Notes under the pieces: model-generated | What the model was told of the DNA's origin: nothing | The model's input: the letters and a program-made list of their open reading frames with translations, nothing else | Databases searched by the model: none | Made by a program: the position numbers and the translations under genes | Part shown: piece after piece, positions 1 through 43,831 of the stretch | Layout: each line of letters starts with the position of its first letter | How positions within the stretch are numbered: position 1 is the stretch's first letter | Source of the DNA: a virus | Taxonomy: Duplodnaviria > Heunggongvirae > Uroviricota > Caudoviricetes | IMG/VR virus record: IMGVR_UViG_2711768019_000013 | DNA length: 43,831 bases | Reading direction: 5' to 3' (one strand)

Positions 1-3000
1 ATACGCTATACCGTTAAAAATAATGGGCGGAATAATAATCTGGCGGTCAAAGTTATGATCATCGCTGATGGTGACTGTAACCGTACCGTCTGGTGTTTCC
101 GTGTTACCCCACGTACCGACTTTTTTCGGGAAGGCTTTTGATACAGCTTTAACGAAATCTCCTCTGACCTGGGTCGCCTCCAGCATGCCCTTAATCGTAC
201 AGTTCTGGTTAATCGTGACATTGTTGAGCGTTCCTGAGTTCGCATTCACACTACCACTGATATCCGCATTTTTAGCGGTCAGCTTTCCGTCTGATGTCAG
301 GGAAAATACCGGAGGACTGCCACCGCTGGTAATGGCGGGGGCTGTCAGGCGCTTCAGGAACACGTCGTTCATGAATATCTGGTTGCCCTGCGCCACAAAC
401 ATCGGCGTTTCATTCCCGTTTGCCGGGTCAATAAACGCGATACGGTTAGCGGCAACCAGAAACTGGCTCAGTTTGCCTTCCTCCGTGTCCTCCATGCTGA
501 GGCCAATACCCGCGACATAATGTTTGCCGTCTTTGGTCTGCTCAATTTTGACGCCCCACATCGCATTCCATTTATCGTTAGCGTCCTTCCACTCTTTCGA
601 AAACTCATCCAGTCTGCTGGCGTTATCCTCCGTCAGATCAACTTTTTCCAGCAGCTCTTTACCGAGATGGGATTCGGTTATCTTGCCTTTGAAAAAATCC
701 AGGTAACCTTCCGCATCATCGCTCGCCCGACCGACGGCCTCCACGAATGCCGATTTGCCAACGGTGTTCACACTGCGGATATAAAAGTAATAATCATGGC
801 CCGGTTTGATATTGATACTGGCGGCTATCCAGTACAGCCCCGCGCCAAGGTAGCGGGCTGTGGTTTCAACCTGCCTGATATCGGTAATCCGCGTTTCCGA
901 GAACCAGAACTCAAACTGTACCGTCGGATCATAAACCGCAAGATGCGGCGTGGCAGTTATCTGAAAATAGCCCGGCGTCAGCTCAATCCGCGACGGTGCT
1001 ACCGGTGCGGCAATCCTGAACGATACCGACGCCGGATCGCCCTGCTGTCCCCAGGCATTTACCGCCCGGACTGTCAGCGTGTACCGTCCCAGCGCCAGTT
1101 GCGTGAAGCGGTATGTGGTTTCCGTCGTCCGGGCCGTGCTGACCAGCCGCTCACTGCCGTCATCCGCTGCCACGGTCAGGCGAAGCATAAAGCTCACCCC
1201 CTTCACCACCTTCGGCGTGTCCCAGCGCGCCAGCACCTGATATTCCCCGCTGTCTGCGGTGACTTCGGCAGTCAGGTGCTGCACCGCTGGCGGCGTGACA
1301 CCATTCACCGTGCCGCTCTGGTCGCCGTCAAAGTGCGCCCCGTTATCCACGATGGCTTCTTTTTCCGGTACATGCTGCACGGCAGTGATGGCATACGTGC
1401 CGTCATCGTTCTCACGGATACTCACACAGCGGAACAGGCGCTGGCGCAACGTCGGCAGCTTCAGCCCCCACACGCTGTATTCAGCAACGCCGTCAGGAAC
1501 ACGGCTCACTTTCACCTTCACGCCGTCGGTGACGGACTGAACCTCCACGCTGACCGGATTGCCACTTCCGTCAACCAGGCTTATCAGCATGGTACCGGAG
1601 GATGGCAGCGTGATTTCACGGTCGAGCGTCAGCGTCCGGGTCTGGCTGTTTACCGCCAGCACGCGCCCGCCGATGCTGATACCCGCATAGTCATCATCAC
1701 AGATTTCAATGACATCGCCCGGCACATGGCGAAGCCCTTCTGCGCCCACGCTGAAGTCCACGGTCTGCGTTTCCAGCAGTTCTGTTTTAATCAGCCACAG
1801 CCCGGCGCGGTGTGCCTGCCNNNNNNNNNNNNNNNNNNNNNNNNNNNNNNNNNNNNNNNNNNNNNNNNNNNNNNNNNNNNNNNNNNNNNNNNNNNNNNNN
1901 NNNNNNNNNNNNNNNNNNNNNNNNNNNNNNNNNNNNNNNNNNNNNNNNNNNNNNNNNNNNNNNNNNNNNNNNNNNNNNNNNNNNNNNNNNNNNNNNNNNN
2001 NNNNNNNNNNNNNNNNNNNNNNNNNNNNNNNNNNNNNNNNNNNNNNNNNNNNNNNNNNNNNNNNNNNNNNNNNNNNNNNNNNNNNNNNNNNNNNNNNNNN
2101 NNNNNNNNNNNNNNNNNNNNNNNNNNNNNNNNNNNNNNNNNNNNNNNNNNNNNNNNNNNNNNNNNNNNNATACAGCGCATCGCCGAGCAGAAATCACTGA
2201 GCACATCCCACGCCTTGCGCTGTGTGGTCAGGTACGCATTACAGGTGATGCGCGGCTCCGTGCCGCCAAAGCCGTCCGGCACTGACTGGTCGCAGTACTG
2301 GCCGATGACATACAGCGCCCATTTGTCCACATCCGCCGCACCAAGACGTTTCCCCATGCCGTAGCGCGGGTGGGTCAGCATATCCCACAGACACCAGGCC
2401 ATGTTGTTGCTGTATGCTGGTTTTAACGTTCCGTCCCAGATACCGCTGTATTGTCGCGTCTGCGGGTTATAGTTCGACGGCACCTGCAGAATGCGCCCGC
2501 GAAGATGATAATTACGACTCACCTGCTGGCTGCCGAACTGCTCCGAGTCCACCTGTACGCCGACCAGTGCAGTGTTCGGGTAGCACTGTTTCACATCGAT
2601 GATTTCGGTGTATGACGACCAGAGCGTTTTGTTCTGCAGCTGGTCTGTGGTGCTGTCCGGTGTCATCCTGCGCATCCGGATACTGAACGGGCGCGGAGGC
2701 AGGTTATCCACCACCACCGAGACCAGATACTGCGAGGTGGTTTTGCCCTTAATGGTGATGTCTTTTTCCGTCACCCAGCCACCGTTACGCTGTATCTGAA
2801 CCAGCAGGCGGACTTCCGACGGATTCCTGTCTCCCTTTGAGGTGGTTTCCACCAGTGCCTGTACACCGAAGGTAAAGCGCAGACGGTCGATGTTTGCCGA
2901 CGTGATGGTCCGGGTGATCGGCGTGTCATATTTCACTTCCGTACCCAGCACCGTCTCGGAGCCGGAGGATTCAAATCCCTCCGGCGGTGACTGCTCCTGC

Positions 3001-3215
3001 TCACCTGCCCGGAACACCACCGTGACGCCGGAGATGTTGGTATTCCCCTCACTGTCCAGCACCGGCGTACTGTTCAGCAGCACGCTTTTTAATCCATCCA
3101 CCGGACCTTCAACCGGCCCTTCGCTGATGGCATCGATCACACTCAGCAGCTGCGTGGACTTCAGGTTGTCCTTCGCTTCGCGCGGGGTATGCCCCTTACT
3201 GCTGCCTTTACCCAT
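1..3215 (-). CDS. J: Tail tip host-specificity protein J (central tail fibre), partial; N-terminus at 3215, C-terminus runs off the window start; interrupted by gap 1821-2169
   Basis: Minus-strand ATG at 3213-3215 gives [24 protein letters not shown]..., lambda gpJ-like. The same strand stays open below the gap ([20 protein letters not shown] near 1741-1800; [12 protein letters not shown] at 1-60). Track ORF 520-2364 (+) is the antisense frame. Confidence 0.85.
1821..2169. other. Assembly gap (349 N) inside J
   Basis: Run of n characters; length not a multiple of 3, so ORF-track frames across it are unreliable. Confidence 0.99.
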
Positions 3216-3237
3216 TCCTCACGCTCCATAAACGACA

Positions 3238-3257
3238 AAACCGCCCGGAGGCGGTTT
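3238..3257 (-). terminator. GC-rich hairpin between I and J (8-bp stem, 4-nt loop); weak terminator or RNA structure
   Basis: Plus-strand aaaccgcc-cgga-ggcggttt is a perfect inverted repeat; on the minus strand it is followed by a U-containing tract (TGTCGTTTAT), not a clean U-run. Confidence 0.3.
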
Positions 3258-3275
3258 CACATAAAACATTTTGCA

Positions 3276-3928
3276 TCAGCGACCAATCACCACAACCTGA
3301 CCACCATCCCCTTCGTCTGCCGTGCTGATCTCCTGAGAAACCACACGTGACCCCACGCGCATTTCCCCGTACNNNNNNNNNNNNNNNNNNNNNNNNNNNN
3401 NNNNNNNNNNNNNNNNNNNNNNNNNNNNNNNNNNNNNNNNNNNNNNNNNNNNNNNNNNNNNNNNNNNNNNNNNNNNNNNNNNNNNNNNNNNNNNNNNNNN
3501 NNNNNNNNNNNNNNNNNNNNNNNNNNNNNNNNNNNNNNNNNNNNNNNNNNNNNNNNNNNNNNNNNNNNNNNNNNNNNNNNNNNNNNNNNNNNNNNNNNNN
3601 NNNNNNNNNNNNNNNNNNNNNNCACACCGCCACTTTTGGCACCCGCCAGACGCGGAACGATGTGGATCACGGCACCATTTGCCAGCGGTTCATTAAGACG
3701 GGCAGATAATTCATTTTCGCCTGCATCACGCCCGGCAATGCGCACCTGATACCAGCCGTCGCTCAGTTTCTGACGAAATGCCGGGAGCTGTGTGGCCAGT
3801 GCCCGGATGGCTTCGGCCCCCGTTTTCACACGAAGGTCGATGCGGCGGCCAAATCGCTGCAAATCCCCGTAAAGGCAGATGCGTGCCATGCCCGGTGACG
3901 CCAGAGGGAGTGTGTGCGTCGCTGCCAT
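3276..3928 (-). CDS. I: Tail assembly protein I (lambda gpI-like); interrupted by gap 3373-3622
   Basis: N-terminus MAATHTLPLASPGMARICLYGDLQRFGRRIDLRVKTGAEAIRALATQLPAFRQKL...; minus-strand translation of 3276-3372 gives ...YGEMRVGSRVVSQEISTADEGDGGQVVVIGR then TGA (3276-3278), the gpI C-terminus. Track end 3287 is a frame artefact of the gap. Confidence 0.8.
3373..3622. other. Assembly gap (250 N) inside I
   Basis: Run of n characters. Confidence 0.99.
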
Positions 3929-4569
3929 TTGTCGGTATACCTCTCTCGTTTGCTCAGTTGTTCAGGAATATGGTGCAGCAGCTCGCCGTCACCACAGTAA
4001 ATGGCGGCATGATTCGGCACCGATGAACCAAAACAGCACAGCAGCACATCGCCCGGCTGCGCCGTTGACAACGGCACCTGATACAGCCCTGTAGCCTCCA
4101 GATTATCCAGATAGAGATTCTGACCATTACGCCACCAGTCGTCCTCACGATGAAAATCTGGCATCTCAATTCCCGCCAGATGGTAAGCGTCCCGGAACAG
4201 CGTGTAACAGTCCGTCACCCCGTGCTCAAAGCGCCGCCCGGTGAGATGCGGCACACAGCGGAACTTGTGAATCGCCCCCCGGCAGACCAGCCACCACGGC
4301 AAATCACTCTGCACCTGCAGCCGCCGGTCGGCCTCACTCAGCCAGGGCAGACCACCGGGGTGGCTGTGGACCAGCGCCACAATCTCACCCTGCATCTCTG
4401 CCTGCAGCCAGTCCTCCGGAGCCATCCGGAAATACTCCTCCGGCTCACCGGAAATATTCACGCAGGGAAAATATCTTTCCCCCTCCGGTGTTCTCACCAC
4501 GAAGCCGCACGACTCCGCTGGCGCACATCGCCGGGCGTGCGCCAGAATCGCTGATTCTGTCTGTGTCAT
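3826..4569 (-). CDS. K: Tail tip assembly protein K (JAB/MPN plus NlpC/P60-like)
   Basis: MTQTESAILAHARRCAPAESCGFVV... HSHPGG motif; lambda gpK family; sits between L and I. Confidence 0.8.
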   Translation of the reverse strand: MTQTESAILAHARRCAPAESCGFVVRTPEGERYFPCVNISGEPEEYFRMAPEDWLQAEMQGEIVALVHSHPGGLPWLSEADRRLQVQSDLPWWLVCRGAIHKFRCVPHLTGRRFEHGVTDCYTLFRDAYHLAGIEMPDFHREDDWWRNGQNLYLDNLEATGLYQVPLSTAQPGDVLLCCFGSSVPNHAAIYCGDGELLHHIPEQLSKRERYTDKWQRRTHSLWRHRAWHASAFTGICSDLAAASTFV

Positions 4570-4574
4570 GGGAT

Positions 4575-5273
4575 TTACTGCGAAAGTTTGTTAATGGAAA
4601 GGAAGCCGCCAAAGTTGCCGACGTTATTGCGGAACTTACAACCGCTCAGGCATTTGCTGCATTTATCCTTCGTGATATCGGACGTTGGCTGGTCATATTC
4701 ATCCGCGACAGCCGGACCGTGATAACCGCACTCATCACCGCGATAGGTCCAGGTGCAGGTATTAGCAAGCATGATGCGCCCCGGAAAAACAGCGCCGTCC
4801 GTTTCCGTCGGCGTGGACAGTACAAAGGAGGCACTGACCGCGCTCAGTTCGCTGCACTGCTCAATACGCCAGCGGCTGATCACCTCCTGCTCCGGATCGG
4901 CGTCACTGTTTCCGTTGACGAAGTTCACCGCATCCAGAAAACGGGCGTAAACCTTACGCCTGACCACCGTTCCGCCGACCAGACTCTGCAGGTCTTCCGC
5001 CATCCCGGTGACCATGCCGTGCAGATTAGAGACTTTCAGCGTTGGCCTTGCACTGGCACCTTTGCCGTTCATCTCAAATCCACTCCCCTGAATGGGATAG
5101 GCCTGATACTGCCGACTCTGCCAGGTGACAGACTCTCCTTTCTCGTTCTGCTCATTGCAGAAAAAGTAGCGATCCCCGCCTACCTCGGTCAGGTCGATTT
5201 CCCAGAGCACCACGCTGGCCGACTGCTCCGCACGAATGCATTCATTCAGCGTTTCCTGTTGTATGTCCTGCAT
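4575..5273 (-). CDS. L: Minor tail protein L
   Basis: [52 protein letters not shown]... ends ...FGGFLSINKLSQ; lambda gpL-like with Cys cluster. Confidence 0.85.
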   Translation of the reverse strand: MQDIQQETLNECIRAEQSASVVLWEIDLTEVGGDRYFFCNEQNEKGESVTWQSRQYQAYPIQGSGFEMNGKGASARPTLKVSNLHGMVTGMAEDLQSLVGGTVVRRKVYARFLDAVNFVNGNSDADPEQEVISRWRIEQCSELSAVSASFVLSTPTETDGAVFPGRIMLANTCTWTYRGDECGYHGPAVADEYDQPTSDITKDKCSKCLSGCKFRNNVGNFGGFLSINKLSQ

Positions 5274-5611
5274 CAGATCACCACTTCGTCAAACTGACAC
5301 GAAAAATCGGTATAGGTGATATGTTCTGTCGCTGACCACGTTCGACACACCACTCTGATTTTTCTGTTAATACCCGGCGGGCGCCAAAAAAAAGATTTAT
5401 AGCCTTCATGCCGGGCTAAAAATTTTTCAAATGAATCACGTTCATTCGCCTCAACTTTGAAATCACAGGTGAAAACGCGCAGAGAATGATTAAGTCCATT
5501 TGGACTTCGTTGCTCATAACCATCACCAAATCTTACAGTTTTTATCGATGGTTTATTTTCTGTTTTCATTCCATCCTCTGGTAACCAGTGAAATTCTTCC
5601 GTATTAGCCAC
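5273..5611 (-). CDS. M: Minor tail protein M; track start is GTG at 5611, an internal ATG at 5569 (MKTENKPS...) with an upstream GGA is the more likely start
   Basis: ...[19 protein letters not shown]...FFWRPPG...FDEVVI resembles lambda gpM; position between tape measure and L. Confidence 0.7.
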
Positions 5612-8600
5612 TTAACATTCCCCCATCACGTCGCATATTTAACAGATTGCCCTGCACCCGCTGATCAACCATCCCCATAAGTGCTTTTATTGCCTGAGGG
5701 CCAATCTCTCCATTCTGGCCGTCATTTTGAATAGTGATTTGGTATACAGGGGCATAGGTAATATCTCCGCCTCCATTACCACTTTTACTATTAATAGCTC
5801 TGACACCAAGAGAACCATCGGAAGTTCGTGTTAATGGCATAATGGCTTCCGGTCCAGCCTCACCAAAAACACCAGCCCCTTTTGCAAAAGCAAAAAATTG
5901 CGGGGAATCATAAATACCGTTCGAATACGTGCTCAATGACGGAGACTCATAAACACCGCCCTTTGCATTCGGAATAAATTTACTAATAGCACTCCCGATA
6001 GTTCCTAAAATCCCCCCAGAAGAACTGTTACTAATGCTGTCGAAAATCCCAGTAATTGAAGCCTTTAATGCTATTCGACTAAGATCCGAAATCACGGAAG
6101 TAGCGAAAGAACGAAAATTTGCCTTGCCTGTCGTGACAAAATCACCCAGCGCATCGGTCATCCCATCAAACATCTGAGTCGTGGTTGATTTTATCTGCTC
6201 ACTGATATCCTTAGTGTCATCCAGCCAGTTATTGAATCCCTGGGAGGCACCACTAACCCAGTCTCCTGCCTGAATATCGAGCTGCTCGTTTTTCTGTCTG
6301 ACAATTTCTTTTTCCCGTTCCAGAGCATCATTCAGAGCCTGCATTTTCTCTTGAAAAACATGATCTGACATTCCACGGGATTTATCTGCATAGTCACGTT
6401 CAAGTTGCAGACGCTGATTGTTATATCCATGTTCAATCCGCAGTAATTCCTGCTGGCGTTGCTGATTTTTATCGCCAACCCCATAACCAGCAATCTGAAT
6501 ATCATACCCCTGCTGACGATTATCAATCGAAGCCTGCAATGAATCACGCCATGCTGTTATTTCGGCGGATTCCTTGATTAGCCTGTTATTTTTTTCAATC
6601 GCAACATTTTTCTCCATCAACGTGGTTATTTCTTCCCGGTGTAAGAGAAGCGATTTCTGATCCTGGGTTAATTTCGATGATGGTCGTGACTCTAGGTCGG
6701 CAATCCGCTGACGCCACTTAACCAGTTCCTGTTCAGAGGAACTTAATTTAACGGTCAACTCAGCTTGTGAACTTAGTAACGCATTCTGTTGATTCAGATG
6801 ATCAATCATTCGTTGGGCTGCATCATCAGAATAACCTTTCGCCTTTGGTTGCTTTGGATCTTTATAACGCTCATTTATTTGAGCGATAAGATTATTATAT
6901 TCTTCCTTTGAATACTGATTCTTTAGCTTTTCCAGTTTTGCAAGTTCACTAGCTCTCTGCTGCTCCCGGGTCTGATATTGTTTTGAAAAGGCATCTGCTC
7001 TCTGTCTGAGTTCAATTCCTTCCTGTTGTCGCTTGTTGTAATCGTTTATTGATGAATTTAGTACGTCCTGAGCAATTTTTTCTGCTTGAAGTACGCCCAA
7101 TTGCTGCTTTAATCGTGCCAGCCTTTTATTTTGAGCTCCGCCATCTCCAATGCCACCTAACCCGAAAACTCCGGGTCGGGTATTTTTTTCTATTTCATCA
7201 ATTTGACGGAGAACATCTGAGATTTTTTGATCAAGGGAGGCCTCACGGCCAATATCCAGCATGGAATCCCATGCCCATTTTGCGGAGTCTGCGACAGCTT
7301 TCCATGCAGTCTCAAGATAACCAAGATTTTCTTTAATCTGGTTGGTGCGCTGGATCATTGAGGATGAGTATTCTTCTGTCGCAATGCGGGCGGCCTCCTG
7401 CTGGTTCCCTTCATCCTGTAGCGCCTTAATCTGGTTATAAGTCGCAAGTGTCAGAAAATGGTACTGATCATTAAGTTTTGATATGGCACTGACAGGATCC
7501 TTTGCAATTTCATTGAAGTCATTAACCAGTTGTTCGGTTGATATTCCTGTTACTTCGCTCGTTTTTACTATCGCTGTCGTCACTTGCTCCAGCGAACTGC
7601 TCGCTACCTTTCCCGAACGCACAAGCTGATTTAATACTGCCGCCGCAGCACCAGTTGTCGAATCAGCCGCATTCCCGGCACGTTGAGCTATATCGCCCAA
7701 TTGCCCGCTGGTTGTCCCCAACTGATTTCCGGTAAGAATAAGAGATTTATTAAATTCGTCCTGCTCCTGAGAGCCTTTATAGTAAGCCAGTCCTAAGACC
7801 CCAACGGCTGCTGCGGCCAGGGTAAAAGGATTAATTAATCCCAGCACATAAGAACCTACACCTTTGATCGCCGGGCCAATCCCACCGAACATATCTTTTA
7901 GCTGGCCGCCCTGCTGCATTAACACCATAAATGGCGACTGACCAGTGGACAACCCAACAACAATATCCGTCATTTGTACAGGCAACATGCGCATAGCAAA
8001 AGCCGTTTGTTTTGCCGACATTCCGGTTTTGCTTAATTGTGATTGAGTAACCTCAAGCTCACTCCGCATAGCACGAAGTTTTCCAGAAAGCTCCTCATAC
8101 ATTTCAGGAGAAAGCATCCCCTTAGCTTTTGCTTCATTGAGCTGTTTCTGTTGTTCTACCAGACGATTAAAAGCAGTTCCGACAGGATCAAGTTGAGCAA
8201 TCAGACGTTGCAAAGCAACAACCTGTTCATCATGCGCTTTTGCTGCTTCTCGCTCTGCCTGAGCCTCTCCGGTAAGCTCTCGCCGTGTTTCCTGTATTTT
8301 TCGGCTATAATTCTCAAACTGAGAACCATTTATTTTCCCGGATGCAAACGCAGCATTAAGTTCATCATGCTGTTGTTCAAGATTTCTTAGCGCCGCAGCC
8401 AGAGGGTCGATCTTGTCCAGCATTCTTTGAAAGGCCTGAGCCTGCGCTTCCTGCTGGGCGGCAGCAAGTTTTCCGGCCTTCTCGGCTTCTCTCTGCGCTT
8501 GCGCAACCCCGCTCAATTCCTCTGTGGTTTCATTAAGTTTACGGACAAGAAATTCATATTCTTCTTTATCAATAAGCCCTTTATCGAAAAATTTCTTTAA

Positions 8601-8837
8601 TTCAGAATAGCGTCGACCGACAGTATCAATTGCGGCACCAACTGGATCAATAGCTGCTTTTAATTTTGCGAGCGCGTTCTTCTCATCTTCTGTTGCCTTA
8701 GTCACTTTCCCTGCGCTATTTGCAGCAGTTTCCCCAGCCTGCGTCATTTTGACTAATGAGGAGGTCAGATTGTCAGCATTATTTTTCGCTCCAGTGCTAT
8801 CAATAATTATTGCGAGACGCGAGGTTTGCTCTGCCAT
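5604..8837 (-). CDS. H: Tail tape measure protein (1077 aa)
   Basis: Long coiled-coil-rich ORF with A/Q/E/K repeats and a hydrophobic central segment, downstream of the G/T chaperone pair. Confidence 0.85.
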
Positions 8838-9002
8838 TTATTAAAACTCCTGACAACAAAAAACCCACCGCGAAGTGGGTTTCAGGCGACATAATAGTAG
8901 ATATAGCGATTACGAGGCCACGCAATGCTTTTCTCCAGGAGCATCATCGATTTAATTAAAGACACCATCACATCTCTGTAACAGAGTGTACGTAATTAAC
9001 AA

Positions 9003-9323
9003 CTACACACACTGCTCCTGAAAATACTGGTCATCCAGTGCAAAGATCACTGCTTCAAATTCATCGCGCTCAATCAATACCGGATGAGTGGCTAAATATT
9101 CATTTATCTCTGTCAGAGATAAAGGCAAAGGCACCCCAGCCATTCCAGCATAACGTCGGGCACGGGATATTACCGAATAGGCGTACAACAACTCCTTAAG
9201 CACCGGGTCTATTTCTGGTTCCGGTATCGGTGGCAACCTGAGTTTTTCTCGCTTCCATCTTGCCTTTTCCCCCCTTTCTCCCCCGAACTCCGATAACCAC
9301 CGCTGGGCAGCTATGGCTTTTTT
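9003..9323 (-). CDS. T-like extension of the tail assembly chaperone, reached by a programmed -1 frameshift from G
   Basis: ORF in the -1 frame relative to G, open from the slippery site to the stop at 9003; no independent start with a ribosome-binding site. Confidence 0.6.
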   Translation of the reverse strand, partial: KKAIAAQRWLSEFGGERGEKARWKREKLRLPPIPEPEIDPVLKELLYAYSVISRARRYAGMAGVPLPLSLTEINEYLATHPVLIERDEFEAVIFALDDQYFQEQCV

Positions 9324-9760
9324 ATCGTATCCTGCTTCTGCTGCTCTTTACCCTGGGCGATGCTGGCTGCTTCTGCAAGGATCTGCCAGTACAACTCTGG
9401 ATTCTGCTTAAGCAGCGCGATCCCTCGTTCTGCCGTATATTCCAGTGCAACCTCAACACCATTAACCAGTTCACCAACCCCTTTCCAGTCTTTCAGCAGA
9501 TAACGAGCGGCATTATCAATGAGTAAATCATCAACAGAATCCACCTCGGAAACCTTTGAAATATCAAACTCCTTCGTTCCGACGTGCAAACTGGCATCCA
9601 TTTTCTCAATGTGGCGACGGATTAATGCATTACGGGAGCGATACTGATCGTTATCGCTGCTTGCCACCAACAGTTTTAACCCGTCTACAGGTTTTAAGTC
9701 CTTCATTGGCGTAAACCAGCGTTCTCCACCAATGATAATTTTCTGATTAAGAATAAACAT
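9311..9760 (-). CDS. Tail assembly chaperone (G-like)
   Basis: Between major tail and tape measure genes; ends at the slippery site; start taken at MFILNQ (ATG 9760). Confidence 0.65.
   Translation of the reverse strand: MFILNQKIIIGGERWFTPMKDLKPVDGLKLLVASSDNDQYRSRNALIRRHIEKMDASLHVGTKEFDISKVSEVDSVDDLLIDNAARYLLKDWKGVGELVNGVEVALEYTAERGIALLKQNPELYWQILAEAASIAQGKEQQKQDTIKKP
9317..9323 (-). promoter_or_regulatory. Slippery heptamer A_AAA_AAG for the -1 frameshift G to G-T
   Basis: Plus-strand ctttttt at 9317-9323 is AAAAAAG on the minus strand, in the last codons of G (..ATA AAA AAG CCA TAG); the -1 frame continues KKAIAAQRW...PPIPEPEIDP... Confidence 0.6.
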
Positions 9761-9820
9761 CCATAACCTCATTCAATGCGTCCCCCTGTAGGGCAGTACC
9801 ACAGGAGGAATAACGGAAAA

Positions 9821-10783
9821 TCAACTAATCGCCTCAGCACTGGCTTTTGCGATCACGGCAGCCGGGGAATTTTTTTTTCTGGTTATCGTAGGTGCTTCAT
9901 CTGCTGCGGTAATGCTCAATTGAACCTGGATAATGTCGCTATTACCCCCATCAGGCCATTCACCTGACACCTGAACCTTCGGGAAACTGAAAGTGTATGC
10001 CCCCTCTCCATTCGAAAGCGTGAAGCTGAACGGAACTGTTTCTCCAGTCAGTGTTTTACTCCAGATTTCCCACGCGGCTTTAGACCATGAAAGCGTCACC
10101 GTACCGGACGGTGTAAAAGTAGTCGGAATATTTGCTCCTGCATAAGGCGAGCCAGTCCCGATACAACGCTGTGTCTGGAGTTTGTTATCGAACTGAATAT
10201 CAAAACTGTCGATACAAAAACCGTTACCTCCGGCAACACCATTCAGGCTTACTGCTGAAACCTCCTTAAACGAATAACGTAGCTTTCCTGCACTATCCAC
10301 AGGTTCGCCTTTGATAAAATTCGTATCATCGGCCTTTGATTCCCAGTCCAGTCCGGCAAAGGTTACGGTCGCTGTAATATCGCCGTCGTTAGGGATCTGC
10401 ATTTTCCATGAGCCAACCTGCGCTCCTCTGACGACAGAGGCAATTCCGACATCGGACGCATAGGTCGCCAGAGAAAATGTTATTCGCTCATTCCCCATTG
10501 TCAGAGAATCGCCTGACCATTCCGCGCCGAAACAGGATGCAAGAAAATCATCATGTTGACCCCAGCGAAATTTGGTACCAACATCACCGCCGACATCCAC
10601 AGTGCCAGGCGTCGCCCCCTGAGCCATCCGGGAGCCACCAATCTCATTATTTTCGCCTTTATTCTGGGTGGGTTTTACTCCCCAGCTTGTGCGTTTTAAT
10701 AAACTCCAGTCACCACTTGCTGGCGTAGTGCCTGCAACCGTCTCCCGGATAAATGCCGAGATAACCTTTGCACCTGAACTCAC
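9821..10783 (-). CDS. Major tail (tube) protein, 320 aa
   Basis: Position upstream of the chaperone pair; Gly/Thr/Ser-rich beta-type composition. Confidence 0.55.
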   Translation of the reverse strand: MSSGAKVISAFIRETVAGTTPASGDWSLLKRTSWGVKPTQNKGENNEIGGSRMAQGATPGTVDVGGDVGTKFRWGQHDDFLASCFGAEWSGDSLTMGNERITFSLATYASDVGIASVVRGAQVGSWKMQIPNDGDITATVTFAGLDWESKADDTNFIKGEPVDSAGKLRYSFKEVSAVSLNGVAGGNGFCIDSFDIQFDNKLQTQRCIGTGSPYAGANIPTTFTPSGTVTLSWSKAAWEIWSKTLTGETVPFSFTLSNGEGAYTFSFPKVQVSGEWPDGGNSDIIQVQLSITAADEAPTITRKKNSPAAVIAKASAEAIS

Positions 10784-10809
10784 AGGAGCCTCCTATGTCA
10801 TTAATTGCG

Positions 10810-11202
10810 CTAGAGCGCGCGATATGGAATTTGAAGATTAAGCTGGAACCAGCCATTCTTTTCGCCAACGGCTATTGAGGAAACAGCCTGGTAACTGAGA
10901 CGATCGTCATCCTGAAACTCAAACAGTTCCCGCAATTTATCGGCTGTCTCAGTAATGAGTTTTGAACCAGAACCTGCGGGGACAAATAACTGAATAATGA
11001 TTATCCCCGTGCGATAAACAACCGGCCCCGCGCCAATTTCATTAACTCCAGCCTGCCCGGGAATATTACTTAACCGCGCCCAGATTAACTTACCGGAAGG
11101 ATCGAACGTTGGCCCGTTCGGATACAATACGTCTTTTCCATCAATAATCGTCTGTGCCGTCATTCTGGAAATAACCGTATTTCTGATTTCAGTAAACTTC
11201 AT
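10810..11202 (-). CDS. Tail completion / tail terminator-like protein
   Basis: Synteny only (immediately upstream of major tail gene); 130 aa. Confidence 0.4.
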   Translation of the reverse strand: MKFTEIRNTVISRMTAQTIIDGKDVLYPNGPTFDPSGKLIWARLSNIPGQAGVNEIGAGPVVYRTGIIIIQLFVPAGSGSKLITETADKLRELFEFQDDDRLSYQAVSSIAVGEKNGWFQLNLQIPYRAL

Positions 11203-11579
11203 TTGTAAGCCTGTAAAACACCATGAAAAGCGTTGGCATACACGCCAGTTGGCGCTTGTTGTGAATGACCGTTTTCAAGAGCCTCTGCATAAGGAAGGTT
11301 ATTCTGGATATAAATAACCCCGTAATTTGCAGCTTTCGAAATAACCCCGATCCCACGCTGAACAGCAATCGTACCGTTCGGATCCACGTTATCAGATATA
11401 CCAAAATCGGGATGCTGTAACGACACCAGGTTGTTATTTCTGAAACGTCCGGTATCAACCGGAGCAGCAATATCAATAGCAGTAAGAATCTGCATAGCGA
11501 TGTAGCGAATCTTCAGCCCTACATCTTCCTCAATCATCCCGGCAAATATTGACGGTTCTATATCCCATGCCTTTGCCAT
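11199..11579 (-). CDS. Head-tail joining or tail component protein
   Basis: Synteny; 4-nt overlap with the downstream gene. Confidence 0.4.
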   Translation of the reverse strand: MAKAWDIEPSIFAGMIEEDVGLKIRYIAMQILTAIDIAAPVDTGRFRNNNLVSLQHPDFGISDNVDPNGTIAVQRGIGVISKAANYGVIYIQNNLPYAEALENGHSQQAPTGVYANAFHGVLQAYK

Positions 11580-11963
11580 TTACGCTCTCCTTAACTGGAT
11601 AGAGTAAACTGATGCGGAAGGATCTACACTTGCTGTAATTACCTCGTATCGTTGTAACTGCCTTGATACAGGATCATAAATCTCAATAATATGGTCGACA
11701 GCTGGTTTATCCGTAACCTCGCATACCAGAGCGGTTAATTTAAGGTCACCATGCAAAATATTAATCCCATCAATTCTGCCCAGCTTATAACGTGTCAACA
11801 CGCCTCGCCCGGTATAGATTGCGGTTGATTCGCCGCCAGTTTCCGTCACAGGATCCCAGTGCCGGTGCGTAACGTAAGAACCAGAAAAATCACTCACGGC
11901 GTCCGCTAAATCCTCATCAAAAGCAGCGGCAACCTCTGACTGAATCTCTTCACGAAGCCCCAT
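11580..11963 (-). CDS. Head-tail adaptor / head closure protein
   Basis: Synteny between capsid and tail genes. Confidence 0.4.
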   Translation of the reverse strand: MGLREEIQSEVAAAFDEDLADAVSDFSGSYVTHRHWDPVTETGGESTAIYTGRGVLTRYKLGRIDGINILHGDLKLTALVCEVTDKPAVDHIIEIYDPVSRQLQRYEVITASVDPSASVYSIQLRRA

Positions 11964-12358
11964 TATCCCCCCCTCACAACCCTGACTTGTGAGCGACTAA
12001 GTCCGTACGGTTTCAGCAGTGCTATCGCAAGCTGTAAATCGGGTTCAAGCAATGCAGTGCTGTTTGCTGGCAACTCAGAAAATGATTTCGATACACTGAC
12101 CCCGTCAGCCGACACGGCTTTACTGATAACAACGCCAGAATCATTTTTCTGCTGAAACAACTTACCGAATGAGGCAATTCTGGCTGCATATGCTCCCGCA
12201 AGTTTTACCTCTTCCGGAATACGGGATGGGTTAATTTTCAGGTTGAAGCCATTAAGCCAGGCATTAGCCATTAAAACAGCTTTATTTTTAGCGTTCTCAC
12301 TCGTCCAGGCGTTCCCAAACGCATTATCAACGTCATCACAGGTCACGTAAGTGATCAT
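11963..12358 (-). CDS. Head-tail connector / DNA packaging protein
   Basis: Synteny; AGGAG ribosome-binding site before ATG 12358. Confidence 0.4.
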   Translation of the reverse strand: MITYVTCDDVDNAFGNAWTSENAKNKAVLMANAWLNGFNLKINPSRIPEEVKLAGAYAARIASFGKLFQQKNDSGVVISKAVSADGVSVSKSFSELPANSTALLEPDLQLAIALLKPYGLSRSQVRVVRGG

Positions 12359-12361
12359 GTG

Positions 12362-12538
12362 TTACTCCTGAGTTTTCCAGCCCATAGCCTTCCAGTTGTC
12401 AACTTCATCAGGATGAACATTAGCGATAGTTGGTGCGCCGGGAAACATCTGATAATCGGTCACCATAACCACTAACTCAATTTGCGTTTTTTGTGCGGCT
12501 TCACGCTGTGCTCTTTGCTCTTTAGTTAATCCGGCCAT
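12362..12538 (-). CDS. Small ORF (58 aa) between capsid and connector genes, not in the track
   Basis: My translation: MAGLTKEQRAQREAAQKTQIELVVMVTDYQMFPGAPTIANVHPDEVDNWKAMGWKTQE; ATG 12536-12538, TAA 12362-12364; a G6 run sits only 3 nt upstream of the ATG. Confidence 0.3.
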   Translation of the reverse strand: MAGLTKEQRAQREAAQKTQIELVVMVTDYQMFPGAPTIANVHPDEVDNWKAMGWKTQE

Positions 12539-12548
12539 ATGCCCCCCA

Positions 12549-12570
12549 TTAAAAATGGGGCCGAAGCCCC
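12549..12570 (-). terminator. Rho-independent terminator-like hairpin just downstream of the major capsid gene
   Basis: Minus strand reads GGGGC-TTCG-GCCCC followed by ATTTTTAAT; 11 nt after the capsid stop (12581-12583). Confidence 0.55.
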
Positions 12571-12580
12571 GTTTGAATGT

Positions 12581-13720
12581 TTAACCAAGAATCAGACAAC
12601 CATGTGCCGGCTTCACTGATGAAACACCCCATGCCAGTCCAACTTCATAGCGCACCTGGCGATACTGACGATACAGTGCAATCTGGAACGTAATCCCTGA
12701 AATCGGGTCCGTAACATTCATTACATCATCAGCATTATCGCCACCTTCCGGCATTGCCGGAGTACGGGATGCCAGCAGAAACGCGTTGCGATCAAACGCC
12801 ATATTTGCAGTAAAGGCCCCAACAACTGTGATGGCAGTATCATCGGCCAGATCCTGACGCAGTCCGGGCGCTGCAAGAGTAATCAGATTGCTGGTCGCTG
12901 CTGCCACAACATACTGATTCGGATCACCAGCGAACGTAACAATCTGACCTGCAGAAATACTCCCCGAACCAGTATCAATGGAAATAAGAACATCGCCTTC
13001 TTTTTTCTCTCCATTCACGAGATAACCAGTTGCAGCAACCTTTGGCGCTCGTTTCACACCTGCCGAACTGTGAATATTGAATCCCTCCAGACGCCCCAAC
13101 ACGCCCTCACGCAGTAGCTGTTCAGTGCCGGATTCATTCACTTTAAACAATACAGACTGTTTTCCGCGCAAATTAGCAATGGCAGTGGAGCCAAGCACCA
13201 TCTGCAGATCGGTTGTCGGTGCGCCGTTATCCTCCAGAACCTGACGAGCCAGAGCAGCATCAGAAAGATCATCTTTAACACCAAACGGCGTTGTCCCTGC
13301 GGTTCCCACGGCGCGGGAAGCACCGAAATACAACGCACCAAGATCAGCCTCAACCTCGTTTGCAAGGGCGCGAAAAGCCTGCTTGAACTGATCAGCCAGA
13401 ATGGTGTTGTAAGTCCCTGAAGGGCCAAGAGCCAGTTGTTCTTCACCATTCCATTTAACCGGTGCCATTTTGGATTTAGTAATTTTTACATCAACAGTGC
13501 CAATATTTTGATCACCGGTATTCGGAGCTGACGGCCCCGGTACGATATCTTCGGTTTTCGCCTCAGGCGCAACTGGCGCGGTTACCGTCTGATCTTTTGC
13601 TGCGGCGTCAGCTTTTGCGTTTTTTGCTACCGCAGGGATAAAACCTACCTGCTCACGGGATACAACATCCAGGGCGGTATAAATAGTCGGGATCAACCCG
13701 GTCAGGGTATTTCCAGCCAT
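12581..13720 (-). CDS. Major capsid protein (start taken at MAGNTLTGLIP, ATG 13720)
   Basis: About 380 aa, downstream of the scaffold gene, followed by a terminator hairpin; the track start at 13813 adds 31 residues with no ribosome-binding site. Confidence 0.6.
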   Translation of the reverse strand: MAGNTLTGLIPTIYTALDVVSREQVGFIPAVAKNAKADAAAKDQTVTAPVAPEAKTEDIVPGPSAPNTGDQNIGTVDVKITKSKMAPVKWNGEEQLALGPSGTYNTILADQFKQAFRALANEVEADLGALYFGASRAVGTAGTTPFGVKDDLSDAALARQVLEDNGAPTTDLQMVLGSTAIANLRGKQSVLFKVNESGTEQLLREGVLGRLEGFNIHSSAGVKRAPKVAATGYLVNGEKKEGDVLISIDTGSGSISAGQIVTFAGDPNQYVVAAATSNLITLAAPGLRQDLADDTAITVVGAFTANMAFDRNAFLLASRTPAMPEGGDNADDVMNVTDPISGITFQIALYRQYRQVRYEVGLAWGVSSVKPAHGCLILG

Positions 13721-13818
13721 AATTAAATATTCCTTAAAAATTTGCGTAATTGTGAATAGATGGAGTAATGAGCTATCCAGCCCTGACACCAGCTCCCATC
13801 CGGAAGCTGACAAATGTG

Positions 13819-14583
13819 TTAATCAACGATTGTGATACCGTCTTTCAATGCGTTTTGCTTACCTGCAACATCCAGTGCATCAAAAGCAGAGCGTTTCATC
13901 GTTTTCTGACCAATATCATGCTGTGTCGGACGGGAGCCGCCGCCATTGTTGCCACTGGCTTTCAGGATGTAGTCTTTCTGAGGGTAATTTTCGACAAGGA
14001 ACTCCAGCGCCTCATCAAACTGCGCCAGTTCGCCAGGCTTCGCGCGGGAATAAATTTTGTTGCCGGAAGCGTCATAAGCAACGATCCTCCCTTCTTCCAC
14101 TTTGAATGCCTGCCCGAAGCGGGCTTGTAATAAATCTGCCGGGATCGCAATTTTATCGGCAATATATTTTGAACCCGCAAAACTACCGCCAATCATAGAA
14201 TCGTAAAGCTGCTTCTCCAGCATCTGAGAGCGTTGCTTTTCTTCATCTAATTGCTGCTGAAAATTTTTCGTAATTTCTGCCTTAACCTGGTCAACCTGTC
14301 CCGCATCGAGCAGCTTTTTCTGGTCGATTTTTGACAGCATTTCCAGTGCCTCGATCGCCTTCTTCGGGTCTTCGATAGCGGCAAACTTAGCCAGTTTTTC
14401 CTCTGCAGCTTCTTTAGCCAGGCGATGATTTTTTGCCTCGCCATTAAGCTCTGTAATTTTTTTTGTCGCCAGCGGTGCATCGAAGCCAATTTCTTTACCA
14501 TCGTCGTGCACATAAACTGGCAGGCCAGCAGTATCAATTTCTGCGTATTGTTTTCCGTTAATCTCGACCGTTTTCAGTTTCAT
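13819..14583 (-). CDS. Head scaffolding protein (start at MKLKTVEING, ATG 14583)
   Basis: Acidic, coiled-coil-rich (EEKLAKFAAIEDPKKAIEALEM...QQLDEEKQRSQMLEKQ), between head morphogenesis and capsid genes. Confidence 0.55.
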   Translation of the reverse strand: MKLKTVEINGKQYAEIDTAGLPVYVHDDGKEIGFDAPLATKKITELNGEAKNHRLAKEAAEEKLAKFAAIEDPKKAIEALEMLSKIDQKKLLDAGQVDQVKAEITKNFQQQLDEEKQRSQMLEKQLYDSMIGGSFAGSKYIADKIAIPADLLQARFGQAFKVEEGRIVAYDASGNKIYSRAKPGELAQFDEALEFLVENYPQKDYILKASGNNGGGSRPTQHDIGQKTMKRSAFDALDVAGKQNALKDGITIVD

Positions 14584-14640
14584 ATTAGTACCTGGTTTAA
14601 GTCTTCCGACAGTTACGCTGCTCACCATCCGGATCGCAGC

Positions 14641-14668
14641 AATAAAAAAGGCCACCCGAAGGTAGCCT
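14641..14668 (-). terminator. Terminator-like hairpin between the head morphogenesis and scaffold genes
   Basis: Plus-strand aggccacc-cgaa-ggtagcct (one mismatch) preceded by aataaaaa, i.e. stem then TTTTTATT on the minus strand. Confidence 0.4.
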
Positions 14669-14687
14669 GTTGTAATAAATGATTTAT

Positions 14688-15803
14688 TTAAATCCCTGCT
14701 TTTCTGAATACCTGTGCATCACGCTCACGGAGCTGCTTCAGCGTCAGCCATTCGCCTTTATCGGTGTAAAATTCATCTGGCGACATACCACCATCCCGAA
14801 TCAGCTTTGCTCGGCTTTCCCCCACAATCTGTTTTTGTCTGGTGTAAGGCTGACGCAAAAACCATTCCCTGTAGGTTGTATCTCCGGCCACCACGCCATC
14901 CATGCTGGCCCGCTCAGCCGGGGAAATATCGCGAACATCAATACCCAGTTCCTTCGCTGATTTCAGAATGAACGTTTCCGTTGAGCGGCAGCAGAAATGA
15001 ATTTTTCCCGGCCCCTGCAAATAAGGCACGCTGTGACCTACAGGTTTATTATTCAGCGTATATTTGAGGCGATCCCTGATTCGACATTGTGGCGTAGTAC
15101 GATTATCAAGCGTTGATAACCATTGCTTACCCTTAATCAAATCATTATTCGCGCTGGCAAAACTCTCACGGGCAGTAGCAGCAAGATGTCCAACCGCTGT
15201 TTTTGCAATGCTGGCCGCATTAGCCCGGCTCATCTGCAATGCACCATCCTGAAATCCCTTACTGACATGTCCCCGAATTTTTCTTGCGATCTGCTCATTG
15301 GTATCCCCCAGCAAAAAACCCTGACGCACTGTATTTGTTATGCGTCTGAGCCGATCCGCCTCAAGATCTGAGGCCCACTCACTGAGCAGTCGTCCCTGGA
15401 ATGGTCGCGCCATTGCAGCGGCATAAAGTGCATCAGGAGAGATACCAACCAGAGGGTGAACATCAGCAACAAAATCAGGTAGCATAGAATCAAACAGACT
15501 TAACTGATAACCAGCCTCATAAATTGCCAGCTCGTTCAGCTCTCCGGAGAGACTGGTAAACATGCTGTTAATAGCAGTGCGGTTAACCTCTCTGACGCTC
15601 GCCAGAAGTGACTCCAGGCGCTTAACGGTAAAACTACCTGGATCGAGGCTGTCCAGTGCTATCAGCAGGCGAGCAGTAAGTTCCGCATCGCTGTCATTCA
15701 GTATTTTCACCATTCTGGCAGCCACGCCAGTGCTATAGCGGGATATCCAGACTGCATGAGCAATTGATTCATCACGCAGCCGTTCATTCACGGTTTGCAT
15801 CAT
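14688..15803 (-). CDS. Phage head morphogenesis protein (Mu F / SPP1 gp7-like minor head protein)
   Basis: 371 aa directly after portal with a 20-nt overlap; family assignment from remembered similarity. Confidence 0.5.
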   Translation of the reverse strand: MMQTVNERLRDESIAHAVWISRYSTGVAARMVKILNDSDAELTARLLIALDSLDPGSFTVKRLESLLASVREVNRTAINSMFTSLSGELNELAIYEAGYQLSLFDSMLPDFVADVHPLVGISPDALYAAAMARPFQGRLLSEWASDLEADRLRRITNTVRQGFLLGDTNEQIARKIRGHVSKGFQDGALQMSRANAASIAKTAVGHLAATARESFASANNDLIKGKQWLSTLDNRTTPQCRIRDRLKYTLNNKPVGHSVPYLQGPGKIHFCCRSTETFILKSAKELGIDVRDISPAERASMDGVVAGDTTYREWFLRQPYTRQKQIVGESRAKLIRDGGMSPDEFYTDKGEWLTLKQLRERDAQVFRKAGI

Positions 15804-17190
15804 TGATTTCCATCAGCATTACACTCTGATTTTTTAATTCATCGATCACTTCCTCTGGACGGGAATCCTGATCGATAAATTTCAACGCCTGCAACACCCG
15901 AACCGCATCAATCTGACGTATATCACCGCCCTGACGCAATGACTGAACAGCCAGCGCGGAGGATGAGTCAAACACCTGGGCAGATACATCCAGTTCAGTG
16001 CGCACATCCACATTGCCACCGCAACTCTCTCCGATCCATTCCGCCATTATCTGGAGAATATTATCGAGGGCATCTTCGAGGGAGTTCGCCATTGTATAAA
16101 GCGGCGAGTTTTCCTGCATTCGCTCTTCATTAGTCTGATCAACAGATTTGGTGGATGTATTTTCAGCACGCAGAAGTTTAGCGCCGGCATGACGCATCTG
16201 ATTTTCCAGCTTCTCAAGTGATGTTTCGCCAGATTCTATCGCTGCGCCACTATGTTCAACATATTCGAGGCCATTTTTTGTTCTGTCCTCAAAAATCGTA
16301 GCGGTGGATGCACCAACCGTCAGTTCTTCATTCCTGTCCAGCCCGTAGGCCACCAGCAATGGAACGCGGGCAACATGAAGAATATTGTCCTGCTCGCTCT
16401 GGCTTTGCCAGTGCTTGATATTCAGCAAGCCAAGATTAAGCAATGGCGGTGTACCACGCATAAATCCTGTTTTCTTCGTGTACAGTGTTACCAGAGGAAT
16501 ATCATCACGGCTGGTATTCCATGACTCATGAAGCGTCCAGACAGATTCGCCATTAGTGCCTTCGCTACGTCGATAAATTTCAACTCGACGGGGCATAATA
16601 TGGCGGATCTGCTCCACCTTCTTCTGCCCGAAATCATCACCATCAATAATGATGACCTCTTTTATACGCAAATCAGTGAGAACAACTTTCCCTTTTTCAA
16701 CTTTCGATTTCCATCCAATAACCTGGCGTGGATTCAGCATCGTAACGTACGGACGACCACCGGTCGCGTTTTCATCGGCTTTTGTCCGAATCTCTTTCAT
16801 ATCCGTTCGTGGATAGTCCACCAGCGCATGTGCCACACCATACTGAAATGCGAGGCTGAAAAATTGCTGCGCCCACACATCCAGTCGGCTCCCCTCCATG
16901 TCGATATTTTCTGCATATTCCCTGATTTTTGCCGGCGTTTCCTCACTCAATACTGTCGGCTCTGCAAATATGCGCCCAATATTTTGCTTGATGCTTTCTT
17001 CATACACAGGAAGTAGCGTAGCCACAGACAGGCGTTTTTTATAAGCGTCTTCATCTTCGTTAGGCCATTTTGGGAGATAATTTTCCCCCTGCCTGCGCAT
17101 TTCAAGCGTACCGCCCATCAGTGCGTCGTTAATATCCCACGCCTCCAGCATATCGTTATAGTCGAGGTTGGGTGTTGATATATCAGCCAT
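15784..17190 (-). CDS. Portal protein
   Basis: 468 aa immediately downstream of the terminase large subunit; acidic C-terminal region. Confidence 0.6.
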   Translation of the reverse strand: MADISTPNLDYNDMLEAWDINDALMGGTLEMRRQGENYLPKWPNEDEDAYKKRLSVATLLPVYEESIKQNIGRIFAEPTVLSEETPAKIREYAENIDMEGSRLDVWAQQFFSLAFQYGVAHALVDYPRTDMKEIRTKADENATGGRPYVTMLNPRQVIGWKSKVEKGKVVLTDLRIKEVIIIDGDDFGQKKVEQIRHIMPRRVEIYRRSEGTNGESVWTLHESWNTSRDDIPLVTLYTKKTGFMRGTPPLLNLGLLNIKHWQSQSEQDNILHVARVPLLVAYGLDRNEELTVGASTATIFEDRTKNGLEYVEHSGAAIESGETSLEKLENQMRHAGAKLLRAENTSTKSVDQTNEERMQENSPLYTMANSLEDALDNILQIMAEWIGESCGGNVDVRTELDVSAQVFDSSSALAVQSLRQGGDIRQIDAVRVLQALKFIDQDSRPEEVIDELKNQSVMLMEINDANRE

Positions 17191-17192
17191 AA

Positions 17193-18503
17193 TTAAATCC
17201 GAAGTGATGTGACTCTTCCGGTCGGTTTGACAATAGGGAATTGCTTAACGATGAAATAACCTCCGGCATCATTCGGGTGATCATTGCCAGATTTTTTATC
17301 AGGCTCCCCCTTCTCATCCCAGACCTGTTGCTCCAGAGATTCGGCATATAACGGGCAACGCTTCACATTAACTTTATAGCGACGCTCACCATTGGCATTG
17401 CAGAACATTGCATTCATTGAGTTAACGCGATCTTTTACTGGCGGGTTCGAGCTGTTCACCACAACGTTAAAACCAGCCTGCTTAAGCTGGGCTATATCCG
17501 TCGTACTTGCGTTACTTGATTTTCTGGAATCCCCGGAAGCATCTGGATAAATATAAATTTCCCTCACTTTCCGGTAATCATTCCCATCATACAGCCAGAA
17601 GCGTTCTTTAATGATGCGGATCATATCCGGCGTATCGTAGGCATTGATGATTTCAGTTACCGCACATGGAAGCCCCAAACGCAGCACATGGACGATTCCC
17701 GCCATCTTTCCAACGTTAAAATCCATCCCAATATAAATCGGCTCCCCTGGCTGCTCCACTTCTTCGCAATTATTCAGTTTCCGGTCAAACTGATGGTAAA
17801 CAGTACCACTTGTCAGGTTAGTAAACTGTCCTCGAAGATAGGCTTTAATCAGCTCTGGAGGGTATGATTCAAGAAGCGAAGGAATGTAATCTGCTGGCAG
17901 GTTCTTTTCATTATCGAAAGTAGATGCCTGCACCAGACCATACAGTGAGGCCAGCTCTGTTTTTTCACGCACGGCTTTAACAAACTGCTCGTAGACAAAT
18001 TTGAATCCTTCCGGCGTGGTTGTAACGTCAATACCGTTGCGAAGTCCATCAATCTTATAACGCATACGTGCAATTATCTTGCGCCACGCCGTTCTGGCTT
18101 TTTCCTTCGGCAAAATGTCCAGTTCATCCACCAACGCATTACCAATTTTGAAACCGACGATCGTTTGTGGCTTCTCCATCGATCTGCAGATAGTGGTTCC
18201 CCGATACTGGCGTCCGTAATAAAAGTGAACCTCTTTATTTCCCTCATTAATTTTTACGTTCAATCCCCAGTCAGCAGCAACTTCTTCCACTGTAGGGTAA
18301 AAAATATCGCGAATTTGGGGATACGTTGGCGCAAAATATCCCTGATTTATACCTGGATGCTCCCAAATCCCCTTGCATATGCCGCCACACCCAACCCATG
18401 TTTTGCCCGAGCCAAAACCAGCAATATAGGCTTTAAATTTATGGGGCATTGAAAGAAATCGCGCCTGAGGCACATTAAGCGTCGGAGAGATCATCTTCAT
18501 CAC
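17193..18503 (-). CDS. Terminase large subunit
   Basis: Walker A-like AGFGSGKT near the N-terminus; 436 aa; acidic nuclease-type motifs later. Confidence 0.75.
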   Translation of the reverse strand: MMKMISPTLNVPQARFLSMPHKFKAYIAGFGSGKTWVGCGGICKGIWEHPGINQGYFAPTYPQIRDIFYPTVEEVAADWGLNVKINEGNKEVHFYYGRQYRGTTICRSMEKPQTIVGFKIGNALVDELDILPKEKARTAWRKIIARMRYKIDGLRNGIDVTTTPEGFKFVYEQFVKAVREKTELASLYGLVQASTFDNEKNLPADYIPSLLESYPPELIKAYLRGQFTNLTSGTVYHQFDRKLNNCEEVEQPGEPIYIGMDFNVGKMAGIVHVLRLGLPCAVTEIINAYDTPDMIRIIKERFWLYDGNDYRKVREIYIYPDASGDSRKSSNASTTDIAQLKQAGFNVVVNSSNPPVKDRVNSMNAMFCNANGERRYKVNVKRCPLYAESLEQQVWDEKGEPDKKSGNDHPNDAGGYFIVKQFPIVKPTGRVTSLRI

Positions 18504-19569
18504 TCCTTACTCTGGCATCAACCACATTAATATTGATCGCCACAGGCTGGGGATGTTCATTATCTTCCACCGTTTCGATCTCTTTGCGCAGCTTCTGGTT
18601 TTCCATTCTGCGCCGTTCAATTTCCAGTTCCCGTAGCCGCTTATCTGCACATAAAGCCCCGCCAGCAGAAAACAAACGCAACAATTCACGCCGGGCGGCA
18701 GCCTTATCCTCCAGCAGGATCTCAACGCCGAATTTTCCGAATTTTGCCCCTGCATATAATTGCCGCGCATCCCCATCAAGCAGAGTGGTATCAGCCATAT
18801 AAAGCTGTCCCGTTCCCTCACCGCAGCACTTCGGGCAGTCCGGATTGGGTATGGCGTTATCAACAAAGCCGAGGCCTCCATATTCCGGTTCGGGTTTGCC
18901 ATCTCTGGAAGCCTGCGCCGCTGCCTTGTCGAATTCTGCTATATCGCGCCACTGGTAGAGATGATTCTCGCCCCAGCAATAACGGCAGTTAACACGGCGA
19001 AATTGTGCAAGCTGATTGGGGTCGGCCAGGACAATAGCCATCAACTGACTCACTAGTAAATCCAGGTCTGCGGTATAGCGTTTCTGGTACTGATTGCGGA
19101 AGTAGCTGATAGCGCGAAAAACCCTGGCATTTCTAAGCATACGACTGGCGTTGCTGTTAGCTGTCGCACCTTGCCCCTCATAACCGGCTAGTCGGTACGC
19201 CTCTGTCGGCTTTTTACCCTGAGCAACAAGCATCGCAAACTTAGCCTGCTGGTCAGAAATGCCGAATTCATCGGGACAGAACGAAAATTCCTCCGCGTCG
19301 CCCTCATTCAGGCCCGCATCGAATACTGGCTTTTTTTCCTGAGATTTTTCGTTCCGCTTTTGTGCAGTCTGCGCAGATTTTTTCTGCGCACTTTTTTGCG
19401 CAGTTTTGCACATTTCTGTCTGCGCATTTTTCGGAGTTTTTTTGATGTAACGACGGGCTGTTGCGTAATTCAGTCCCCTTGCTTCACACCATGCCACCGG
19501 AGATATACCGGAGCGGGTGTATTCAGCAATATACTCCTGCTGCAACGCCCCCCAGTCCGGTCTGCTCAT
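18475..19569 (-). CDS. Terminase small subunit (Terminase_2-like) with HTH N-terminus and low-complexity linker
   Basis: N-terminal HTH-like segment; KKSAQ-type repeats; ...EAYRLAGYEGQGATANSNASRMLRNARV... recalls small-terminase motifs. Confidence 0.55.
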   Translation of the reverse strand: MSRPDWGALQQEYIAEYTRSGISPVAWCEARGLNYATARRYIKKTPKNAQTEMCKTAQKSAQKKSAQTAQKRNEKSQEKKPVFDAGLNEGDAEEFSFCPDEFGISDQQAKFAMLVAQGKKPTEAYRLAGYEGQGATANSNASRMLRNARVFRAISYFRNQYQKRYTADLDLLVSQLMAIVLADPNQLAQFRRVNCRYCWGENHLYQWRDIAEFDKAAAQASRDGKPEPEYGGLGFVDNAIPNPDCPKCCGEGTGQLYMADTTLLDGDARQLYAGAKFGKFGVEILLEDKAAARRELLRLFSAGGALCADKRLRELEIERRRMENQKLRKEIETVEDNEHPQPVAININVVDARVRSDEDDLSDA

Positions 19570-19572
19570 CAG

Positions 19573-19824
19573 TTAGTCCTGATTTTTATCCACCCTGAGT
19601 AGTTCGCGCAGAGCAAAGGCATCCCCTTTTCTGGCAAGCTTAAACAATGCCGCTCGTAACTCGGCTTCACCTTTCGCTCTGCCCTTACGGATGGCCGCAT
19701 AAAAATCTGTCATTGCTTCCCGATTTTCTTTCAGTCGGTTCAGATCAACATCCAGAACGTCAGCGATTTGTTGTGCAGTCATCCGGCACGCTGCCAGAGA
19801 CTCGACTTTCGAATACGGAATCAT
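19573..19824 (-). CDS. Small HTH-like protein upstream of terminase (possible start at ATG 19782, MTAQQIADVLDV)
   Basis: 83-aa ORF; the track start overlaps the upstream gene by 65 nt. Confidence 0.35.
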   Translation of the reverse strand: MIPYSKVESLAACRMTAQQIADVLDVDLNRLKENREAMTDFYAAIRKGRAKGEAELRAALFKLARKGDAFALRELLRVDKNQD

Positions 19825-20692
19825 TTGTCACCCCCATTGATATGCAGGGTGTCTTCTTCCTGTATTTTTCGTGAAGGATTTTTACTGCAGCGTTGTTCCA
19901 GGTGACCTGATGGTGAATGCGTTTATGACTGGCACCCATAAGTGAGATTTTTACGCACGACGGCGCATACATGACGGAGTAAAAACTTTTAACGTAGGTT
20001 CCGGAATCCAGATACAGCTCGGTCATTCCGCCGCTGTTTTTCTGCGTCTGTTTCTGCCCTAACTGGACAGCACCGATCGTCATAAACAATTCACCACAGC
20101 GACCGAGATTCGTGTACGTATTCACATCCTCGTTAATGCGCCCCATGAATGAGAACGGTCGATCAACCGAACAGATAAAGCTGTTCATTGCCTTGCGTTT
20201 CACCCACGAAGCATGGCCGCCATTGTCACCAAGAAAATCCCCGCCCTGCGACATAGCGATGGAAAGAGCAGGTATTGATTCGTAGTACGCAAGCATTTCA
20301 GAAAGGATCTCATCCAGTTTCCTTATCGGGAAATAGGCCTGGTCATAGTTGCGATCCACCCGAAACTGGAACTCGTGATAATCATCATCGAGCTGAATGA
20401 AGTATTTACACCCGACCAGTTTTGCCTGGTCGAAACAGGCATTACGGGCGTAAAAAATTGAGCGGCGGTCACTAAAATTATCGGCTTCGTCAAAACGACT
20501 AGCAATATCGGCTTTGGAAAATACCAGCACCTGTTCACCAAATTCAGCCATGTACTGATGCCGTGTCTTATCTTCATCATCAACAACGATAAAAATTTTC
20601 CCGGTATAGCCAGCACGACGCAACGTCCGGTAAGTCAGAACTTTGTCCGGTCGCCCGTGAGTCAGAATAAAGGCGCAAAAATCATCACGCAT
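19760..20692 (-). CDS. GT-A fold (family 2-like) glycosyltransferase-like protein
   Basis: CAFILTHGRPDKV...KIFIVVDDEDK and later KYFIQLDDDY match the GT2 N-terminal strand, DD and DxD motifs as I remember them; start ATG 20692 overlaps the ParB-like stop (ATGCGTGA) with GGAGGAGG upstream. Confidence 0.5.
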   Translation of the reverse strand: MRDDFCAFILTHGRPDKVLTYRTLRRAGYTGKIFIVVDDEDKTRHQYMAEFGEQVLVFSKADIASRFDEADNFSDRRSIFYARNACFDQAKLVGCKYFIQLDDDYHEFQFRVDRNYDQAYFPIRKLDEILSEMLAYYESIPALSIAMSQGGDFLGDNGGHASWVKRKAMNSFICSVDRPFSFMGRINEDVNTYTNLGRCGELFMTIGAVQLGQKQTQKNSGGMTELYLDSGTYVKSFYSVMYAPSCVKISLMGASHKRIHHQVTWNNAAVKILHEKYRKKTPCISMGVTNDSVFESRVSGSVPDDCTTNR

Positions 20693-21473
20693 ATTCCTCC
20701 TCCCCGCCATGCATGATCTCCACCATGCGCTGCGTCATTCGGACAAATCCATTTTCAATAGCCTGCTGATAATCAATGATCACCAGCGCCGACTCCTCGA
20801 AAAGGCACTGAATTTCAGCGGGGGCATGAGCGTAATAGTCCGCAATTCTGCTGAAATTAAACACCGTGTGACGTTCTGCTGCACACAGGAGGAATTTCTC
20901 AATATCAGGATCAAGGGACGCCGAACGTATCCGGCTGATCAGCTCCTGAGTTTTCGTATCGTCGTACAGTTCACTGATATCCGGTTTACCGCCTGACGGC
21001 TCATAAACAGGCGTATCAATTTTCGTCGTATACGGCTCCTCCTCATTTCCTGTACCGGGCAAAACATCCGTCAACAGTTCATCAATTTCTGCCGGGATGA
21101 AGCCTGTCAGGGAGACATCAAAATCAGCATTGATTAGGTCCGACAGCTCCATCCGCAACAGATCTTCATCCCAGCCAGCATTCATCGGCAGGCGATTATC
21201 TGCCAGGCGGTACGCCTTTTTCTGCTCATCCGTCAGGCCAGACAGAACAATGACCGGAACAGAATCCATTTTGAGCATTTCAGCCGCCATAACACGACCG
21301 TGACCCGCAATAATTTCGCCCTTTTCGTCAATCAGCACCGGATTAGTCCAGCCGAATTGCTTAATACTTTCTACCAGTTGTGCCACCTGCTCAGTACTGT
21401 GCGTCCTGGCGTTGTGCGCATACGGTGACAATTCTTGTAATGGGCGATAGACTATCTTTAATTTCTCGCTCAT
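20685..21473 (-). CDS. ParB-like nuclease domain protein
   Basis: N-terminal ...NPVLIDEKGEIIAGHGRVMAAEML... matches the ParB/sulfiredoxin N-domain pattern; acidic C-terminus. Confidence 0.65.
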   Translation of the reverse strand: MSEKLKIVYRPLQELSPYAHNARTHSTEQVAQLVESIKQFGWTNPVLIDEKGEIIAGHGRVMAAEMLKMDSVPVIVLSGLTDEQKKAYRLADNRLPMNAGWDEDLLRMELSDLINADFDVSLTGFIPAEIDELLTDVLPGTGNEEEPYTTKIDTPVYEPSGGKPDISELYDDTKTQELISRIRSASLDPDIEKFLLCAAERHTVFNFSRIADYYAHAPAEIQCLFEESALVIIDYQQAIENGFVRMTQRMVEIMHGGEEEYA

Positions 21474-21490
21474 ACAGCCTTGCTTTATGA

Positions 21491-21525
21491 ATAAAACGCA
21501 CCCCAGCAGCCAGTGCTACTGGGGG
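21491..21525 (-). terminator. Rho-independent terminator downstream of trkG
   Basis: Plus-strand ccccagcag-ccagtg-ctactgggg hairpin (one mismatch) preceded by ataaaacgca, i.e. stem then U-rich tract on the minus strand. Confidence 0.5.
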
Positions 21526-21610
21526 CGGAGGTGTTGCTGGTAAAGTTAGGTATTGGATCAATGAGTGAGTCAACATAATATTAAACTCACAATTATAAAT
21601 CAGCCATATA

Positions 21611-23068
21611 TTAGGAGCGCCAAAAAAAACCTGAAAACAATATAATAACAGGATAAATTTCAAGGCGACCAAGAATCATAGCTATGCACATTAAATATTT
21701 TGCAATGTCATTAAGCACTCCGAATGACGATGCAGTAGCCCCAAAACCTAATCCCATATTATTAATACATGCAGCCACTGTTGCAAATGATGTAAGAAAA
21801 TCATATCCCATACCATTTAACACCAGTATAAAAAACACCGTGAAGAGAGTATAAAGAAAAAAGAAACTCCATACAGACCTCATTACACGATCTGTAACTA
21901 TCTTCCCTCCTACATTTACACTCAACAACGCTCTGGGATGAGAAAGCTGATTTATCTCGTGTTTGCTTTGTTTGAAAAGTATAAGAAATCGAAGTGACTT
22001 AATTCCACCACAGGTTGAACCTATACATCCCCCAAAGAAACTTGACAACAGCAAAAACACTATCGTGTGCGTGGGCCAGTTTGCATAATCCTGCGTAGCT
22101 AAACCATTATCAGTGAGCATGGAGCTGGCAAGAAAAAACGAATGAATAAAACTTCCATGCAAGTCATACATACCTATATGCCAGACCTGGAAAGAGGTAA
22201 CAATGATCACCCCTAAGGCTATTAACAGAAAGAAACGAAGTTCAATATCTCTGATTAAAGGTTTTATCGTTTTTCTGCTAATAACAATATACCAAAGAGT
22301 GAAGTTGAAAGCCGATAGCAGGGAAAAAGAACCAGCCACCAGCTCAACCAAATAGTTATTAAAATATCCGATACTCTCGCTATGAGTTGAGAAACCACCA
22401 AGCGAAACTGTGGAAATCCCGTGACAAATAGCATCAAACAAAGGCATTCCTGCAAGTCTATAACAGACAATACAAGCAATACCTAATAAAGAATAAGTTA
22501 TCCACAGTGTCCGTGACGTATCGGCCAGGCGGGGAGTGAGTTTGTCATCCTTAAATGGCCCCGGCATTTCTGACTGATAAAGCTTTGCACCACCAATACC
22601 CAATAATGGCAATACTGCAACCGCCAGAACAATAACTCCTAAACCACCTATAAAATTTAACTGTGACCGATAGTACAAATATGCCCGAGGTAATGAACTA
22701 ACATCATCAATTACAGTTGCTCCTGTTGTTGTTATTCCAGAAACCCCTTCAAACAGAGCATCAATGAACGTTAAATTAAGTTCTGAGTCAATCCATAAAG
22801 GGAATGCACTAATAACAGAAAACAAAATCCAAAACATTACAATTATAATAAACCCATCACGGGTACGTAATTGAATGCCAGATTTCTTAGTTGTATACCA
22901 CGCTCCGCCACCAATGCAAAAAAATATAACGAAAGTTATAAAGAAAACGAACAGGCTTTTTTCTTTATAAAACAATGCTACAACCATTGGTGGCAACATT
23001 GAAAGACTATAGAGCCAAACCAGGAACCCACACATATGAGTAACAACTCTTACATGAGATGTATTCAT
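21611..23068 (-). CDS. trkG: Potassium uptake protein TrkG (TrkH family), start at MNTSHVRV
   Basis: Multi-pass membrane protein with repeated pore-loop-like GGxG segments; I recognise it as the Rac-encoded trkG; markedly AT-rich compared with flanking phage genes. Confidence 0.85.
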   Translation of the reverse strand: MNTSHVRVVTHMCGFLVWLYSLSMLPPMVVALFYKEKSLFVFFITFVIFFCIGGGAWYTTKKSGIQLRTRDGFIIIVMFWILFSVISAFPLWIDSELNLTFIDALFEGVSGITTTGATVIDDVSSLPRAYLYYRSQLNFIGGLGVIVLAVAVLPLLGIGGAKLYQSEMPGPFKDDKLTPRLADTSRTLWITYSLLGIACIVCYRLAGMPLFDAICHGISTVSLGGFSTHSESIGYFNNYLVELVAGSFSLLSAFNFTLWYIVISRKTIKPLIRDIELRFFLLIALGVIIVTSFQVWHIGMYDLHGSFIHSFFLASSMLTDNGLATQDYANWPTHTIVFLLLSSFFGGCIGSTCGGIKSLRFLILFKQSKHEINQLSHPRALLSVNVGGKIVTDRVMRSVWSFFFLYTLFTVFFILVLNGMGYDFLTSFATVAACINNMGLGFGATASSFGVLNDIAKYLMCIAMILGRLEIYPVIILFSGFFWRS

Positions 23069-23205
23069 ATCTAAATATTCTTTCAATTATAACCACCTTG
23101 CTGCAATATTATGATTATACTGTATAAAATTTAACTCCTCTTAGATCTTACTTCACTGTTCCTTATGAAACAATCATCAAAATGAATCATATTGTAGTTA
23201 AGATT

Positions 23206-23670
23206 TTACTTTAAACACTGCTCGGTTATGTATTGCTGAGCACCTTCAAGTTGGGCCTGCATCATTACCAGTCGTTCCCGGAGGGTGAAATAATCCCGTT
23301 CAGCGGTGTCTGCCAGTCGGGGGGAGGCTGCATTATCCACGCCGGAGGCGGTGGTGGCTTCACGCACTGACTGACAGACTGCTTTGATGTGCAACCGACG
23401 ACGACCAGCGGCAACATCATCACGCAGAGCATCATTTTCAGCTTTCGCATCAGCTAACTCCTTCGTGTATTTTGCATCGAGCGCAGCAACATCACGCTGA
23501 CGCATCTGCATGTCAGTAATTGCCGCGTTCGCCAGCTTCAGTTCTCTGGCATTTTTGTCGCGCTGGGCTTTGTAGGTAATGGCGTTATCACGGTAATGAT
23601 TAACAGCCCATGACAGGCAGACGATGATGCAGATAACCAGAGCGGAGATAATCGCGGTTACTCTGTTCAT
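23206..23670 (-). CDS. Rz: i-spanin Rz
   Basis: [23 protein letters not shown]... N-terminal transmembrane segment then coiled coil; ATG overlaps the endolysin stop (ATGA). Confidence 0.8.
23265..23450 (-). CDS. Rz1: o-spanin Rz1 (lipoprotein) embedded in Rz
   Basis: [23 protein letters not shown]... lipobox VVGC, proline-rich ([18 protein letters not shown]); encoded in the +1 frame inside Rz. Confidence 0.8.
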
Positions 23671-24164
23671 TGCTGACCCCACAAACAGATTTCACGCTCA
23701 ATCTCACGACGAGTCATGAGACCTTTCCATTGCTTACCGCCAGCATATGTCCAGCGACGTAGCTGATCACATGCGCCTTTGATATCGCCCTGGTTTATTT
23801 TGCGAAGAAGCGTCGATGTTCTGAAATTGCCAGCGCCCACGTTGTAAACGAACGAGTAAAGAGCGCCGCGCGTTGTTTCCGGTATATCGACTTTGATGTA
23901 CGGGTTAATTTGTCTGGCGACAGTGGCAAGGTCTTTATTCAAGAGTGTTTTGCATTCTGCTTTGGTATACGTTTTACCGAGCATGATGTCTTTTCCTGTA
24001 TGCCCGTGACATACAGTCCATACACCAACAATATCTTTGTATGGTATGTAGCTGACACCTTCCAGACCATCGTTACCACTTGGGCCAGTGATTAACACTG
24101 ATGCTATAGCAATTGCTCCGCCACCAATAGCAGCAGCAACGACTTTTCGTAATGATGGAGGCAT
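23667..24164 (-). CDS. SAR endolysin (phage 21 R-like lysozyme)
   Basis: N-terminal signal-anchor-release segment [18 protein letters not shown] then a lysozyme domain (…[13 protein letters not shown]…); near-identical to my memory of R21. Confidence 0.85.
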
Positions 24165-24379
24165 TATTCACCTCTCGCAGCCTTGCGCTTATCTTCTTTA
24201 ATCTTGAAATAAAGGTTTGTCAGGTACGTCAGCAGGCCAAATACCAGACTACCCAGCACACCGATTGCAGCCCACTGTGACGGAGTTACTCTATCGAGCA
24301 ACTGTAAAAACCAGTAGCCAGCACTGCCTGCGGAGGTGCCGTAGGCAATGCCTGTTGAAATTTTGTCCATGGATTTCAT
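24164..24379 (-). CDS. Class II pinholin (S21-like) with dual-start motif MKSMDK
   Basis: [71 protein letters not shown]; two transmembrane segments; starts at M1 (24379) and M4 (24370); stop overlaps the endolysin ATG. Confidence 0.85.
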
Positions 24380-24630
24380 AGCCTCACCTCCGCACGGAAC
24401 GGATGGCATAGTTATTATGTGTAGGCTTTCAGACACATCAATCAGAGCCTTAATTGATATATATGCTGGAGACGATGCAATATAAAAAGCTCGCCGTAGC
24501 GAGCTAATAAAATGTATTTCTCTGATATTATGTTTATTTGTATTAGCTCAGACTTGACATCACAGGTTTCGTATATAGAACATCATCAAATCTGTCAGTT
24601 TGCTATGAATGAGATATAGTAATTGAAGAG

Positions 24631-25026
24631 CTAACCTCGCATGTCAAAGCCAGATTTCTGAAAATCTCTGTAGACTTCCGGATTGTTGAAGGCCGGAAAT
24701 TTGGCTTTATGAGCTGCGGACTTTATCGCTTCGCAATAGGCTTTATCACCGTTACTGGTAGATATTTTTAACGCCGTGCCATCCTGAGAGAATTCCATAT
24801 GCAACCTGCATTTTTTCCCTTTCCAGTTATGCGGCTCATCAAGTTTGGCATTAATTGCAGCTCTGATTCCCCGCGCTTGCGCCCCCCATTCATCCTGATC
24901 ATCCCAGCGTCCTGAACTGCAACTACCTGTAGCAGTAGTTTTGTGGCAATCTGAAGGGTGTAAAGGTGTGCATCCCGCAACAAAACCGACCCAAAAAGTC
25001 AACATAACGATTTTCTTTAATCCCAC
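24631..25026 (-). CDS. Lipoprotein with divergent TolA domain III-like C-terminus (GTG start)
   Basis: Signal peptide MGLKKIVMLTFWVGFVAGC (lipobox VAGC); C-terminal WKGKKCRLHMEFSQDGTALKISTSNGDKAYCEAIKSAAHKAKFPAFNNPEVYRDFQKSGFDMRG parallels the neighbouring paralogue; GAGGAG 6 nt before the GTG. Confidence 0.6.
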   Translation of the reverse strand: MGLKKIVMLTFWVGFVAGCTPLHPSDCHKTTATGSCSSGRWDDQDEWGAQARGIRAAINAKLDEPHNWKGKKCRLHMEFSQDGTALKISTSNGDKAYCEAIKSAAHKAKFPAFNNPEVYRDFQKSGFDMRG

Positions 25027-25176
25027 TTCTTGCTCCTCAATCCATTAAAATCTCAGCAATAGTAGTTGTTACGTCCGCCACTGGCTCAGAGCTGACTATC
25101 CGCTAAATTTAGCTCAGTGCCGTAGCTGTGTCAGAACAAACCTAAGCCGAAACCGTTTATTACAAAACAATAAATA

Positions 25177-25605
25177 TCAGGGTTTAAAATCCAGCACCCC
25201 ATTTTGAAATACTTTATATACTTCCGGCGAAGGGGGGGCAGGTATATCAGCATTCTTTATCGCATTCATCGCTTCACGACATAAATCGAGGTCTCCACTT
25301 TCTCTTTTAACCTCCAGTAGAAGGCCATTCGGGGCCATATGCATTCTCAGTGTACACTCTTTTCCTGAATACTTACTCGCATCCCCGAACTGTTTTTCGA
25401 TGGCGCTCTTGATTTGATGGGCATACAGACGGATATCCTCACTAACATCAGAAGTACGTTCAGATGAACTCACATACTGTGTCTCTATTGCTTTATCGGA
25501 GTAATATGATGTACGGTCATGATAATTTGTCGATACAGCATCAGTGCACCCGATAATAATCCCACTAATAATCAACGTAAGAATTGATGCGCTACGAAAA
25601 CCCAT
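25177..25605 (-). CDS. Lipoprotein with TolA domain III-like C-terminus
   Basis: Signal peptide with lipobox IIGC; YAHQIKSAIEKQFGDASKYSGKECTLRMHMAPNGLLLEVKRESGDLDLCREAMNAIKNADIPAPPSPEVYKVFQNGVLDFKP closely matches the E. coli TolA C-terminus as I remember it (…AGQIKSAIESKFYDASSYAGKTCTLRIKLAPDGMLLDIKPEGGDPALCQAALAAAKLAKIPKPPSQAVYEVFKNAPLDFKP). Confidence 0.7.
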   Translation of the reverse strand: MGFRSASILTLIISGIIIGCTDAVSTNYHDRTSYYSDKAIETQYVSSSERTSDVSEDIRLYAHQIKSAIEKQFGDASKYSGKECTLRMHMAPNGLLLEVKRESGDLDLCREAMNAIKNADIPAPPSPEVYKVFQNGVLDFKP

Positions 25606-26194
25606 TTTTCCTCACATATGTCATATAGTAAAGGATTATATATACCGTTGTTTTGGACGCTCAAACAGCGAATCAGATCAAATAAAACGCACATTTGTTA
25701 ACATTTACACAAAGTCTGCGTGGGATATTCTGAAAGAATATCCATAATGTGGAGAGAATCTATTGAAGTGCATGGTGCCGGGTGCCTCCCGGTGAACAAA
25801 ATGTTCGTGATACCTGTCGGCGACAGAAAAGGTTAATGGTATCACCCCACCGCACAGGGGGATTCACCATGCAGGAGTTTTCTTAGCAAACTCACTGCGC
25901 GCCCGGCAACTCCCAACCACATAAAATGCGGAGTTTGTGGCATTTATGCATATAACTCGCAGGAATTATCTTAAAAAACTGATGTCGATCCGGATTAAAA
26001 AGAAGCAGGTCATCATCAGATGACTGGAAAAAAGGAAAACAAAAAATACTCATCATACAGTTTTGATTGCAGGGATGAGCCTGCTATGCACAATATGCAG
26101 AATATAAGCAAGATAAAAATATGCAGGCATATTATTTCGGATCTTGTTATTAACACAACCTTTTTAATAATCATTTGGCATACAATAAACCAGC

Positions 26195-26222
26195 CCAAAA
26201 AGAACCGCCTAAACAGGCGGTT
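26195..26222 (-). terminator. Rho-independent terminator on the minus strand between Q and the lipoprotein genes
   Basis: Plus-strand cccaaaaag then aaccgcc-taaaca-ggcggtt; on the minus strand the stem is followed by CTTTTTGGG. Confidence 0.6.
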
Positions 26223-26476
26223 GGTCAATACAAAGGATGCTTCGTCTTTATTATAGTAATCTGAGGCGTCGGGTGTCTTGTATCAGACAACATATTGTCC
26301 CGCTAAACAGCGAATTACAAACCACCCTGCAATGATCTCTCATCTCATTTTATATGAGTTGACGACATCAGGATAACGCATCATCAGCCCCTGCCAAGAA
26401 ATATCAAAACTCCCGCCAGCAATGTGTTATCACAATATTGTAAAAAAAACACAGCACCGAAACTATAACTGGTCTC

Positions 26477-26485
26477 TGTTATAAT
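26477..26485 (+). promoter_or_regulatory. Extended -10 promoter element TGTTATAAT on the plus strand
   Basis: Exact TGnTATAAT at 26477-26485; about 60 nt upstream of the terminator at 26543-26569 on the same strand. Confidence 0.35.
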
Positions 26486-26542
26486 TTGGAGCAGAAAGAC
26501 CAGTTGCCCAACTAGCAGCATTCTCCCCTGCTTTCCTGACGT

Positions 26543-26569
26543 AAAAAAACCGCATTAAGCGGTTTTTTT
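26543..26569. terminator. Bidirectional Rho-independent terminator about 80 nt downstream of the Q stop
   Basis: AAAAAAA-CCGC-ATTAA-GCGG-TTTTTTT; A-run and T-run flank the stem, so it reads as a terminator on both strands. Confidence 0.7.
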
Positions 26570-26649
26570 ACGATGTCCATGTCTGCAATCCGCCTCGCGA
26601 TACAGCTTTGCGAAGCATAGCAAAATTGAAGCAGTTTATACGTAAGAAA

Positions 26650-27192
26650 TCAAGCCATTTTCTCAGCAAATGATTCACGCATGGGAATATATAGGGCATA
26701 CTCAGCAACAGCTAACCAATTAGCAATCCGTTTTTCGCATGTGCTAAAACACCACTCTGGGTGTGCATCATTTAGCAATTCAGCCATTTTGCGCTTAGTC
26801 ATCCCCCGCCCTTCATAGCGTTGCCGGAGAATGCAAATCAATCCTGGATGCTCTGCCAGCACCTCACTTATGACTCGATCAATACATAACGCCTCTGCAT
26901 CAGTACAATGCGCCAGCCAGCTCTTTTGCTTGCCGTTGATCATCTCTCGCAAAAACGCTTCCAGCTCAGCTTTCTCTATTCCCGCTTTTTTCATTCTGCG
27001 CAGGGCTTCATTAATGGCTGTTTTCGTCAGTTTTTTGGATGCCAACAACTGATTGAACATATTCCCTGACCTGCCACCGCCAATATACGACCAGCGCCCC
27101 CACATACGTAGTTTTCCCTGAATCCAGACACTTTCCAGCGTGGTGAGGCGAAGGTGTTCTCCGCTTTTTCCTGTATTCGTTGGGTAAATCAT
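26650..27192 (-). CDS. Late-gene antitermination protein Q-like
   Basis: 180 aa immediately upstream of terminators and the lysis cassette; RMWGRW motif resembles the phage Q-family ERWGAW motif as I recall it; ATGA overlap with the upstream gene. Confidence 0.55.
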   Translation of the reverse strand: MIYPTNTGKSGEHLRLTTLESVWIQGKLRMWGRWSYIGGGRSGNMFNQLLASKKLTKTAINEALRRMKKAGIEKAELEAFLREMINGKQKSWLAHCTDAEALCIDRVISEVLAEHPGLICILRQRYEGRGMTKRKMAELLNDAHPEWCFSTCEKRIANWLAVAEYALYIPMRESFAEKMA

Positions 27193-27479
27193 AAATGACC
27201 TTTCTTTCTCCAGATTTCTTGTGTGCGAAAAACCCCTTCAGCATGCATCAGGCGCAATTCTTCTTTGGTGTAATCGCTGGTTTTTACCCGCCCGTCGATT
27301 AGATCGTGGCATGAGCTACAGGCTATCGCCGCCTGCATATCATGTGGTTTTGTCGCTGTTCCGCACGTCCCCGCCAGCCTGTAATGCGCCAGCACAGAGG
27401 TTTCGGGATTGTGATTGCAGTAGCCAGGGATTCTGATCTGGCACATCTGGCCTTTAGCCGCTTTACGTAAATTCACCAT
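27189..27479 (-). CDS. YbcO-like (DUF1364) Cys-rich nin-region protein, putative nuclease
   Basis: 96 aa with CQIRIPGYC...CSSCHDLIDGR; position in the nin region upstream of Q. Confidence 0.5.
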   Translation of the reverse strand: MVNLRKAAKGQMCQIRIPGYCNHNPETSVLAHYRLAGTCGTATKPHDMQAAIACSSCHDLIDGRVKTSDYTKEELRLMHAEGVFRTQEIWRKKGHL

Positions 27480-28078
27480 TACGCAAACTCCAGTAGTTGT
27501 GCGGCCACATTTTCAACTTCCTCCTGAGAGGAGAATTTACGGAACAGAATCCAGTTCCACAGCACATTCAGTACAGATTTATAAACCTGCTGAAACTCGA
27601 CTTCGTCCATATTCGCAAAAGCGATGGATTTTGCCCGACGCCCACGGCTACCGTCCGGATAAATATGCTCGGTGTAAAATCCGGCCTGAATGGTTACCCA
27701 CTCGCGGAAAGCCTCAAACGACTTTAGCAACGCCGTATCCCGGGTTCTACGAGTCGCAACGGTGTTAAGGTATTGCTCTGCGGCATCACTCAGGGCTGGC
27801 GTGTGTTCCCGACCAACTGATTCGCACAGGTAATCAACGAAACCAGACAGCAGTTCTCGTTCGCGAGGCGTGATCGCCCCACCGACCGGAGTCCAGTAAT
27901 CGAATCCCAGTTGCAGGAGTTTGAAAAAACGCTTGTGGAATGCGTAGTTACGCACACGCTTAAAGTCTGCGTGTATCCACTCACCTATTTTGATTTGATG
28001 CAGAAAATCGCAACTCTCCGGCGTCGCCGGGAGAAGTAAACCAGAAGAGGTTTGTTTGACCAGTTGTATATGCGCCAT
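27479..28078 (-). CDS. YbcN-like (DUF1367) nin-region protein
   Basis: 199 aa, MAHIQLVKQTSSGLLLPATPESCDFLHQIKIGEWIHADFKRVRNYAFHKRFFKLL...; synteny with the DLP12-type ybcN-ybcO-Q arrangement. Confidence 0.5.
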   Translation of the reverse strand: MAHIQLVKQTSSGLLLPATPESCDFLHQIKIGEWIHADFKRVRNYAFHKRFFKLLQLGFDYWTPVGGAITPRERELLSGFVDYLCESVGREHTPALSDAAEQYLNTVATRRTRDTALLKSFEAFREWVTIQAGFYTEHIYPDGSRGRRAKSIAFANMDEVEFQQVYKSVLNVLWNWILFRKFSSQEEVENVAAQLLEFA

Positions 28079-28358
28079 TTCTCAATCTCTCGATGGCGCA
28101 GCGCAGCAGATGCCAGTTGTTCAGGCTGACGAATAAAGTATAAATAAACTGGCTATGGTGTAAAGCCCCACATAGCATGAACAAACACTACATATCAAAT
28201 AGCTGGTACAAGGATAGAAATACGACACTTATTATTAAAAACGATTAGATAAATTACATTTTAATGTTATGCAAAAGTTCTTTTTTATCATAACATTTCA
28301 ATAAAAGCATTACAGATGCAATCATCCCGTCATCATCAATTATTTAAGGTGGTTAAAC

Positions 28359-28445
28359 ATGGAAAATAACAAGTTCGCACATCTCGCTCCTTTTTTATCC
28401 GTAATCCTTTTCGCTTGTTGTTTTATATGGGCATTATTTTTATAA
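28359..28445 (+). CDS. Small hydrophobic peptide (28 aa), candidate membrane peptide
   Basis: AAGGTGG Shine-Dalgarno 7 nt before ATG 28359; my translation MENNKFAHLAPFLSVILFACCFIWALFL then TAA 28443-28445; single predicted transmembrane helix; AT-rich island. Confidence 0.3.
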   Translation: MENNKFAHLAPFLSVILFACCFIWALFL

Positions 28446-28853
28446 AGTAGCCACATGATAAGTTGCTGGAATCATATTTCCCACTCAAGTCATTAACATT
28501 TGATAAGATATATCTAAAAGGACGCCTTTACATTATTTATGCGTATATAATTTATTTATATACACAGTAAAGGTATCCTGGGAAAATATTTATCGTTAAA
28601 AAATACATCATAAATAATTAAGCTGAAATTTCAGAACACAACTAATACACACAATAAGGTTCAGTAACAGTAATCTATGTGGACTACATCGAGATTTTTT
28701 GATTAAACTTTAATAACTTATTCCTAACACACAGAATGCATAAACTAAAAGTAAAACAAATAGTTATACGAAAAACAACCATATTTATTCTATCTTCTCC
28801 TCTAATCAACATATCAATTATGTGTTTCATAACAGCTTGACATAACCCTCCAA

Positions 28854-28876
28854 AAGATGCATTTTTAATGCATGTT
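28854..28876 (+). promoter_or_regulatory. NsrR-like operator (11-1-11 inverted repeat) upstream of the YeaR-like gene
   Basis: AAGATGCATTT-T-TAATGCATGTT; the left half is identical to the NsrR half-site as I remember the consensus (AAGATGCATTT), the right half matches in 9 of 11 positions; TTGACA at 28837-28842. Confidence 0.5.
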
Positions 28877-28891
28877 TTGGAGGAGGTGGTT

Positions 28892-29230
28892 ATGACACAC
28901 AAGAGAATTCCTAAAGATTGGGTAATCAAACGCTCAACTCCGTTCTTCACAAAAGAGAACGTACCTTCAGCGTTATTAACACATCATAATACAGCAGCAG
29001 GTGTTTTTGGGCAGTTGTGCGTAATGGAAGGCACTGTAACATATTATGGTTTTACTGATGAGAATGCTACTGAACCGGAGATAAAAGTAGTCATTAATGC
29101 TGGCGCTTTTGCAACAAGCCCACCACAATACTGGCACCGTGTTGAACTAAGCGATGATGCTCAGTTTAATATTAACTTTTGGGTCGCTCCAGACTTTTCG
29201 GGCGAAAAAGTCTATAGCACCAAAAAATAG
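28892..29230 (+). CDS. YeaR-like DUF1971 protein (112 aa)
   Basis: GGAGGAGGTGG Shine-Dalgarno before ATG 28892; KRSTPFFTKENVP...CVMEGTVTYYGFTDENATEPE...FNINFWVAPD follows the YeaR pattern as I remember it. Confidence 0.6.
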   Translation: MTHKRIPKDWVIKRSTPFFTKENVPSALLTHHNTAAGVFGQLCVMEGTVTYYGFTDENATEPEIKVVINAGAFATSPPQYWHRVELSDDAQFNINFWVAPDFSGEKVYSTKK

Positions 29231-29257
29231 ATGATCATATTAAAAATGCTTTAACAG

Positions 29258-29296
29258 TCAGACCCGGCAGGGCTATCCCCGACGGGTCTCATTTTT
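29258..29296 (+). terminator. Rho-independent terminator after the YeaR-like gene
   Basis: GC-rich imperfect hairpin gacccggcaggg...ccccgacgggtc followed by TCATTTTTG. Confidence 0.55.
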
Positions 29297-29850
29297 GTAA
29301 ATATATTGGTTCTACATTGACAGGAGACTTCAACCATAAGAAGTAATCTGAATACTTGAGCAATAAATTTACTTAAGATTAATGAGCGCACCTTGCCGGA
29401 CAAAGATAAACCAAGGTAACACCTTTTTTCTAGCCAGTATGTAATCAATCAGAAAGCCGCTCCATAAGAACAACAGCAAGACAATAAATTGCCATTACAG
29501 CCGCAATAGCCAGCGCACATTTGAGAACCAGCACGACAACCCCCTGTATTAGACGCACACCAGTCCTGATAAATATGAGGCTGTCTCGTCAGTGATTCAA
29601 TACAACTATTGGGTATAGTTTCTGTGATTTTATTCTGTAGAAATGGAACACAACAACCAGTCACCACCAGCACTTCCTTAAATGCTCTAAGTCAGAAACA
29701 AGCCAACATTTTAGTCCGCTTTGAGCGATCTGCAGACATTGCTAGCAGCCTTCTGTGTGAATTCTCAGGGAGCAGGTCGGCATAGCATCACGTTGAGGCT
29801 CTTACCCTACTTGTTCACACCAACCCTAACTCCACAGACTGATTCATAAA

Positions 29851-30852
29851 TTAGTAATCTGCGTGTTTCGCACTTTTCAGAAATGCTTTCATATTTTCAT
29901 TAGGTCGCTCAATTTCGAAGTTACTTCCATATAACTCTTGTAATTTTGGCCATAACTTACTTAATAACCCTCTCCTGCGATAAAATGGATGTATCCAAAC
30001 GGTAGATAGGTACGGAGAATTTGCATTTGAATTGTTTATTGTGACCAGCCCAACTAAACATTGTCGATAACCACTATTATCCATTGATTGTATTTCTTCG
30101 ACGAATGGATACGCGATTACATCAGTCCAACCATGATCGGTTGTATCCCATTGCATTCCGTCATGACATTCCTTCGACTGATAGCGGCGTAAAGCTACAC
30201 ACGCGAGCTTTTGCCAATCTGGAGAATTAATTGTGATCTCTTCATCGTATGACGCGCCTATTGGAGCGGGTATTGGTCTGATTAATCCAGCATGGCATTC
30301 ATCATAGAACTTCATGTTTCCCTCAGAAACGTTGTGTACGTTGGGTTGCTCCATGTGTGCGCCATTCAAAAATAGCTCTGATAGTAGTGTATCTACACTG
30401 TAATCTTTATTGATTATTGTCGGCTTAGAGTTTTTCTTATTAAGGCCGCGAGTAACGATTTTTTGATCAATGTTAACAACATGGAATAATCCGTCGGGGA
30501 GGCTAGCGAACCACGATGGGGCATCGGACCAGAATAGCATGCCTTTTGTACTTCTTAAGAGTTTAATTAAGTTAATACAAGCTTCTTCACTAGTCTTGCC
30601 GTTGATGCGAAGTATGTTAGGACTAAAGTAATATTCATCCATATCAGGGAATGCAGCTTCGCAAAACTCCTGTACATAATTTAGCACCTGGATTCTACAG
30701 AGATCATCATAGCTGGTAATAACTAAGGGGGTATCTTCATTACTATTATGATTATCAATAATGCAATCTATAGCGAGACTTACTGCTTTGCGTATCACTT
30801 CAGTTGAATCTAACGACTCTAAAAATTTTGTCTTTCGTGTGCGAATATCCAT
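29851..30852 (-). CDS. Hypothetical protein (333 aa), second gene of an AT-rich two-gene operon; C-terminal region weakly GNAT acetyltransferase-like
   Basis: Start ATG 30852 lies 15 nt after the ORF A stop; C-terminal ...CLVGLVTINNSNANSPYLSTVWIHPFYRRRGLLSKLWPKL... resembles GNAT motif A (compare RimI FQRRGLG); N-terminal 200 aa unrecognised; low GC. Confidence 0.55.
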   Translation of the reverse strand: MDIRTRKTKFLESLDSTEVIRKAVSLAIDCIIDNHNSNEDTPLVITSYDDLCRIQVLNYVQEFCEAAFPDMDEYYFSPNILRINGKTSEEACINLIKLLRSTKGMLFWSDAPSWFASLPDGLFHVVNIDQKIVTRGLNKKNSKPTIINKDYSVDTLLSELFLNGAHMEQPNVHNVSEGNMKFYDECHAGLIRPIPAPIGASYDEEITINSPDWQKLACVALRRYQSKECHDGMQWDTTDHGWTDVIAYPFVEEIQSMDNSGYRQCLVGLVTINNSNANSPYLSTVWIHPFYRRRGLLSKLWPKLQELYGSNFEIERPNENMKAFLKSAKHADY

Positions 30853-30867
30853 GTATGACCTGCGCTA

Positions 30868-31890
30868 TTAAAATTCATGAATGAACGGTTTGTCATCTGG
30901 TTGCAAAATGGTGGTTTTATTCGTTGCTACATTTAAACTGTTGTAGAGCATAATTGCCAGGTTCGATGCATTTTCAATCAGCGTTTCAAGATCCTGGTCT
31001 GTAATCACTACGAGGTTCCCTTCTTTATCCTTTCCACCACGATGCACTAAGTGATTTCGATTGAGGGTTGCCAATTCAATAGCTTCTATCGGACAGTCTT
31101 TTTGTACTTTTATATCGAATGTAGCTTCATAGCGGTCGATTACCTTTTTAGTGCTATGCCAGCTTGCACTGATCAAGTGTTCCTTGATTGACCTGATTAG
31201 CTCTCCCCTAATTTTCTCGATGGGTTCACCCTTGAAAGGCAACGCAGCAATATCTTTGCTTACTTTAAATTCAGTCTTACCTTTTTCTATACAATTGGCT
31301 ATGTAGACATCATCTTTCTCTATAGAATTAATGAATAGCTCAACATAAAGCGTTTCCAAAGCTGTAATAACATTCGTGTAGAGCAAACTAAGCAAGTGGT
31401 TTTTTTGCTGTTGTTCAGTTTTATCTTTTGCAAGTTTTTTTATTTTATCGATATTATCAATGAATTTTAAATACGGATTACCGGAAGACGTTACAGCGTC
31501 GTAGATATCATCATCGTACCAATCATCTATATTATTTGAGTTTCCAGACCAGTCAAAACATTGTGTTTGTAATTCATCTACTAATTCCTCAATATACTCA
31601 GATTTAACATATTGACCGAAGATGGATTGTAGTTCTTCGCTCGCATCATACGGCCCGCCATATATGTAAGCATAGCCACCTTCTCTACTTTCATACGGAC
31701 AAGCATTTGCCGGATCTTCAAAGTTTTCAAAGAACCAGTTTTTCATTACTTCGAGTTGATCTTTTTTGCTTATGTATTTTAAAGATTTTAGTGGAACTTT
31801 CTTTCCATTAACCTCGAAAACAATTTTCACGATGTAACGCTCCCTTGTATCAATTGCGCAACTATTATACCACAGCGAAATACAGGGCAT
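30868..31890 (-). CDS. Hypothetical protein (340 aa), first gene of the AT-rich two-gene operon; C-terminal R-x4-H (HEPN-like) motif
   Basis: Strong AAGGAGG Shine-Dalgarno 6 nt before ATG 31890 (MPCISLWYNSC...); C-terminal ...ATLNRNHLVHRGG... fits the Rx4-6H pattern; no family recognised by eye; low GC. Confidence 0.55.
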   Translation of the reverse strand: MPCISLWYNSCAIDTRERYIVKIVFEVNGKKVPLKSLKYISKKDQLEVMKNWFFENFEDPANACPYESREGGYAYIYGGPYDASEELQSIFGQYVKSEYIEELVDELQTQCFDWSGNSNNIDDWYDDDIYDAVTSSGNPYLKFIDNIDKIKKLAKDKTEQQQKNHLLSLLYTNVITALETLYVELFINSIEKDDVYIANCIEKGKTEFKVSKDIAALPFKGEPIEKIRGELIRSIKEHLISASWHSTKKVIDRYEATFDIKVQKDCPIEAIELATLNRNHLVHRGGKDKEGNLVVITDQDLETLIENASNLAIMLYNSLNVATNKTTILQPDDKPFIHEF

Positions 31891-31928
31891 AACCTGCCTC
31901 CTTAAACTAACATACCATGAGCCAGCAA

Positions 31929-31954
31929 TGTCCGCTATTGGCACAAAGCGGACA
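31929..31954. promoter_or_regulatory. Perfect 8-10-8 inverted repeat (TGTCCGCT-N10-AGCGGACA) upstream of ORF A; candidate operator
   Basis: Plus-strand tgtccgct attggcacaa agcggaca at 31929-31954, about 40 nt upstream of the ORF A start on the minus strand; not followed by a U-run, so not a terminator. Confidence 0.4.
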
Positions 31955-32028
31955 ACCACGCTAGCTCTCCCCTGTGCCAGAAAAATGTCAATTTACATAT
32001 GAACTAATGCTCTTTGATCTAGTAACGT

Positions 32029-32445
32029 CTATAAATACCGAAGATTTCCTTGATAAAATGCCAGTACACGTTTCATAACTTCACTCTTCCGGCACTCGCG
32101 ACAGATTATGTTCTGACGCCTGTCATAGCGGCGTATTTCTCCGTCTGGTAATGACCAGATAAGGTCAGGATCAACCACAACCGTTTTTTTCACCTTTGCC
32201 CTGGATAGTTTTTTGCGGGCGTTTTTCCAATCCTTACGAGCCTGTTCAGACGGGAATAACCCATAGCCAGAGTTGTATACATCGCCACTGGCAACCAACT
32301 CTCTGGCAAGAATGCTCATCAGATATCTTGTCGCACCTGTCTTGGCCTCCAGTTGCCTTAACGTCTCGCGCCCACTCTGGCGTACCAACTCAACAACCTG
32401 CTCCTTAATTTTTTCACGCTCTTCCTGTGTAAAAACTTTTGCCAT
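32029..32445 (-). CDS. Hypothetical protein with predicted winged-HTH-like N-terminus and CxxC motif (139 aa from MAKVF)
   Basis: GGAGGCG then ATG 32445; ...ETLRQLEAKTGATRYLMSILARELVASGDV... helix-turn-helix-like; ...ICRECRK...; normal GC unlike the downstream island. Confidence 0.45.
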   Translation of the reverse strand: MAKVFTQEEREKIKEQVVELVRQSGRETLRQLEAKTGATRYLMSILARELVASGDVYNSGYGLFPSEQARKDWKNARKKLSRAKVKKTVVVDPDLIWSLPDGEIRRYDRRQNIICRECRKSEVMKRVLAFYQGNLRYL

Positions 32446-32460
32446 AAGCGCCTCCGGCAA

Positions 32461-33222
32461 TCACTTTTCCGACACAATACGACTGGAGGAATCGACAATC
32501 TGTCGGACAATATCCCGGTGCTTGTTCAGCTCCCGCAGCGCGGCGCAGACTCGCTCCCACTTCTGGACATGATTTTTCGCCCGACGCAGTTCGCGGTTTG
32601 CCATATGCAGCGATGGTAAAACTAGGTCATCCGCTTGCGTTTCAGTAAACGATGGCAGCGACTGCACAATGTCCGCCACAGTTTCTGTTTTAATATCTTC
32701 CTGTGTTGCCGCTTCCTGTACTGGTAACGCAACACCGGCTGGCTGAGGAAAGGCTTTACCATCAGTTTCCGCTACCGATGCAGCTTTCGGCTCTGCTGGT
32801 AAATTATCGCCCGGCATGCAGTAACGAAATTTACTGTTCTGGTTTACGCGAATCAGGCGTCCTTTGCTGATTGCCATTGCCAGCGTTGAAGCAACTTTGC
32901 GGGATGTTGTACCGAACAGCGTAGCCAGTTCATCCGCCGTTTGTGGTCCGCGTTGTTCAATCGTCGCGGTTAAATCGCACTCTGAGATTTTCACTACAGT
33001 TGCCGTGGTGGTTTCTTCCGGCAGTTCTGCCTGCATTGGCTGTTCCTGCTGAACGTTGTTATCAGCCACACGCCAGGTGTACGCGCTTTTATCAACGAAA
33101 CCAGCTTTTTTCAGTTCCCATAGTTCGTTCAGCACTTCTTCACGACTGATATCAAGTCGCGCAGCAAGTTCTATGGATGTGGCTTTTCCCATTGCTTTCA
33201 GTGCGTCAAAAACAGTCTCCAT
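32461..33222 (-). CDS. Replication-arm protein of unknown function, occupying the Rac ydaW (DUF1627-like) position; start at [13 protein letters not shown]
   Basis: GGGAGG Shine-Dalgarno 8 nt before ATG 33222; directly downstream of the DnaC-like gene. Confidence 0.45.
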
Positions 33223-33244
33223 AAAAATTTCCTCCCGGTAAAAA

Positions 33245-34036
33245 TTACTTCTCAATTCCTGGCTGGACGACATTCGGACGCCAGCTCTCCCAGTTAAAAT
33301 TCACCCATCGCCNNNNNNNNNNNNNNNNNNNNNNNNNNNNNNNNNNNNNNNNNNNNNNNNNNNNNNNNNNNNNNNNNNNNNNNNNNNNNNNNNNNNNNNN
33401 NNNNNNNNNNNNNNNNNNNNNNNNNNNNNNNNNNNNNNNNNNNNNNNNNNNNNNNNNNNNNNNNNNNNNNNNNNNNNNNNNNNNNNNNNNNNNNNNNNNN
33501 NNNNNNNNNNNNNNNNNNNNNNNNNNNNNNNNNNNNNNNNNNNNNNNNNNNNNNNNNNNNNNNNNNNNNNNNNNNNNNNNNNNNNNNNNNNNNNNNNNNN
33601 NNNNNNNNNNNNNNNNNNNNNNNNNNNNNNNNNNNNNNNNNNNNNNNNNNNNNNNNNNNNNNNNNNNNNNNNNGATAGCTGCCGCTAAGTGGTTCTTCCC
33701 GGTACCAGGTTTTCCGCTGAACGCAAAATTTGTACACCCGGTCATCAGTTCATCAGCGATGGATTTCGCCTGACTCAACGCGTATCGCTGCGCTTCGTTC
33801 TGCACCTGGTAATTCGAAAACGAGCATTTGCGGTGCAATGGCTGGATGCCAGAGCGATTCAGAATTTTTTCCACCCGCAACTGACGATTCTGACGGTTGA
33901 TCTCCTCACAACGTTTCTGGCCTTCGGAAAGTTGCCACTCGCGCCACTCCGCTACCGTCTTGAATGGCGCGGTTACATGTGACGGGGCCAGTCTGCGGAT
34001 ACGTTCAAGAACGTCGCCTGTCGCAATATTTTTCAT
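33245..34036 (-). CDS. DnaC-like replication protein (AAA+ helicase loader, lambda P analogue); interrupted by gap 33313-33673
   Basis: Walker [17 protein letters not shown] just before the gap; N-terminal ...[40 protein letters not shown]... typical of DnaC-family N-domains; follows the O-like gene. Confidence 0.65.
33313..33673. other. Assembly gap (361 N) inside the DnaC-like gene
   Basis: Run of n characters. Confidence 0.99.
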
Positions 34037-34042
34037 GGTCAG

Positions 34043-34900
34043 TTACCCCCTGAAGCCTGGCGGGATCGCACTATCCGGTAACGAGACGGTGTTAACCTGT
34101 CGGAGTAACGTCTCAGGTCGAACACCTTTCGGCGCGAACAAGCCCTGGTATTCATTGGCGATGCTGTGTCGAATCACCTGCTCAGGTGAAAAACCCTGCT
34201 GGCGGAATTTTTCCAGCTCCCGTATCGCCCCGTTAGCGCCCTGCTCCGTTCGAATCGGTTTTCGCAATGCCTGGCGAAATTCAACCCACTCACGCCAAAG
34301 CGAGACAGAAATCCAGTTCGGCAAAGCAATATCCAGAGGGTCAAACTTTTTGACACCTCGATTCCCCCGGGGGGGATTTAGGGGGGGATCTGTTTTTAGA
34401 TCTTTATCTGTATCTTTATTAGTTGCCTTTGTGTTGACATCATGTTCAAACACCACTTCAACATCTGTTTGAACACCTGTTAAATTTCTCTCTTGTTTTG
34501 TTTGAACATCTGCTTCCTTTCTGCTTCTTCTGGCCTGAACAGATGCTTTTCCTGCGGCTGATTTTTTGGTTAATTTTTCCCTGACTGATGCCAGATCTTC
34601 CTCAATCCGAAGATGCACCCATTCCTCGCCGTTATCGCAAAAAAACTCCTGCAAGGATGGTTCAACATCAGCCCATCGCTCGTTAGTCAGACGGGCAATT
34701 TTTGCCAGCCTGTTTTTAGGTATTGGCTTTCCTGTTTGCCAGTAATTGAACATCAGCAACAAATACGCACCATGCTCCTCTGCTGACAAATGCATGGTGT
34801 CAGCCAGGTAATCAGCTATGTACAGTTGCATGTATGGTAATGCGGCCATAATTGCCCCGTATGATGCTGCCCGGTGGCTTAGAATAAGCACAAACAGCAT
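34043..34900 (-). CDS. Replication initiation protein (Rac YdaU-like, lambda O analogue)
   Basis: 285 aa between the ydaT-like and DnaC-like genes; N-terminal ...YIADYLADTMHLSAEEHGAYLLLMFNYWQTGKPIP... then acidic/basic linker. Confidence 0.6.
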   Translation of the reverse strand: MLFVLILSHRAASYGAIMAALPYMQLYIADYLADTMHLSAEEHGAYLLLMFNYWQTGKPIPKNRLAKIARLTNERWADVEPSLQEFFCDNGEEWVHLRIEEDLASVREKLTKKSAAGKASVQARRSRKEADVQTKQERNLTGVQTDVEVVFEHDVNTKATNKDTDKDLKTDPPLNPPRGNRGVKKFDPLDIALPNWISVSLWREWVEFRQALRKPIRTEQGANGAIRELEKFRQQGFSPEQVIRHSIANEYQGLFAPKGVRPETLLRQVNTVSLPDSAIPPGFRG

Positions 34901-34912
34901 GGAAACTTTTGC

Positions 34913-35335
34913 TTAATGAACAATGACAGAATCGTCGGAAGACCCGCCGCCGCTGAAATGCGCTTTCCGGTAAACGGCTTGGACTGCATCATCATGCGCA
35001 TCAATTGCCGTACTTAACGCTTCCTGCGCCGCCAGTAATGCACGGCGTTCCAGGGTATCGAAGATGCAGAGTCGGTGACGCAGCTCGCGCGGAAGGATTG
35101 CCAGAATTGCTGGGATCAGCTTCTGAATTTTTTCTCTTTGCGTTTTCGTTTCACCTTTCAACCAACGGTGATAGATATTCTGCTGATTATTCCAGTCCTT
35201 GCCTGGTACCAGGGGCAATTCGCCGCCCCCCTGGCGCAGATATTCTTCAGTAATGGCATTGGCTACCCATGCCTGCCCTTTTTCGGCTGCCAGGGCTAAC
35301 AACACTGACTCGATGTGCTCATGCTTGATTTTCAT
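34913..35335 (-). CDS. YdaT-like protein (cII position; reported Rac toxin partner of YdaS)
   Basis: 140 aa, MKIKHEHIESVLLALAAEKGQAWVANAITEEYLRQGGGELPLVPGKDWNNQQNIYHRWLKGETKTQREKI...; ATGA overlap with the upstream Cro-like gene. Confidence 0.6.
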   Translation of the reverse strand: MKIKHEHIESVLLALAAEKGQAWVANAITEEYLRQGGGELPLVPGKDWNNQQNIYHRWLKGETKTQREKIQKLIPAILAILPRELRHRLCIFDTLERRALLAAQEALSTAIDAHDDAVQAVYRKAHFSGGGSSDDSVIVH

Positions 35336-35586
35336 GAATCAACTCCCATCAGCTTTTTCGTAGTAGTTTTATTTCTGCCAATAGTTAAAATTACATCAGC
35401 AGAAAATAATCCGTTTGATGCATGAGCGATTTTTTCAGCGTAATTTGTTTCGCCGGTATATTCTGTGCGAGGCAATTTTCCGTTATCCATCCATTTGTAG
35501 ATTGCTCTTTGGCTGACACCACAAACGTCGGCCACAACAGAAACGCGAACAGTTTTGATTACATCTTCAAGTGTTTTCTGGTTCAT
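35332..35586 (-). CDS. Cro-like HTH protein (Rac YdaS position), start at MNQKTLEDV
   Basis: GAGGGTG Shine-Dalgarno before ATG 35586; HTH ...VADVCGVSQRAIYKWMDNGKLP...; divergent from the repressor gene. Confidence 0.6.
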   Translation of the reverse strand: MNQKTLEDVIKTVRVSVVADVCGVSQRAIYKWMDNGKLPRTEYTGETNYAEKIAHASNGLFSADVILTIGRNKTTTKKLMGVDS

Positions 35587-35647
35587 ATCACCCTCACAAT
35601 GTGAACTTTGAGTACATGCTATAACAGAACTGACAGTACATTCAAGA
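35587..35647. promoter_or_regulatory. Divergent immunity-region promoter/operator (repressor versus cro-like)
   Basis: Minus-strand candidate promoter TTGAAT (35640-35645) -16- TATAGC (35618-35623); direct repeats AGTACAT at 35611-35617 and 35635-35641 overlap it. Confidence 0.4.
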
Positions 35648-36085
35648 GTGAATATCATTGAACTTATGGTTCATGAAGATAAAGCGCGTAAAGAGTTCGC
35701 CAGTAGGCTTGCGCTAGCCTGTGAAAACGCTGGTTATGAACAACATGGAAGGCAGGCAGAAATTGCCCGTCGAATGAAATTAACACCAAAAGCGGTTAGC
35801 AAATGGTTTAATGGCGAAACAATTCCTCGCCGAGAGAAATTAAGGGAATTAGCAACACTCATTGGAACAACACCAACCTATCTTTTGGGAGAGGATACAG
35901 AAGAAAGTGGACAGGTACGTTTCTATCAGGAGTTAAATCCAAGACAAAAAATCATCATTGACCTTCTGGACGAGCTCCCTGACAGTGAGACAGATGAACT
36001 TTTAAAAACTCTTGAGGAGAAAAAACAGAAGTACAATGCAATTTACGAAGAGCTAGCACGAAAGAAAAAACAAAAAGCCTCTTAA
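35648..36085 (+). CDS. Prophage repressor, XRE-family HTH (Rac RacR position); track start is GTG 35648, alternative ATG 35666
   Basis: HTH ...RQAEIARRMKLTPKAVSKWFNGETIPRREKLRELATLIGTTPTYLL...; divergent from the cro-like gene; same orientation as the early-left arm. Confidence 0.6.
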   Translation: MNIIELMVHEDKARKEFASRLALACENAGYEQHGRQAEIARRMKLTPKAVSKWFNGETIPRREKLRELATLIGTTPTYLLGEDTEESGQVRFYQELNPRQKIIIDLLDELPDSETDELLKTLEEKKQKYNAIYEELARKKKQKAS

Positions 36086-36375
36086 ACCAGCATAAATCCG
36101 GTAGCGTCCCCCTCCGGGTTTGTGCTTCACTTTATCCCATCTCATTTTTTTACACACAAAATGTACTTATAGTACTTTACATCAATGAACACAAAGTACA
36201 TTATATACCTACCAACCCACCCCGCCCCACAGAACGCAGGGCAATACTTCGAGTTACCAGGCAGTGGTCAGGGGTTAAGTAGCCAGCCCGAGGCGTATGA
36301 ACATGACGGCAGGGTTCAGATTTTGCAGTGCAGCAGGTTTCAGTTCCGCCACCCGGCGTTAAGGGGAGAGATAAG

Positions 36376-36510
36376 ATGGTGCATTACGAAGTAGTTCAGT
36401 ATTTGATGGATTGTTGCGGTATCACTTACAACCAGGCTGTGCAGGCTTTACGCAGCAACGACTGGGATCTCTGGCAGGCAGAAGTCGCTATACACAGCAA
36501 CAAGATGTGA
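36376..36510 (+). CDS. Small protein (44 aa from MVHYEVVQYL), Rac ydaF-like position
   Basis: GGGGAGAG before ATG 36376; the upstream part of the track ORF has no ribosome-binding site. Confidence 0.4.
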   Translation: MVHYEVVQYLMDCCGITYNQAVQALRSNDWDLWQAEVAIHSNKM

Positions 36511-36520
36511 GATTCGCAAA

Positions 36521-36676
36521 ATGCAAAAAATCGACCTCGGCAACAACGAATCCCTGGTGTGCGGCGTGTTCCCCAACCAGGATGGAACGTTCACTGCCAT
36601 GACGTATACCAAAAGCAAAACATTTAAAACCGAAACTGGTGCGCGCCGATGGTTGGAGAAGCACACAGTAAGCTAA
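36521..36676 (+). CDS. Small protein (51 aa), Rac ydaG-like position; not in the track
   Basis: My translation MQKIDLGNNESLVCGVFPNQDGTFTAMTYTKSKTFKTETGARRWLEKHTVS; ATG 36521, TAA 36674-36676; convergent 4-nt overlap with the sieB stop. Confidence 0.4.
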   Translation: MQKIDLGNNESLVCGVFPNQDGTFTAMTYTKSKTFKTETGARRWLEKHTVS

Positions 36677-37161
36677 CGATTAAAACGTCTACTCCTGCTG
36701 TTCCAGAATAACTTCATAAAATGGGAGTATTTTTCGGTGACGAGATAATAAGAACAGTTTGCGCTATCACTCTGATGTTGAATGATGCCCTTCCGTTCTA
36801 ATTTTTTCATAACCGGGTTACGGCAAGGAGAAGTGATAATAAGATTTCCTGTTTTAAGGAAATCTTTAAATACAGCGATTTCTTTCTCAGATAAACGAAG
36901 CAATACTCGTTGCTCTGGTAGTAATGAATAATGCTTTTGAATATGTGCTCGCAATCTTGAGAAGGAAATGGCGACCACGAAAGAAAAGGCAAAAACGATA
37001 ATCTGAAAGAGCCAAGGTATTTCAGTATAAGCATTGAATGCGACAGTAAACTCTTTCGGTATCAGCCAGAGAGTGAGACCAAAAATGATAATCGTATACA
37101 TAAGTATTTCGAGTGGCTCGTTAGCAAAAAGTTTCAACAATGGAGTAAATACATCCAACAT
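36673..37161 (-). CDS. sieB: Superinfection exclusion protein B (start at MLDVFTPLLKLF)
   Basis: Membrane protein ...YTIIIFGLTLWLIPKEFTVAFNAYTEIPWLFQIIVFAFSFVVAISFSRLRAHIQKHY...; recognised as Rac/lambda SieB. Confidence 0.8.
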   Translation of the reverse strand: MLDVFTPLLKLFANEPLEILMYTIIIFGLTLWLIPKEFTVAFNAYTEIPWLFQIIVFAFSFVVAISFSRLRAHIQKHYSLLPEQRVLLRLSEKEIAVFKDFLKTGNLIITSPCRNPVMKKLERKGIIQHQSDSANCSYYLVTEKYSHFMKLFWNSRSRRFNR

Positions 37162-37602
37162 ATCAATAACTCTCAACTGTAAGGGTATTGAAATGTTAAC
37201 ACAAGCTCTCGCTGTAGGGGTATAGCCGAGACCACCGAAGCCCGGAGGTGGTGAAATAAAACCGGGCACAACACGAAGGCGCATTTCCGATATCCATAAA
37301 GAGTCGGTCTTGTCTGTTAAATTTAAATGGTGGGAGTGCGCCTCCGGTTGTAAATAACGACATTGCTGTGTGTAGTCCTGGCGGCATCAGTTTTTTTCTT
37401 GAAGTTCGGCTGATGTCCGCCCTTTTTAAAGTGAATTTTGTGATGCGGTGAATGCGGCTAAGCGCACGTGGCACAGTTAAAAGTCATGTTAGTCCTTATT
37501 GGTTTGGGTGGGAAAGCCGACTGTAATTGTTAACTGGTTGCAGTCACCTGGAGGCACCAGGCACCGCATCAACAAAGTTCATTTGTAAAAATGGAGATAA
37601 TT

Positions 37603-37824
37603 ATGATTGCACATCACTTCGGAACTGATGAAATACCACGTCAGTGTGTGACTCCTGGCGATTATGTTCTTCATGAAGGCCGGACATATATTGCCTCGGC
37701 AAACAATATTAAAAAGCGAAAACTATATATTCGTAACCTGACCACAAAAACATGCATTACTGACCGCATGATTAAAGTCTTCCTCGGTCGTGATGGTTTA
37801 CCTGTAAAGGCGGAGTCATGGTGA
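37603..37824 (+). CDS. kilR: KilR (Rac FtsZ inhibitor), 73 aa
   Basis: [73 protein letters not shown] matches my memory of KilR. Confidence 0.8.
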
Positions 37825-37994
37825 TGACTAAGAAAATAAAATGTGCTTACCACCTTTGCAAAAAAGACGTTGAAGAAAGCAAAGCTATTGAAAGAATGCT
37901 TCACTTCATGCACGGGATTTTATCAAAAGACGAACCGAGAAAATATTGCAGTGAAGCTTGTGCCGAAAAAGACCAGATGGCACATGAACTTTAA
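37824..37994 (+). CDS. ydaE: YdaE-like small Cys-rich protein (56 aa); not in the track
   Basis: ATG 37824 overlaps the kilR stop (GTGATGA); my translation [56 protein letters not shown]; TAA 37992-37994. Confidence 0.65.
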   Translation: MTKKIKCAYHLCKKDVEESKAIERMLHFMHGILSKDEPRKYCSEACAEKDQMAHEL

Positions 37995-38068
37995 TTAATT
38001 GACTATTCGAAACTGAATTTATGCCAGAAATGGCAGGTATTCGCTCAACCTTAATTAAGGAGAAAAAC

Positions 38069-38344
38069 ATGATTACCAATTATGAAGCCACTGTTGTAAC
38101 TACCGATGACATTGTTCACGAGGTGAATCTGGAAGGAAAGCGCATTGGCTACGTAATTAAAACAGAAAATAAAGAAACCCCATTCACTGTGGTTGATATC
38201 GATGGTCCATCAGGCAACGTAAAAACACTTGATGAAGGTGTCAAAAAAATGTGCCTGGTGCATATCGGAAAGAATCTGCCCGCAGAAAAAAAAGCCGAAT
38301 TTCTGGCAACTCTAATTGCAATGAAATTAAAAGGTGAAATCTGA
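38069..38344 (+). CDS. racC: RacC (91 aa)
   Basis: AAGGAGAAAAAC before ATG 38069; MITNYEATVVTTDDIVHEVNLEGKRIGYVIKTENKETPF... matches my memory of RacC. Confidence 0.8.
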   Translation: MITNYEATVVTTDDIVHEVNLEGKRIGYVIKTENKETPFTVVDIDGPSGNVKTLDEGVKKMCLVHIGKNLPAEKKAEFLATLIAMKLKGEI

Positions 38345-38445
38345 AAGAAATAGCCTGCGTATGGCGCAGGCTATGAACAGTGTGTATCCGGCAAGATCAT
38401 TCACTGAACAAAACGAATTTTAATCTGAGTTGAGGTTAAAAAACA

Positions 38446-41046
38446 ATGAGCACAAAACCACTCTTCCTGTTACGGAAAGCGAAAAAATCATCCGGTGAAC
38501 CTGACGTCGTCCTGTGGGCAAGCAACGATTTTGAATCGACCTGTGCCACTCTGGACTACCTGATCGTTAAGTCAGGTAAAAAACTGAGCAGCTATTTTAA
38601 AGCTGTTGCCACGAATTTTCCTGTCGTTAATGACCTGCCCGCTGAAGGTGAGATCGATTTTACCTGGAGTGAACGCTATCAACTCAGCAAAGACTCCATG
38701 ACATGGGAACTAAAACCGGGAGCAGCACCAGACAACGCTCACTATCAAGGCAATACCAACGTCAACGGCGAAGACATGCCTGAGATTGAGGAGAATATGC
38801 TACTCCCAATTTCTGGCCAGGAACTGCCCATTCGTTGGCTTGCTCAACACGGCAGCGAAAAACCGGTAACGCACGTTTCACGCGACGGACTCCAGGCATT
38901 ACACATTGCTCGGGCTGAAGAACTACCGGCTGTTACTGCCCTGGCTGTTTCCCACAAAACCAGCCTGCTCGACCCGCTGGAAATTCGCGAACTCCACAAA
39001 CTGGTTCGTGACACTGACAAAGTTTTCCCTAATCCTGGTAATTCAAACCTGGGACTGATAACTGCTTTTTTCGAAGCATACCTGAACGCTGACTACACCG
39101 ATCGAGGACTGCTGACAAAAGAGTGGATGAAGGGTAATCGTGTTTCACACATCACTCGCACGGCTTCCGGTGCTAATGCTGGCGGCGGAAACCTCACCGA
39201 TCGCGGCGAAGGTTTCGTACACGATCTGACGTCACTGGCGCGGGACGTAGCCACTGGCGTACTGGCCCGTTCAATGGATCTGGACATCTATAACCTTCAT
39301 CCGGCACACGCTAAACGCATTGAGGAAATTATCGCTGAAAATAAACCGCCCTTTTCTGTTTTCCGCGACAAATTCATCACCATGCCTGGCGGGCTGGATT
39401 ATTCCCGCGCCATCGTGGTTGCGTCCGTAAAAGAAGCACCAATTGGGATCGAGGTCATCCCCGCGCACGTCACTGAATATCTGAACAAAGTACTGACTGA
39501 AACCGATCATGCCAACCCTGATCCGGAAATCGTGGATATTGCCTGCGGTCGCTCCTCTGCCCCGATGCCGCAGCGAGTAACAGAAGAAGGAAAACAGGAT
39601 GATGAAGAAAAACCGCAACCATCTGGAACAACGGCAGTTGAACAGGGAGAGGCTGAAACAATGGAACCGGACGCAACTGAACATCATCAGGACACGCAGC
39701 CGCTGGATGCTCAGTCACAGGTAAATTCTGTTGATGCGAAATATCAGGAACTGCGGGCAGAACTCCATGAAGCCCGGAAAAACATTCCATCAAAAAATCC
39801 TGTCGATGCCGATAAATTGCTTGCTGCATCACGTGGTGAATTTGTTGACGGAATTAGCGACCCGAACGATCCGAAATGGGTAAAGGGGATCCAGACTCGC
39901 GATTGTGTGTACCAGAACCAGCCAGAAACGGAAAAAACCAGCCCGGATATGAATCAACCTGAGCCAGTAGTGCAACAGGAACCGGAAATAGCCTGCAATG
40001 CCTGCGGCCAGACTGGCGGGGATAACTGCCCTGACTGTGGTGCGGTGATGGGCGACGCAACATACCAGGAAACATTCGATGAAGAGAGTCAGGTTGAAGC
40101 TAAGGAAAATGATCCGGAGGAAATGGAAGGCGCTGAACATCCGCACAATGAGAATGCTGGCAGCGATCCGCATCGCGATTGCAGTGATGAAACTGGCGAA
40201 GTCGCAGATCCCGTAATCGTAGAAGACATAGAGCCAGGTATTTATTACGGAATTTCGAATGAGAATTACCACGCGGGTCCCGGTGTCAGTAAGTCTCAGC
40301 TCGATGACATTGCTGATACTCCGGCACTGTATTTGTGGCGTAAAAATGCCCCCGTGGACACCACAAAGACAAAAACGCTCGATTTAGGAACCGCTTTCCA
40401 CTGCCGGGTACTTGAGCCGGAAGAATTCAGTAACCGCTTTATCGTAGCACCTGAATTTAACCGCCGGACAAACTCCGGAAAAGAAGAAGAGAAAGCGTTT
40501 CTGAGGGAATGCGCAAGCACAGGAAAAACGGTTATCACTGCCGAAGAAGGCCGGAAAATTGAACTCATGTATCAGAGCGTTATGGCTTTGCCGCTGGGGC
40601 AATGGCTTGTTGAAAGCGCCGGACACGCTGAATCATCAATTTACTGGGAAGATCCTGAAACAGCAATTTTGTGTCGGTGCCGTCCGGACAAAATTATCCC
40701 TGAATTTCACTGGATCATGGACGTGAAAACTACGGCGGATATTCAACGATTCAAAACCGCTTATTACGACTACCGCTATCACGTTCAGGATGCATTCTAC
40801 AGTGACGGTTATGAAGCACAGTTTGGAGTGCAGCCAACTTTCGTTTTTCTGGTTGCCAGCACAACTATTGAATGCGGACGTTATCCGGTTGAAATTTTCA
40901 TGATGGGCGAAGAAGCAAAACTGGCAGGTCAGCTGGAATATCACCGCAATCTGCGAACCCTGGCTGACTGCCTCAATACCGATGAATGGCCAGCTATTAA
41001 GACGTTATCACTGCCCCGCTGGGCTAAGGAATATGCAAATGACTAA
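38446..41046 (+). CDS. recE: Exodeoxyribonuclease VIII RecE (866 aa)
   Basis: [46 protein letters not shown]... to C-terminal ...[14 protein letters not shown]; length and sequence match Rac RecE. Confidence 0.95.
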
Positions 41047-41848
41047 GCAACCACCAATCGCAAAAGCCGATCTGCAAAAAACTCAGGGAAACCGTGCACC
41101 AGCAGCAATTAAAAATAACGACGTGATTAGTTTTATTAACCAGCCATCAATGAAAGAGCAACTGGCAGCAGCTCTTCCACGCCATATGACGGCTGAACGT
41201 ATGATCCGTATCGCCACCACAGAAATTCGTAAAGTTCCGGCGTTAGGAAACTGTGACACTATGAGTTTTGTCAGTGCAATCGTACAGTGTTCACAGCTCG
41301 GACTTGAGCCCGGTAGCGCCCTCGGTCATGCATATTTACTGCCTTTTGGTAATAAAAACGAAAAGAGCGGTAAAAAAAACGTTCAGCTAATCATTGGCTA
41401 TCGCGGCATGATTGATCTGGCTCGCCGTTCAGGTCAAATCGCCAGCCTGTCAGCCCGTGTTGTCCGTGAAGGTGACGAGTTTAATTTCGAATTTGGCCTT
41501 GATGAAAAGTTAATACACCGCCCAGGAGAAAACGAAGATGCCCCTGTTACCCACGTCTATGCTGTCGCAAGACTGAAAGACGGAGGTACTCAGTTTGAAG
41601 TTATGACGCGCAAACAGATTGAGCTGGTGCGCAGCCAGAGTAAAGCTGGTAATAACGGGCCGTGGGTAACTCACTGGGAAGAAATGGCAAAGAAAACGGC
41701 TATTCGTCGCCTGTTCAAATATCTGCCCGTATCAATTGAGATCCAGCGTGCAGTATCAATGGATGAAAAGGAACCACTGACAATCGATCCTGCAGATTCC
41801 TCTGTATTAACCGGGGAATACAGTGTAATCGATAATTCAGAGGAATAA
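41039..41848 (+). CDS. recT: Recombinase RecT (269 aa)
   Basis: [65 protein letters not shown]...; start ATG 41039 overlaps the recE stop; the track start at 40982 is upstream in frame. Confidence 0.95.
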
Positions 41849-41903
41849 TTCAGCCTGGCGGTGTAATGCACCGCCAACTTGAAATATTTTTATGAGAAAA
41901 ATT

Positions 41904-42053
41904 ATGAGATATGACAATGTTAAACCATGTCCATTTTGTGGTTGTCCATCAGTAACGGTGAAAGCCATTTCAGGATATTACCGAGCGAAGTGTAACGGAT
42001 GCGAATCCCGAACCGGTTATGGTGGAAGTGAAAAAGAAGCACTCGAACGATGA
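41904..42053 (+). pseudogene. ralR: ralR (restriction alleviation / type I toxin) truncated by an in-frame TGA after 49 codons
   Basis: ATG 41904: MRYDNVKPCPFCGCPSVTVKAISGYYRAKCNGCESRTGYGGSEKEALER then TGA (42051-42053); the same frame continues NKRTTGNNNGGVHV to TAA (42096-42098), the RalR C-terminus as I remember it, which implies TGG to TGA at codon 50. Confidence 0.6.
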
Positions 42054-42090
42054 AATAAACGAACCACTGGAAATAATAATGGAGGTGTTC

Positions 42091-42279
42091 ATGTATAAAA
42101 TTACCGCCACTATTGAAAAGGAAGGTGGCACTCCTACTAACTGGACAAGATATTCAAAATCTAAACTAACGAAATCAGAATGCGAAAAAATGCTCTCAGG
42201 TAAAAAAGAAGCAGGCGTTTCCAGAGAGCAGAAAGTAAAACTGATAAATTTTAATTGCGAGAAACTTCAGTCCTCGTGA
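42091..42279 (+). CDS. YdaC-like small protein (62 aa from MYKITATIEKEGG)
   Basis: Track ORF 42019-42279; the internal ATG 42091 overlaps the ralR reading-frame end; an alternative ATG at 42079 (MEVFMYKIT) is possible. Confidence 0.5.
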   Translation: MYKITATIEKEGGTPTNWTRYSKSKLTKSECEKMLSGKKEAGVSREQKVKLINFNCEKLQSS

Positions 42280-42378
42280 ATTGCATTGTATTCAAATTAA
42301 AACTTCATAGCTGATTATTAATAATCAACATCGGGCGTCAATTTAAGTCTAACATTGGCGCCTGCCAGAGGTGATGCG

Positions 42379-42594
42379 ATGGCACAAGTAATCTTTAATG
42401 AAGAGTGGATGGTTGAATACGGCCTGATGCTTCGCACTGGTCTGGGGGCCAGACAAATTGAAGCATACCGCCAGAACTGTTGGGTGGAAGGCTTCCACTT
42501 CAAACGAGTATCTCCTTTAGGGAAGCCAGACAGTAAGCGAGGGATTATCTGGTATAACTATCCAAAGATAAATCAGTTTATCAAAGACTCATGA
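42379..42594 (+). CDS. xisR: Excisionase (71 aa from [10 protein letters not shown])
   Basis: AGAGGTG before ATG 42379; stop TGA overlaps the int ATG (TCATGATATG); position immediately upstream of int. Confidence 0.7.
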
Positions 42595-42595
42595 T

Positions 42596-43831
42596 ATGTC
42601 TAAATTACCAACAGGTGTCGAGATTCGAGGTAAATACATTCGCATCTGGTTCATGTTTCGAGGAAAACGATGTCGGGAAACATTGAAAGGCTGGGAGGTT
42701 ACTAACAGTAACATTAAAAAAGCCGGGAATTTAAGAGCGTTGATAGTTCATGAAATCAATTCCGGTGAGTTTGAGTATTTAAGACGTTTTCCCCAGTCCA
42801 GCACTGGGGCAAAAATGGTGACAACGAGGGTCATAAAAACGTTCGGGGAGCTTTGTGATATCTGGACAAAAATTAAAGAAACAGAGTTAACAACAAACAC
42901 AATGAAGAAAACGAAATCACAATTAAAAACACTCAGGATAATAATTTGTGAGAGTACTCCGATATCGCATATTCGTTATAGCGATATCTTAAACTACCGG
43001 AATGAACTGCTGCATGGAGAAACGCTTTACCTGGATAATCCAAGATCCAACAAAAAAGGAAGAACCGTGCGCACAGTTGATAACTATATCGCCCTGCTCT
43101 GTTCGTTGTTACGTTTTGCGTATCAGTCGGGATTTATATCAACCAAACCATTTGAAGGAGTAAAGAAATTACAGAGAAACAGAATAAAGCCTGACCCGTT
43201 ATCTAAAACAGAATTCAATGCATTAATGGAAAGTGAAAAAGGACAGAGCCAGAACTTGTGGAAATTTGCCGTATACTCCGGGCTTCGTCACGGGGAACTG
43301 GCTGCTCTGGCGTGGGAGGATGTGGATTTCGAGAAGGGAGTTGTGAATGTCAGAAGAAACCTGACGATACTGGATATGTTCGGTCCCCCAAAAACAAATG
43401 CGGGGATCCGGACGGTAACACTACTGCAGCCTGCTCTTGAAGCACTGAAGGAGCAATACAAACTGACCGGGCATCATCGCAAAAGCGAAATCACTTTTTA
43501 TCATCGGGAGTACGGCAGAACCGAAAAGCAAAAACTGCATTTTGTTTTCATGCCCAGAGTGTGTAACGGAAAACAGAAACCTTATTACTCGGTAAGCAGT
43601 TTGGGTGCGAGATGGAATGCAGCAGTAAAACGTGCTGGTATTCGCCGCCGTAATCCGTACCATACGCGGCATACTTTTGCCTGCTGGCTGTTGACGGCAG
43701 GAGCGAACCCGGCGTTTATAGCCAGCCAGATGGGGCATGAAACTGCGCAGATGGTGTATGAAATTTACGGTATGTGGATTGATGACATGAACGACGAACA
43801 GGTAGCCATGTTGAATGCGCGGTTATCGTAG
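42596..43831 (+). CDS. intR: Tyrosine integrase (411 aa); its stop is the last codon of the window
   Basis: MSKLPTGVEIRGKYIRIWFMFRGKRCRETLKGWEVTNSNIKKAGNLRALIVHEINSGEFEYLRRF... matches my memory of Rac IntR; C-terminal ...HTRHTFACWLL...GHETAQMVYEIY catalytic region. Confidence 0.9.
   Translation: MSKLPTGVEIRGKYIRIWFMFRGKRCRETLKGWEVTNSNIKKAGNLRALIVHEINSGEFEYLRRFPQSSTGAKMVTTRVIKTFGELCDIWTKIKETELTTNTMKKTKSQLKTLRIIICESTPISHIRYSDILNYRNELLHGETLYLDNPRSNKKGRTVRTVDNYIALLCSLLRFAYQSGFISTKPFEGVKKLQRNRIKPDPLSKTEFNALMESEKGQSQNLWKFAVYSGLRHGELAALAWEDVDFEKGVVNVRRNLTILDMFGPPKTNAGIRTVTLLQPALEALKEQYKLTGHHRKSEITFYHREYGRTEKQKLHFVFMPRVCNGKQKPYYSVSSLGARWNAAVKRAGIRRRNPYHTRHTFACWLLTAGANPAFIASQMGHETAQMVYEIYGMWIDDMNDEQVAMLNARLS

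Follow-up and report, generated by a model that had tools for sequence, protein, structure and literature searches.

ParB-like proteins have been reported to activate phage thymine dioxygenases on double-stranded DNA, as with 5mYOX176/ParB176 and its relatives (PNAS 2026, PMC13229309; bioRxiv 10.1101/2025.08.14.668559). In those systems, a phage DNA-modifying enzyme with a C-terminal extension past its catalytic core is encoded beside a ParB-like protein, which combines a ParB domain that binds nucleotide with an unstructured segment and a C-terminal domain but lacks a DNA-binding domain. The glycosyltransferase (GT) and ParB-like partner described here appear to share each of these features. 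When compared with the published descriptions, the partner fits the 5mYOX-type ParB architecture. The 5mYOX-associated ParBs carry N at the Q52 position and H or D at the E93 position, and the partner carries N and H. The systems differ in that the enzyme is a dioxygenase there and a TAGT glycosyltransferase here. Also, the 5mYOX/ParB linker was described as non-conserved, whereas the linker here has an invariant motif, and the likeness of the two C-terminal domains is one of described architecture.

The second point of comparison is the phage TAGT/GT-A 5hmC DNA glycosyltransferases (Burke et al. 2021, PMC8256090; bioRxiv 10.1101/2023.12.21.572611) and the trypanosome JGT. The GT has in common with them Pfam family PF20691, the GT-A fold and the R...DDD...ED motif pattern, which was reported for the phage enzymes (bioRxiv 10.1101/2023.12.21.572611). 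Those phage enzymes are encoded with a C5-methyltransferase and 5mYOX, or with a thymidylate-synthase-type hydroxymethylase, none of which was found with the clade of the GT. Unlike them, members of this clade carry about 57 additional aa at the C-terminus, a conserved basic extension. The PHROG 842 name comes from the T2/T6 beta-glucosyl-HMC-alpha-glucosyltransferase; the T6 enzyme puts a second glucose on glucosyl-hmC. T6 ggt also passes the TAGT threshold (35.8 bits vs 118.8 bits for the GT), and both have a DDD motif. A direct comparison of the T6 enzyme with the GT (hmmsearch, hhalign) detected no sequence similarity, so the shared Pfam family is their sole link. Because of this, and because the T6 gene sits beside dCMP hydroxymethylase, the name beta-glucosyl-HMC-alpha-glucosyltransferase on phage annotations of the clade is a transferred label and not evidence of activity.

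In phages and prophages, ParB domains are also found fused to DNA methyltransferases, and these fusions are strongly enriched in prophage regions (survey, PMC12704722). The N-domain of the partner is closely related to theirs (PADLOC MTase_II N-terminus, E 1.5e-38; PHROG 498, E 6e-51). In the fusions, ParB is covalently joined to the enzyme, whereas here a novel domain takes the place of the enzyme, which is a separate polypeptide encoded by an overlapping gene. GREB1, an animal TAGT-family GT, has the same catalytic domain family as the GT, which PGAP calls "GREB1-related", and was reported to O-GlcNAcylate ER-alpha (PMC7968844). It differs in being a large eukaryotic protein without a ParB partner. 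A full-text literature search, which did not include the TAGT founding paper (Iyer et al. 2013, PMC3763556), returned no paper describing the pair.

Gene arrangement in the prophage

The window, the whole stretch of 43,831 nucleotides that was analysed, carries an intact Rac-like E. coli prophage in which the ParB-like and GT genes overlap just ahead of the DNA-packaging genes. The ORFs of both genes were verified on the minus strand at the coordinates in Table 1. A sequence-only reading had placed the ParB-like gene at 20685-21473 and the end of the GT gene at 19760, upstream of the terminase genes, and had given the GT 310 aa. All of this agrees with our results. A GT start at ATG 20710, which gives a mechanical ORF of 316 aa, was rejected; the homologues all begin MRDDF and PGAP calls the 310-aa form, so the start was placed at the ATG listed in Table 1. 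The same reading had the ParB-like TGA overlapping the GT ATG. The overlap is real; it is 8 nt long (ATGCGTGA, 20692-20685) and not of the 4-nt ATGA type. It is consistent with the translational coupling that had been proposed, and the two proteins are probably made together because the GT gene starts inside the end of the partner gene.

Table 1. Coordinates of the gene pair, its predicted domains and neighbouring features
Feature	Position	Strand	Details
Terminator-like hairpin	21501..21524	-	between trkG and the ParB-like gene; 10-bp stem, 7 GC pairs, T-run
ParB-like partner gene	21473..20685	-	262 aa; TGA at 20687-20685; from the ORF list
ParB/Srx-fold N-terminal domain and helix-helix segment, aa 1-135	21069..21473	-	box II GHGR, not GERR
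Predicted disordered linker, aa 136-170	20964..21068	-	pLDDT <50; conserved motif Y-T-x-K-I-x-x-P-x-Y-E-P
Unannotated helical C-terminal domain, aa 171-262	20688..20963	-	always found beside the GT
Coupling junction	20685..20705	-	SD run GGGGAGGAGG 20705-20696; GT ATG 20692-20690; ParB TGA 20687-20685
GT gene	19760..20692	-	310 aa; TAGT-family GT-A; PGAP name "GREB1-related protein"
TAGT catalytic core, aa 14-228	20009..20653	-	R14; DDD 102-104, DxD (nt 20381-20389); N187-E188-D189
Conserved basic C-terminal extension, aa 229-285	19838..20008	-	outside the Pfam model
GT tail, about 25 aa	19760..19837	-	reaches over the start of the next gene (small ORF 19782/19824..19573)
Small ORF, PHROG 309 terS-like fragment	19782/19824..19573	-	directly downstream of the GT
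terS	19569..18475	-	downstream of the pair
terL	18503..17193	-	downstream of the pair; portal also downstream

The pair is part of the late operon, where a Q-like gene and the lysis genes precede it. The hairpin upstream of it lies at the end of the trkG insert, and no convincing promoter specific to the pair was found. No parA is annotated in the prophage. In K-12, the 87-aa YnaK is a remnant of the partner, for which the 262-aa protein is the full-length counterpart. K-12 ydaY was considered as a remnant of the GT and rejected, as it maps to the tail region, and the deletion in K-12 took everything from about codon 87 of the ParB-like gene onwards.

The glycosyltransferase

The GT matched the Pfam family TAGT (TET-associated glycosyltransferase, PF20691) with 118.8 bits against a threshold of 27.5 (E 4.1e-34). 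The match covers residues 14-228 of the protein and positions 4-205 of the 205 in the profile. The phage c5, HHTV-2 and NTR1 homologues likewise score above the threshold. The predicted fold is GT-A (nucleotide-diphospho-sugar transferase), and the fold matches include the peptide or protein GT-A enzymes SunS and glycogenin. No match was found when PDB sequences were searched with the GT profile, and neither NCBIfam nor PADLOC has a model for the GT. Across 31 sequences with identity down to 59%, the catalytic residues R14, D102-D103-D104 and E188-D189 show no variation, and Y105 is likewise invariant among the 31 homologues. Both the fold and the invariant nucleotide-sugar and metal motifs of the GT are those of an active enzyme. 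The sequence-only reading had suggested a GT-A-like protein resembling family-2 glycosyltransferases from two stretches, IFIVVDDEDK and QLDDDY. Both are present, the first within KIFIVVDDEDK at residues 32-42 and the second at residues 100-105, and the GT-A fold was borne out, with a conserved DxD motif. The likeness to family 2 was not, as Pfam places the protein in TAGT.

Beyond the Pfam match, G231, T232, Y233, K235, F237, Y238, P244, R258, H260, H261, W265 and K279 are invariant in the C-terminal extension. Residues 216-285 have a pI of 9.7, and the extension gave low pLDDT when modelled alone. Among the copies sampled, only those of the Escherichia/Shigella type have the final tail of about 25 aa; other homologues end at about 288 aa. 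The protein is soluble.

The ParB-like partner

The partner passed the cut-off of Pfam ParB_N (PF02195; 29.3 bits vs 26.3) and belongs to PHROG 620 (E 1.7e-90). Both the HMM match and the fold of the N-terminal domain place it in the ParB/Srx superfamily. It does not look like a canonical partition ParB. Box II reads G57-H58-G59-R60, in place of the GERR CTPase motif; across the family, G57, G59 and R60 do not vary and H58 is nearly invariant. No HTH family matched the partner as a parS-binding domain, and its TIGR00180 score was 38.1, below the cut-off of 58.45. The protein is acidic, with a pI of 4.5 and a net charge of -24. The earlier description of a ParB-like, DNA-binding nuclease-domain protein therefore holds for the ParB/Srx fold; "nuclease" is a legacy label only, and DNA binding finds no counterpart in an acidic protein that has no recognisable DNA-binding domain.

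After residue 135, no significant structural match was obtained, and the C-terminal domain has no Pfam match. The C-terminal halves of both the partner and the GT models are of low confidence. In the linker, Y148, T149, K151, P155, Y157 and P159 are invariant, and both Vibrio phage pv27 and Nocardia phage NTR1 retain the motif. The motif together with the C-terminal part has a mean pairwise identity of 0.49, vs 0.31 for the residues that precede the motif. By this measure, the best-conserved part of the partner is its unannotated C-terminal domain, which falls into 1194 clusters at 50% identity among 1.84 billion representatives.

Conservation of the pair

The ParB-like gene was directly upstream of the GT gene in every locus surveyed. 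The 72 distinct junctions come from an archaeal virus and a wide range of bacterial phyla, and in 66 of them the genes overlap by 8-17 nt (8 nt in 46, 11 nt in 19 and 17 nt in 1). The arrangement is not due to chance, as unrelated hosts show the same adjacency and overlap at these 72 junctions, and the pair is conserved as a unit, as the sequence-only reading required. Pairwise identities of the ParB-like protein and the GT are correlated (r 0.84).

The pair is usually just ahead of terS and terL, whichever terminase family is present, and distant loci with terminases of differing families show the same placement. It was seen with at least three unrelated terminase families. Lactobacillus dairy phages, actinophages, gut Bacteroides prophages and a haloarchaeal virus also have the pair, and in phage c5 it comes directly after the cos site. 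Of 5426 complete E. coli genomes, 1619 contain similar DNA and 867 have the full region, and deposited Escherichia phage genomes hold near-identical copies of the region.

The 191-kb Vibrio phages are informative about which part of the partner goes with the GT. In these phages, the C-terminal domain alone precedes the GT and the ParB domain is absent. In Vibrio phage pv27, a 139-aa C-terminal-domain protein (E 2e-45) is encoded upstream of the GT, and the pair lies in the replication module, surrounded by primase, exonuclease and helicase genes. Across these sequences, what is conserved beside the GT is the C-terminal domain of the partner and not its ParB domain, a point that the earlier reading missed. 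No ParB-GT fusion (Rosetta-stone link) was found in the loci, in the best 150 C-domain matches or in the longer architectures checked. The only fusions found to either partner were with methyltransferase; in one locus (L113) the GT carries a fused class-I methyltransferase domain, and in another (L103) ParB does.

Function of the pair

We hold with moderate confidence that the pair is a late-expressed, ParB-assisted DNA glycosyltransferase. It would be a two-gene late phage module made up of a TAGT-family GT-A enzyme and an acidic ParB-like adaptor or activator. The C-terminal domain and conserved linker motif of the partner would dock onto the basic C-terminal extension of the GT, and the ParB/Srx domain would help the GT to engage double-stranded phage DNA. 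The GT would move a sugar from a nucleotide-sugar donor to phage DNA after its replication, in the course of packaging or shortly before it, and this sugar would mark or protect the packaged genome. In architecture and in the residues at the Q52 and E93 positions, the partner is like the ParB activators of DNA-modifying enzymes, and its N-domain is a homologue of the one that the DNA methyltransferase fusions carry. A DNA context is also suggested by the basic GT and acidic partner and by the replication genes around the pv27 pair. Further support comes from the inheritance of the two genes as a unit and from their place in the late operon. Against this reading stand the strong acidity of the partner and its lack of a recognisable DNA-binding domain, the dispensability of the ParB domain in Vibrio phages, protein glycosylation by the family member GREB1 (PMC7968844), and the hydroxyl acceptor that known TAGT-type DNA enzymes need, for which no source was found.

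No 5mYOX/TET enzyme or hydroxymethylase, which would be a source of hydroxymethyl-pyrimidine, was found in the prophage, and none is annotated in the complete 31.8-kb genome of phage c5. None was found among 183 neighbouring proteins at 30 distant loci, in the best 25 of 32-33 families, beyond which at most single occurrences are possible, or within 10 kb on either side in two further contigs. The association of TAGT with TET/JBP (5mYOX) or another hydroxymethyl-pyrimidine source was thus not seen. To our knowledge, TAGT-type DNA enzymes all require an acceptor hydroxyl, whether that of 5hmC, of 5hmU or of a sugar that either base already bears. The evidence favours DNA modification over a structural role because TAGT contains known DNA-base glycosyltransferases. 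DNA glycosylation and an anti-restriction role are things that we can only infer, since no enzyme making the usual hydroxymethyl acceptor base is present. Glycosylation could also be independent of hydroxymethyl-pyrimidine, with ParB assisting the transfer of sugar onto a canonical base or the backbone, or with the GT loading the Tyr/Thr motif of its own partner. We regard this as doubtful. If true, the C-terminal domain would be the specificity-giving subunit in either version, and a sugar placed directly on a canonical base or backbone would amount to a so far undescribed DNA modification chemistry.

Among the alternatives to a DNA glycosyltransferase, the one that fares best is a protein glycosyltransferase, which seems unlikely to us. 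The GT would O-glycosylate virion or packaging proteins of the same late operon, or the partner at its Tyr/Thr/Ser-rich linker motif. This would fit the activity of GREB1 on protein (PMC7968844), the absence of a source of hydroxylated base, and the conserved hydroxyl-rich motif in a disordered segment adjoining the putative GT-binding domain. SunS and glycogenin are among the fold matches, but these reflect generic GT-A similarity. The position beside head and packaging genes also fits, although in the Vibrio phages the pair is in the replication module, away from structural genes, and the neighbouring terminase and head families vary, so that no constant protein substrate is evident. The N-domain type of the partner is fused elsewhere to DNA methyltransferases, and similar ParBs activate DNA dioxygenases, which also argues against a protein target.

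It is improbable that the GT acts on hydroxymethylated or glycosylated bases supplied from elsewhere, such as the DNA of a co-infecting T-even-like phage, in inter-phage competition and not in self-protection. Known TAGT chemistry would be kept, and action of prophage GTs on invading genomes has been suggested before (bioRxiv 10.1101/2023.12.21.572611). However, expression in the lysogen is unlikely for late-operon genes that lie behind a terminator and lack a convincing promoter. Carriers of the pair also include a haloarchaeal virus and Lactobacillus dairy phages, among them c5, for which no integrase or repressor is annotated. That the pair keeps its place at the packaging genes points to the phage's own DNA as the target.

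There is similarly little likelihood that the ParB-like protein is a terminase nuclease or DNA-handling factor, comparable to the HNH proteins of cos phages, with the GT secondary or regulatory. Such a packaging accessory would explain the position immediately upstream of terS and terL in almost every temperate-phage locus, the place of the c5 pair after cos and the legacy database annotation "ParB-like nuclease". A specific terminase interaction is difficult to reconcile with at least three unrelated terminase families, and an accessory role of the GT with invariant catalytic motifs. In addition, Vibrio phages keep the GT and the C-domain without the ParB domain, and the partner is very acidic and has no DNA-binding domain. 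Modification of the host cell surface for seroconversion or superinfection exclusion, as by TarP or Gtr systems, was an option in the sequence-only reading and is highly improbable, given a soluble GT with no flippase or membrane partner in the annotation, an obligatory ParB-like partner, a late operon in place of lysogenic-conversion-type expression, and hosts with very different envelopes, including those of Lactobacillus dairy phages and an archaeon.

Implications

The finding that ParB can switch on a phage DNA-modifying enzyme, the thymine dioxygenase, dates only from 2025-2026. The pair described here suggests that the ParB partnership reaches glycosyltransferases too. The system is tractable, as the genes are in an E. 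coli prophage, near-identical Escherichia phage copies are available and an assay platform exists. Test results would have a bearing on the sequencing, restriction behaviour and engineering of temperate phages. The identity of the acceptor could reveal a new DNA or protein modification, or at the least explain a widespread terminase-adjacent module.

The gene pair and its setting in the prophage

The viral stretch represents an E. coli prophage of the Rac-like lambdoid type, and it is intact. Strain EC2 and other isolates match it at 100% identity over 2.2 kb around the pair, a TAGT-family glycosyltransferase (GT) and the ParB-like partner encoded upstream of it. Of 5426 complete E. coli genomes, 1619 have similar DNA and 867 contain at least 80% of the region. 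On the minus strand, a Q-like antiterminator (DUF1133), TolA-C proteins, a lysis cassette (essD/rrrD/rzpD) and trkG are followed by the ParB-like gene, the GT gene, a small ORF, terS, terL, portal, head and tail genes. Past the early region come the recE/recT recombination genes and a plus-strand integrase gene, which reaches the right end of the window.

Both genes were found where the sequence-only reading had placed them, and the overlap it described is real, with 8 nt shared (ATGCGTGA). The mechanical GT ORF opens at ATG 20710. The start was set at ATG 20692 because all homologues begin with MRDDF and PGAP calls the 310-aa form. No convincing promoter was found ahead of the pair, and a terminator-like hairpin follows trkG, so the pair is most likely transcribed from the Q-antiterminated late operon.

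In the cryptic Rac prophage of K-12, only trkG and an 87-aa ParB-like fragment (ynaK) remain; a deletion took out the rest, with the GT, the terminase and the head genes among the losses. K-12 ynaK is thus just a 5' remnant. In EC2, where the 262-aa gene is intact, PGAP calls its first 86 codons a partial ynaK pseudogene; full-length copies seem to be mis-annotated on account of the reference name.

Several other features of the prophage were recorded. As in K-12 Rac, the trkG gene (Pfam TrkH, E 1e-144) has the look of a cargo ("moron") gene inserted into the late operon. The Rz1-type ORF inside the Rz-like gene is the usual nested spanin arrangement. In one (142 aa) of the two ORFs that immediately precede the holin gene in transcription order, Pfam finds a TolA C-terminal domain; the other is a TolA C-terminal domain protein according to PGAP. 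The part of the window with the lowest GC (0.37-0.39) holds two neighbouring genes of unknown function, situated between the replication region and the Nin-like region. Their sole matches were sub-threshold (GNAT and a HEPN/RES N-terminal domain) and a PADLOC search gave none; the two genes may form a cassette with an accessory or defence role.

Coordinates of genes and elements (window positions unless a contig is named)
Feature	Position	Strand	Remark
GT gene	19760-20692	-	310 aa
ParB-like gene	20685-21473	-	262 aa
GGGGAGGAGG	20705-20696		precedes the ParB-like/GT overlap
GT tail	19760-19837	-	about 25 aa; overruns start of next gene
Small ORF	19573-19824	-	matches part of a terS PHROG
Hairpin	21524-21501	-	terminator-like
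trkG	21611-23086	-	between lysis cassette and ParB-like gene
Rz-like lysis gene	23206-23682		
Rz1-type ORF	23265-23450	-	proline-rich, 61 aa
Pre-holin ORFs	24631-25026; 25177-25605	-	
Unknown-function genes	29851-30852; 30868-31959	-	333 and 363 aa
EC2 ynaK pseudogene call	L001 (EC2) 21717-21974		window 21216-21473, identical sequence
K-12 ynaK reference gene	L124 (K-12) 5378-5641		87 aa
GT-methyltransferase fusion	L113 (Hyphomonadaceae contig) 3581-5272		weak Pfam scores
Methyltransferase-ParB-like fusion	L103 (Ignavibacteriae contig) 189-1736		weak Pfam scores
Family-2 GT array	L126 (metagenomic phage with the pair) 17837-20316		four tandem genes after the capsid gene

The glycosyltransferase

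The downstream protein has a glycosyltransferase fold. It matches Pfam PF20691 (TAGT) at 118.8 bits (cut-off 27.5) and PHROG 842 (E 8e-104), and its nearest viral models are TAGT-domain proteins, followed by beta-glucosyl-HMC-alpha-glucosyltransferase. In an alignment of 31 sequences, R14, D102-104, N187-E188-D189 and H260-H261 are invariant. The motifs quoted earlier (IFIVVDDEDK and QLDDDY) are genuine, and the DDD of QLDDDY is among the invariant residues. This pattern agrees with the R...DDD...ED active-site motif of tested phage GT-A DNA glycosyltransferases (bioRxiv 10.1101/2023.12.21.572611). The biochemically known T6 enzyme also exceeds the TAGT threshold, at 35.8 bits (PMC13390438). 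Since it was too distant from the GT for a direct alignment to be obtained, the label "beta-glucosyl-HMC-alpha-glucosyltransferase" on relatives is a transferred name only.

The Pfam core (residues 14-228) is followed by a conserved basic extension (229-285; pI 9.7 for residues 216-285), which gave a poor model when modelled alone. The Escherichia/Shigella-type copies sampled carry the C-terminal tail that runs into the small ORF. Other relatives sampled end about 22 codons sooner and abut the small ORF or overlap it by 4 nt; loss of a stop codon may account for the tail.

Some relatives carry additional domains. On the Hyphomonadaceae contig, a GT bears a class-I SAM methyltransferase-like domain at its C-terminus, and a second GT copy is present there too. 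A similar domain stands at the N-terminus of the ParB-like protein on the Ignavibacteriae contig. These fusions hint at further tailoring of the product. The family-2 array of the metagenomic phage (three clear matches, one faint) recalls virion-glycosylation clusters, and one phage can bear both a TAGT GT and family-2 GTs.

The ParB-like partner

The N-terminal domain of the partner (PHROG 498, E 6e-51; PADLOC MTase_II, E 1.5e-38) is closely related to that fused to phage DNA methyltransferases. Its box II reads GHGR rather than GERR, and its box I region has N21. The same substitutions are reported for the ParBs found with phage thymine dioxygenases (Q52 to N, E93 to H/D; PNAS 2026, PMC13229309). 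A disordered segment is predicted at residues 136-170, yet it carries the invariant motif Y-T-x-K-I-x-x-P-x-Y-E-P. After it, residues 171-262 make up a helical domain that matched no Pfam family and no structure. The whole protein is very acidic (pI 4.5, net charge -24); most relatives are likewise acidic, whereas most GTs are basic.

The motif plus C-terminal part has a mean pairwise identity of 0.49; the part before the motif has 0.31 and the GT 0.57. Scores in distant relatives are far higher for the C-terminal part than for the ParB domain. In Vibrio phage pv27 (191 kb), where primase, exonuclease and helicase genes surround the pair, the GT is preceded by a gene for only 139 aa, which correspond to linker motif and C-domain (E 2e-45) without a ParB domain. 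Searching 1.84 billion representatives with the C-domain gave 1194 clusters. Nearly all of the best 150 matches place it C-terminally in proteins of about 230-340 aa, some stand alone at 128-160 aa, and none of these 150 is fused to a GT.

Co-inheritance of the pair

The two genes are inherited together. Among viral contigs and one genome per species, a ParB-like ORF lies immediately upstream of the GT in every locus surveyed; among the hosts are Enterobacteriaceae, Bacteroides, Muribaculaceae, Desulfovibrionaceae, Prosthecochloris, Faecousia, Planctomycetaceae, Saccharibacteria and Acidimicrobiaceae. At 72 distinct junctions, the genes overlap by 8 nt (46), 11 nt (19) or 17 nt (1), and four abut. 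Cultured viruses agree: the pair is ORF1/ORF2 right after the cos site in Lactobacillus phage c5, jlb1_024/jlb1_025 in Lactobacillus phage phi jlb1, orf1/orf2 followed by terL in Nocardia phage NTR1, and genes 21/22, with an 11-nt overlap, in haloarchaeal virus HHTV-2. Two more metagenomic contigs with independent gene calls have the same arrangement. The small and large terminases downstream belong to at least three unrelated families (Terminase_6N, Terminase_3, GpA) and are followed by portals; upstream are miscellaneous replication genes. The pair is therefore a module that travels yet stays just ahead of the packaging genes.

Proposed function and alternatives

Known TAGT-type DNA enzymes glycosylate 5hmC, 5hmU or a sugar already on them. 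No dioxygenase or hydroxymethylase gene was found in the prophage, in the families shown for 183 neighbouring proteins from 30 distant loci, or within 10 kb either side of the GT on two other contigs. None is annotated in phage c5, whose genome is complete (31.8 kb) and whose unassigned ORFs are all shorter than about 210 aa. The pair thus appears self-sufficient, with an acceptor that differs from the usual one unless supplied from elsewhere.

ParB-like proteins with the partner's architecture activate an adjacent thymine dioxygenase; they are required specifically on dsDNA, both N- and C-terminal domains are needed, and the predicted complex puts the ParB C-terminus near the enzyme's C-terminal extension (PNAS 2026). 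Phage ParBs were earlier proposed to guide modification enzymes to DNA during packaging. By analogy, the partner's C-domain and linker motif would bind the basic extension of the GT, and the ParB domain would aid engagement of dsDNA. Late in infection, ahead of packaging or in its course, replicated phage DNA would then receive the sugar. We consider it an even call that the pair performs such late, ParB-assisted glycosylation of phage DNA. Fold, motifs, gene overlap and co-inheritance are established by the analysis; the interaction, the DNA substrate and the biological benefit are what we infer.

Glycosylation of protein by the GT, the partner's invariant motif included, is unlikely. Action on the hydroxymethylated DNA of other phages is improbable, and a role as a packaging accessory is equally so. 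Modification of the host surface is very improbable.

Both families are already catalogued (Pfam TAGT, PGAP "GREB1-related protein", ParB/Srx), and ParB-assisted DNA modification as a general idea is published. In the searchable literature, the founding TAGT paper excepted, we found no obligatory ParB-like/GT pair without a dioxygenase, no overlap geometry conserved across phyla and no unannotated C-terminal domain as constant partner. The ParB-like/GT pair is of interest because it is common and readily testable.

Follow-up and report, generated by a model that had tools for sequence, protein, structure and literature searches.

TolA domain III-like lipoproteins at the Q-to-holin locus of a Rac-type E. 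coli prophage: possible decoys of the Tol import hub

Two genes, here called P1 and P2, lie between a Q-like gene and the holin gene of a Rac-type E. coli prophage, in a stretch of 43,831 nucleotides (the window). Both are predicted to encode outer-membrane lipoproteins that end in a TolA domain III, and both appear to be separately acquired cargo of a locus equivalent to that of stx in Shiga toxin phages. It is possible, with a likelihood that falls a little short of even, that P1 and P2 are tethered to the outer membrane as decoys of the Tol import hub.

P1 and P2 are both on the minus strand, which corrects an earlier description. Read along this strand, the order is a DUF1133 (Q-like) gene, approximately 1 kb of non-coding sequence, P1, P2, a terminator, an S21-type holin gene, a lysozyme gene and Rz/Rz1. 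The features are as follows.

26650..27192, minus strand: DUF1133 protein, putative Q-type antiterminator (PF06576, 356 bits)
26203..26222, minus strand: terminator-like hairpin 3' of the Q-like gene (terminator scan; -14.6 kcal/mol, z -1.4)
25716..25902, minus strand: STnc100-family prophage sRNA, between the Q-like gene and P1 (Rfam RF02076)
25635..25664, minus strand: candidate sigma-70-like promoter, TTGAGC-18-TATAAT (10/12 consensus match)
25177..25605, minus strand: P1, 142-aa predicted outer-membrane lipoprotein with TolA domain III (ORF, GAGGA Shine-Dalgarno)
25546..25605, minus strand: P1 signal peptide and lipobox, aa 1-20, IIIG|C, Thr at +2 (PS51257-type rule)
25180..25443, minus strand: P1 TolA-III domain, aa 55-142 (ungapped alignment to 1S62/3QDP/1TOL)
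24631..25026, minus strand: P2, 131-aa predicted outer-membrane lipoprotein with diverged TolA domain III (ORF, GAGGAG-N6-GTG)
24970..25026, minus strand: P2 signal peptide and lipobox, aa 1-19, FVAG|C, Thr at +2 (PS51257-type rule)
24634..24891, minus strand: P2 TolA-III domain, aa 46-131 (AF2 pLDDT above 96)
24488..24505, minus strand: intrinsic-terminator-like hairpin in the P2-holin gap (terminator scan; -13.8 kcal/mol, z -2.5)
24164..24436, minus strand: phage 21 S-type holin, first lysis gene (PF04971, 119.9 bits)
23667..24164, minus strand: phage lysozyme (PF00959, 154.8 bits)

The upstream gene had been called Q in the earlier note. It encodes a DUF1133 protein, and its score of 26.1 bits against the Phage_antitermQ profile barely reaches the cutoff of 26. 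The sRNA is matched at 86.6 bits, against a gathering score of 47 for RF02076 (STnc100). The candidate promoter, approximately 30 nt 5' of P1, was found by consensus scan only, and alignment of the upstream regions of P1 and its variants revealed no conservation of it. The hairpin in the P2-holin gap, AGCUCGC-UACG-GCGAGCU followed by UUUUUAU, is convincing as a terminator with a U-run 3' of P2.

The claim that both genes have lipoprotein signal peptides is borne out. Cys20 of P1, in the lipobox TLIISGIIIGC, and Cys19 of P2, in LTFWVGFVAGC, both satisfy the PROSITE PS51257-type rule, which asks for a positive n-region, an uncharged h-region and a Cys at position 15-35, with the lipobox pattern [LIVMFWSTAG](2)-[LIVMFYSTAGCQ]-[AGS]-C. 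Thr is at +2 in both proteins and Asp is absent from this position; for P1 the E. coli Lol rule thereby predicts sorting to the outer membrane. The start codon of P2 is a GTG that is 6 nt 3' of its Shine-Dalgarno sequence, GAGGAG; the RefSeq entry for P2 (WP_001348108.1) starts at an internal ATG and is 7 aa shorter.

The TolA domain III-like C-termini, the second of them more diverged, had also been noted earlier, with alignment and modelling proposed as a check, and both points stand. The Pfam TolA C-terminal family PF06519, with a gathering threshold of 25 bits, matches P1 at 82.6 bits (E 2.4e-23) and P2 at 54.6 bits (E 1.3e-14). Both proteins align without gaps to the solved E. coli TolAIII chains in the PDB, with E-values of 5e-28 for P1 and 5e-9 for P2. 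P1 is identical to residues 334-421 of E. coli TolA at 52 of 88 positions (59%), and P2 to residues 340-421 at 27 of 82. The TolA cysteines C363 and C388 correspond to C84 and C109 in P1 and to C73 and C98 in P2. An AlphaFold model of P1 from its single sequence is poor (pLDDT 56), and the TolAIII fold of P1 is inferred from its ungapped identity to the solved chains. The AlphaFold (AF2) model of P2 has a pLDDT above 96 throughout the domain, with helices at 46-61, 95-107 and 116-122 and strands at 72-79, 85-93 and 124-130, in keeping with the α/β fold of TolAIII, in which a three-stranded sheet packs on helices. Its top PDB match in Foldseek is the TolAIII structure 3QDP, with a target TM-score of 0.92 and an rmsd of 1.1 Å.

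Strong conservation is seen among the P2 orthologues, for which dN/dS is 0.04-0.11 at dS 0.5-1.1. Conservation extends to the linker of the P2 family, where a Cys-x9-Cys loop is invariant and the motif RWDDQDEW is kept. The P2 linker sequence SSGRWDDQDEWG may resemble the colicin TolB box, a similarity that is given zero weight here. The dN/dS of the P1 domain is 0.24. Against E. coli tolA dS is saturated at 2.5, therefore capture from tolA was not recent.

RefSeq lists P1 as WP_000506936.1, 'cell envelope integrity protein TolA', a name that overstates what P1 is. At 142 aa and 131 aa, against 421 aa for TolA, P1 and P2 are without the TolA inner-membrane anchor, the long helical domain II and the tolQ-tolR-tolA-tolB-pal operon context. 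Both miss the cutoff of 213 for full-length TolA in NF007065 (P1 107.8 bits, P2 53.7 bits), their matches being confined to approximately the last 95 of the 387 profile positions, and TIGR02794 is passed by P1 only (75.6 against 59.45), over approximately 98 C-terminal positions. Both belong at full length to PHROG 5772 (E 1.6e-62 for P1 and 6.7e-65 for P2), which has the PHROGs category 'unknown function' and the RefSeq name 'cell envelope integrity TolA C-terminal domain-containing protein'. The domain is already flagged by RefSeq and Pfam and is not new as an annotation. The aligned TolA-III homologues all stop at, or within a few residues of, the TolA C-terminus and keep both cysteines, and the consensus C-terminus of the short family is LDF, as in TolA. 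Lipoprotein architecture predominates among the short homologues: a strict lipobox rule is passed by 44 of 69 representatives (100-170 aa), and none has Asp at +2. PADLOC-DB gave no match to P1, P2 or a Klebsiella plasmid homologue at E-values up to 0.1, and no TolA-III-like match was found among the BFVD predicted viral structures. A full-text literature search found no work on the function of short TolA proteins encoded by phages or plasmids. The literature, the PHROGs category and the PADLOC result agree with the earlier statement that no function has been described.

P1 is present in 888 of 5,426 complete genomes (16%), exclusively in E. coli and Shigella prophages, and P2 occurs in 23% of the complete genomes of E. 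coli. The share of sequenced E. coli with at least one such TolA-III gene is roughly between a sixth and a quarter. The P1-P2 cassette is at least 99% identical across about 780 complete genomes. In the GenBank phage collection mEp460_ev081 is the sole record with P1 and P2 genes, and scans of viral sequences with each single protein gave about 125 near-identical contigs each. The Rac prophage of K-12 has lost the whole P1-P2 block, and this absence may be why the genes have been overlooked. In searches with whole P1 and with its domain, the matches listed were all near-identical proteins of E. coli, and no donor of the P1 domain emerged among them.

The block from 24163 to 25893 is common to the window and mEp460_ev081, which has a different Q. 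In other prophages, variants of P1 stand alone between a tRNA-Ile/tRNA-Arg pair and a block of SASA esterase, DUF1378, DUF826 and holin genes. This interval is the stx site of Stx2 phages. The homology between P2 and its plasmid copies spans the ORF and only about 30 nt on either side. The genes are thus a discrete insertion in the Q-to-lysis interval, present in some relatives and absent from others, as in lambdoid morons. This supports the proposal that the locus is equivalent to that of stx, with P1 and P2 between the Q-like gene and holin and P1 variants in the stx2 slot, and it answers the suggestion that related prophages be checked for conservation. The description of P1 and P2 as tandem paralogues holds as far as distant homology is concerned; local duplication does not. 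With 29% identity and different distributions, they are distant homologues that arrived separately, rather than the products of a recent tandem duplication.

P2 is a member of a mobile family whose genes are on IncF and IncK plasmids and, in other Enterobacterales, form single-gene islets. Its orthologues on pO157-type IncF and IncK conjugative plasmids have 88% identity; the pili of plasmids of these types are receptors for TolA-dependent filamentous phages. The chromosomal islets are at a different site in each genus, and in Enterobacter, Citrobacter and Klebsiella the P2-type genes are stable in ordinary chromosomal neighbourhoods. One copy in Serratia adjoins GmrSD and HEPN genes. The lipoprotein-TolA-III architecture recurs on a cloacin-type bacteriocin plasmid as well as on the conjugative plasmids. 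In 10-kb Klebsiella ColRNAI plasmids, a TolA-III lipoprotein gene overlaps a short TonB_C gene with a signal peptide, and this pair adjoins a cloacin-type bacteriocin gene and its immunity gene. In Raoultella, a P2-type gene is two genes from a TonB_C lipoprotein gene. A short TolA-III lipoprotein and a short TonB C-terminal protein are found side by side in two unrelated places, of which one is a bacteriocin plasmid. The K and L proteins of plasmid CloDF13 were considered as the TolA/TonB-like pair of its Klebsiella relatives and ruled out, there being no tblastn match; they are a different cargo cassette at a neighbouring site.

The residues through which TolA domain III binds its partners differ in their conservation between the two proteins. 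The β3 edge of TolA is the shared binding site of g3p-N1, ColN and TolB, and the binding of all three is abolished by D418P and K420P (PMC4339652). In P1 the β3 sequence LDFKP is unchanged from TolA L417/D418/F419/K420/P421. Of nine ColA-contact residues (contacts from PMC3365938), four are identical and a further three are conservative in P1. In P2 only two of the nine are retained, none of the three cation-π lysines at the ColA site is left, and β3 is FDMRG rather than LDFKP. In the TolA/TonB C-terminal fold, partners are bound by backbone β-augmentation (PMC7391070), such that the specificity of the fold can drift. P1 looks competent as a decoy because both known TolA binding edges are kept. 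With the ColA contacts lost and β3 changed in P2, P1 is by far the better candidate for a decoy.

To cross the periplasm, group A colicins must engage TolA domain III (A and N directly, others via TolB), and so must g3p, the tip protein of pilus-specific filamentous phages. As decoys, P1 and P2 would have been acquired separately as moron cargo at the head of the late operon, just 5' of holin. After predicted export and lipidation, their products would be sorted to the outer membrane and sit on its inner face, with a free TolA domain III reaching into the periplasm on a linker of about 25-35 residues. Being lipid-anchored and without the N-terminal anchor of TolA, such a domain hung from the outer membrane cannot be energised. 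Lacking a link to the TolQR motor, it would capture import ligands unproductively at their exit from the outer membrane. Tolerance of the lysogen to TolA-dependent colicins and phages would follow, through exclusion at import. Late-promoter expression of P1, expected to be very high, would lead to competition with TolA for the N-terminus of TolB. P2 probably works in the same general mode on another set of ligands, having altered edges and belonging to a wider conserved mobile family. What the analysis shows directly is the genes with their lipoprotein signals, fold, conserved residues, position and distribution; outer-membrane localisation, expression in the lysogen, ligand binding and any protection phenotype are inferred. 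The edges retained in P1, the recurrence on plasmids and the pairing with TonB_C proteins offer circumstantial support for a decoy or Tol-Pal function.

There are points against the decoy. Genes at the head of the late operon are expected to be expressed most strongly just before lysis, too late for exclusion to bring much benefit. PADLOC-DB offers no match in its favour, and the sole sign of expression in the lysogen is the consensus promoter match that the P1 variants do not conserve. One paper links the ciprofloxacin-induced EDL933_2012 to 'TolA', but this is a tail fiber protein in the paper's own table and is therefore unusable as evidence of expression. Binding of TolB by a decoy might impose a cost on the host, and the stable chromosomal P2-type genes could have a housekeeping role in the envelope. 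It is conceivable, although unlikely, that P1 and P2 instead help lysis or release. Made in bulk before holin, they would titrate the TolB N-terminus off TolA and switch off Tol-Pal; the outer membrane would be looser, with hyper-vesiculation and faster or completed lysis, and tolerance to colicins and phages would be a side effect. P1 and P2 are first after the late leader and directly 5' of holin, lysozyme and Rz/Rz1, and the P1 variants occupy the stx slot, which is expressed mainly upon induction. P1 also keeps the β3 residues for TolB binding, and mutants of the TolA β3 edge have a tol phenotype with periplasmic leakage (PMC4339652). However, the prophage is already fully equipped with holin, lysozyme and Rz/Rz1, P2 and holin have a terminator between them, and TolB binding by TolA is weak, with a Kd of about 40 µM against about 1 µM for ColN (PMC4339652). 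Lysis would also leave unexplained the plasmid and chromosomal copies that are far from lysis genes, and the pairing with a TonB C-terminal protein.

For P2 especially, the TolA-III fold may be a scaffold for some other ligand, with a role in the envelope or in defence outside Tol-dependent import. Candidates for this ligand include a component of tailed phages, a different toxin, or some other protein of the periplasm or outer membrane. Although both known binding edges have diverged in P2, purifying selection on it is very strong in all the genera compared, including on its linker (the Cys-x9-Cys loop and RWDDQDEW), its single-gene islets are at genus-specific chromosomal sites, and β-augmentation would let its specificity drift (PMC7391070). 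This has a modest chance of being correct, given that P1 is clearly TolA-like at its interaction edges, that the consensus C-terminus of the short family is still LDF, and that the TonB_C and bacteriocin-operon neighbours point to import hubs specifically. That P1 and P2 are non-functional fragments of a host tolA, carried passively in a decaying prophage, is very improbable. Rac is often defective, the K-12 Rac is without the entire block, and some protein-search clusters are truncated copies. However, the ORFs here are intact, with good ribosome-binding sites and with lipoprotein signals that tolA does not have, dN/dS is far below 1 and the saturated dS speaks against a recent capture. Added to this, the cassette is nearly invariant across about 780 complete genomes and is also in mEp460_ev081.

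The decoy reading may extend beyond this prophage. Tentatively, and with somewhat less confidence than for P1 and P2 themselves, mobile elements of the Enterobacterales may spread a hitherto unrecognised class of 'import-hub mimics', free C-terminal domains of TolA (at some loci TonB) that intercept bacteriocins and filamentous phages. Tethered to the outer membrane or periplasmic, they would provide a broad tolerance that is independent of immunity proteins. The carriers would be lambdoid prophages, bacteriocin plasmids and conjugative plasmids of the IncF and IncI complexes. In bacteriocins the target would be the translocation domain, and in pilus-specific filamentous phages the tip protein. 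If P1 and P2 are decoys, they represent a natural, horizontally spread tolerance to Tol-dependent colicins and filamentous phages that leaves the essential Tol-Pal system unmutated. This would bear on competition in the gut and on antimicrobial uses of colicins, klebicins and phages, and could explain how conjugative plasmids bear the cost of pili to which filamentous phages are drawn. The exclusion mechanisms described so far mostly mask surface receptors, and mimicry of a translocation hub in the periplasm would be added to them. If instead Tol-Pal is weakened at lysis, this would be a new type of lysis accessory in the Shiga toxin slot.

Several known systems can be compared with P1 and P2. 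They share with domain III of E. coli TolA (1S62, 3QDP, 1TOL, 3QDR, 2X9A) the fold, both cysteines and the C-terminal β3 end, although TolA has a transmembrane anchor, helical domain II and its operon where P1 and P2 have a lipoprotein signal and a short linker. The P1 variants are in the same slot as stx and other morons of the lambdoid Q-to-lysis locus; the cassette here is followed by a probable terminator of its own, and its cargo is envelope lipoproteins rather than a secreted toxin. Levengood-Freyermuth et al. reportedly described, in J Bacteriol in 1993, colicin tolerance and leakiness upon overproduction of periplasmic TolAIII. When pIII-N1 is made in the periplasm, it sequesters TolA and generates resistance to colicin A and phage (PMC10424213). 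In these engineered cases, as proposed here, a free copy of one partner titrates the other, and the cells show tolerance to colicins and Ff phages along with tol-like phenotypes in the engineered cases, although periplasmic TolAIII and g3p-N1 are soluble, overexpressed laboratory constructs, whereas P1 and P2 are natural, encoded by mobile elements and lipid-anchored. Llp of T5, Cor of φ80 and N15 and TraT of F are also small outer-membrane lipoproteins of mobile elements that block the entry of phages or colicins. No search revealed a sequence relationship between P1 or P2 and lipoproteins of the Llp/Cor type, nor is one of fold known. Llp, Cor and TraT bind or mask receptors in the outer membrane (FhuA, OmpA), whereas P1 and P2 are proposed to mimic a hub in the periplasm.

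Two short genes of this Rac-type lambdoid prophage, which is from a natural E. coli strain, encode predicted lipoproteins that end in domain III of TolA (TolA-III): P1 and the more diverged P2. In the best-matching genomes the prophage sits between the sit genes and ttcA, and carries intR, recET, kilR and trkG. Its features, beginning with the P1-P2 locus in minus-strand order, are listed here.

Features of the locus and of the rest of the prophage
Start of the order, minus: DUF1367, YbcO-like, then DUF1133 protein (the Q-like gene; Phage_antitermQ 26.1 bits, cutoff 26)
About 1 kb downstream of the DUF1133 gene, minus: no long ORFs; terminator-like hairpins at 26222-26203 and 26024-26009
25902-25716, minus: STnc100 prophage sRNA, directly upstream of P1 (RF02076, 86.6 bits, gathering score 47)
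25664-25635, minus: sigma-70-like site, 10/12 consensus match
25177-25605, minus: P1 ORF, 142 aa, ATG start with GAGGA ahead
150 nt, minus: spacer from P1 to P2
24631-25026, minus: P2 ORF, 131 aa, GTG start with a GAGGAG Shine-Dalgarno 6 nt upstream
24505-24488, minus: clean terminator hairpin and U-run, downstream of P2
After the terminator, minus: S21-type holin, lysozyme and Rz/Rz1
23667-24436, minus: the phage 21 type lysis cassette, S21-family holin and lysozyme (family match; lysozyme N-terminus resembles a signal-anchor-release segment)
Within 19760-21473, minus: TET-associated glycosyltransferase beside trkG (PF20691, E 4e-34)
Within 19760-21473, minus: ParB_N-domain protein beside trkG (PADLOC type II methyltransferase model, E 1.5e-38)
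29851-31959, minus: two adjoining genes, 333 and 363 aa (sub-threshold matches only: GNAT 19.9 bits; HEPN/RES N-terminal domain 1, 22.2 bits)
42097-42275, minus: RalA antitoxin sRNA of the RalR/RalA type I toxin-antitoxin, expected for Rac (RF02694, 225 bits)

The glycosyltransferase and the ParB_N protein could be a DNA-modification pair of the prophage, and the holin and lysozyme would be a pinholin/SAR-endolysin pair if the lysozyme N-terminus is a signal-anchor-release segment. A PADLOC search returned no match for the 333 and 363 aa genes; reference genome LD39-1 has three hypothetical genes in this region. In the Rac prophage of K-12 MG1655 (NC_000913.3 1422752-1425239), ydaW directly abuts the rzpR pseudogene, followed by rzoR and trkG, and everything between DUF1367 and the lysozyme, both included, is absent, and with it the Q-like gene, P1, P2 and the holin. 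This loss plausibly accounts for the absence of experimental work on P1 and P2.

Both ORFs that the earlier note had placed at 24631-25605 are present there, with the lipoprotein signals it described. A lipoprotein rule of the PROSITE type is satisfied at both N-termini; the lipobox cysteine (Cys20 of P1, Cys19 of P2) is followed in each by Thr, residue +2. Under the E. coli Lol rule, Thr at +2 directs sorting to the outer membrane, and by this rule P1 and P2 are predicted outer-membrane lipoproteins. The RefSeq start of P2, an internal ATG at 25005, is 7 codons shorter (124 aa) and drops the positively charged n-region; the GTG at 25026 restores the Lys-Lys of the signal peptide.

The TolA-III likeness claimed in that note holds for both proteins. 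Pfam PF06519 (TolA C-terminal) scores 82.6 bits for P1 and 54.6 bits for P2 (cutoff 25), and a PDB search returned the E. coli TolA-III chains 1S62, 3QDP, 2X9A and 1TOL without gaps (P1 E ~5e-28, P2 ~5e-9), 2X9A being the complex of TolA with the If1 g3p. Identity to E. coli TolA is 52/88 over 334-421 for P1 and 27/82 over 340-421 for P2. The single-sequence model of P1 is poor. For P2, an alignment of 61 sequences gave a model with pLDDT >96 from residue 50 to residue 131; the PDB entry that matches it best is TolA-III 3QDP (target TM-score 0.92, rmsd 1.1 Å), followed by further TolA structures and then TonB C-terminal domains. Among the predicted viral structures of BFVD, no comparable fold was found. 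The domain similarity itself is not new: RefSeq and Pfam record it, as does PHROGs, where both proteins match PHROG 5772, a family of 'unknown function'. P1 and P2 are not TolA proper. They lack its membrane anchor, domain II and tol operon context, fall below the NF007065 equivalog cutoff, and match the NCBIfam TolA models just over their final ~95 positions. RefSeq labels P1 'tolA / cell envelope integrity protein TolA', an over-call, with only the last ~95 residues matching.

Two binding edges of TolA-III are known from published structures and mutants. One, β3 (L417, D418, K420), serves g3p-N1 as well as colicin N and the N-terminus of TolB (PMC4339652; PMC7391070), and D418P or K420P abolishes all three interactions (PMC4339652). 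Colicin A contacts β2 and its neighbours (K368, L375-P380, L392, K396; PMC3365938). In P1, β3 is LDFKP, unchanged from TolA, and of 9 colicin A contacts 4 are identical and 3 conservative. In P2, β3 is FDMRG, 2/9 contacts are kept and the three cation-π lysines are all gone. Tol-dependent entry is known to be blocked by free periplasmic domains that resemble TolA or bind it. Overproduced periplasmic TolA-III reportedly caused colicin tolerance and leakiness (Levengood-Freyermuth, 1993). Periplasmic pIII-N1 sequesters TolA and gives resistance to colicin A and phage (PMC10424213).

P1 and P2 share 29% identity with saturated synonymous sites, and are not a local duplication. Among the matches listed, the P1 family is confined to E. 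coli and Shigella; of 5,426 complete genomes 888 carry it, practically always on the chromosome. Its domain has a dN/dS of 0.24, and its dS against E. coli tolA is saturated (2.5), so that P1 was not captured recently from the host gene. P2 is in 1,269 of the 5,426 genomes (825 chromosomal and 525 plasmid copies). An orthologue with 88% identity is found on pO157-type IncF plasmids near psiB/psiA/hok, and on IncK plasmids it directly follows the relaxase gene. The family extends to 370 protein clusters from Citrobacter, Enterobacter, Serratia, Klebsiella and Raoultella, where the gene is a single-gene islet at a chromosomal site that differs from genus to genus. In Serratia marcescens (L008 6001-8736) it lies between nrdDG and a GmrSD_N/HEPN pair, a defence-island-like setting.

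P2 orthologues have a dN/dS of 0.04-0.11 (dS 0.5-1.1), and the linker is conserved too. Residues 20-47 (24886-24969, minus), CHKTTATGSCSSGRWDDQDEW, form a Cys-x9-Cys loop and then Trp-acidic-Trp, and between E. coli and Serratia they hardly vary; the orthologues share the loop, which is invariant, and an RWDDQDEW motif. This 'linker' is not a free spacer, and its Trp-acidic part may resemble the colicin TolB box. An exhaustive HMMER search with P2 gave 130 cluster representatives, most of them between 100 and 170 aa long; among the full-length short ones, 44/69 pass a strict lipobox rule and 0/69 have Asp at +2, which makes 'outer-membrane lipoprotein plus TolA-III' a widespread architecture.

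Block 24163-25893, which spans the holin gene, both lipoprotein genes and most of STnc100, recurs at 97% identity in phage mEp460_ev081, where it comes after another Q gene; the shared block stops at 25893, near the STnc100 5' end. The STnc100 family is linked to Stx-type phages (bioRxiv 10.64898/2026.05.13.724894). At its 3' end the copy in the window has a hairpin that is missing the U-run seen in the family consensus, and transcripts might therefore continue into P1-P2. P1 variants (66-79% identity) in other prophages of E. coli are solitary, after tRNA-Ile/tRNA-Arg and before a SASA esterase-DUF1378-DUF826-holin block. In the gene order of Stx2 phages this slot is where stx is carried, and the earlier label of an stx-equivalent moron locus is therefore correct.

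A 10,060-bp Klebsiella pneumoniae ColRNAI plasmid (NZ_CP107420.1; L003 2883-3616) has a gene for a 123-aa TolA-III lipoprotein (lipobox LTAC) with a 4-nt overlap with a 121-aa signal-peptide-bearing TonB_C gene. On such 10-kb plasmids the pair adjoins a cloacin-type bacteriocin (561 aa in NZ_CP107420.1) and its immunity gene. The neighbouring site of CloDF13 carries unrelated K/L genes, not this pair. The Raoultella terrigena chromosome (L022 6001-7475) provides a second, independent TolA-III/TonB-C neighbourhood: a P2-type lipoprotein gene, a DUF2251 gene, then a 111-aa TonB_C gene with lipobox LAVC. The two domains have one trait in common, being periplasmic hooks exploited by bacteriocins and phages. 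Conjugative plasmids of the kind carrying P2 orthologues encode pili used by TolA-dependent filamentous phages.

The kept edges of P1, the precedents for periplasmic blocking and the associations with TonB, bacteriocins and plasmids tentatively favour a role in which P1 and P2 would be tethered decoys of TolA-III in the lysogen periplasm, intercepting Tol-dependent entry. This suits P1 well and P2 loosely. It is possible, if rather doubtful, that the domain, mainly in P2, is a scaffold with another ligand, as the divergent edges, extreme conservation and stable chromosomal copies of P2 would suggest.

Two features, the place of the genes at the start of the late operon and the intact TolB-binding edge of P1, would also suit a lysis or vesiculation helper that switches off Tol-Pal shortly before lysis. 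This is unlikely, however, given that the spanin set is already complete, a terminator precedes the holin, many copies elsewhere have no lysis genes nearby, and there is the pairing with TonB C-terminal proteins. Intact signals and strong purifying selection bring a non-functional remnant close to exclusion.

No functional description of short mobile-element TolA-III lipoproteins was found in the literature, in agreement with the earlier note, and PADLOC has no model matching P1 or P2. If tethered decoys are indeed what they are, they would represent a new variant of the exclusion lipoproteins of mobile elements, acting through mimicry of a periplasmic import hub rather than the masking of a surface receptor.

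What the first reader, a model, noticed from the sequence alone, without database searches (positions are those of the whole stretch)
28359..28445. Unannotated 28-codon hydrophobic peptide with a strong ribosome-binding site in the AT-rich island
ATG at 28359 is preceded by AAGGTGG at ideal spacing and encodes MENNKFAHLAPFLSVILFACCFIWALFL, a single-transmembrane-helix peptide typical of small membrane proteins or type I toxins. It is below the ORF-track length cut-off and lies in a long AT-rich stretch (28080-28860) with no other convincing genes.
Basis: seen in the sequence. Interest (0 to 1): 0.4.

Follow-up and report, generated by a model that had tools for sequence, protein, structure and literature searches.

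The report
Unannotated conserved 28-residue prophage membrane peptide
The 28-codon reading frame is a real small gene kept by natural selection, encoding a single-helix membrane peptide carried by Rac-like prophages in about a fifth of complete E. coli genomes; annotation misses it probably because it is too short, and nothing found here shows it is a toxin.

Summary
The ATG is at 28359, AAGGTGG lies 6 nt upstream, and the product is a 28-aa peptide with a polar head and a 19-residue hydrophobic tail.

The ORF lies in a Rac-like lambdoid prophage, between a DUF1367 early gene and a variable cargo hotspot. Elsewhere the hotspot holds hok/sok, relBE, the anti-phage S8 peptidase IteS, or NACHT genes.

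The sequence occurs in 1175 of 5426 complete E. coli genomes and is never annotated. It is absent from a 15-billion-protein collection.

About 210 fetched cassettes fall into three diverged lineages. All keep exactly 28 codons; one is interrupted by IS1. dN/dS is 0.06-0.21. Only this frame is stop-free and rich in synonymous changes (permutation p ≤ 0.0006 for two of three lineage pairs).

The unit of homology is a ~222-bp cassette: a 46-bp near-invariant promoter-like block, a poorly conserved leader, the SD and the ORF. Sequence on both sides is unrelated between lineages.

No family matched in Pfam, NCBIfam, PHROGs, PADLOC, PDB or Rfam.

Best reading: a self-contained, moron-type small inner-membrane protein gene. 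A type I toxin role is possible but unsupported. I found no antitoxin RNA, no conserved SD-sequestering fold and no toxin-family match.

A second small hydrophobic ORF (29445-29534, minus strand) flanks the other side of the cargo.

The parts
28228..28449 (+). The whole conserved cassette: promoter-like block, leader, SD and 28-codon ORF. It is 27% GC.
   Evidence: This is the only stretch shared by lineages A (window), B and C. Flanks on both sides are at 28-49% identity, i.e. unrelated. A lineage C query matches E. coli only over this cassette, at 78% identity.
28228..28273 (+). Near-invariant 46-bp block, proposed to be the promoter/operator of the small gene.
   Evidence: Identity between lineages is 89-96% with no gaps, higher than in the ORF itself. 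It contains the only plus-strand sigma-70-like candidate that holds its position in all five allele groups: TTATTA (28232-28237), 17 nt, TACATT/TAAATT (28255-28260). An alternative reading is TTAGAT (28245-28250), 17 nt, TGtTATGCA (28265-28273), read from the sequence. Promoter activity is inferred, not shown.
28264..28296 (+). Inverted repeat ATGTTATG (28264-28271) / CATAACAT (28289-28296) with a 17-nt loop. It is either a stem-loop at the 5' end of the mRNA or a DNA operator.
   Evidence: the repeat finder pair I2. RNAalifold keeps all 8 pairs in 11 of 11 sequences. Two positions change only G-C to G-U or U-A to U-G on the plus strand, which would be C-A mismatches on the minus strand.
28274..28345 (+). 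Poorly conserved leader (5' UTR).
   Evidence: Identity between lineages is 53-61%, with indels. No conserved structure covers the SD.
28346..28352 (+). Shine-Dalgarno sequence AAGGTGG, 6 nt before the ATG.
   Evidence: Lineage B has AAGGTGA and lineage C has AAGGTAG. The SD is weakened to AAAGTGAG or AAAGCGAG in the B2 sub-lineage.
28359..28445 (+). 28-codon ORF plus stop codon: MENNKFAHLAPFLSVILFACCFIWALFL. It has a polar head (residues 1-9) and a hydrophobic helix that runs to the C-terminus (residues 10-28, mean Kyte-Doolittle hydropathy +2.5).
   Evidence: Invariant residues in the ten-allele alignment are M1 E2 N3 N4 A7 H8 P11 F12 L13 S14 I16 L17 F18 C21 W24 A25 F27 L28. Later loci add rare exceptions: E2G, A7V, F12S, C21F.
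27479..28078 (-). Left neighbour (context only): a DUF1367 early gene. A promoter-like site for it, TTTACA-16-TATACT, lies at 28164-28137.
   Evidence: The identical DUF1367 protein WP_000940319.1 flanks both A and B alleles. The small gene therefore diverged together with the cargo side, not with this gene.

Best explanation
This is a genuine protein-coding gene carried as a self-contained ~222-bp cassette (28228-28449) in Rac-like lambdoid prophages of Escherichia and Shigella.

Shown: the reading frame, its length and its amino-acid sequence are under purifying selection in three lineages that share nothing outside the cassette.

Inferred:
- It is transcribed rightward from its own sigma-70-type promoter in the invariant 46-bp block. 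That direction is opposite to the prophage's early and late genes, so it can be expressed in the lysogen like a moron.
- It is translated from a strong, unsequestered SD.
- The 28-aa product inserts in the inner membrane as one helix, with an 8-9-residue polar N-terminus.
- There it most likely acts as a small membrane-protein modulator or exclusion factor that benefits the lysogen.
- During induction, convergent early transcription would run antisense through it.

It is not a detectable member of any described toxin or small-protein family. It escaped annotation probably because 87 nt (with the stop codon) is below the gene callers' length cut-off.
For: ORF and SD are as described.

Prevalence and annotation:
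- The ORF region is present in 1175 of 5426 complete E. coli genomes; none of the 60 listed records has an annotation there.
- Among GTDB species representatives it was found only in Shigella flexneri and E. ruysiae.
- It is abundant in IMG/VR prophage contigs.
- The exact peptides are absent from the 15-billion-protein collection. The 29-aa, 90-nt ORF on the other side of the cargo is present there, consistent with a 90-nt calling threshold.

Selection:
- The ORF always has 28 codons, with 17 nucleotide alleles in the first 97 loci and no nonsense or frameshift.
- dN/dS is 0.06-0.21. Fisher tests of synonymous against non-synonymous changes give p=6e-6 (A-C), 1.6e-5 (B-C) and 0.004 (A-B).
- All other five frames contain stops, and their changes are mostly non-synonymous.

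Conservation profile: block 89-96%, leader 53-61%, SD plus ORF 73-85% with no gaps, flanks 28-49%.

Promoter: the candidate holds its position in all lineages.

Independence from neighbours:
- The left neighbour may be DUF1367, a DUF968-type module, or unrelated DNA.
- The right neighbour may be the AT-rich island with DUF1971, hok/sok, hokD-relBE, IteS, or NACHT.

Retention in decayed prophages:
- The LD39-1 Rac remnant keeps it.
- Lineage C sits in a remnant between a trkG-like gene and chromosomal yebY, in a chromosome about 87% identical to E. coli.

Hydropathy: residues 10-28 average +2.5.
Against: There is no direct evidence of transcription or translation.

The promoter is a weak consensus match in AT-rich DNA. 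Such matches are as frequent as in shuffled sequence (4 found, 5.1 expected).

The SD is degraded to AAAGTGAG or AAAGCGAG in the commonest B2 sub-lineage.

The family is narrow (Escherichia/Shigella only), and only three deep lineages carry the selection signal. Codon-relaxed scans of the viral and metagenome collections found no further lineage.

The last five codons are almost invariant even at synonymous sites. This points to an extra nucleotide-level constraint that this model does not explain.

Function in the membrane is pure inference.
Confidence: 0.6

Rival explanations
1. Type I toxin. The peptide depolarises the inner membrane when made. Its synthesis is held down by an antisense RNA. 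That RNA would be either a cis-antisense started from a -10-like element in the invariant 3' end of the ORF, or read-through of the convergent cargo or early transcripts.
For: The size and architecture (a short polar head and a helix running to the C-terminus) resemble ShoB and Ibs, a resemblance recalled from memory.

The ORF sits in a hotspot that elsewhere carries hok/sok and relBE.

Every lineage has a minus-strand promoter-like match whose -10 (AATAAT, TATAAA or TAAAAA) falls in the near-invariant last codons. That could explain why synonymous sites are frozen there.

A terminator for convergent transcription abuts the stop codon in lineage B. A hairpin with a T-run abuts it in lineage C; that one was read by eye and not scanned.

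The SD is weakened in the B2 alleles.
Against: No type I toxin family matched in Pfam or NCBIfam, and no antitoxin RNA family matched in Rfam.

The -35 halves of the antisense candidates lie in non-homologous DNA, and scores are at chance level for AT-rich sequence.

A second antisense candidate near the translation start is absent from lineage A.

No trans-complementary sequence of 14 nt or more exists in the window.

The SD is unpaired in the consensus fold, and the mRNA is not unusually structured (z = -1.3). Known type I toxin mRNAs are typically held translationally inert.
Confidence: 0.2
2. The ORF is not translated. The conservation reflects a DNA- or RNA-level element: a recombination anchor at the edge of the cargo hotspot, a promoter or terminator, or a small RNA. 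The open frame is incidental.
For: Homology ends 1-4 nt after the stop codon, exactly at the cargo junction.

The last ~20 nt are almost invariant even at synonymous sites.

Mosaic alleles suggest recombination inside the ORF. Lineage C has a B-like N-terminal half and an A-like C-terminal half, and MENNKFAHYVP... alleles also exist.

The 46-bp block is more conserved than the ORF.
Against: Substitutions concentrate at third codon positions: 6, 9 and 17 variable sites at positions 1, 2 and 3.

Synonymous changes are far in excess of expectation in this frame only.

There are no indels in 87 nt, while the adjacent leader has several.

There is no stop in about 210 cassettes.

Only one small hairpin is conserved, it lies upstream of the ORF, and there is no Rfam match.
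Confidence: 0.08
3. The ORF is the leftover signal peptide of a lipoprotein or secreted-protein gene that cargo insertion cut off.
For: There are sub-threshold matches to the signal-peptide parts of Lp6.6 lipoprotein (E=0.04) and an Rz-like spanin (E=0.24). Lineage A alleles have lipobox-like LFAC or FAGC.
Against: The lipobox is absent in lineage B (FVFC, FVLC).

The stop codon and the last five codons are shared by three lineages with unrelated downstream DNA. The 28-codon length is therefore ancestral, not a recent truncation.

A dead remnant would not show dN/dS of 0.06-0.2.
Confidence: 0.03

Closest known systems
ShoB and Ibs, short hydrophobic type I toxins of E. coli
   Same: Length of 19-28 aa, a polar N-terminal head, and a single hydrophobic helix that runs to the very C-terminus. 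They are AT-rich, stand-alone genes missed by automatic annotation. (This resemblance is recalled from memory.)
   Different: No sequence similarity and no NCBIfam or Pfam hit. No OhsC- or Sib-like antisense RNA, and no conserved inhibitory 5' UTR fold. It is single-copy and prophage-borne.
hok/sok (Hok/Gef family), the neighbour in lineage B loci
   Same: It is found in the same prophage hotspot, and both are small membrane peptides.
   Different: It is a separate, convergent transcription unit. The hok terminator lies between the two genes. K-12 hokD lacks the small ORF. The cassette also occurs without hok: in the window itself, and next to IteS and NACHT cargo. No Hok domain is present.
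Phage morons such as lambda bor and lom or HK97 gp15 (prophage-expressed membrane proteins)
   Same: A self-contained insert with its own promoter-like element. It is oriented against lytic transcription, has a GC content far below its neighbours, and is retained in decayed prophages.
   Different: It is much smaller (28 aa). No clear plus-strand terminator was found in the window allele. No exclusion or virulence phenotype is known, and it is not homologous to any of these.
Small inner-membrane regulatory or accessory peptides of E. coli (KdpF, MgtS, AcrZ, CydX)
   Same: A single helix of 29-49 aa, strongly conserved despite tiny size, acting by binding larger membrane proteins. This is the mode of action proposed here.
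   Different: Those are chromosomal and usually sit in or next to the operon of their partner. This one is phage-borne with no fixed neighbour, and no partner is known.
YlcH of prophage DLP12 (33 aa, just upstream of ybcN in the nin region)
   Same: A small ORF at a comparable map position in a lambdoid prophage.
   Different: The sequence is unrelated and not hydrophobic ([33 protein letters not shown]), and it is on the same strand as the nin genes.

Membership tests
Type I toxin-antitoxin system (generic) | Small (<60 aa) hydrophobic, membrane-targeting toxin ORF | tested here: met
   28 aa; residues 10-28 have mean hydropathy +2.5.
Type I toxin-antitoxin system (generic) | An antisense or partly complementary small RNA antitoxin encoded at the locus | tested here: inconclusive
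   No Rfam hit. No complementary repeat in the window. Only chance-level antisense promoter matches, with -35 parts in non-homologous DNA. RNA data are needed.
Type I toxin-antitoxin system (generic) | Toxin mRNA kept translationally inert by a conserved 5' UTR structure | tested here: not met
   The consensus fold leaves the SD and ATG essentially open. The only conserved helix lies 60-95 nt upstream. Single-sequence fold z = -1.3.
Type I toxin-antitoxin system (generic) | Growth arrest or membrane damage on expression, neutralised by the RNA | not testable with these tools
   This requires an experiment.
Known toxin families (Hok/Gef, Ldr, Ibs, ShoB, TisB, DinQ, ZorO and others, as held in Pfam and NCBIfam) | Significant match to the family profile | tested here: not met
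   No hit with an E-value below 0.04, and none to any toxin family. PADLOC gave none.
Bacterial lipoprotein or Rz1-type spanin signal peptide | Conserved lipobox L-[ASTVI]-[GAS]-C followed by a mature domain | tested here: not met
   A lipobox-like motif occurs only in lineage A. It is absent in B, and only 7-8 residues follow the Cys.
Phage moron | An independent transcription unit (own promoter, own terminator) inserted between phage genes, with deviating base composition | tested here: inconclusive
   Composition is 27% GC against about 50%. The cassette is independent of its neighbours. A promoter candidate is conserved. No convincing plus-strand terminator was found in the window allele, and promoter activity is untested.
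Protein-coding gene (as opposed to a chance ORF) | Frame, length and amino-acid sequence conserved, with an excess of synonymous change | tested here: met

The most novel reading that the evidence does not exclude
The cassette is a new type I-like toxin, or a membrane effector, whose expression is gated by convergent transcription. The convergent transcript would come from an antisense start in its frozen 3' end, or from the cargo or early operon. A second inward-facing small hydrophobic ORF lies on the far side (29445-29534, minus strand). Together the two would form a conserved frame around a prophage defence/TA hotspot and take part in regulating or executing what the cargo does.
Probability: 0.12. 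Interest if true: 0.65.

Novelty: new member of a known kind. Interest (0 to 1): 0.45.

Why it matters
A gene present in roughly one in five complete E. coli genomes is invisible in the RefSeq records inspected here and in a 15-billion-protein collection. The likely reason is that it is one codon shorter than the usual gene-calling cut-off.

It marks the left edge of a prophage hotspot that swaps toxin-antitoxin and anti-phage systems (hok/sok, relBE, IteS, NACHT). This makes it a handy landmark for finding such cargo.

It is also a candidate small membrane effector or regulator expressed from the prophage. If it proves toxic or protective, it adds a new family to the small-protein and type I toxin repertoire. 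If not, it is still a clean, testable example of a selected 28-residue protein.

Tried and rejected
Database and profile searches:
- Profile searches of three alleles against Pfam, NCBIfam, PHROGs and PADLOC, and a PDB sequence search. Only sub-threshold signal-peptide-like noise came back.
The representative search and structure prediction need at least 30 aa and were not run.
- Rfam at permissive and at gathering thresholds found nothing at the locus.

Literature:
- A full-text search for the peptide strings gave 0 papers.
- The supplements of the O157:H7 Sakai small-gene study do not contain it, though one file was cut when stored.
- The Sberro 2019 paper is not held.

K-12: the Qin and DLP12 regions lack the cassette, and ylcH is unrelated.

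Search for more distant lineages:
- Codon-relaxed patterns that exclude the known alleles found 0 hits in the viral and metagenome collections.
- A lineage C-specific pattern found three more lineage C copies.

Antitoxin and operon ideas:
- Direct and inverted repeat searches and an 11-mer complementarity search found only chance matches.
- Operon with the downstream DUF1971 gene: rejected. That gene has its own TTGACA hexamer and operator-like palindrome, and it is absent from lineages B and C.
- Part of the hok locus: rejected.
- Conserved minus-strand ORF overlapping it: rejected, because the frames carry stops.

Full report
**Observation.** An ATG at 28359 opens a 28-codon frame that ends at TAA 28443-28445. 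AAGGTGG lies at 28346-28352, 6 nt upstream. The product is MENNKFAHLAPFLSVILFACCFIWALFL. Residues 1-9 are polar and residues 10-28 are strongly hydrophobic, with a mean Kyte-Doolittle value of +2.5. The surrounding kilobase is 30-36% GC, against about 50% in the neighbouring genes.

**Where it is.** The window is a Rac-type lambdoid prophage. It carries recE, an integrase, a RalA sRNA match, trkG, and lysis and tail genes.
- The ORF lies on the plus strand, opposite to the early-right and late genes.
- To its left is a DUF1367-DUF1364-DUF1133 (Q-like) block.
- To its right is an AT-rich island followed by a DUF1971 gene.
- The 801-bp stretch 28080-28880 matches 850 complete E. coli genomes. 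No annotated feature lies under it in any of the 30 best or 60 evenly spread listed records.

**Relatives.**
- A 121-nt query around the ORF finds 1175 of 5426 E. coli genomes.
- Among one-per-species genomes, only Shigella flexneri and E. ruysiae carry it.
- It is common in IMG/VR prophage contigs.
- The alleles fall into three lineages:
  - A is the window type.
  - B is about 80-84% identical in the ORF (MENNKSAHYAPFLSVILFVFCCVWALFL and variants).
  - C reads M(E/G)NNKSAHYAPFLSIILFVCCF(I/V)WALFL. It was found in one IMG/VR contig and three metagenome contigs.
- The right-hand neighbour varies: hok/sok, hokD-relBE-ydfV-flxA, the S8 anti-phage peptidase IteS, NACHT NTPases, or DUF1971.
- The left-hand neighbour is DUF1367 in most loci, a different module (a hypothetical protein plus DUF968) in others, and unrelated DNA in lineage C.
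- Lineage C sits in a decayed remnant. A trkG-like gene lies 1.4 kb to its left and chromosomal yebY about 250 nt to its right. That chromosome is only about 87% identical to E. coli.
- K-12 lacks the cassette. In the Qin prophage, rem occupies the place next to the hokD terminator.

**Is it a gene?** Every cassette that is not cut by a contig end has exactly 28 codons. That covers 96 loci in the first set, 113 in the second and 3 in the metagenome set, with some contigs fetched twice. The only disruption is an IS1 insertion.
- Variable sites fall 6, 9 and 17 at codon positions 1, 2 and 3.
- Nei-Gojobori dN/dS is 0.18 (A-B), 0.06 (A-C) and 0.06 (B-C).
- Of the six frames, only this one is free of stops and has more synonymous than non-synonymous codon differences. 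Permuting the observed substitutions gives p=0.025, 0.0006 and <5e-5.
- The replacements that do occur are hydrophobic-for-hydrophobic or involve Cys.
- I conclude that the amino-acid sequence is under purifying selection. The caveat is that only three deep lineages carry this signal.

**Anatomy of the conserved unit.** Pairwise identity between lineages runs as follows:

| Segment | Identity | Gaps |
|---|---|---|
| Upstream flank, 28171-28227 | 28-49% | yes |
| Block, 28228-28273 | 89-96% | none |
| Leader, 28274-28343 | 53-61% | yes |
| SD to ATG | 73-80% | none |
| ORF | 80-85% | none |
| After the stop | 29-42% | yes |

- The unit of inheritance is therefore a ~222-bp cassette made of two conserved islands.
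- The first island holds the only plus-strand sigma-70-like candidate that keeps its position in all five allele groups. It is TTATTA-17-TA(A/C)ATT, with its -10 at 28255-28260.
- A TTAGAT-17-TGtTATGCA arrangement is an alternative reading.
- An 8-bp inverted repeat (28264-28271 / 28289-28296) is kept in all sequences. It varies only by G-U wobbles on the plus strand. It could be a stem-loop at the 5' end of the mRNA or an operator.
- These promoter and operator assignments are inferences. In this AT-rich DNA, consensus matches are no more frequent than in shuffled sequence.

**Why it was never annotated.** The exact peptides of all lineages are absent from the 15-billion-protein collection. 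A 29-aa, 90-nt ORF on the other side of the cargo is present there. This fits the 90-nt minimum gene length of common gene callers, which I recall from memory. The ORF is 87 nt with its stop codon.

**What it is not.**
- No family matches it in Pfam, NCBIfam, PHROGs, PADLOC or the PDB.
- The only weak hits are to signal-peptide segments, and the lipobox-like motif of lineage A is not conserved.
- There is no Rfam family at the locus.
- It is not part of hok. The hok terminator separates the two genes, and the cassette occurs without hok.
- DLP12 ylcH is unrelated.

**Toxin or not.** Several features favour a type I toxin:
- the size and the helix running to the C-terminus;
- the TA and defence neighbourhood;
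- a weakened SD in the B2 sub-lineage;
- a near-invariant 3' end that reads TTATAAAAATAAT on the minus strand, where every lineage has an antisense promoter-like match.

Several features count against it:
- the -35 parts of those matches lie in non-homologous DNA, and scores are at chance level;
- a second antisense candidate near the start codon is missing in lineage A;
- nothing elsewhere in the window is complementary to the mRNA;
- the SD is not sequestered in any conserved structure, and folding is unremarkable at z = -1.3.

I therefore rank a moron-type small inner-membrane protein first (0.6) and a bona fide type I toxin second (0.2). Its retention in decayed prophages alongside the domesticated trkG fits a function useful to the lysogen.

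**Comparison and novelty.** It works like the known small single-helix membrane peptides, either regulators such as KdpF, MgtS and AcrZ or toxins such as ShoB and Ibs. It is packaged like a phage moron. It is not a detectable member of any described family. I rate it a new member of a known kind, of moderate interest. It is widespread, cleanly selected and experimentally tractable, and it marks a prophage hotspot for TA and anti-phage cargo.

**Side observations.**
- The far side of the cargo carries a second conserved small hydrophobic ORF (29445-29534, minus strand), described under the items noticed in passing.
- The DUF1971 gene is preceded by a palindrome that looks like an NsrR operator, a consensus I recall from memory.

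Noticed in passing
window 29445-29534 (-), within conserved 'region X' 29440-29770: A second small hydrophobic ORF lies on the far side of the variable cargo. It has a GTG start and AGGGGG (AGGAGG in most relatives) 5-6 nt upstream. The 29-aa product is (M)LVLKCALAIAAVMAIYCLAVVLMERLSD. Region X is 81-100% identical in 107 fetched loci. Substitutions are mostly synonymous: 8 synonymous against 3 conservative replacements between the window and L208. It is frameshifted in 5 loci. It is unannotated in the RefSeq records examined, but other sources call it 'putative membrane protein' in E. coli, S. flexneri and E. albertii. It and the 28-aa ORF both point inward at the cargo.
   Followed up: partly
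window 28839-28891: A TTGACA hexamer (28839-28844) is followed by a 17-bp inverted repeat (28847-28863 / 28867-28883, 94% complementary). Its core, AAGATGCATTTTTAATGCATGTT, sits just before the SD of the DUF1971 (YeaR-like) gene at 28892-29230. It resembles the NsrR operator, which I recall from memory, as I do that K-12 yeaR is NsrR-regulated. This suggests a nitric-oxide-responsive prophage cargo gene.
   Followed up: no
window 28446-29850 and the equivalent position in L002-L015: The position right after the small ORF's stop codon is a cargo hotspot. Different prophages carry there hok/sok, hokD-relBE-ydfV, IteS (S8 anti-phage peptidase) with an FtsH-like ATPase, NACHT NTPases, AAA ATPase plus DUF262, or the AT-rich island with DUF1971. 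In lineage B loci the terminator of the convergent cargo gene lies 25-45 nt from the stop.
   Followed up: partly
window 29851-30852 (-) and 30868-31959 (-): Two proteins annotated as hypothetical lie next to region X. They have weak, sub-threshold hits to GNAT acetyltransferase (E=9e-4) and to the HEPN/RES N-terminal domain (E=2e-4). They may be a further defence or TA-like cargo pair.
   Followed up: no
window 42097-42275 (-) and 25716-25902 (-): Rfam matches above the gathering score: RalA, the antitoxin sRNA of the RalR type I system (225 bits), and the sRNA STnc100 (87 bits) downstream of the Q-like gene.
   Followed up: no
L223 7218-8693 and 10090-10320; L226 (reverse strand) 700-1182: The lineage C cassette survives intact in a heavily decayed prophage remnant, between a trkG-like potassium transporter gene and the chromosomal yebY-copD-yobA-holE region. 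The host chromosome is about 87% identical to E. coli, possibly E. albertii. The lysis and nin genes that separate trkG from the cassette in the window are gone.
   Followed up: partly
L013 1516-1580: In E. coli isolate F1053 an IS1A element is inserted inside the small ORF after codon 16. This is the only disrupted copy seen.
   Followed up: yes

Follow-up and report, generated by a model that had tools for sequence, protein, structure and literature searches.

A prophage-borne STM1808-type DUF1971 gene of Escherichia coli with a putative NsrR-repressed and nitric oxide-released promoter

Within the window, by which we mean the whole stretch of 43,831 nucleotides that was analysed, a short gene encoding a cupin-like protein of the DUF1971 family is enclosed by what appears to be its own set of expression signals, from a putative -35 element to a predicted intrinsic terminator (Table 1). 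The inverted repeat, the TTGACA hexamer, the Shine-Dalgarno sequence, the open reading frame and the terminator all lie at the places given to them in an earlier reading of the DNA that used its letters only (the sequence-only reading). Membership of the DUF1971 family, which was also proposed there, is borne out by a Pfam PF09313 score of 92 bits against a cut-off of 23.1, and the RefSeq annotation agrees. The corresponding RefSeq protein is WP_000149055.1, an accession that recurs in the annotation of five E. coli genomes besides those of LD39-1 and NCTC10444.

Table 1. Coordinates of the DUF1971 gene and of its predicted expression signals in the window
Feature	Position	Strand	Description and basis
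-35 hexamer of a putative sigma-70 promoter	28837-28842	+	TTGACA, read directly; perfect consensus
NsrR operator (predicted)	28854-28876	.	AAGATGCATTTTTAATGCATGTT; 11-1-11 inverted repeat AAGATGCATTT-T-TAATGCATGTT; matrix score and conservation
Probable -10 hexamer	28860-28865	+	CATTTT; geometry, 17 bp after the -35, operator positions 7-12
Shine-Dalgarno sequence	28879-28889	+	GGAGGAGGTGG; read directly
DUF1971 gene	28892-29230	+	112 aa, cupin-like; ATG 28892, TAG 29228-29230; Pfam PF09313
Intrinsic terminator (predicted)	29260-29297	+	hairpin AGACCCG...CGGGTCT 29260-29289, then CATTTTTG

The protein matches PDB entry 3DL3 with 201 bits over residues 1-111 and PDB entry 3BB6, which is YeaR, with 89 bits; it shares 79% identity with a Salmonella protein encoded next to dsbB and 41% with YeaR of E. 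coli K-12. The description of the product as YeaR-like thus stands at the level of the DUF1971 family and falls at the level of orthology. Indeed, we rejected the assignment as a YeaR orthologue in view of the 41% identity, of a downstream region devoid of any yoaG-like open reading frame, and of a different promoter lacking NarL heptamers. Since dsbB is STM1807 (PMC4143323) and the Salmonella orthologue follows it directly, on the chromosome and outside any phage, this orthologue is STM1808. The two proteins agree in length to within one residue, and the histidines H32 and H82 that they share are invariant in all 13 sequences compared. Karlinsey et al. are said to have found in 2012 that both residues are needed for zinc binding and NO resistance of STM1808. 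The domain, the nearest relative and both histidines place the prophage protein in the STM1808 subgroup of DUF1971. TehB, the label found in some RefSeq records, was rejected, as the 112-aa protein is without a methyltransferase domain; the TehB equivalog model NCBIfam NF008992 yields 49 bits where 303 are required, and the match is to only the first ~100 of the 289 model positions.

Between prophage alleles of the gene, dN/dS is 0.03, a value that reveals strong purifying selection on the coding sequence while it resides in prophages. Together with the occurrence of WP_000149055.1 in further genomes, this ratio indicates that the gene is kept functional in phages.

A Rac-type lambdoid prophage beside ttcA, complete in its other parts, harbours the cassette, which has the DUF1367/YbcO/Q-like genes on one side and a variable accessory slot on the other. 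The early-right and late genes of the phage are read from the other strand. The DUF1971 gene is placed between the replication genes and the gene of a Q-like antiterminator (26650-27192), toward which the early-right operon runs on the - strand, and it is hence convergent with the transcription unit formed by the replication, nin and Q-like genes. It is found in about 460 of 5,426 E. coli genomes (~8.5% of complete genomes), always in single copy and, in all of these carriers, in the same Rac-type prophage slot, with no native E. coli copy, while other parts of the prophage are matched by 5,292 genomes. Only 3 of 50,697 phage records contain any DUF1971 gene, and homologues are present, besides the chromosomal one of Salmonella, in a further 13 enterobacterial genera and in Vibrionaceae. 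A position between phage modules, a predicted promoter and terminator, a patchy distribution and a homologue in a bacterial chromosome are the features by which morons are recognized, and the cassette appears to combine all of them. As to its surroundings, the - strand open reading frame at 29445-29558 was considered as a Hok/Gef toxin gene, such as the one located downstream in strain 7/2, and was rejected because it has no Pfam match; the two genes neighbouring the cassette have no match among the defence systems of PADLOC.

In E. coli, the host NO sensor is NsrR, a [4Fe-4S] repressor of the Rrf2 family. The repeat upstream of the DUF1971 gene, the arms of which are complementary at 9 of 11 positions, was scored with an NsrR matrix for which Table 4 of Mehta et al. 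2015 (PMC5320621) supplied the 26 distinct sites of the 11-1-11 type. With 28.15 bits, it ranks second, below ytfE alone (31.7 bits) and ahead of hcp (26.1), tehA (25.5), yeaR (24.0) and hmp (20.3) on the same matrix, a result that favours the NsrR assignment made in the sequence-only reading. The preferred base is present at 21 of the 23 positions, the exceptions being positions 13 and 21, in agreement with the 9 of 11 matches that the sequence-only reading gave for the right half. Furthermore, the left half, AAGATGCATTT, is identical to the top-scoring half-site of both ytfE, where it is present twice, and hmp, where it is present once. The per-position probability of such a score is 3.6e-11 under uniform composition and 1.2e-9 under the local AT-rich composition, which corresponds to a chance expectation of 2e-4 to 6e-3 sites per 5 Mb. 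In 2000 shuffles of the intergenic region the score was never reached, and the runner-up site in the 43.8-kb window has 13.5 bits. The ln P of the operator, about -23 to -24, can be set beside a published cut-off of -14.28, a comparison that is only rough because the matrices differ. By its sequence, the inverted repeat thus ranks with accepted sites or above them, as would be expected of a member of the NsrR regulon.

The operator would be embedded in the promoter itself. A TTGACA, TTTACA or TTGnnn hexamer starts 17 nt before the operator in 16 of 16 aligned enterobacterial promoters, and this -35 element carries a mean information of 0.88 bit per position as compared with 0.4 in the flanks. 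The candidate -10 of the prophage promoter fits the consensus at only three of six positions, with its A2 and T6 kept, while the orthologue promoters have TATTTT, TATATT or CATATT at operator positions 7-12 with an identical 17-bp spacer; a predicted -10 thus lies within these operator positions in 16 of 16 aligned promoters, weak as it is here. A generic promoter scan called no + strand promoter for the DUF1971 gene because the -10 found at the 17-bp spacing has this 3/6 fit. Likewise, the hairpin at 29260-29289 escaped a generic terminator scan because its loop is longer than the scan permits. It folds with a dG of -19.4 kcal/mol (z -2.15 versus shuffles), and the terminator begins ~30 nt past the stop codon. 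Our reading of the promoter therefore draws on cross-species alignment and that of the terminator on RNA folding, not on the generic scans. The GGAG core upstream of the ATG is also kept among orthologues.

Other modes of control were considered for this promoter. Co-regulation by NarL or FNR, as at yeaR, was rejected, since neither NarL heptamers nor an FNR box occurs in 28701-28895. Fur co-regulation was rejected as well: a Fur-box-like element is kept in promoters of the Kluyvera/Leclercia type and is absent here (11/19). An Rfam scan of 28000-29900 returned a single meaningless match (mir-616, E 0.12). The 760 bp upstream of the cassette are AT-rich (30.5% GC), and H-NS could silence AT-rich cassette DNA whatever NsrR does.

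The operator was also compared across orthologue loci. Of 52 such loci from 14 enterobacterial genera, 51 have a site that reaches 20 bits or more and has its centre 27-39 bp ahead of the ATG; the median score in these loci is 29.3 bits, while the 99th percentile of random windows from the same loci is 10.6, and none of them contains a second NsrR site above 14.4 bits. The operator carries 1.67 bit of information per position against 0.4-0.5 in the flanks, and conservation upstream of the gene is confined to the -35, the operator and the Shine-Dalgarno sequence. Moreover, the better conserved positions are those that carry more information in known NsrR sites (Spearman 0.67, P 4e-4). When the prophage gene is compared with its chromosomal orthologues, 61-65 of ~69 synonymous sites differ, i.e., they are saturated, and despite this saturation the DNA similarity starts exactly at the left edge of the operator (28853/28854). 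The operator is absent from 27 of 28 non-enterobacterial orthologue loci (Vibrio, Aliivibrio, Shewanella and similar), so that its association with the gene is an enterobacterial feature and not one of the whole protein family.

These data bear directly on the idea that the repeat is a chance palindrome, of the kind that AT-rich intergenic DNA yields, or is bound by a protein other than NsrR, be it a phage regulator or IscR, Rrf2 proteins sharing a common fold. Chance is excluded by the score statistics and by the 51/52 conservation, while the conserved positions are precisely those that are informative in known NsrR sites, which argues against another ligand. As the site is equally present in the chromosomal, non-phage copy of Salmonella, a phage-specific regulator is not needed, and the type 1 and type 2 motifs of IscR are not known to resemble AAGATGCATTT, which counts against this protein as the binder. 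We therefore consider a non-NsrR origin of the palindrome to be extremely improbable.

Operator alleles were typed in about 397 E. coli carriers. The strong allele (28-29 bits), as found in the window, is rare (16 genomes); an intermediate allele of 26.9 bits, which is also borne by inducible phages, is found in 103 genomes. The commonest allele, present in 278 of the typed carriers, has a damaged left arm and a score of 20 bits, 8 bits weaker, and one sampled genome has additional damage in the right arm that brings its operator to 14.7 bits. This corrects an earlier account, the strong operator of the window being a minority allele among E. coli carriers. The substitutions that distinguish the strong from the common weak allele are packed into the operator and the leader. 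Since most carriers have a damaged left arm, tight NsrR control is not indispensable to the phage.

The operator could even be vestigial, captured together with the gene from an enterobacterial chromosome, with a cassette that is silent or not NO-responsive owing to H-NS or to a crippled -10. The 3/6 fit of the -10 in a promoter missed by the generic scan would agree with such a decay, as would the low GC content of the flanks and the prevalence of the weakened left arm, down to the 14.7-bit extreme. However, the window operator has retained its 21 preferred bases next to a perfect TTGACA, the coding sequence remains under purifying selection in prophages, and 119 carriers (16 + 103) preserve operators of 27-29 bits, among which the 26.9-bit allele of inducible phages; even the 20-bit allele equals the functional hmp site in score. 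A vestigial operator thus seems to us improbable.

The orientation of the gene suggests yet another use, in which an NO-released promoter firing head-on against the early-right operon would, under nitrosative stress, mainly damp or time lytic development by transcriptional interference or antisense RNA rather than yield a host-protective protein. This proposal is deduced purely from the convergence with the replication, nin and Q-like unit and from the consensus -35. The terminator that follows the stop codon so closely limits antisense overlap to the cargo gene, and strong purifying selection acts on the protein. Furthermore, the same promoter-operator-gene unit is chromosomal and non-phage in Salmonella, and an operator of the same geometry is also present at the other 51 enterobacterial orthologue loci (gene context having been compared for Salmonella only). 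A role directed to the phage is, in our opinion, very improbable.

We regard as likely, on the evidence of the sequence comparisons, that the locus is a monocistronic prophage cargo cassette in which a DUF1971 gene of the STM1808 type is transcribed from an NsrR-repressed and NO-released promoter. The view of a self-contained prophage cargo gene with an NsrR-type operator, put forward in the sequence-only reading, finds support in the matrix score, in the 51/52 conservation and in the orthology with STM1808. NsrR occupancy, the transcription start and NO induction are what we infer from these features, as follows. When the lysogen is free of nitrosative stress, holo-NsrR would occupy the operator and exclude RNA polymerase from the -10. 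NO would nitrosylate the [4Fe-4S] cluster, upon which NsrR would depart, and an mRNA of ~420 nt would be made from a putative start at about 28872 to the end of the terminator (29290-29297). The cupin-like protein would then build up together with the products of the chromosomal NsrR regulon (hmp, ytfE, hcp, yeaR). In lysogens, the cargo gene is thus probably NO-responsive. A benefit to the lysogen may be argued by analogy with STM1808, reported to aid growth of Salmonella in systemic infection of mice. In the passages of PMC7527575 and PMC6529577 that cite Karlinsey et al. 2012, STM1808 is counted in the NsrR regulon and credited with a role in infection.

The resemblance to the STM1808 locus extends beyond the protein. 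Both genes are monocistronic and preceded, tens of bp before the ATG, by an NsrR-type operator, which scores 20.8 bits in Salmonella subsp. diarizonae and is visible by alignment at the subsp. enterica locus. The differences reside in the genomic setting and in promoter details: STM1808 has a fixed place in the chromosome, with dsbB on one side and the minCDE region on the other, while the window copy rides a Rac-type prophage; the operator is centred at -27 from the ATG in the prophage and at -39 in Salmonella; and the -35 is the consensus TTGACA in the former and TTGTTT in the latter.

In E. coli K-12, the yeaR-yoaG operon is repressed by NsrR and activated by NarL. It resembles the cassette in that its first gene encodes a DUF1971 protein and its promoter has an 11-1-11 NsrR site (AAATGGTATTTAAAATGCAAATT). 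However, yeaR is a paralogue, and it is followed by yoaG, while the prophage gene has no second gene. Although yeaR-yoaG had served as the reference for the sequence-only reading, the prophage promoter is not a copy of it: the NsrR site is centred ~78 nt before the ATG at yeaR and 27 nt before it in the prophage, the NarL heptamers are missing, and on inspection the two promoters show no evident nucleotide similarity. As regards the operator itself, that of ytfE differs from the prophage site only at the spacer and at positions 13 and 21; ytfE and hmp are, on the other hand, chromosomal core genes, with other genes downstream.

Phage morons under the control of host regulators are known, for example the Fur-controlled stx1, and the bor and lom genes of lambda are also cited. 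The cassette resembles them as an autonomous unit of promoter, gene and terminator, here predicted, that lies in a prophage, would be open to expression while the prophage is repressed and would answer to a host regulator. It differs in that this regulator would be the NO sensor NsrR and in that the operator evidently came in with the gene and did not evolve in the phage. For NsrR, ChIP-seq in the uropathogenic E. coli CFT073 identified ten strain-specific targets (Mehta et al. 2015, PMC5320621); with these accessory-genome promoters, bound by the core-genome NsrR, the connection of acquired genes to the NsrR regulon is already documented, and the parts of that paper that deal with them do not describe them as phage cargo or as DUF1971 genes. 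CFT073 itself apparently lacks the cassette, as the prophage 23-mer is not among the 27 predicted NsrR sites of the same paper. A description of this prophage cassette was not found in the searchable literature. Host-regulated morons and the control of DUF1971 genes by NsrR are both known, and the cassette brings nothing new in mechanism.

The graded alleles, at least three in number, might also form a tunable NO-response module, shaped by selection in the gut in favour of a partly or constitutively de-repressed NO-tolerance gene and/or serving NO-timed lytic development, an extension that we find doubtful. Whatever the case, the three natural alleles constitute an affinity series in which the quality of the NsrR half-site could be related to repression. 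E. coli as a species is without an STM1808-type gene of its own, and the carriers, ~8.5% of complete genomes, gain one solely via a Rac-type prophage. This cargo arrives already fitted with what reads as an operator for the host NO sensor and would thus be a clear case of lysogenic conversion in which the cargo brings its regulatory connection along instead of acquiring it by later evolution. It would represent a strain-variable addition to the E. coli NsrR regulon, invisible to regulon maps based on K-12 or CFT073, and its mobile and dispensable nature may offer a gain-of-function handle on DUF1971 proteins in E. coli.

The product of the plus-strand gene at 28892-29230 (WP_000149055.1) is a DUF1971 protein (Pfam, 92 bits), as the sequence-only reading had proposed, and RefSeq names it "DUF1971 domain-containing protein", or "TehB family protein" in some records. 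TehB in the enzymatic sense was rejected, the score being 49 bits against a cut-off of 303 with a match to only the N-terminal ~100 of 289 model positions. The same reading had called the gene YeaR-like, a label that fails in the sense of orthology: identity to E. coli K-12 YeaR is only 41%, versus 79% to a Salmonella enterica orthologue located directly downstream of dsbB (ycgB-fadR-nhaB-dsbB-DUF1971 gene...minCDE), and 73-82% to a very tightly conserved DUF1971 clade (Salmonella, Kluyvera, Citrobacter, Klebsiella, Raoultella, Vibrio, Aliivibrio, and Shewanella). Since dsbB is STM1807 (PMC4143323), the Salmonella gene that directly follows it is STM1808, and the prophage gene is therefore an orthologue of STM1808, YeaR orthology being rejected. 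The solved structure of a close orthologue, 3DL3, matches over the full length with 201 bits; that of YeaR is 3BB6. Residues H32 and H82 are invariant in the alignment, the window protein and YeaR included, and both are reportedly needed for zinc binding and NO resistance in STM1808, which is said to be a zinc protein. Passages in PMC7527575 and PMC6529577, citing Karlinsey et al. 2012, assign STM1808 to the NsrR regulon and credit it with supporting the growth of Salmonella in systemically infected mice.

Inspection of the sequence bore out, position by position, the -35, inverted repeat, Shine-Dalgarno, start codon, and terminator that had been read at this gene.

Features of the DUF1971 cassette and of its surroundings in the prophage
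Feature	Position	Strand	Remarks
-35 TTGACA	28837-28842	+	read from sequence
Inverted repeat AAGATGCATTT-T-TAATGCATGTT	28854-28876		arms 9/11 complementary
Shine-Dalgarno GGAGGAGGTGG	28879-28889	+	read from sequence
Start codon ATG	28892	+	
Terminator hairpin plus CATTTTTG	29260-29289 (hairpin)		dG -19.4 kcal/mol, z -2.15
DUF1367	27479-28078		
Upstream stretch	28079-28836		760 bp, 30.5% GC
Promoter-like TTTACA-16-TATACT	28164-28137	-	10/12; just 5' of DUF1367
Accessory gene 1	29851-30852	-	333 aa; C-terminal GNAT match, sub-threshold
Accessory gene 2	30868-31959	-	363 aa; HEPN/RES N-terminal-domain match, sub-threshold
trkG and two TolA C-terminal-domain genes	about 21600-25440		transferred from NCTC10444 annotation (L091)
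Masked N runs	1821-2169, 3373-3622, 33313-33673		960 bases in total

In place of a remembered consensus, a symmetric position weight matrix was built from data, namely the 26 distinct 11-1-11 NsrR sites in Table 4 of Mehta et al. 2015 (PMC5320621). With this matrix the operator scores 28.15 bits, to be compared with in-sample scores of 31.7 for ytfE, 26.1 for hcp, 25.5 for tehA, 24.0 for yeaR, 22.5 for ygbA, and 20.3 for hmp, and the runner-up in the whole window reaches 13.5 bits. The NsrR-type repeat is thereby upheld, with the preferred base at 21 of 23 positions and exceptions at positions 13 and 21; its left half is the top-scoring half-site, present twice at ytfE and once at hmp. The exact per-position probability of the score ranges from 3.6e-11 (uniform composition) to 1.2e-9 (local AT-rich composition), which amounts to 2e-4 to 6e-3 such sites expected by chance per 5-Mb genome, and none of 2000 shuffles of the intergenic region attained it. 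The match is confirmed to be far beyond chance.

The matrix was run over 80 loci of the STM1808-type DUF1971 clade fetched from species-representative genomes. Of 52 enterobacterial loci (14 genera), 51 have a top site of at least 20 bits (median 29.3) within the 150 bp that precede the ATG, with the operator centre 27-39 bp upstream of the ATG in these 51; random windows in the same loci have a 99th percentile of 10.6 bits, and no enterobacterial locus holds a second matrix site above 14.4 bits. The lone failure, at 12 bits, is the Leclercia adecarboxylata locus (L010, about 744-766), in which a 1-nt spacer deletion yields an 11-0-11 arrangement. Outside Enterobacterales, a comparable site occurs in only 1 of 28 loci, and the link between operator and gene therefore belongs to the enterobacterial lineage of the gene. 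More distant NsrR-like sites (18-24 bits) also occur, at about 1-2 kb from the DUF1971 gene in Neptunomonas loci and some 0.7 kb upstream of it in a Parendozoicomonas locus; they lie at 1962 and 1997, 3315 and 3339, and 2966 and 5069 in the comparison loci L067, L070, and L077, where the upstream region of the DUF1971 gene itself is without an NsrR-like site.

In an alignment of 16 promoters, only the -35 (TTGACA, TTTACA, or TTGnnn, beginning 17 nt before the operator), the operator, the Shine-Dalgarno, and the ATG survive as upstream blocks. When the promoters are anchored on the operator, it carries 1.67 bit of information per position and the -35 carries 0.88, against 0.4-0.5 on either side. 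The positions most conserved among orthologues tend to be those that are rich in information in known NsrR sites (Spearman 0.67, P 4e-4), a correlation that is not fully independent because the sites were found with the same matrix. The prophage gene is at synonymous saturation against every chromosomal orthologue (61-65 differences at ~69 sites; dN 0.11-0.15), and nucleotide similarity to Kluyvera, Pantoea, and Leclercia nonetheless extends from exactly the left edge of the operator (28853/28854) to the stop codon. The constraint on the operator is thus as strong as that on the protein. Judging from these alignments, the phage acquired the putative operator, the leader, and the gene as one piece. 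Matrix and orthologue promoters thus sustain the original reading of a prophage cargo gene with an NsrR-type operator, its YeaR type giving way to an STM1808 type.

Chromosomal orthologue promoters of Kluyvera, Leclercia, Pantoea, Enterobacter, Pseudescherichia, and Buttiauxella (L004-L025) share a conserved 19-mer resembling a Fur box (13-17 of 19 matches to GATAATGATAATCATTATC), immediately 5' of the -35 at about -85 from the ATG, which suggests dual control by Fur and NsrR there; the prophage copy (11/19) lacks the element, as does the Citrobacter, Salmonella, and Klebsiella group.

The predicted -10 coincides with operator positions 7-12 at a fixed 17-bp spacing (CATTTT here; TATTTT, TATATT, or CATATT in orthologues), and a bound NsrR dimer would therefore cover both the -10 and the likely start near 28872, the classical arrangement by which a repressor excludes RNA polymerase. 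E. coli NsrR binds DNA as the [4Fe-4S] holo-protein and no longer does so once its cluster is nitrosylated. From this chemistry and the position of the operator we infer that holo-NsrR would repress the promoter in an unstressed lysogen, and that NO would trigger synthesis of a short monocistronic mRNA presumably ending at the terminator about 30 nt past the stop codon. In contrast to yeaR-yoaG, the prophage promoter has neither a NarL heptamer nor an FNR box, and its operator lies 27 nt from the ATG versus about 78 nt at yeaR. No activator seems needed, because the -35 is a perfect consensus; the predicted -10 matches consensus at only 3 of 6 positions, and a generic promoter scan made no call for this promoter. 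Altogether, NsrR probably binds and represses the prophage promoter, and the chances that the gene product aids the lysogen under nitrosative stress are lower, by analogy about even.

The window is approximately a whole Rac-type lambdoid prophage of E. coli whose integration site adjoins ttcA, with modules in the order tail, head, terminase, trkG, lysis, Q-like (DUF1133), YbcO, DUF1367, replication (ydaU/ydaV), immunity region, sieB, kilR, recET, xis, and int; the N runs fall in its tail-fibre, tail-assembly, and replication regions. Around the DUF1971 gene, the late and early-right genes of the phage are on the minus strand, and it is the lone plus-strand gene, flanked by DUF1367 and two accessory genes, neither of which has a match in PADLOC. 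This accessory slot is variable: the LD39-1 Rac-type prophage has three other hypothetical genes there and the strain 7/2 prophage hok/gef and a KilA-N protein. Further cargo-like genes are trkG, a potassium transporter, and the two TolA C-terminal-domain genes, which lie between the Q-like gene and the lysis cassette in the NCTC10444 annotation. The stretch upstream of the cassette holds no credible ORF and no Rfam match. Rac-type prophages carry it together with the gene (89-90% identity in strain E686 and phage vB_EcoS-666R9), and no counterpart was found beside the chromosomal orthologues compared; it may be an H-NS target, silencing being conceivable because of its low GC content. The promoter-like element within it is directed into the nin/Q-like block.

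Of 5,426 complete E. coli genomes, 466 hold near-identical DNA, always as a single copy. A distant-mode query with the Salmonella gene retrieved the same set (457 E. coli genomes, all at 73.5-74.8% identity, one place each). E. coli is therefore without a native chromosomal orthologue, and the prophage is the sole source. Four inspected contexts (LD39-1, NCTC10444, strain 7/2, and phage vB_EcoS-666R9) share the same Rac-type slot after DUF1367 and differ in the genes beyond it. A DUF1971 gene of any kind occurs in only 3 of 50,697 GenBank phage records, all three E. coli Rac-like phages, and the two operator 23-mers searched are found in 6 and 17 IMG/VR viral contigs. Two prophage alleles differ in their coding sequence by 8 synonymous changes and a single non-synonymous one (dN/dS 0.03), and the protein is therefore maintained while in phages.

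Typing by exact or near-exact 36-mers distinguished the window-type operator AAGATGCATTTTTAATGCAT(G/C)TT (28.2-28.9 bits, 16 genomes), AAGGTGCATTTATAATGCATGTT (26.9 bits, 103 genomes and sequenced phages), and AACACGCATTTATAATGCATGTT (20.0 bits, 278 genomes), so the strong operator of the window is the rare form and the 20.0-bit allele the common one. In the latter, T to C at operator position 5 costs 7.4 bits, C being found there in none of 52 known half-sites, and T12→A gives rise to a TATAAT (28864-28869), though at 21 bp from the -35. Window and common allele differ at 12 positions over 1,277 bp, one in coding sequence, and 5-7 of the 12 fall within 28848-28882, that is, operator and leader (binomial P 4e-6 to 4e-9; compared in E. 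coli strains 210205630, EF7-18-58, and a15, L084, L085, and L089). If the third allele serves as a rough outgroup, the common allele is the one in which the two operator-damaging changes arose. The clustering could stem from a short conversion tract, from remodelling of the promoter, or from selection in favour of weaker repression; the common allele may still be regulated, because 20 bits is the score of the functional hmp site. NCTC10444, the genome best matching the right half of the window, keeps the operator intact and has one extra T in the T-run between operator and Shine-Dalgarno (L091, 28868-28904).

NsrR control of DUF1971 genes is known for E. coli yeaR and for Salmonella STM1808, yeaR, and tehB, strain-specific NsrR targets had already been detected in CFT073 by ChIP-seq (PMC5320621), and host-regulated morons are likewise familiar. 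The searchable literature yielded no account of this prophage DUF1971 cassette. The present case is that of a prophage-borne STM1808 orthologue that brings along its own putative NsrR operator, and anything less expected could come only from the series of alleles and from the way the gene faces the Q-like gene head-on.

What the first reader, a model, noticed from the sequence alone, without database searches (positions are those of the whole stretch)
29851..31890. AT-rich two-gene operon of unknown function in the nin-region cargo hotspot: candidate novel defence or toxin module
Two tightly linked minus-strand genes (ORF A 30868-31890, 340 aa; ORF B 29851-30852, 333 aa; 15-nt spacer) sit between the replication genes and the nin/Q genes, a known accessory hotspot in lambdoid phages. 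Both are visibly more AT-rich than flanking phage genes, and I recall no counterpart in the K-12 Rac element. Neither matches a family I recognise. ORF A has a C-terminal R-x4-H motif (ATLNRNHLVHRGG) compatible with a HEPN-type RNase. ORF B has a C-terminal stretch (VWIHPFYRRRGLLSKL after a CLVGLVTIN strand) resembling GNAT motif A. Large N-terminal regions are unassigned in both. A HEPN-like plus GNAT-like pairing would suggest an abortive-infection or toxin-antitoxin-like mechanism, but both motifs are short and could be chance.
Basis: partly seen in the sequence, partly recalled or inferred. Interest (0 to 1): 0.85.

Follow-up and report, generated by a model that had tools for sequence, protein, structure and literature searches.

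The report
Known prophage defence operon DS-33
This two-gene cassette in a Rac-like E. coli prophage encodes a HEPN ribonuclease and a GNAT-fold protein; it is the anti-phage system published in 2026 as DS-33, so it is real but not new, although the role of its second gene is still open.

Summary
Two minus-strand genes 15 nt apart form a low-GC cassette of about 2.2 kb in a variable cargo slot of a Rac-like prophage. ORF A is a HEPN/RES-NTD1 domain plus a HEPN RNase domain with an invariant R-x4-H motif. ORF B is a family-specific N-domain plus a GNAT fold.

It is not novel. ORF A is 100% identical, and ORF B 332/333 identical, to DS-33A and DS-33B of DeWeirdt et al. (DefensePredictor, Science 2026, PMC13092281). 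In that paper's tables the operon cuts plating of T7, T3, Bas67 and Bas26 by 10^2 to 10^5. Deleting the HEPN gene or mutating R258 abolishes defence. Deleting the GNAT gene does not.

What I add:
- Each gene occurs alone in most lineages; the pairing is a recent enterobacterial combination that is co-inherited under purifying selection.
- The published DS-33B allele carries L289 at a proline that is invariant in the family. All 209 complete E. coli genomes that hold the gene have P289, so the role of the GNAT gene has not really been tested.
- ORF A most likely starts at GTG 31830, not ATG 31890, behind a conserved extended -10 promoter.
- The same slot holds CBASS and other defence genes in other strains.

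The parts
29729..31925 (-). Exchangeable cargo cassette that holds only ORF A and ORF B
   Evidence: Homology to E. coli prophages with other cargo ends at window 29728-29747 on one side and resumes at 31926-31931 on the other. GC of 29729-32028 is 0.389.
30868..31830 (-). ORF A = DS-33A (WP_014639476.1), 320 aa, GTG start; HEPN/RES-NTD1 plus HEPN RNase
   Evidence: 100% identical to the protein tested in PMC13092281 Table S8. Alignment; start-codon analysis.
31555..31755 (-). HEPN/RES N-terminal domain 1 (residues 26-92 of ORF A), the presumed sensor or regulatory module
   Evidence: Pfam PF18870 scores 22.2 bits for the window protein (below the 27.4 cut-off), but 48 of 49 family members match. 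Invariant residues are M29 W32 F33 P40 P45 G51 G52 G58 G59 P60. The domain is also found fused to a PIN_8 nuclease.
30907..31413 (-). HEPN domain of ORF A (about residues 140-308)
31039..31059 (-). Catalytic R-x4-H motif RNHLVHR (R258-R264)
   Evidence: R258, H263 and R264 are invariant in 49 sequences. Coordinates verified. The published R258A mutant loses defence.
29851..30852 (-). ORF B = DS-33B homologue (WP_000354966.1), 333 aa
   Evidence: It matches the tested WP_000354965.1 at 332 of 333 residues; the only difference is P289 here against L289 in the tested allele.
30241..30852 (-). N-terminal alpha/beta domain of ORF B (residues 1-204), specific to this family
   Evidence: phmmer of residues 1-205 against 1.84 billion representative proteins gave only 21 matches. 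Full-length ones are about 330-346 aa and the rest mostly fragments, with one repetitive 570-aa exception. No Pfam assignment.
29854..30240 (-). GNAT-fold core of ORF B (about residues 205-333)
29968..29997 (-). GNAT motif A, WIHPFYRRRG (residues 286-295); the P289 codon CCA lies at 29986-29988
   Evidence: W286, H288, P289 and R292 are invariant in 44 of 44 sequences. P289 is present in 45 of 45 loci and in 209 of 209 complete E. coli genomes that carry the gene, with none carrying L289.
31864..31872 (-). Candidate extended -10 promoter element TGgTATAAT inside the cassette (inferred)
   Evidence: Read from the sequence. It is kept as TGgTAyAAT in most paired loci from other taxa, and degenerate (TTGTAAAAT, CGGTATAAT, TGATACAAT) in three of them. 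It ends 33 nt upstream of the GTG start.
31840..31846 (-). Shine-Dalgarno sequence AAGGGAG for the GTG 31830 start
   Evidence: conserved as AAGGAGG or AAGGGAG in most homologous leaders and degenerate (AATGGAG, AATGAGG) in L008 and L104.
30853..30867 (-). 15-nt A-B spacer (TAGCGCAGGTCATAC)
   Evidence: The spacing is the same in 20 of 21 scorable paired loci, 14 nt in L098.
32029..32460 (-). Flanking DUF977 phage gene (conserved right flank; not part of the system)
29430..29728 (.). Conserved spacer of about 300 bp that forms the left flank of the cassette
   Evidence: 89-91% identical to the segment upstream of hokD in prophages with other cargo.

Best explanation
The region is the anti-phage system DS-33, carried as a self-contained cargo cassette (a 'moron') in a variable slot of a Rac-like lambdoid prophage.

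ORF A is the effector. It is a HEPN ribonuclease whose composite R-x4-H active site needs R258. I infer that it is held inactive until infection and is controlled through its N-terminal HEPN/RES-NTD1 domain. Once activated it probably cleaves cellular or phage RNA and stops phage production, in an abortive-infection-like or translation-shut-off manner. ORF A alone is sufficient for defence against the phages tested.

ORF B is a GNAT-fold acyl-CoA-type transferase with a family-specific N-domain. It is co-transcribed with A and co-inherited with it, but it is not an antitoxin and is not needed for A to work. Most likely it is an autonomous accessory activity joined recently to A, either a second defence or a modulator.

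Shown by others: the defence phenotype, the need for the HEPN gene and for R258, and the dispensability of the tested GNAT allele. Shown here: identity to DS-33, the folds, the invariant residues, the independence of the two gene families, the cassette borders and the allele difference. Inferred: RNase activity, the sensor role of NTD1, the promoter, and any role of B.
For: **Identity to DS-33.** ORF A is identical to DS-33A and ORF B matches DS-33B at 332 of 333 residues. The transcription unit has the same 1980-bp layout.

**Published plaque data** (PMC13092281, Tables S6 and S7), as -log10 EOP:
- First screen: T7 3.0, T3 3.5, Bas67 2.3, Bas26 4.7.
- Retest, wild type: T7 3.8, T3 3.3, Bas67 4, Bas26 5.
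- HEPN gene deleted: -0.5 to 0.5.
- R258A: T7 0.78, T5 0.37.
- GNAT gene deleted: T7 4.8, T3 3.3, Bas67 4, Bas26 5.

**GNAT evidence.**

**The two genes are independent.**
- Of 54 species-level genome loci with a full-length A and room downstream, only 2 have B.
- 13 of 36 B-anchored metagenome loci lack A.
- No recurrent neighbour was found for either gene.

**The pair is kept by selection.** A and B diverge together, with dN/dS of 0.12-0.21 for A and 0.19-0.42 for B.

**Defence context.**
- The same slot holds a type I CBASS (cyclase plus 2TM effector), a SMEK-domain gene (a SMEK-domain protein was validated as DS-27 in the same paper) and others.
- A alone lies next to prophage portal and terminase genes in Yersinia alsatica.
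- B alone lies next to a XamI restriction enzyme, a HigBA pair, or AAA_13 and T5orf172 genes.
Against: - No biochemical RNase assay, RNA target or phage trigger is known for this protein.
- The window protein itself scores below the curated Pfam cut-offs for PF18870 and PF00583 and does not reach PF18735. The assignments rest on family-level matches and predicted structures.
- PADLOC-DB v2.0.0 (2023), which predates DS-33, gives no meaningful match.
- The claim that B is dispensable comes from single spot-titre measurements with an allele that carries L at the invariant P289. B could still matter for A in the wild-type cassette.
- The promoter is inferred from the sequence only, and expression in a lysogen has not been shown.
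Confidence: 0.85

Rival explanations
1. Functional partnership hidden by an allele artefact. With its native P289, ORF B acetylates or otherwise regulates ORF A, its RNA substrate or a phage factor. It would thereby tune, gate or broaden HEPN-based defence. The published 'GNAT deletion has no effect' result would then arise because the tested DS-33B was already crippled by P289L.
For: - The tested allele has L289. P289 is invariant in 44 of 44 family members, 45 of 45 loci and 209 of 209 complete E. coli genomes.
- From general knowledge of GNATs, P289 is the proline at the end of strand beta-4 in motif A, next to the CoA pyrophosphate-binding loop.
- The pair is co-inherited with fixed 15-nt spacing and both genes are under purifying selection.
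- The GNAT deletion gave 10-fold more protection against T7 and T5.
Against: - A works without B and is a solo gene in 52 of 54 species-level loci.
- B also occurs alone.
- The effect of P289L on activity is unknown.
- A 10-fold difference is one dilution step in a spot assay.
Confidence: 0.3
2. Toxin-antitoxin module. The HEPN protein is a constitutively toxic RNase and the GNAT protein is its antitoxin, by analogy with AMPylation of HEPN by MNT. Alternatively the GNAT is a TacT- or AtaT-like toxin that acetylates tRNA.
For: - HEPN toxins of HEPN-MNT systems are among the best structural matches (5yep, 7ae2, 8xdj).
- The operon is tight.
- GNAT toxins exist (general knowledge).
Against: - The GNAT-deletion strain is viable and still defends, even though the tested B allele was possibly already impaired.
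- The HEPN-deletion strain is also viable.
- A is a solo gene in most lineages with no conserved neighbour.
- There is no MNT or RHH partner gene.
- B is 333 aa with a large extra domain, unlike GNAT toxins of about 175 aa.
Confidence: 0.05
3. The two genes are ordinary phage accessory genes (for lysogenic conversion or the phage's own life cycle), and the plasmid phenotype is an over-expression artefact.
For: - The cassette lies in the nin-like region, where many non-defence accessory genes occur.
- The published assays used plasmids.
Against: - The system was cloned with its native upstream region on a low-copy plasmid.
- Protection is phage-specific and is lost with a single catalytic substitution.
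- Homologues of A are widespread outside phages.
- The slot holds bona fide defence systems in other strains.
Confidence: 0.05

Closest known systems
DS-33 (working name 'GNAT'), DeWeirdt et al., DefensePredictor, Science 2026 (PMC13092281)
   Same: It is the same system. DS-33A is 100% identical to ORF A and DS-33B is 332/333 identical to ORF B. Gene order and the 15-nt spacer are the same. It is a validated anti-phage system that needs the HEPN gene and R258.
   Different: The window carries the consensus P289 in the GNAT motif A, while the tested clone has L289. DS-33 is not discussed in the paper's main text, and no mechanism, target or trigger is reported.
PD-T4-2 (Vassallo et al. 2022): DUF262/ParB-like protein plus RiboL-PSP-HEPN protein
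   Same: This is the nearest validated defence relative of the HEPN domain of ORF A, by the paper's own HHblits search (probability 96.1 over 55% of the protein). It belongs to the same HEPN clade, MAE_28990 / RiboL-PSP.
   Different: There is no DUF262 partner here. ORF A has an NTD1 domain instead and acts alone. The PADLOC profiles gave no PD-T4-2 match at E <= 1.
HEPN/RES-NTD1 + MAE_28990-type HEPN architecture (Anantharaman et al. 2013, PMC3710099)
   Same: This is exactly the domain architecture of ORF A, described computationally in 2013 with a Klebsiella example. NTD1 is shared with other effectors, here also a PIN_8 nuclease.
   Different: The 2013 work made no experimental test and did not note any link with a GNAT gene (0 occurrences of GNAT or acetyltransferase).
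HEPN-MNT type VII toxin-antitoxin systems
   Same: Same HEPN fold and the same R-x4-6-H catalytic logic. These are top structural matches.
   Different: There is no MNT nucleotidyltransferase. The neighbour is a GNAT that can be deleted. ORF A is more than twice as long and carries an N-terminal domain.
Single-protein HEPN abortive-infection and defence proteins (AbiD/AbiF, AbiJ, Tha, DS-11)
   Same: One polypeptide that combines a variable N-terminal sensor or regulatory domain with a C-terminal HEPN nuclease, often carried by prophages.
   Different: The N-terminal domain is different. Sequence similarity is remote only. The trigger is unknown here.
GNAT toxins of GNAT-RHH systems (TacT, AtaT, ItaT, KacT)
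   Same: GNAT fold with the R-x-x-G motif A.
   Different: B is 333 aa with a unique N-domain of about 200 aa. It has no RHH antitoxin and no shown toxicity. Its best Foldseek matches are protein-lysine acetyltransferases (HAT1, MYST, ESCO1), with low TM-scores.

Membership tests
DS-33 (DefensePredictor, 2026) | Protein A identical or nearly identical to WP_014639476.1 | tested here: met
   320 of 320 residues identical.
DS-33 (DefensePredictor, 2026) | Protein B identical or nearly identical to WP_000354965.1, encoded directly downstream in one transcription unit of 1980 bp | tested here: met
   332 of 333 residues identical, the one difference being P289 here against L289 in the tested allele. 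The 15-nt spacer gives 963+15+1002 = 1980 bp, the same as the published cds 6922-8901.
DS-33 (DefensePredictor, 2026) | Reduces plating of phages (T7, T3, Bas67, Bas26) | not testable with these tools
   Published for the reference clone. Not measured for this window's allele.
HEPN superfamily | Conserved R-x4-6-H motif | tested here: met
   RNHLVH is present; R258 and H263 are invariant in 49 homologues.
HEPN superfamily | All-alpha HEPN fold | tested here: met
HEPN superfamily | Metal-independent endoribonuclease activity | not testable with these tools
   Only the loss of defence in the R258A mutant is known.
RiboL-PSP-HEPN / MAE_28990 clade (Pfam PF18735) | Significant match to the family profile | tested here: inconclusive
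   The window protein does not match at E <= 0.01, but 23 of 49 aligned homologues do, best 1e-9. The published HHblits search gives probability 96.1 to a RiboL-PSP-HEPN protein.
HEPN/RES-NTD1 (Pfam PF18870) | Match to the profile at or above the gathering score | tested here: inconclusive
   The window protein scores 22.2 bits against a 27.4 cut-off (E 1.9e-4). 48 of 49 homologues match at E <= 0.01. The architecture agrees with the 2013 description.
GNAT superfamily (Pfam PF00583) | GNAT fold | tested here: met
GNAT superfamily (Pfam PF00583) | Profile match at or above the gathering score | tested here: inconclusive
   19.9 bits against a 20.7 cut-off for the window protein. 27 of 44 homologues match at E <= 0.1, best 6e-6.
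GNAT superfamily (Pfam PF00583) | Motif A, Q/R-x-x-G-x-G/A, for acyl-CoA binding | tested here: inconclusive
   R292-R-R-G295-L-L: R292 is invariant and G295 is present in 36 of 44, but the last G/A position is L. CoA binding cannot be tested here.
PD-T4-2 | DUF262/ParB-like partner gene plus a HEPN gene, recognised by the PADLOC models | tested here: not met
   No PADLOC match to PD-T4-2 models. No DUF262 gene is adjacent.
HEPN-MNT toxin-antitoxin | Adjacent MNT nucleotidyltransferase antitoxin | tested here: not met
   The neighbour is a GNAT-fold protein. Both single-gene deletions are viable in the published work.
GNAT-RHH toxin-antitoxin (TacAT/AtaRT type) | Small GNAT toxin with an adjacent RHH antitoxin | tested here: not met
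   There is no RHH gene. B is 333 aa with a unique N-domain.

The most novel reading that the evidence does not exclude
The GNAT-fold protein with its native P289 is a working partner of the HEPN nuclease. It could be an acyl-CoA-dependent switch that modifies the nuclease, its RNA or aminoacyl-tRNA target, or a phage factor. It would set the threshold, the phage range or the self-tolerance of the prophage. This role was missed in the published work because the cloned allele carries a rare substitution (P289L) at an invariant motif-A residue. That would make DS-33 the first HEPN defence system regulated by a GNAT enzyme.
Probability: 0.3. Interest if true: 0.55.

Novelty: already known. Interest (0 to 1): 0.28.

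Why it matters
For the scan, this finding is a true positive. A reader working from raw sequence picked out a real anti-phage system and named both catalytic folds correctly. It is not a discovery, though: DS-33 was validated and published in 2026.

Three things remain of value.

- The published test of the GNAT gene used an allele mutated at an invariant residue. No complete E. coli genome that carries the gene (0 of 209) has that substitution. The function of the second gene, and any HEPN-GNAT cross-talk, is therefore still open and is cheap to test with this window's allele.
- The two genes are separable modules that were joined recently. This shows how prophage cargo cassettes are assembled.
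- The slot downstream of DUF977 in Rac- and Qin-like prophages is a defined exchange site with sharp borders. It holds CBASS, SMEK, DUF5677, Sll1717-ATPase or DS-33 in different strains, and could be mined for further systems.

Tried and rejected
- **PADLOC-DB v2.0.0** on both proteins gave only noise.
- **NCBIfam** gave nothing useful.
- **Profile searches of A and B against PDB sequences** gave no credible match.
- **megablast of the cassette against 50,697 phage records** matched only the DUF977 flank, although both proteins have their own PHROG families of unknown function.
- **RNA and signal scans.** Rfam (gathering scores on the whole window, E-value mode on 28000-32100) and ARAGORN found no RNA element in the cassette. 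The generic promoter and terminator scan found no more than its shuffled controls.
- **Clustering of all ORFs within 3 kb** of solo A (about 80 loci) and solo B (about 20 loci) found no recurrent partner family.
- **phmmer of the B N-domain** against 1.84 billion representatives found no other architecture, so the N-domain stays unassigned.
- **Foldseek against AFDB50** was not available.
- **Literature.**
  - Searches for HEPN plus GNAT, for the accession numbers and for the PHROG ids in main texts found nothing.
  - The match came only from the supplementary tables of PMC13092281.
  - Brenes & Laub 2025 (Cell Host Microbe) is not held, so I could not check whether it also covers this cassette.
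- **Rejected starts for ORF A.**
  - GTG 31959 lies outside the cassette, in the conserved flank.
  - ATG 31890 is not conserved.
Full report

Yes. The six-frame ORF list shows ORF B at 29851-30852 (minus strand, ATG, 333 aa). It also shows an open frame for ORF A that ends at 30868 and stays open up to 31959. The spacer between the stop of A and the start of B is 15 nt, TAGCGCAGGTCATAC.

GC content is 0.36 for A and 0.39 for B. The flanking phage genes DUF977, DUF1627-like, DUF1367 and DUF1364 have 0.47-0.50, and the whole window has 0.465.

The surroundings are those of a Rac-like lambdoid prophage:
- recE, recT, ralR with its RalA antitoxin RNA, kilR, sieB and ydaT on one side;
- replication genes (ydaU, DnaC-like) just upstream;
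- DUF1367, DUF1364 and DUF1133 (a nin- and Q-like block) plus lysis genes downstream.

K-12 Rac lacks the whole segment: ydaW is followed at once by rzpR, rzoR and trkG.

**2. Where does ORF A start?**

Comparison with relatives argues for GTG 31830 instead:
- Homologues begin at MK[IV]VF.
- The leader upstream of that GTG is conserved across paired loci from other taxa. In most of them it contains TGgTAyAAT, an extended -10 element (window 31872-31864), and an AAGGAGG or AAGGGAG ribosome-binding site 7-9 nt before the GTG; a few have degenerate versions.
- The ATG itself is replaced in five of these loci, and the upstream frame closes after 6-15 codons in several.
- PGAP and the published study both use the 320-aa form.

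The longest possible start, GTG 31959, lies outside the cassette in the conserved flank. I infer that the cassette carries its own promoter. That would let it be expressed from the prophage and from plasmids, but it has not been shown.

**3. What are the two proteins?**

*ORF A.*
- The window protein scores just below the Pfam cut-off for HEPN_RES_NTD1 (22 bits against 27.4).
- In a 49-member alignment reaching 27% identity, 48 members match HEPN_RES_NTD1 and 23 match HEPN_RiboL-PSP, best E 1e-9.
- R258, H263 and R264 of RNHLVHR are invariant, as are E159 and W224-H225. So is a block in the N-domain: M29, W32, F33, P40, P45, G51, G52, G58, G59 and P60.
- This architecture, HEPN/RES-NTD1 fused to a MAE_28990 or RiboL-PSP type HEPN, was described computationally by Anantharaman et al. 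in 2013 (PMC3710099).
- I also find NTD1 joined to a PIN_8 nuclease and to unassigned C-terminal domains in alphaproteobacteria. That fits a regulatory or sensor module shared by different effectors.

*ORF B.*
- The window protein scores 19.9 bits against a 20.7 cut-off for Pfam GNAT. 27 of 44 homologues match.
- Foldseek ranks HAT1, MYST, ESCO1 and SSAT-type enzymes first, but with low TM-scores.
- The GNAT core is roughly residues 205-333. Motif A is WIHPFYRRRG, with W286, H288, P289 and R292 invariant.
- Residues 1-204 form an alpha/beta domain found only in this family. phmmer against 1.84 billion representative proteins returned 21 matches. Full-length ones are about 330-346 aa and most others are fragments, apart from one repetitive 570-aa protein.

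**4. It is already known: DS-33.**

Main-text literature searches found nothing. The supplementary tables of DeWeirdt et al., 'DefensePredictor' (Science 2026; PMC13092281), do contain the accession of ORF A.

- Table S6 lists the transcription unit with working id GNAT and final name DS-33. It comes from an E. coli draft assembly, spans cds 6922-8901, and holds WP_014639476.1 plus WP_000354965.1. It is marked 'defensive = TRUE'.
- The sequences printed in Table S8 are 320/320 identical to ORF A and 332/333 identical to ORF B.

Table S7 gives the following values as -log10 EOP:

| Construct | T7 | T3 | Bas67 | Bas26 | T5 |
|---|---|---|---|---|---|
| Wild type, first screen | 3.0 | 3.5 | 2.3 | 4.7 | not listed |
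| Wild type, retest | 3.8 | 3.3 | 4 | 5 | 0.8 (small plaques) |
| HEPN gene deleted | 0.08 | -0.48 | 0 | 0.52 | 0.54 |
| R258A | 0.78 | not read | not read | not read | 0.37 |
| GNAT gene deleted | 4.8 | 3.3 | 4 | 5 | 1.7 |

Bas26 is a T5-like Markadamsvirinae phage. DS-33 is not discussed in the paper's main text, and no mechanism, target or trigger is given. The paper's own HHblits search names PD-T4-2_B, a RiboL-PSP-HEPN protein, as the nearest known defence protein, at probability 96.1. DefensePredictor log-odds are 9.45 for A and 1.08 for B.

**5. What the comparative analysis adds.**

*(a) The two genes are separable.*
- Among one-genome-per-species loci that encode a full-length A homologue with at least 800 nt downstream, only 2 of 54 have B.
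- Among B-anchored metagenome loci with room upstream, 23 of 36 have A. All 23 have a B at least 73% identical to the window's.
- The other 13 lack A. These are nearly all the distant B homologues (at most 49% identity), plus one at 86%.
- Distant B homologues in Shewanella and Neptunicella, and distant A homologues in Acidobacteriota and others, also stand alone.
- Clustering of all neighbours found no recurrent partner for either gene.
- Solo A lies next to prophage portal and terminase genes in Yersinia alsatica.
- Solo B lies next to a XamI restriction enzyme and a resolvase, a HigBA pair, or AAA_13 and T5orf172/DUF4041 genes.

This agrees with the published genetics, where A is sufficient.

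*(b) Once joined, the pair is kept.* In 21 scorable paired loci the spacer is 15 nt in 20 and 14 nt in L098. The two proteins diverge together, from 100/100% down to 86/78% identity. dN/dS is 0.12-0.21 for A and 0.19-0.42 for B. So B is a selected, working protein.

*(c) The tested B allele is unusual.* It has L289 where the window has P289, a single change from CCA to CTA. P289 is present in all 44 family members, in 45 of 45 loci, and in 209 of 209 complete E. coli genomes that hold this segment. No genome has the L allele. From general knowledge of GNATs, P289 is the motif-A proline at the end of strand beta-4. The result that deleting the GNAT changes nothing may therefore come from a clone in which B was already impaired. 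The effect of P289L itself is not known.

*(d) The cassette and its slot.*
- Homology to E. coli prophages with different cargo stops at window 29728-29747 and resumes at 31926-31931. The exchangeable unit is therefore about 2.2 kb and holds exactly A and B.
- In other strains the same slot, downstream of DUF977 or DUF1627, carries:
  - a type I CBASS, with cyclase at E 2.5e-156 and 2TM effector at 8e-78 in PADLOC;
  - a SMEK-domain gene (a SMEK-domain protein is validated as DS-27 in the same paper) with a methyltransferase;
  - a DUF5677 gene;
  - an Sll1717-family P-loop ATPase.
- The complete module is present in 205 of 5,426 complete E. coli genomes. The 61-nt B segment is in 209.

**6. 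How it most likely works.**

*Shown by others:* the cassette protects against T7, T3, Bas67 and Bas26. The HEPN gene and R258 are needed. The tested GNAT allele is not.

*Shown here:* identity to DS-33, the folds, the invariant residues, the independence of the two families and the defence-hotspot context.

*Inferred:*
- A is a latent HEPN endoribonuclease. Such enzymes usually act as dimers with a composite R-x4-H site (general knowledge).
- Its NTD1 domain senses infection or relieves auto-inhibition.
- Cleavage of host or phage RNA then blocks phage production.
- B is not an antitoxin, because both single-gene deletion strains are viable and A is normally a solo gene.
- B is most simply an autonomous accessory enzyme recruited into the operon.
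- A modulatory role is not excluded, given the P289L caveat and the 10-fold higher protection against T7 and T5 in the deletion. That difference is one dilution step, so it is weak evidence.

**7. Verdict.**

The finding is a correct reading of a real defence system, but the system is already published, so its novelty is nil and its interest is modest. The open points are the function of the GNAT gene, the RNA target and the phage trigger. The window's own allele (P289) is the right reagent for the first of these.

Noticed in passing
window 29986-29988 (codon P289 of ORF B), compared with the published DS-33B: The experimentally tested DS-33B allele (WP_000354965.1) has L at this position. The proline is invariant in the family, and none of the 209 complete E. 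coli genomes that carry the gene has L.
   Followed up: yes
window 28447-29429: A second variable segment lies next to the cassette, separated from it by a conserved 300-bp spacer (29430-29728). It is very AT-rich (GC 0.28-0.30 around 28250-29000). It carries a plus-strand DUF1971/TehB-like ORF (28868-29230). Other prophages have hokD at this place.
   Followed up: partly
window about 31927-31950 (minus strand): The perfect inverted repeat GTCCGC-N12-GCGGAC lies just upstream of the cassette promoter region. It is conserved in most of the paired loci from other taxa that were aligned. It could be an operator or an RNA hairpin; its function is unknown.
   Followed up: no
window 31897-31904 and 31888-31890: A perfect Shine-Dalgarno sequence (TAAGGAGG) plus an ATG opens a 20-codon in-frame extension of ORF A. 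The extension is not conserved in relatives. It overlaps the predicted -35 region, so it could be an alternative start specific to E. coli or a coincidence.
   Followed up: partly
window 42097-42275 (minus strand): RalA antitoxin sRNA of the RalR/RalA type I toxin-antitoxin system of Rac (Rfam RF02694, 225 bits).
   Followed up: no
window 25716-25902 (minus strand): Match to the sRNA family STnc100 (Rfam RF02076, 86.6 bits), near the lysis and Q region.
   Followed up: no
window 1821-2169, 3373-3622, 33313-33673: Three runs of N (masked sequence). The last one interrupts the DnaC-like replication gene just upstream of the region studied.
   Followed up: no
L133 2277-4225; L134 3723-4622; L135 1888-2913; L136 2079-4148: Alternative cargo found in the same prophage slot in other E. 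coli strains. L133 has a type I CBASS (cyclase plus 2TM effector). L134 has a SMEK-domain gene. L135 has a DUF5677 gene and L136 an Sll1717-family P-loop ATPase; these two are untested defence candidates.
   Followed up: partly
L007 (contig labelled as a Collinsella sp. MAG): A 3.3-kb contig in an actinobacterial MAG carries the cassette at 100% identity to E. coli. This is most likely a binning contaminant rather than a real occurrence.
   Followed up: no
P0196 (570 aa): One representative protein matches a 40-residue piece of the B N-domain (residues 160-200) in 10 separate stretches, so it is a repetitive protein. I did not examine it.
   Followed up: no

Follow-up and report, generated by a model that had tools for sequence, protein, structure and literature searches.

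A probable HK022-type immunity switch, with previously unannotated operators, in a Rac-like lambdoid prophage of Escherichia coli

The window, by which we mean the whole analyzed stretch of 43,831 nucleotides (43.8 kb), is a Rac-like lambdoid prophage of E. coli. It carries a repressor gene and, divergent from it, a cro-like gene (Table 1). To the left of the cro-like gene are ydaT, a DUF1376 ydaU-like gene and a DnaC-like gene. Genes encoded to the right of the repressor include ydaG/ydaF-like genes, sieB and a recE-like gene. The region has the general lambdoid layout: the repressor gene lies between two candidate operator clusters over divergent early promoters, and a cro-type gene is first in the rightward operon. 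The stretch from 35300 to 36400 is carried at coverage of at least 80% by 1047 complete E. coli genomes, and phages Tritos and vB_EcoS-666R9 are 96-98% identical to it. A scan of 35300-36500 identified no terminators.

Table 1. Genes, predicted promoters and candidate operators of the immunity region (window coordinates). The dyad pattern is TGWAC-N5-GTWCA; matrix ranks refer to a weight matrix built from HK022 operators.
Feature	Position	Strand	Sequence or elements	HK022 counterpart	Remarks
Repressor gene	35666-36085	+			139 aa; Pfam HTH_3; start as annotated in Tritos and 666R9
cro-like gene	35332-35586	-	Shine-Dalgarno GAGGG (35595 to 35591)		84 aa
YdaT box	35325-35342		TTGATT-N6-AATCAA		Only exact match in window; belongs to the cII-equivalent rather than to the repressor
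PR	35618-35645	-	-35 TTGAAT (35645 to 35640); 16-nt spacer; -10 TATAGC (35623 to 35618)
PRM-like promoter	35630-35658	+	CTGACA-17-TATCAT		Promoter scan, 10/12 matches
PL	36176-36204	+	TTTACA-17-CATTAT		Promoter scan; toward ydaG/ydaF-like, kil and recE-like genes
OR1	35602-35616		TGAACTTTGAGTACA	TGAACTTATGGTTCA (oR1, 3057-3071)	Exact pattern match; third-best matrix score
OR2	35626-35640		AGAACTGACAGTACA	GGAACTGATAGTACA	One mismatch to pattern; 24 bp from OR1
OR3	35659-35673		TGAACTTATGGTTCA	TGAACTTATGGTTCA	Exact pattern match; best matrix score; 33 bp from OR2; identical to HK022 at 15/15 positions
OL2	36162-36176		TGTACTTATAGTACT	TGTACTATTGGTACT	One mismatch to pattern; second-best matrix score; homologous to HK022 oL
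OL1	36186-36200		TGAACACAAAGTACA	TGAACTTTAAGTACA	Exact pattern match; 24 bp from OL2

Elsewhere in the window, 960 bases are N, and runs of X in the DnaC/YdaV-like ORF at 33245-34036 (in the region 33294-34036) leave that gene partly masked. Two adjoining minus-strand ORFs (333 and 363 aa; 29854-31959) have weak, sub-threshold Pfam matches to GNAT acetyltransferase and HEPN_RES_NTD1. With the replication region on one side and the Q-like (DUF1133) region on the other, they could be cargo of the moron or defence kind.

Three promoters are predicted. The original prediction placed a minus-strand TTGAAT-16-TATAGC promoter ahead of the cro-like operon, and this promoter, PR, is indeed in the sequence, at the same positions as the -35 and -10 of HK022 pR. 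Its -10 is preceded by TG (35626-35625), giving the extended -10 form, and it was not listed by our promoter scan because the hexamer lacks the final T. The -10 column reads CATAAT in HK022 and in the Salmonella and Raoultella relatives, as against TATAGC with its TG extension in the window. PR would transcribe the cro-like gene, ydaT and the replication genes, presumably with a start near 35611.

The PRM-like promoter points into the repressor gene. A gap of 7 nt separates its -10 from the A of the repressor's start codon, and no Shine-Dalgarno sequence was identified upstream of that ATG. Thus, we infer that the repressor mRNA is leaderless, with a predicted start at this A. A TATNNT hexamer adjoins the third right operator in all seven of the lineages compared below. 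The plus-strand TTTACA-17-CATTAT promoter that had been proposed to head into the opposite early arm was returned by the scan as PL. It also coincides in position with the -35 and -10 of its HK022 counterpart, pL, and its TTTACA (36176-36181) is invariant in the seven lineages.

It had been proposed that AGTACAT heptamers flanking the repressor gene are operator half-sites at the two early promoters. The heptamers themselves are present: on the plus strand exactly at 35611-35617 and 35635-35641, on the minus strand as ATGTACT at 36161-36167, and as the one-mismatch copy AGTACTT at 36171-36177. The last plus-strand copy is also present, but at 36195-36201, one base to the left of where it had been placed. 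Across the window AGTACAT occurs five times where 3.76 copies are expected, and 33 of 100 shuffles reach five, so the enrichment that had been put forward as a check is lacking in the overall count. Clustering, by contrast, goes beyond chance. Four of the five copies fall within 591 bp, and at least four copies within 600 bp were found in none of 2000 dinucleotide shuffles of the whole window. Four copies were likewise reached in none of 20,000 shuffles of the local 790 bp, nor of its 370 noncoding bases.

A repeat finder identified a longer repeat around the heptamers (TGAACTTTGAGTACATGCTATA, AGAACTGACAGTACATTCAAGA and TGAACACAAAGTACATTATATA), and a resemblance between TGAACTTATGGT (35659) and TGTACTTATAGT (36162). 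These repeats can be read as a 15-bp dyad, TG(A/T)AC-N5-GT(A/T)CA, present at five sites (Table 1). Two partial palindromes noted by eye, ATGT-N11-ACAT and ATTCA-N4-TGAAT, were dropped, as the 22-nt repeat family showed the true register. In the dyad register, AGTACAT begins with the final base of the spacer, runs through the right arm GTACA and takes in a single T beyond it. Its appearance as a direct repeat arises because in OR1, OR2 and OL1, which share one orientation, the left arm is GAAC and the right arm GTAC. OR3 was overlooked earlier because its arms are GTTCA. ATGTACT and AGTACTT, previously taken for separate copies in the left cluster, are the two arms of a single operator, OL2.

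OR1, which includes the first AGTACAT, follows directly after the PR -10 and extends over the predicted start of PR. OR2, with the second AGTACAT, occupies the PR spacer and reaches the -35, and its own spacer contains the PRM-like -35 CTGACA. OR3 spans the repressor ATG (35666-35668) and adjoins the PRM-like -10. Across the repressor gene, OL2 is immediately upstream of the PL -35 and overlaps its first base; OL1 is in the PL spacer, overlaps the start of the PL -10 and includes the last AGTACAT. The OL and OR clusters are about 580 bp apart.

Exact matches to TGWAC-N5-GTWCA occur three times in the 43.8 kb, against 0.125 expected, and all three (35602, 35659 and 36186) are within the region. 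With up to one mismatch allowed, five of the 11 matches in the window lie in the region. None of 1000 shuffles had three or more exact matches, and none had more than three matches in 600 bp. These match and shuffle statistics are inflated, since the window itself supplied the pattern. Circularity of this kind does not affect a weight matrix made solely from the five operator features of the HK022 record X16093. The top five positions of this matrix in the whole window are exactly the five sites; in shuffles, a mean of 0.8 positions (maximum 4) score at or above the fifth.

These results bear on the view that the repeats are due to chance or composition, being A+T-rich promoter DNA without regulatory meaning. 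The unremarkable window-wide count of the heptamer fits such a view, as do the six other one-mismatch dyads, which are scattered outside the region in a number near the chance level of 3.8. The clustering that no shuffle reproduced, the independent recovery of the sites by the HK022-only matrix and, as described below, the conservation of arms but not of spacers in seven lineages argue against it, and we give it almost no credence. Two of the scattered dyads, TGAACAAAATGTTCG (25793-25807) and TGAACAAACACTACA (28178-28192), lie close to the Q-like antiterminator region. As the count of such matches is near chance, neither is likely to be an operator.

The HK022 immunity region is said to have been described by Oberto et al. 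in 1989 and by Carlson and Little in 1993. We took the HK022 operator data from the GenBank features of X16093 and from PMC8053113. The record has oR features at 3000-3014 (across the cI start), 3033-3047 and 3057-3071, oL features at 2201-2215 and 2225-2239, and annotated pR and pL hexamers, with the pL -35 at 2220-2225. The operator spacings (33 and 24 bp at OR, 24 bp at OL) are equal in the window and HK022, and the -35 and -10 hexamers of HK022 pR and pL map base for base onto PR and PL. The window OR3 is identical at 15/15 positions not only to the corresponding HK022 site but also to HK022 oR1.

The proteins support the same assignment. In tblastn searches, the N-terminal 80 aa of the repressor matched CI of HK022 and HK75 at 57-58% identity, and BLASTP aligned the repressor to HK022 CI at 47% over 99 aa (E 6e-32). 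The recognition helices are almost identical (TPKAVSKWFNGETIPR in the window repressor against TPKAISKWFNGESIPR in HK022 CI). The cro-like product shares 62% identity over 73 aa with HK022 Cro (BLASTP, E 2e-34). A (K/R)A(V/I)xKW recognition-helix motif is common to Cro and the repressor, which fits the reading of the same sites by both proteins. According to a passage in PMC8053113 that cites Carlson & Little (1993), HK022 CI binds adjacent OR and OL operators cooperatively and loops OL to OR.

The likeness to HK022 and HK75 (record HM173637) extends to the 15-bp operator consensus, the spacings, the placement of operators relative to promoter hexamers and the third OR site over the repressor start. 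There are also differences. HK022 CI has an S24 peptidase with an Ala-Gly cleavage site, whereas the window repressor has a helical domain of about 60 aa. The HK022 cII is replaced in the window by a Rac-type YdaT with its own box, and in place of the HK022 early neighbours nun and cIII are Rac-like genes (sieB, ydaF/G and recE). We identified no counterpart, at up to one mismatch, of an HK022-type OL3 (53 bp from OL2) or of an HK022-type OFR (downstream of cro); the only nearby two-mismatch dyads are at 35423 and 36304.

Conservation was evaluated across seven lineages: the window, phage Tritos, two Salmonella prophages, a Raoultella prophage, HK75 and HK022. Homologous loci were fetched from the two Salmonella prophages (62-65% repressor identity), a second E. 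coli type (88%) and Raoultella prophages (62%, N-terminal domain only), whose repressors carry a Peptidase_S24 C-terminal domain. A Shigella locus, the sole return of a genome scan with a single protein, was identical and hence uninformative for footprinting. Repressor identity across the compared lineages is as low as 47-65%. Alignments show that the operator arms are invariant in all seven while the 5-bp spacers vary. Between cro and the repressor gene, every fetched locus carries a trio of sites, at offsets 0, +24 and +57, the third of them over the repressor ATG. At the next promoter that reads rightward, each has TGTAC-N5-GTACT and TGAAC-N5-GTACA at a 24-bp spacing. The OL pair stays with PL despite cargo inserted after the repressor gene.

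The cargo in this slot differs among lineages. In the Salmonella loci (L003, 2553-3220; L004, 2588-3255) it is a HigB toxin with an HTH_3 partner (HigA). In Raoultella (L007, 2808-4250) the slot holds a gene, perhaps for defence, that encodes a 480-aa AAA_15/AAA_21/SMC_N-like ATPase. The window has no cargo between the repressor gene and OL/PL.

The alignments are also relevant to the question of whether AGTACAT itself is the recognition unit, a direct-repeat half-site for tandem repressor subunits. Two direct copies 24 bp apart at OR and one more at OL would suit such a unit, and so would the T that follows GTACA at all five window sites. However, AGTACAT varies among relatives that have the same repressor domain (HK022, HK75, Salmonella and Raoultella): HK022 and HK75 have GGTTCAT at OR1, and at OR2 the word is AGTACAG in HK022 but AGTTCAC in the Salmonella and Raoultella prophages, with the dyad kept in every case. 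The left arms TGAAC, GGAAC and TGTAC are invariant in the seven lineages, and OR3, the best match to the HK022 matrix, has no AGTACAT. HTH_3 repressors of this family, such as those of 434, P22 and lambda, bind dyads. We consider a heptamer unit very unlikely. The heptamers are inside the HK022-homologous sites, but the unit is the 15-bp dyad and not a directly repeated 7-mer.

A different possibility is that the sites belong to the Rac or CP-933P type of switch, as operators of RacR or of PaaR2/YdaS, or as sites for YdaT. The neighbouring genes make this worth considering, as they are Rac-like (ydaT, ydaU, sieB, ydaF/G and recE) and in Rac gene order, and the window YdaT is 99% identical to that of K-12 Rac. 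The Rac RacR-YdaS-YdaT system (PMC9638921, PMC11879457) and the CP-933P PaaR2-YdaS-YdaT system (PMC8630535, PMC9986795) have the same layout, in which the repressor gene diverges from a cro-like gene that precedes ydaT. As in the window, they have a third operator over the repressor ATG, a repressor without a peptidase and a YdaT box at the ydaT start.

The repressors, Cro proteins and operators themselves differ. The window repressor and Cro are not homologues of RacR and YdaS; the alignments give no more than 12/33 and 6/18 identities, in the helix-turn-helix. The RacR box of Rac, WTAGGC-N3-GCCTAW, is absent from the region and from the window, as is the GTTTAGTAA repeat of CP-933P (18-bp palindromes) on both strands of the window. 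Conversely, K-12 Rac has no TGWAC-N5-GTWCA dyad at up to one mismatch.

YdaT has a site of its own in the window, with a different sequence and in a different place (Table 1). It straddles the cro-like stop and the ydaT start, with the ydaT ATG (35335 to 35333) in its spacer. YdaT sites have been published (PMC9986795), and the window box matches the footprinted K-12 Rac box ATGATTCATGAAAATCAA (PMC11879457) except that its first half is perfect; its left half comes from the last bases of the HK022-like cro, at the 3' end. In K-12, a YdaT footprint also covers the ydaS promoter, where there is no recognizable motif (PMC11879457), so some YdaT contact with OR is possible. As an explanation of the five dyads, a Rac- or CP-933P-type origin appears highly unlikely.

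We conclude that the region is very probably an HK022-type lambdoid immunity switch with five dyads that, judging from sequence homology, would be bound by repressor dimers and by Cro. The OR/OL logic of the original prediction, with operators at PR- and PL-type promoters, gains support from the same homology. The region is a mosaic in which an HK022-type repressor domain, OR, Cro and OL are set within a Rac-type early region.

By analogy to HK022, repressor dimers would bind the five dyads via the HK022-CI-like helix-turn-helix, and the HK022-like Cro would use them also. Occupation of OR1 and OR2 would cover the PR start site, spacer and -35, and so shut off cro, ydaT and the replication genes. 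OL2 and OL1, when occupied, would enclose the PL -35 and take up the spacer, and so silence the kil/recE arm. OR3 would lie on the start codon and the inferred +1, and excess repressor, or Cro, at this site would shut off repressor synthesis. The presence of a consensus PRM-like -35 inside OR2 means that occupation of OR2 may either activate or repress repressor synthesis. What the analysis shows directly is the sequence, spacing, conservation and homology of the sites; binding, repression and the order of site filling are predicted from that homology.

Comparison with lambda is instructive. As in the window, lambda PR and PRM are divergent and share a tripartite OR, and the PL operators are beyond the repressor gene. 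Lambda OR1 and OR2 have a 24-bp centre-to-centre spacing, as does the cooperative-type pair in the window. The lambda cI mRNA is known to be leaderless, as is predicted for the window repressor. The lambda operators are unrelated in sequence and are 17 bp rather than 15 bp long, the OR2-OR3 spacing is 23 bp in lambda and 33 bp in the window, and lambda has three OL sites where the window has two. The lambda repressor also has a RecA-cleavable domain that the window repressor lacks.

The window repressor combines an HK022-CI-like HTH_3 N-terminal domain with a charged helical C-terminal domain of about 60 aa (approximately residues 80-139; 35903-36085). An AF2 model predicts three helices in residues 79-138 (79-89, 92-103 and 106-138; mean pLDDT 84.5). 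No S24 peptidase was identified by Pfam. The Raoultella and Klebsiella relatives have an S24 domain and a SAGPG motif; aligned with them, the window repressor has neither, and no Ala-Gly site. PDB sequence and Foldseek searches with the repressor returned generic helix-turn-helix matches only, and nothing for the C-terminal domain. The same DNA-binding domain and operator layout occur with S24 in Raoultella, Klebsiella and HK022, and with a short helical domain in E. coli and Salmonella.

In lambda-type repressors, the S24/LexA-like C-terminal domain mediates dimerization, pairwise cooperativity and looping. Given that S24 is absent here, the logic of the 24-bp pairs may not operate as it does in those repressors, and cooperativity and OL-OR looping with a different C-terminal domain are perhaps to be expected, with uncertainty. 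It is possible, though in our estimate a little short of an even call, that an HK022-type DNA-binding domain and full operator architecture, with 24-bp pairs, an autoregulatory site over the ATG and OL some 580 bp from OR, are run here by a repressor in which the oligomerization and induction domain has been swapped for an unrelated helical one. A different fold would then supply pairwise cooperativity and perhaps the looping between OL and OR, and induction would be RecA-independent (e.g., via an antirepressor encoded elsewhere) or absent, possibly with HK022 cross-immunity still retained.

Gifsy prophage repressors, which lack a peptidase, are reportedly inactivated by antirepressors, in work ascribed to Lemire et al. 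in 2011. They are likewise short proteins with an N-terminal helix-turn-helix and without S24 or a cleavage site. In the window, however, a Pfam scan of ten further ORFs identified no antirepressor, and there is no LexA box (CTGT-N8-ACAG).

Immunity of this type is found in at least ~1000 complete E. coli genomes and in phages Tritos and vB_EcoS-666R9, and its operators and promoters are unannotated in the records examined. Assignment to the HK022 operator family predicts exact binding sites, promoters and possible cross-immunity with HK022 and HK75. The switch is ordinary and changes no concept; the swapped C-terminal domain is its sole moderately interesting aspect. This natural swap offers a way to ask how far switch logic depends on that domain.

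One deposited sequence joins parts of both regulators. In a partial E. coli 'transcriptional regulator' (P0013), the Cro N-terminus (TVRVAVVADVCGVSQRAIYKWMDNGKLPRTEYTGET) is joined to the C-terminal part of the repressor (IPRREKLREL...), and the junction is a GET motif common to Cro and the repressor. Either the two genes, which are divergent and similar in part, have recombined, or the assembly is at fault.

Follow-up and report, generated by a model that had tools for sequence, protein, structure and literature searches.

A widespread natural opal allele of the toxin gene ralR (lar) in Rac-type prophages of Escherichia coli, most likely encoding an inactive or strongly weakened protein

In the 43,831-nucleotide stretch of viral DNA analysed here (IMG/VR record IMGVR_UViG_2711768019_000013; hereafter the window), the reading frame of the toxin and restriction-alleviation gene ralR (lar) is interrupted by an in-frame TGA, raising the question of whether the stop is real, how it came to be there, and what remains of RalR if it is. 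Translation of positions 41904–42098 yields MRYDNVKPCPFCGCPSVTVKAISGYYRAKCNGCESRTGYGGSEKEALER, a stop, NKRTTGNNNGGVHV and a second stop. From the ATG at 41904 to the TGA at 42051–42053 the frame encodes residues 1–49 of RalR, as established by translation and by alignment to the K-12 gene, and past the TGA it reads NKRTTGNNNGGVHV to the TAA at 42096–42098. An earlier note on this DNA had recognized these two parts from the letters alone and had given both the C-terminus of RalR and its length of 64 amino acids; comparison with ralR of K-12 MG1655 (b1348, 195 bp) proved both correct, and the alignment bore out its reading of the stop as a single TGG to TGA nonsense change at W50. Nucleotide alignment of the two genes revealed only two differing positions. 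At 42048 the window has C where K-12 has A, a synonymous difference in codon 49 (CGA versus AGA, both Arg); at 42053 it has A instead of G, which turns codon 50 from TGG into TGA. The locus thus comprises, on the plus strand, a truncated ralR open reading frame of 49 codons plus TGA (41904–42053; Pfam PF14354), for which identical loci have the CDS annotation WP_001443846.1, the premature opal codon followed by an A (TGA-A), and the former codons 51–64 with the original TAA (42054–42098), which are open in frame and identical to K-12. This last segment overlaps the ribosome-binding site and start of rcbA, and showed no variation across 21 fetched carriers of the TGA allele.

The surroundings of the gene are those of a Rac-type prophage. 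The plus-strand genes recE (38446–41046, 866 aa) and recT (41039–41848, 269 aa), the latter immediately upstream of ralR, have the same lengths as their K-12 counterparts, in agreement with the earlier statement that both are intact. The attachment-site end of the prophage is represented by xisR (42379–42594) and intR (42596–43831), likewise on the plus strand. The window is a Rac-type prophage of full length, and its positions 1–37000 contain genes for a tape measure protein, gpJ, terminase and a portal-like DUF4055 protein as well as trkG and lysis genes. In 675 complete genomes, coverage of the left 25 kb reaches at least 80%; none of these is identical to it, the best match being NCTC10444 (99.5% identity over 98%). 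Between the GGCGGTG...CACCGCC hairpin (41859–41877) and the ralR start, the sequence is highly indel-prone across loci; the T-run at 41887–41891, for instance, is T5 in the window and T6 in K-12.

The frequency of the allele was determined in 5426 complete E. coli genomes. Of these, 1922 were matched by a query of 451 bases from the ralR region, at least 40 being 100% identical to the window. For discrimination of the alleles we used 55-mers centred on position 42053 and megablast with a 28-base exact word, so that a central mismatch abolishes the match. The TGA 55-mer was found as an exact match in 310 genomes, i.e., in about 6% of all genomes surveyed and in about one in six (approximately 16%) of the 1922 that bear ralR. 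The TGG 55-mer matched 1310 genomes, so that at least this number of the ralR-bearing genomes keep the tryptophan codon; 123 of these matches have CGA as codon 49, and the remaining 1187 show one or two other mismatches, which is consistent with a K-12-type AGA at codon 49. Carriers of the TGA allele include O157:H7, O55:H7, O111:H8, O26 and O103 strains from human, animal and environmental sources. In one of the 310 cases, the record with the allele is labelled not as chromosomal but as a plasmid. In IMG/VR, 17 contigs have the TGA allele, compared to at least 120 with TGG. The exact 49-residue protein occurs on at least 1000 contigs in a collection of 15 billion proteins; it is named RalR ("MULTISPECIES") by NCBI and "Restriction alleviation protein, Lar family" by UniRef, and PGAP annotates the short frame as an ordinary CDS (WP_001443846.1) without a pseudogene flag in strains E2865, O157:H7 ATCC 43890 and AR_0067. 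The allele is therefore an ordinary natural polymorphism of ralR, already catalogued in RefSeq and UniRef. No literature description of a truncated ralR allele, including from O157, was found among the retrieved results, which did not comprise the original lar paper (King and Murray 1995).

The allele descends from one mutational event. A 55-mer combining AGA at codon 49 with TGA at codon 50 had no exact match in the 5426 genomes and at 98.2% identity picked up nothing beyond the 310 genomes with CGA-TGA. A repeated origin of the stop at codon 50 was rejected on these grounds, all carriers being on one haplotype, and the exclusive association of TGA with the CGA codon points to a single origin. 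Among 139 fetched loci covering the region (21 TGA and 118 TGG), all 21 TGA carriers were 100% identical to the window from 41850 to 42300 (451 bases), whereas the 118 TGG loci were polymorphic at dozens of sites and comprised more than 20 variants of the coding sequence; from this contrast we infer a recent and single origin of the TGA allele. The sampled CGA-TGG alleles are of a different type (proteins beginning MRYEKV); position 42017 sets all 34 of them apart from the window, and position 41984 also sets apart 33. Simple one-step descent from these alleles was thus discarded, the carrier haplotype being otherwise K-12-like, and either the immediate ancestor is unsampled or the carrier haplotype is recombinant. 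In two strains with the MRYEKV-type ralR, O145 RM9872 and L73, recE encodes 1023–1041 amino acids and a 350-residue RecT-family protein is encoded upstream of ralR; given this different recombination module, the early-left region of Rac is a mosaic with a junction near ralR.

Comparison of the carriers with one another indicates that the haplotype has moved between chromosomal backgrounds. From recT to intR, O157:H7 ATCC 43890 and AR_0067 differ at only 1 of 2793 bases, whereas the adjoining chromosomal segment from ttcA to zntB differs at 91 of 4153 bases. Near-identical prophage segments in such diverged chromosomes imply transfer, which would have occurred by lysogeny and/or recombination, and the haplotype sits in mosaic variants of Rac. 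Four carrier sequences compared were identical from 41448 to 42344, divergence being confined to xis/int; in this part (42345–43831) the window has 53 differing sites relative to E2865, and 9 relative to the O157 strain and AR_0067. The way these differences cluster points to recombination with breakpoints immediately downstream of rcbA. Guo et al. (2014; PMC4041452) took the view that type I loci such as ralR/ralA are not freely spread horizontally; contrary to that view, the ralR/ralA locus has passed from one chromosomal background to another. The allele also occurs in three GenBank "phage" records, among them ON470614. These were considered as proof of viable particles and rejected as such, since they extend only from the integrase to genes in the middle of the tail region; they look like predicted prophage regions. 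A further phage record, PP818812.1 ("Actinobacillus phage vB_Apl-pPE4"), shows 90.4% identity to the E. coli ralR-rcbA segment at its positions 334–783. A Rac-like region would not be expected in a phage of Actinobacillus pleuropneumoniae, and the record may reflect mis-assignment or contamination.

What the stop removes can be judged from the Lar family as a whole. The 49-residue product retains all four zinc-ribbon cysteines (C9, C12, C30 and C33) and scores 39 bits against Pfam PF14354 (Lar_restr_allev; cut-off 28.6), aligning to profile positions 2–52 of 58. With the tryptophan restored, the 64-residue protein scores 53.5 bits over positions 2–58, so that 14.5 bits of the full-length score stem from the final six profile positions. 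When 1.84 billion representative proteins were searched with a profile, 3968 members of the Lar family emerged; the best 145 of these representatives contributed 201 domain hits, in which conservation was counted. W50 was conserved in 100%, N51 in 98% and R53 in 91% of the hits, compared with 97–100% for the four zinc-ligand cysteines. W50, the only invariant non-cysteine residue of the family, is the residue replaced by the stop, and since N51 and R53 are not translated, the entire WNxR motif is missing from the product. Even the shortest listed members of the family (50–53 aa) align across the WNxR profile positions, and close homologues from Salmonella and Citrobacter retain RWN(K/R)R. In an AlphaFold2 model of moderate confidence (pLDDT 70), RalR consists of three strands (residues 17–22, 25–30 and 36–39) and one helix (residues 43–58), of which the stop would leave 7 of 16 residues. 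A search of the PDB yielded no solved structure of a relative, only spurious weak sequence matches. A Foldseek search with the model returned no hit at E ≤ 0.001; the highest-ranking, insignificant likenesses were to small zinc-ribbon proteins such as ELOF1 and the zinc ribbon of eIF2-beta.

The remainder of the toxin-antitoxin module was found unchanged. The earlier note had asked whether the region of the antisense RNA is retained, and a full-length RalA (179 nt, minus strand, 42097–42275) was indeed identified by Rfam RF02694 (225.1 bits versus a gathering score of 170, E value 5.7e-55, model positions 1–179 of 179). It is encoded divergently, downstream of ralR, and is identical to K-12 ralA (b4714). 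According to Guo et al. (PMC4041452), ralR mRNA and RalA share 16 nt of complementarity, 11 of them contiguous, and the pairing segment lies 62 nt from the 5' end of RalA. Both partners, assigned from the repeat described in that study, are identical to K-12 in the window, namely the target in the ralR mRNA (AAGTGAAAAAGAAGCA, codons 41–46; 42026–42041, plus strand), which ends 10 nt upstream of the new stop and is intact, and the pairing segment of RalA (plus-strand sequence AGGTAAAAAAGAAGCA; 42198–42213, minus strand). With its toxin frame truncated, the locus probably represents an antitoxin with a disabled toxin. If the fragment remained toxic, perfect retention of RalA and its target would likewise be expected; however, the allele is too young for decay to be visible, and ralA overlaps rcbA, which is perhaps separately constrained. 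In two IMG/VR loci, a 12-nt deletion (42206–42217) lies inside the RalA pairing segment.

The neighbouring gene rcbA (ydaC, DUF1187; 42091–42279, plus strand) encodes a protein of 62 aa that matches Pfam PF06688 with 132 bits over positions 1–61 of 61, and the gene is also annotated where the locus is identical. Its ATG overlaps the original ralR stop codon, and it has its own Shine-Dalgarno sequence (GGAGGTG, 42081–42087). As ribosomes on the truncated frame now terminate 38 nt upstream, any translational coupling between ralR and rcbA is lost. The rcbA frame of the window ends at TGA 42277–42279; K-12 has AGA there and its frame runs to 69 aa, the K-12 base A at 42277 being common to 53 of 84 K-12-type loci. 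Position 42277 is also position -2 of the RalA transcription start, the 5' end of RalA being 42275. Open reading frames in which ralR is fused to rcbA exist in public databases; one of them, P0012, looks like the result of a deletion between two 16-nt direct repeats (42026–42041 and 42198–42213), and in another, P0015, ralR and rcbA are joined at a different point. With such deletions, the C-terminus of ralR and at least part of ralA would be lost.

Taken together, the data make it probable that the window contains a genuine natural W50opal allele of ralR, of single origin and since spread, which is most likely inactive or strongly weakened. One G-to-A transition would have occurred once, on a single ralR haplotype of a full-length Rac-type prophage, and this haplotype has since reached several lineages of E. 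coli through transfer by phage, recombination or both. Translation is expected to end after Arg49, giving a 49-residue zinc-ribbon fragment that is devoid of the Trp-Asn-x-Arg motif and of the second half of the C-terminal helix and is hence most likely inactive or strongly weakened, and the other parts of the module, namely RalA with its target site, rcbA, recET and xis/int, are unchanged. The inactivation of ralR proposed earlier is plausible in the light of the conservation of W50, N51 and R53, and stands as a prediction from sequence and model: with the invariant W50 and the WNxR motif removed and the predicted C-terminal helix halved, the 49-residue RalR has likely lost, or retains only in strongly weakened form, its activities as DNase toxin and restriction-alleviation protein.

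Some residual activity of the fragment is possible, as its zinc ligands and three predicted strands are kept and the Pfam threshold is passed. An alternative reading goes further and regards the 49-residue protein as a working short isoform that keeps toxicity, restriction alleviation, or one of the two. The preserved zinc ribbon with its four cysteines and three predicted strands, the score above the Pfam threshold, the maintenance of RalA and its pairing target, the wide spread of the haplotype and the unflagged annotation by PGAP all fit a functional short protein. However, across some 200 diverse family domains W50, N51 and R53 vary as little as the zinc ligands do, family members of only 50–53 residues still align through the WNxR profile positions, and the last six profile positions hold 14.5 of the 53.5 bits. 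Besides, hitch-hiking with a successful prophage can account for the spread, and the missing pseudogene flag merely reflects the length rules of PGAP. We therefore consider a working isoform unlikely.

A small chance of similar size is given to positive selection for the nonsense allele, driven by a cost of full-length RalR to the host. Overproduction of RalR is toxic (PMC4041452), induction of the full-length protein lowers CFU about 1000-fold, the allele is present in 310 of the 1922 ralR-bearing genomes, and other rare lesions of ralR are known, comprising frameshifts, ralR-rcbA fusions and W50S. Nevertheless, the allele has a single mutational origin without recurrence at codon 50, at least 1310 genomes retain TGG, the number of carriers is inflated by heavily sequenced STEC lineages, and the toxin is normally kept in check by RalA. 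The earlier suggestion of selection against the toxin is thus left without support, given one origin and the TGG codon in at least 1310 of 1922 ralR-bearing genomes; in the population data examined, no signal separating selection from neutral hitch-hiking was found at ralR. The frequency of the allele may simply be due to the success of one prophage haplotype in STEC lineages that have been sequenced intensively.

More doubtful still is a leaky opal codon, at which occasional misreading of UGA by the near-cognate tRNA(Trp), its usual misreader in E. coli, would insert the original tryptophan and yield traces of exact full-length RalR, so that the allele would be attenuated rather than null. 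In favour of this, the 14 downstream codons are open and unchanged, and an A following the UGA, as in the window allele, reportedly favours leakiness (a point attributed to Engelberg-Kulka, 1981). UGA readthrough in E. coli depends on the competition between Trp-tRNA(Trp) and RF2, and amounted to about 2% at 37 °C and 4% at 25 °C in a K-12 reporter system (PMC10570021). However, strains other than K-12 have a more active RF2 variant, with which occupancy at UGA stops is lower and NudL, a readthrough product of K-12, is no longer visible (PMC5373646). The allele is moreover so young that the conservation of the codons after the stop is uninformative, and background readthrough is common to any opal mutation rather than a designed feature. 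No stable RNA structure was found 3' of the UGA; the 66 nt from 42045 to 42110 fold with -6.2 kcal/mol (z = 0.37 versus shuffled sequences). Selenocysteine insertion and structured readthrough were rejected, as this segment forms no hairpin after the UGA, and nothing suggests programmed recoding. If the leak were real, carriers would make a trace of authentic RalR plus an inert 49-residue fragment, and the allele would be a naturally dose-reduced toxin or anti-restriction gene with a lower cost of carriage for a transfer-competent Rac-type phage. Alternatively, the fragment may separate DNase toxicity from restriction alleviation; even when joined, the two readings, a leaky dose-reduced allele or a fragment that splits the two activities of RalR, reach only a slim probability.

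A sequencing or assembly error at 42053, with G as the true base and an intact ralR, as also raised by the earlier note, would fit the single-base difference from K-12 at codon 50, but can practically be dismissed, since the same base occurs in 310 independent complete genomes, 17 IMG/VR contigs and, as the protein, on at least 1000 contigs and in RefSeq, which excludes error as a general explanation, and since in the window copy itself it is linked to the synonymous CGA marker at codon 49 and to a 451-base haplotype that an error would not recreate.

If the natural allele has indeed lost its function, as we prefer to read it, the main consequence is one of annotation. Databases name a RalR devoid of WNxR as a functional toxin in approximately 16% of the ralR-bearing complete genomes, including those of major STEC serotypes, and surveys of toxin-antitoxin systems that count RalR/RalA as present would overstate the number of functional systems in the carrier lineages. 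The allele also provides a ready-made natural truncation for probing the role of the conserved WNxR helix in Lar-family proteins, which may act as DNases or as modulators of type I restriction. Beyond annotation its significance is small, as it is a catalogued allele of a known gene.

Compared with known systems, the window is closest to the RefSeq entry WP_001443846.1 ([quoted passage not shown], MULTISPECIES), from which neither the protein nor the 451-base haplotype differs. RalR of K-12 (RALR_ECOLI, b1348, 64 aa) is identical in residues 1–49, but the window product lacks WNKRTTGNNNGGVHV. The order of the locus, recE-recT-ralR-rcbA/ralA-xisR-intR adjoining ttcA, is shared with K-12 Rac; the window prophage, however, is of full length with structural genes, whereas K-12 Rac is a 23-kb remnant. 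With the Lar_restr_allev family (PF14354) the product has in common the CPFCG...CxxC zinc ribbon followed by a helix, a score above the gathering threshold, and the synteny typical of Lar/RalR, with ralR between recT and xis/int in the Rac early-left operon; unlike the family, it is without the invariant C-terminal WNxR. With the RalR/RalA type I system described by Guo et al. (2014; PMC4041452), in which the toxic DNase RalR is neutralized by RalA with dependence on Hfq, the locus finally shares RalA, the complementarity and the 62-nt geometry, but not the complete 64-codon toxin frame.
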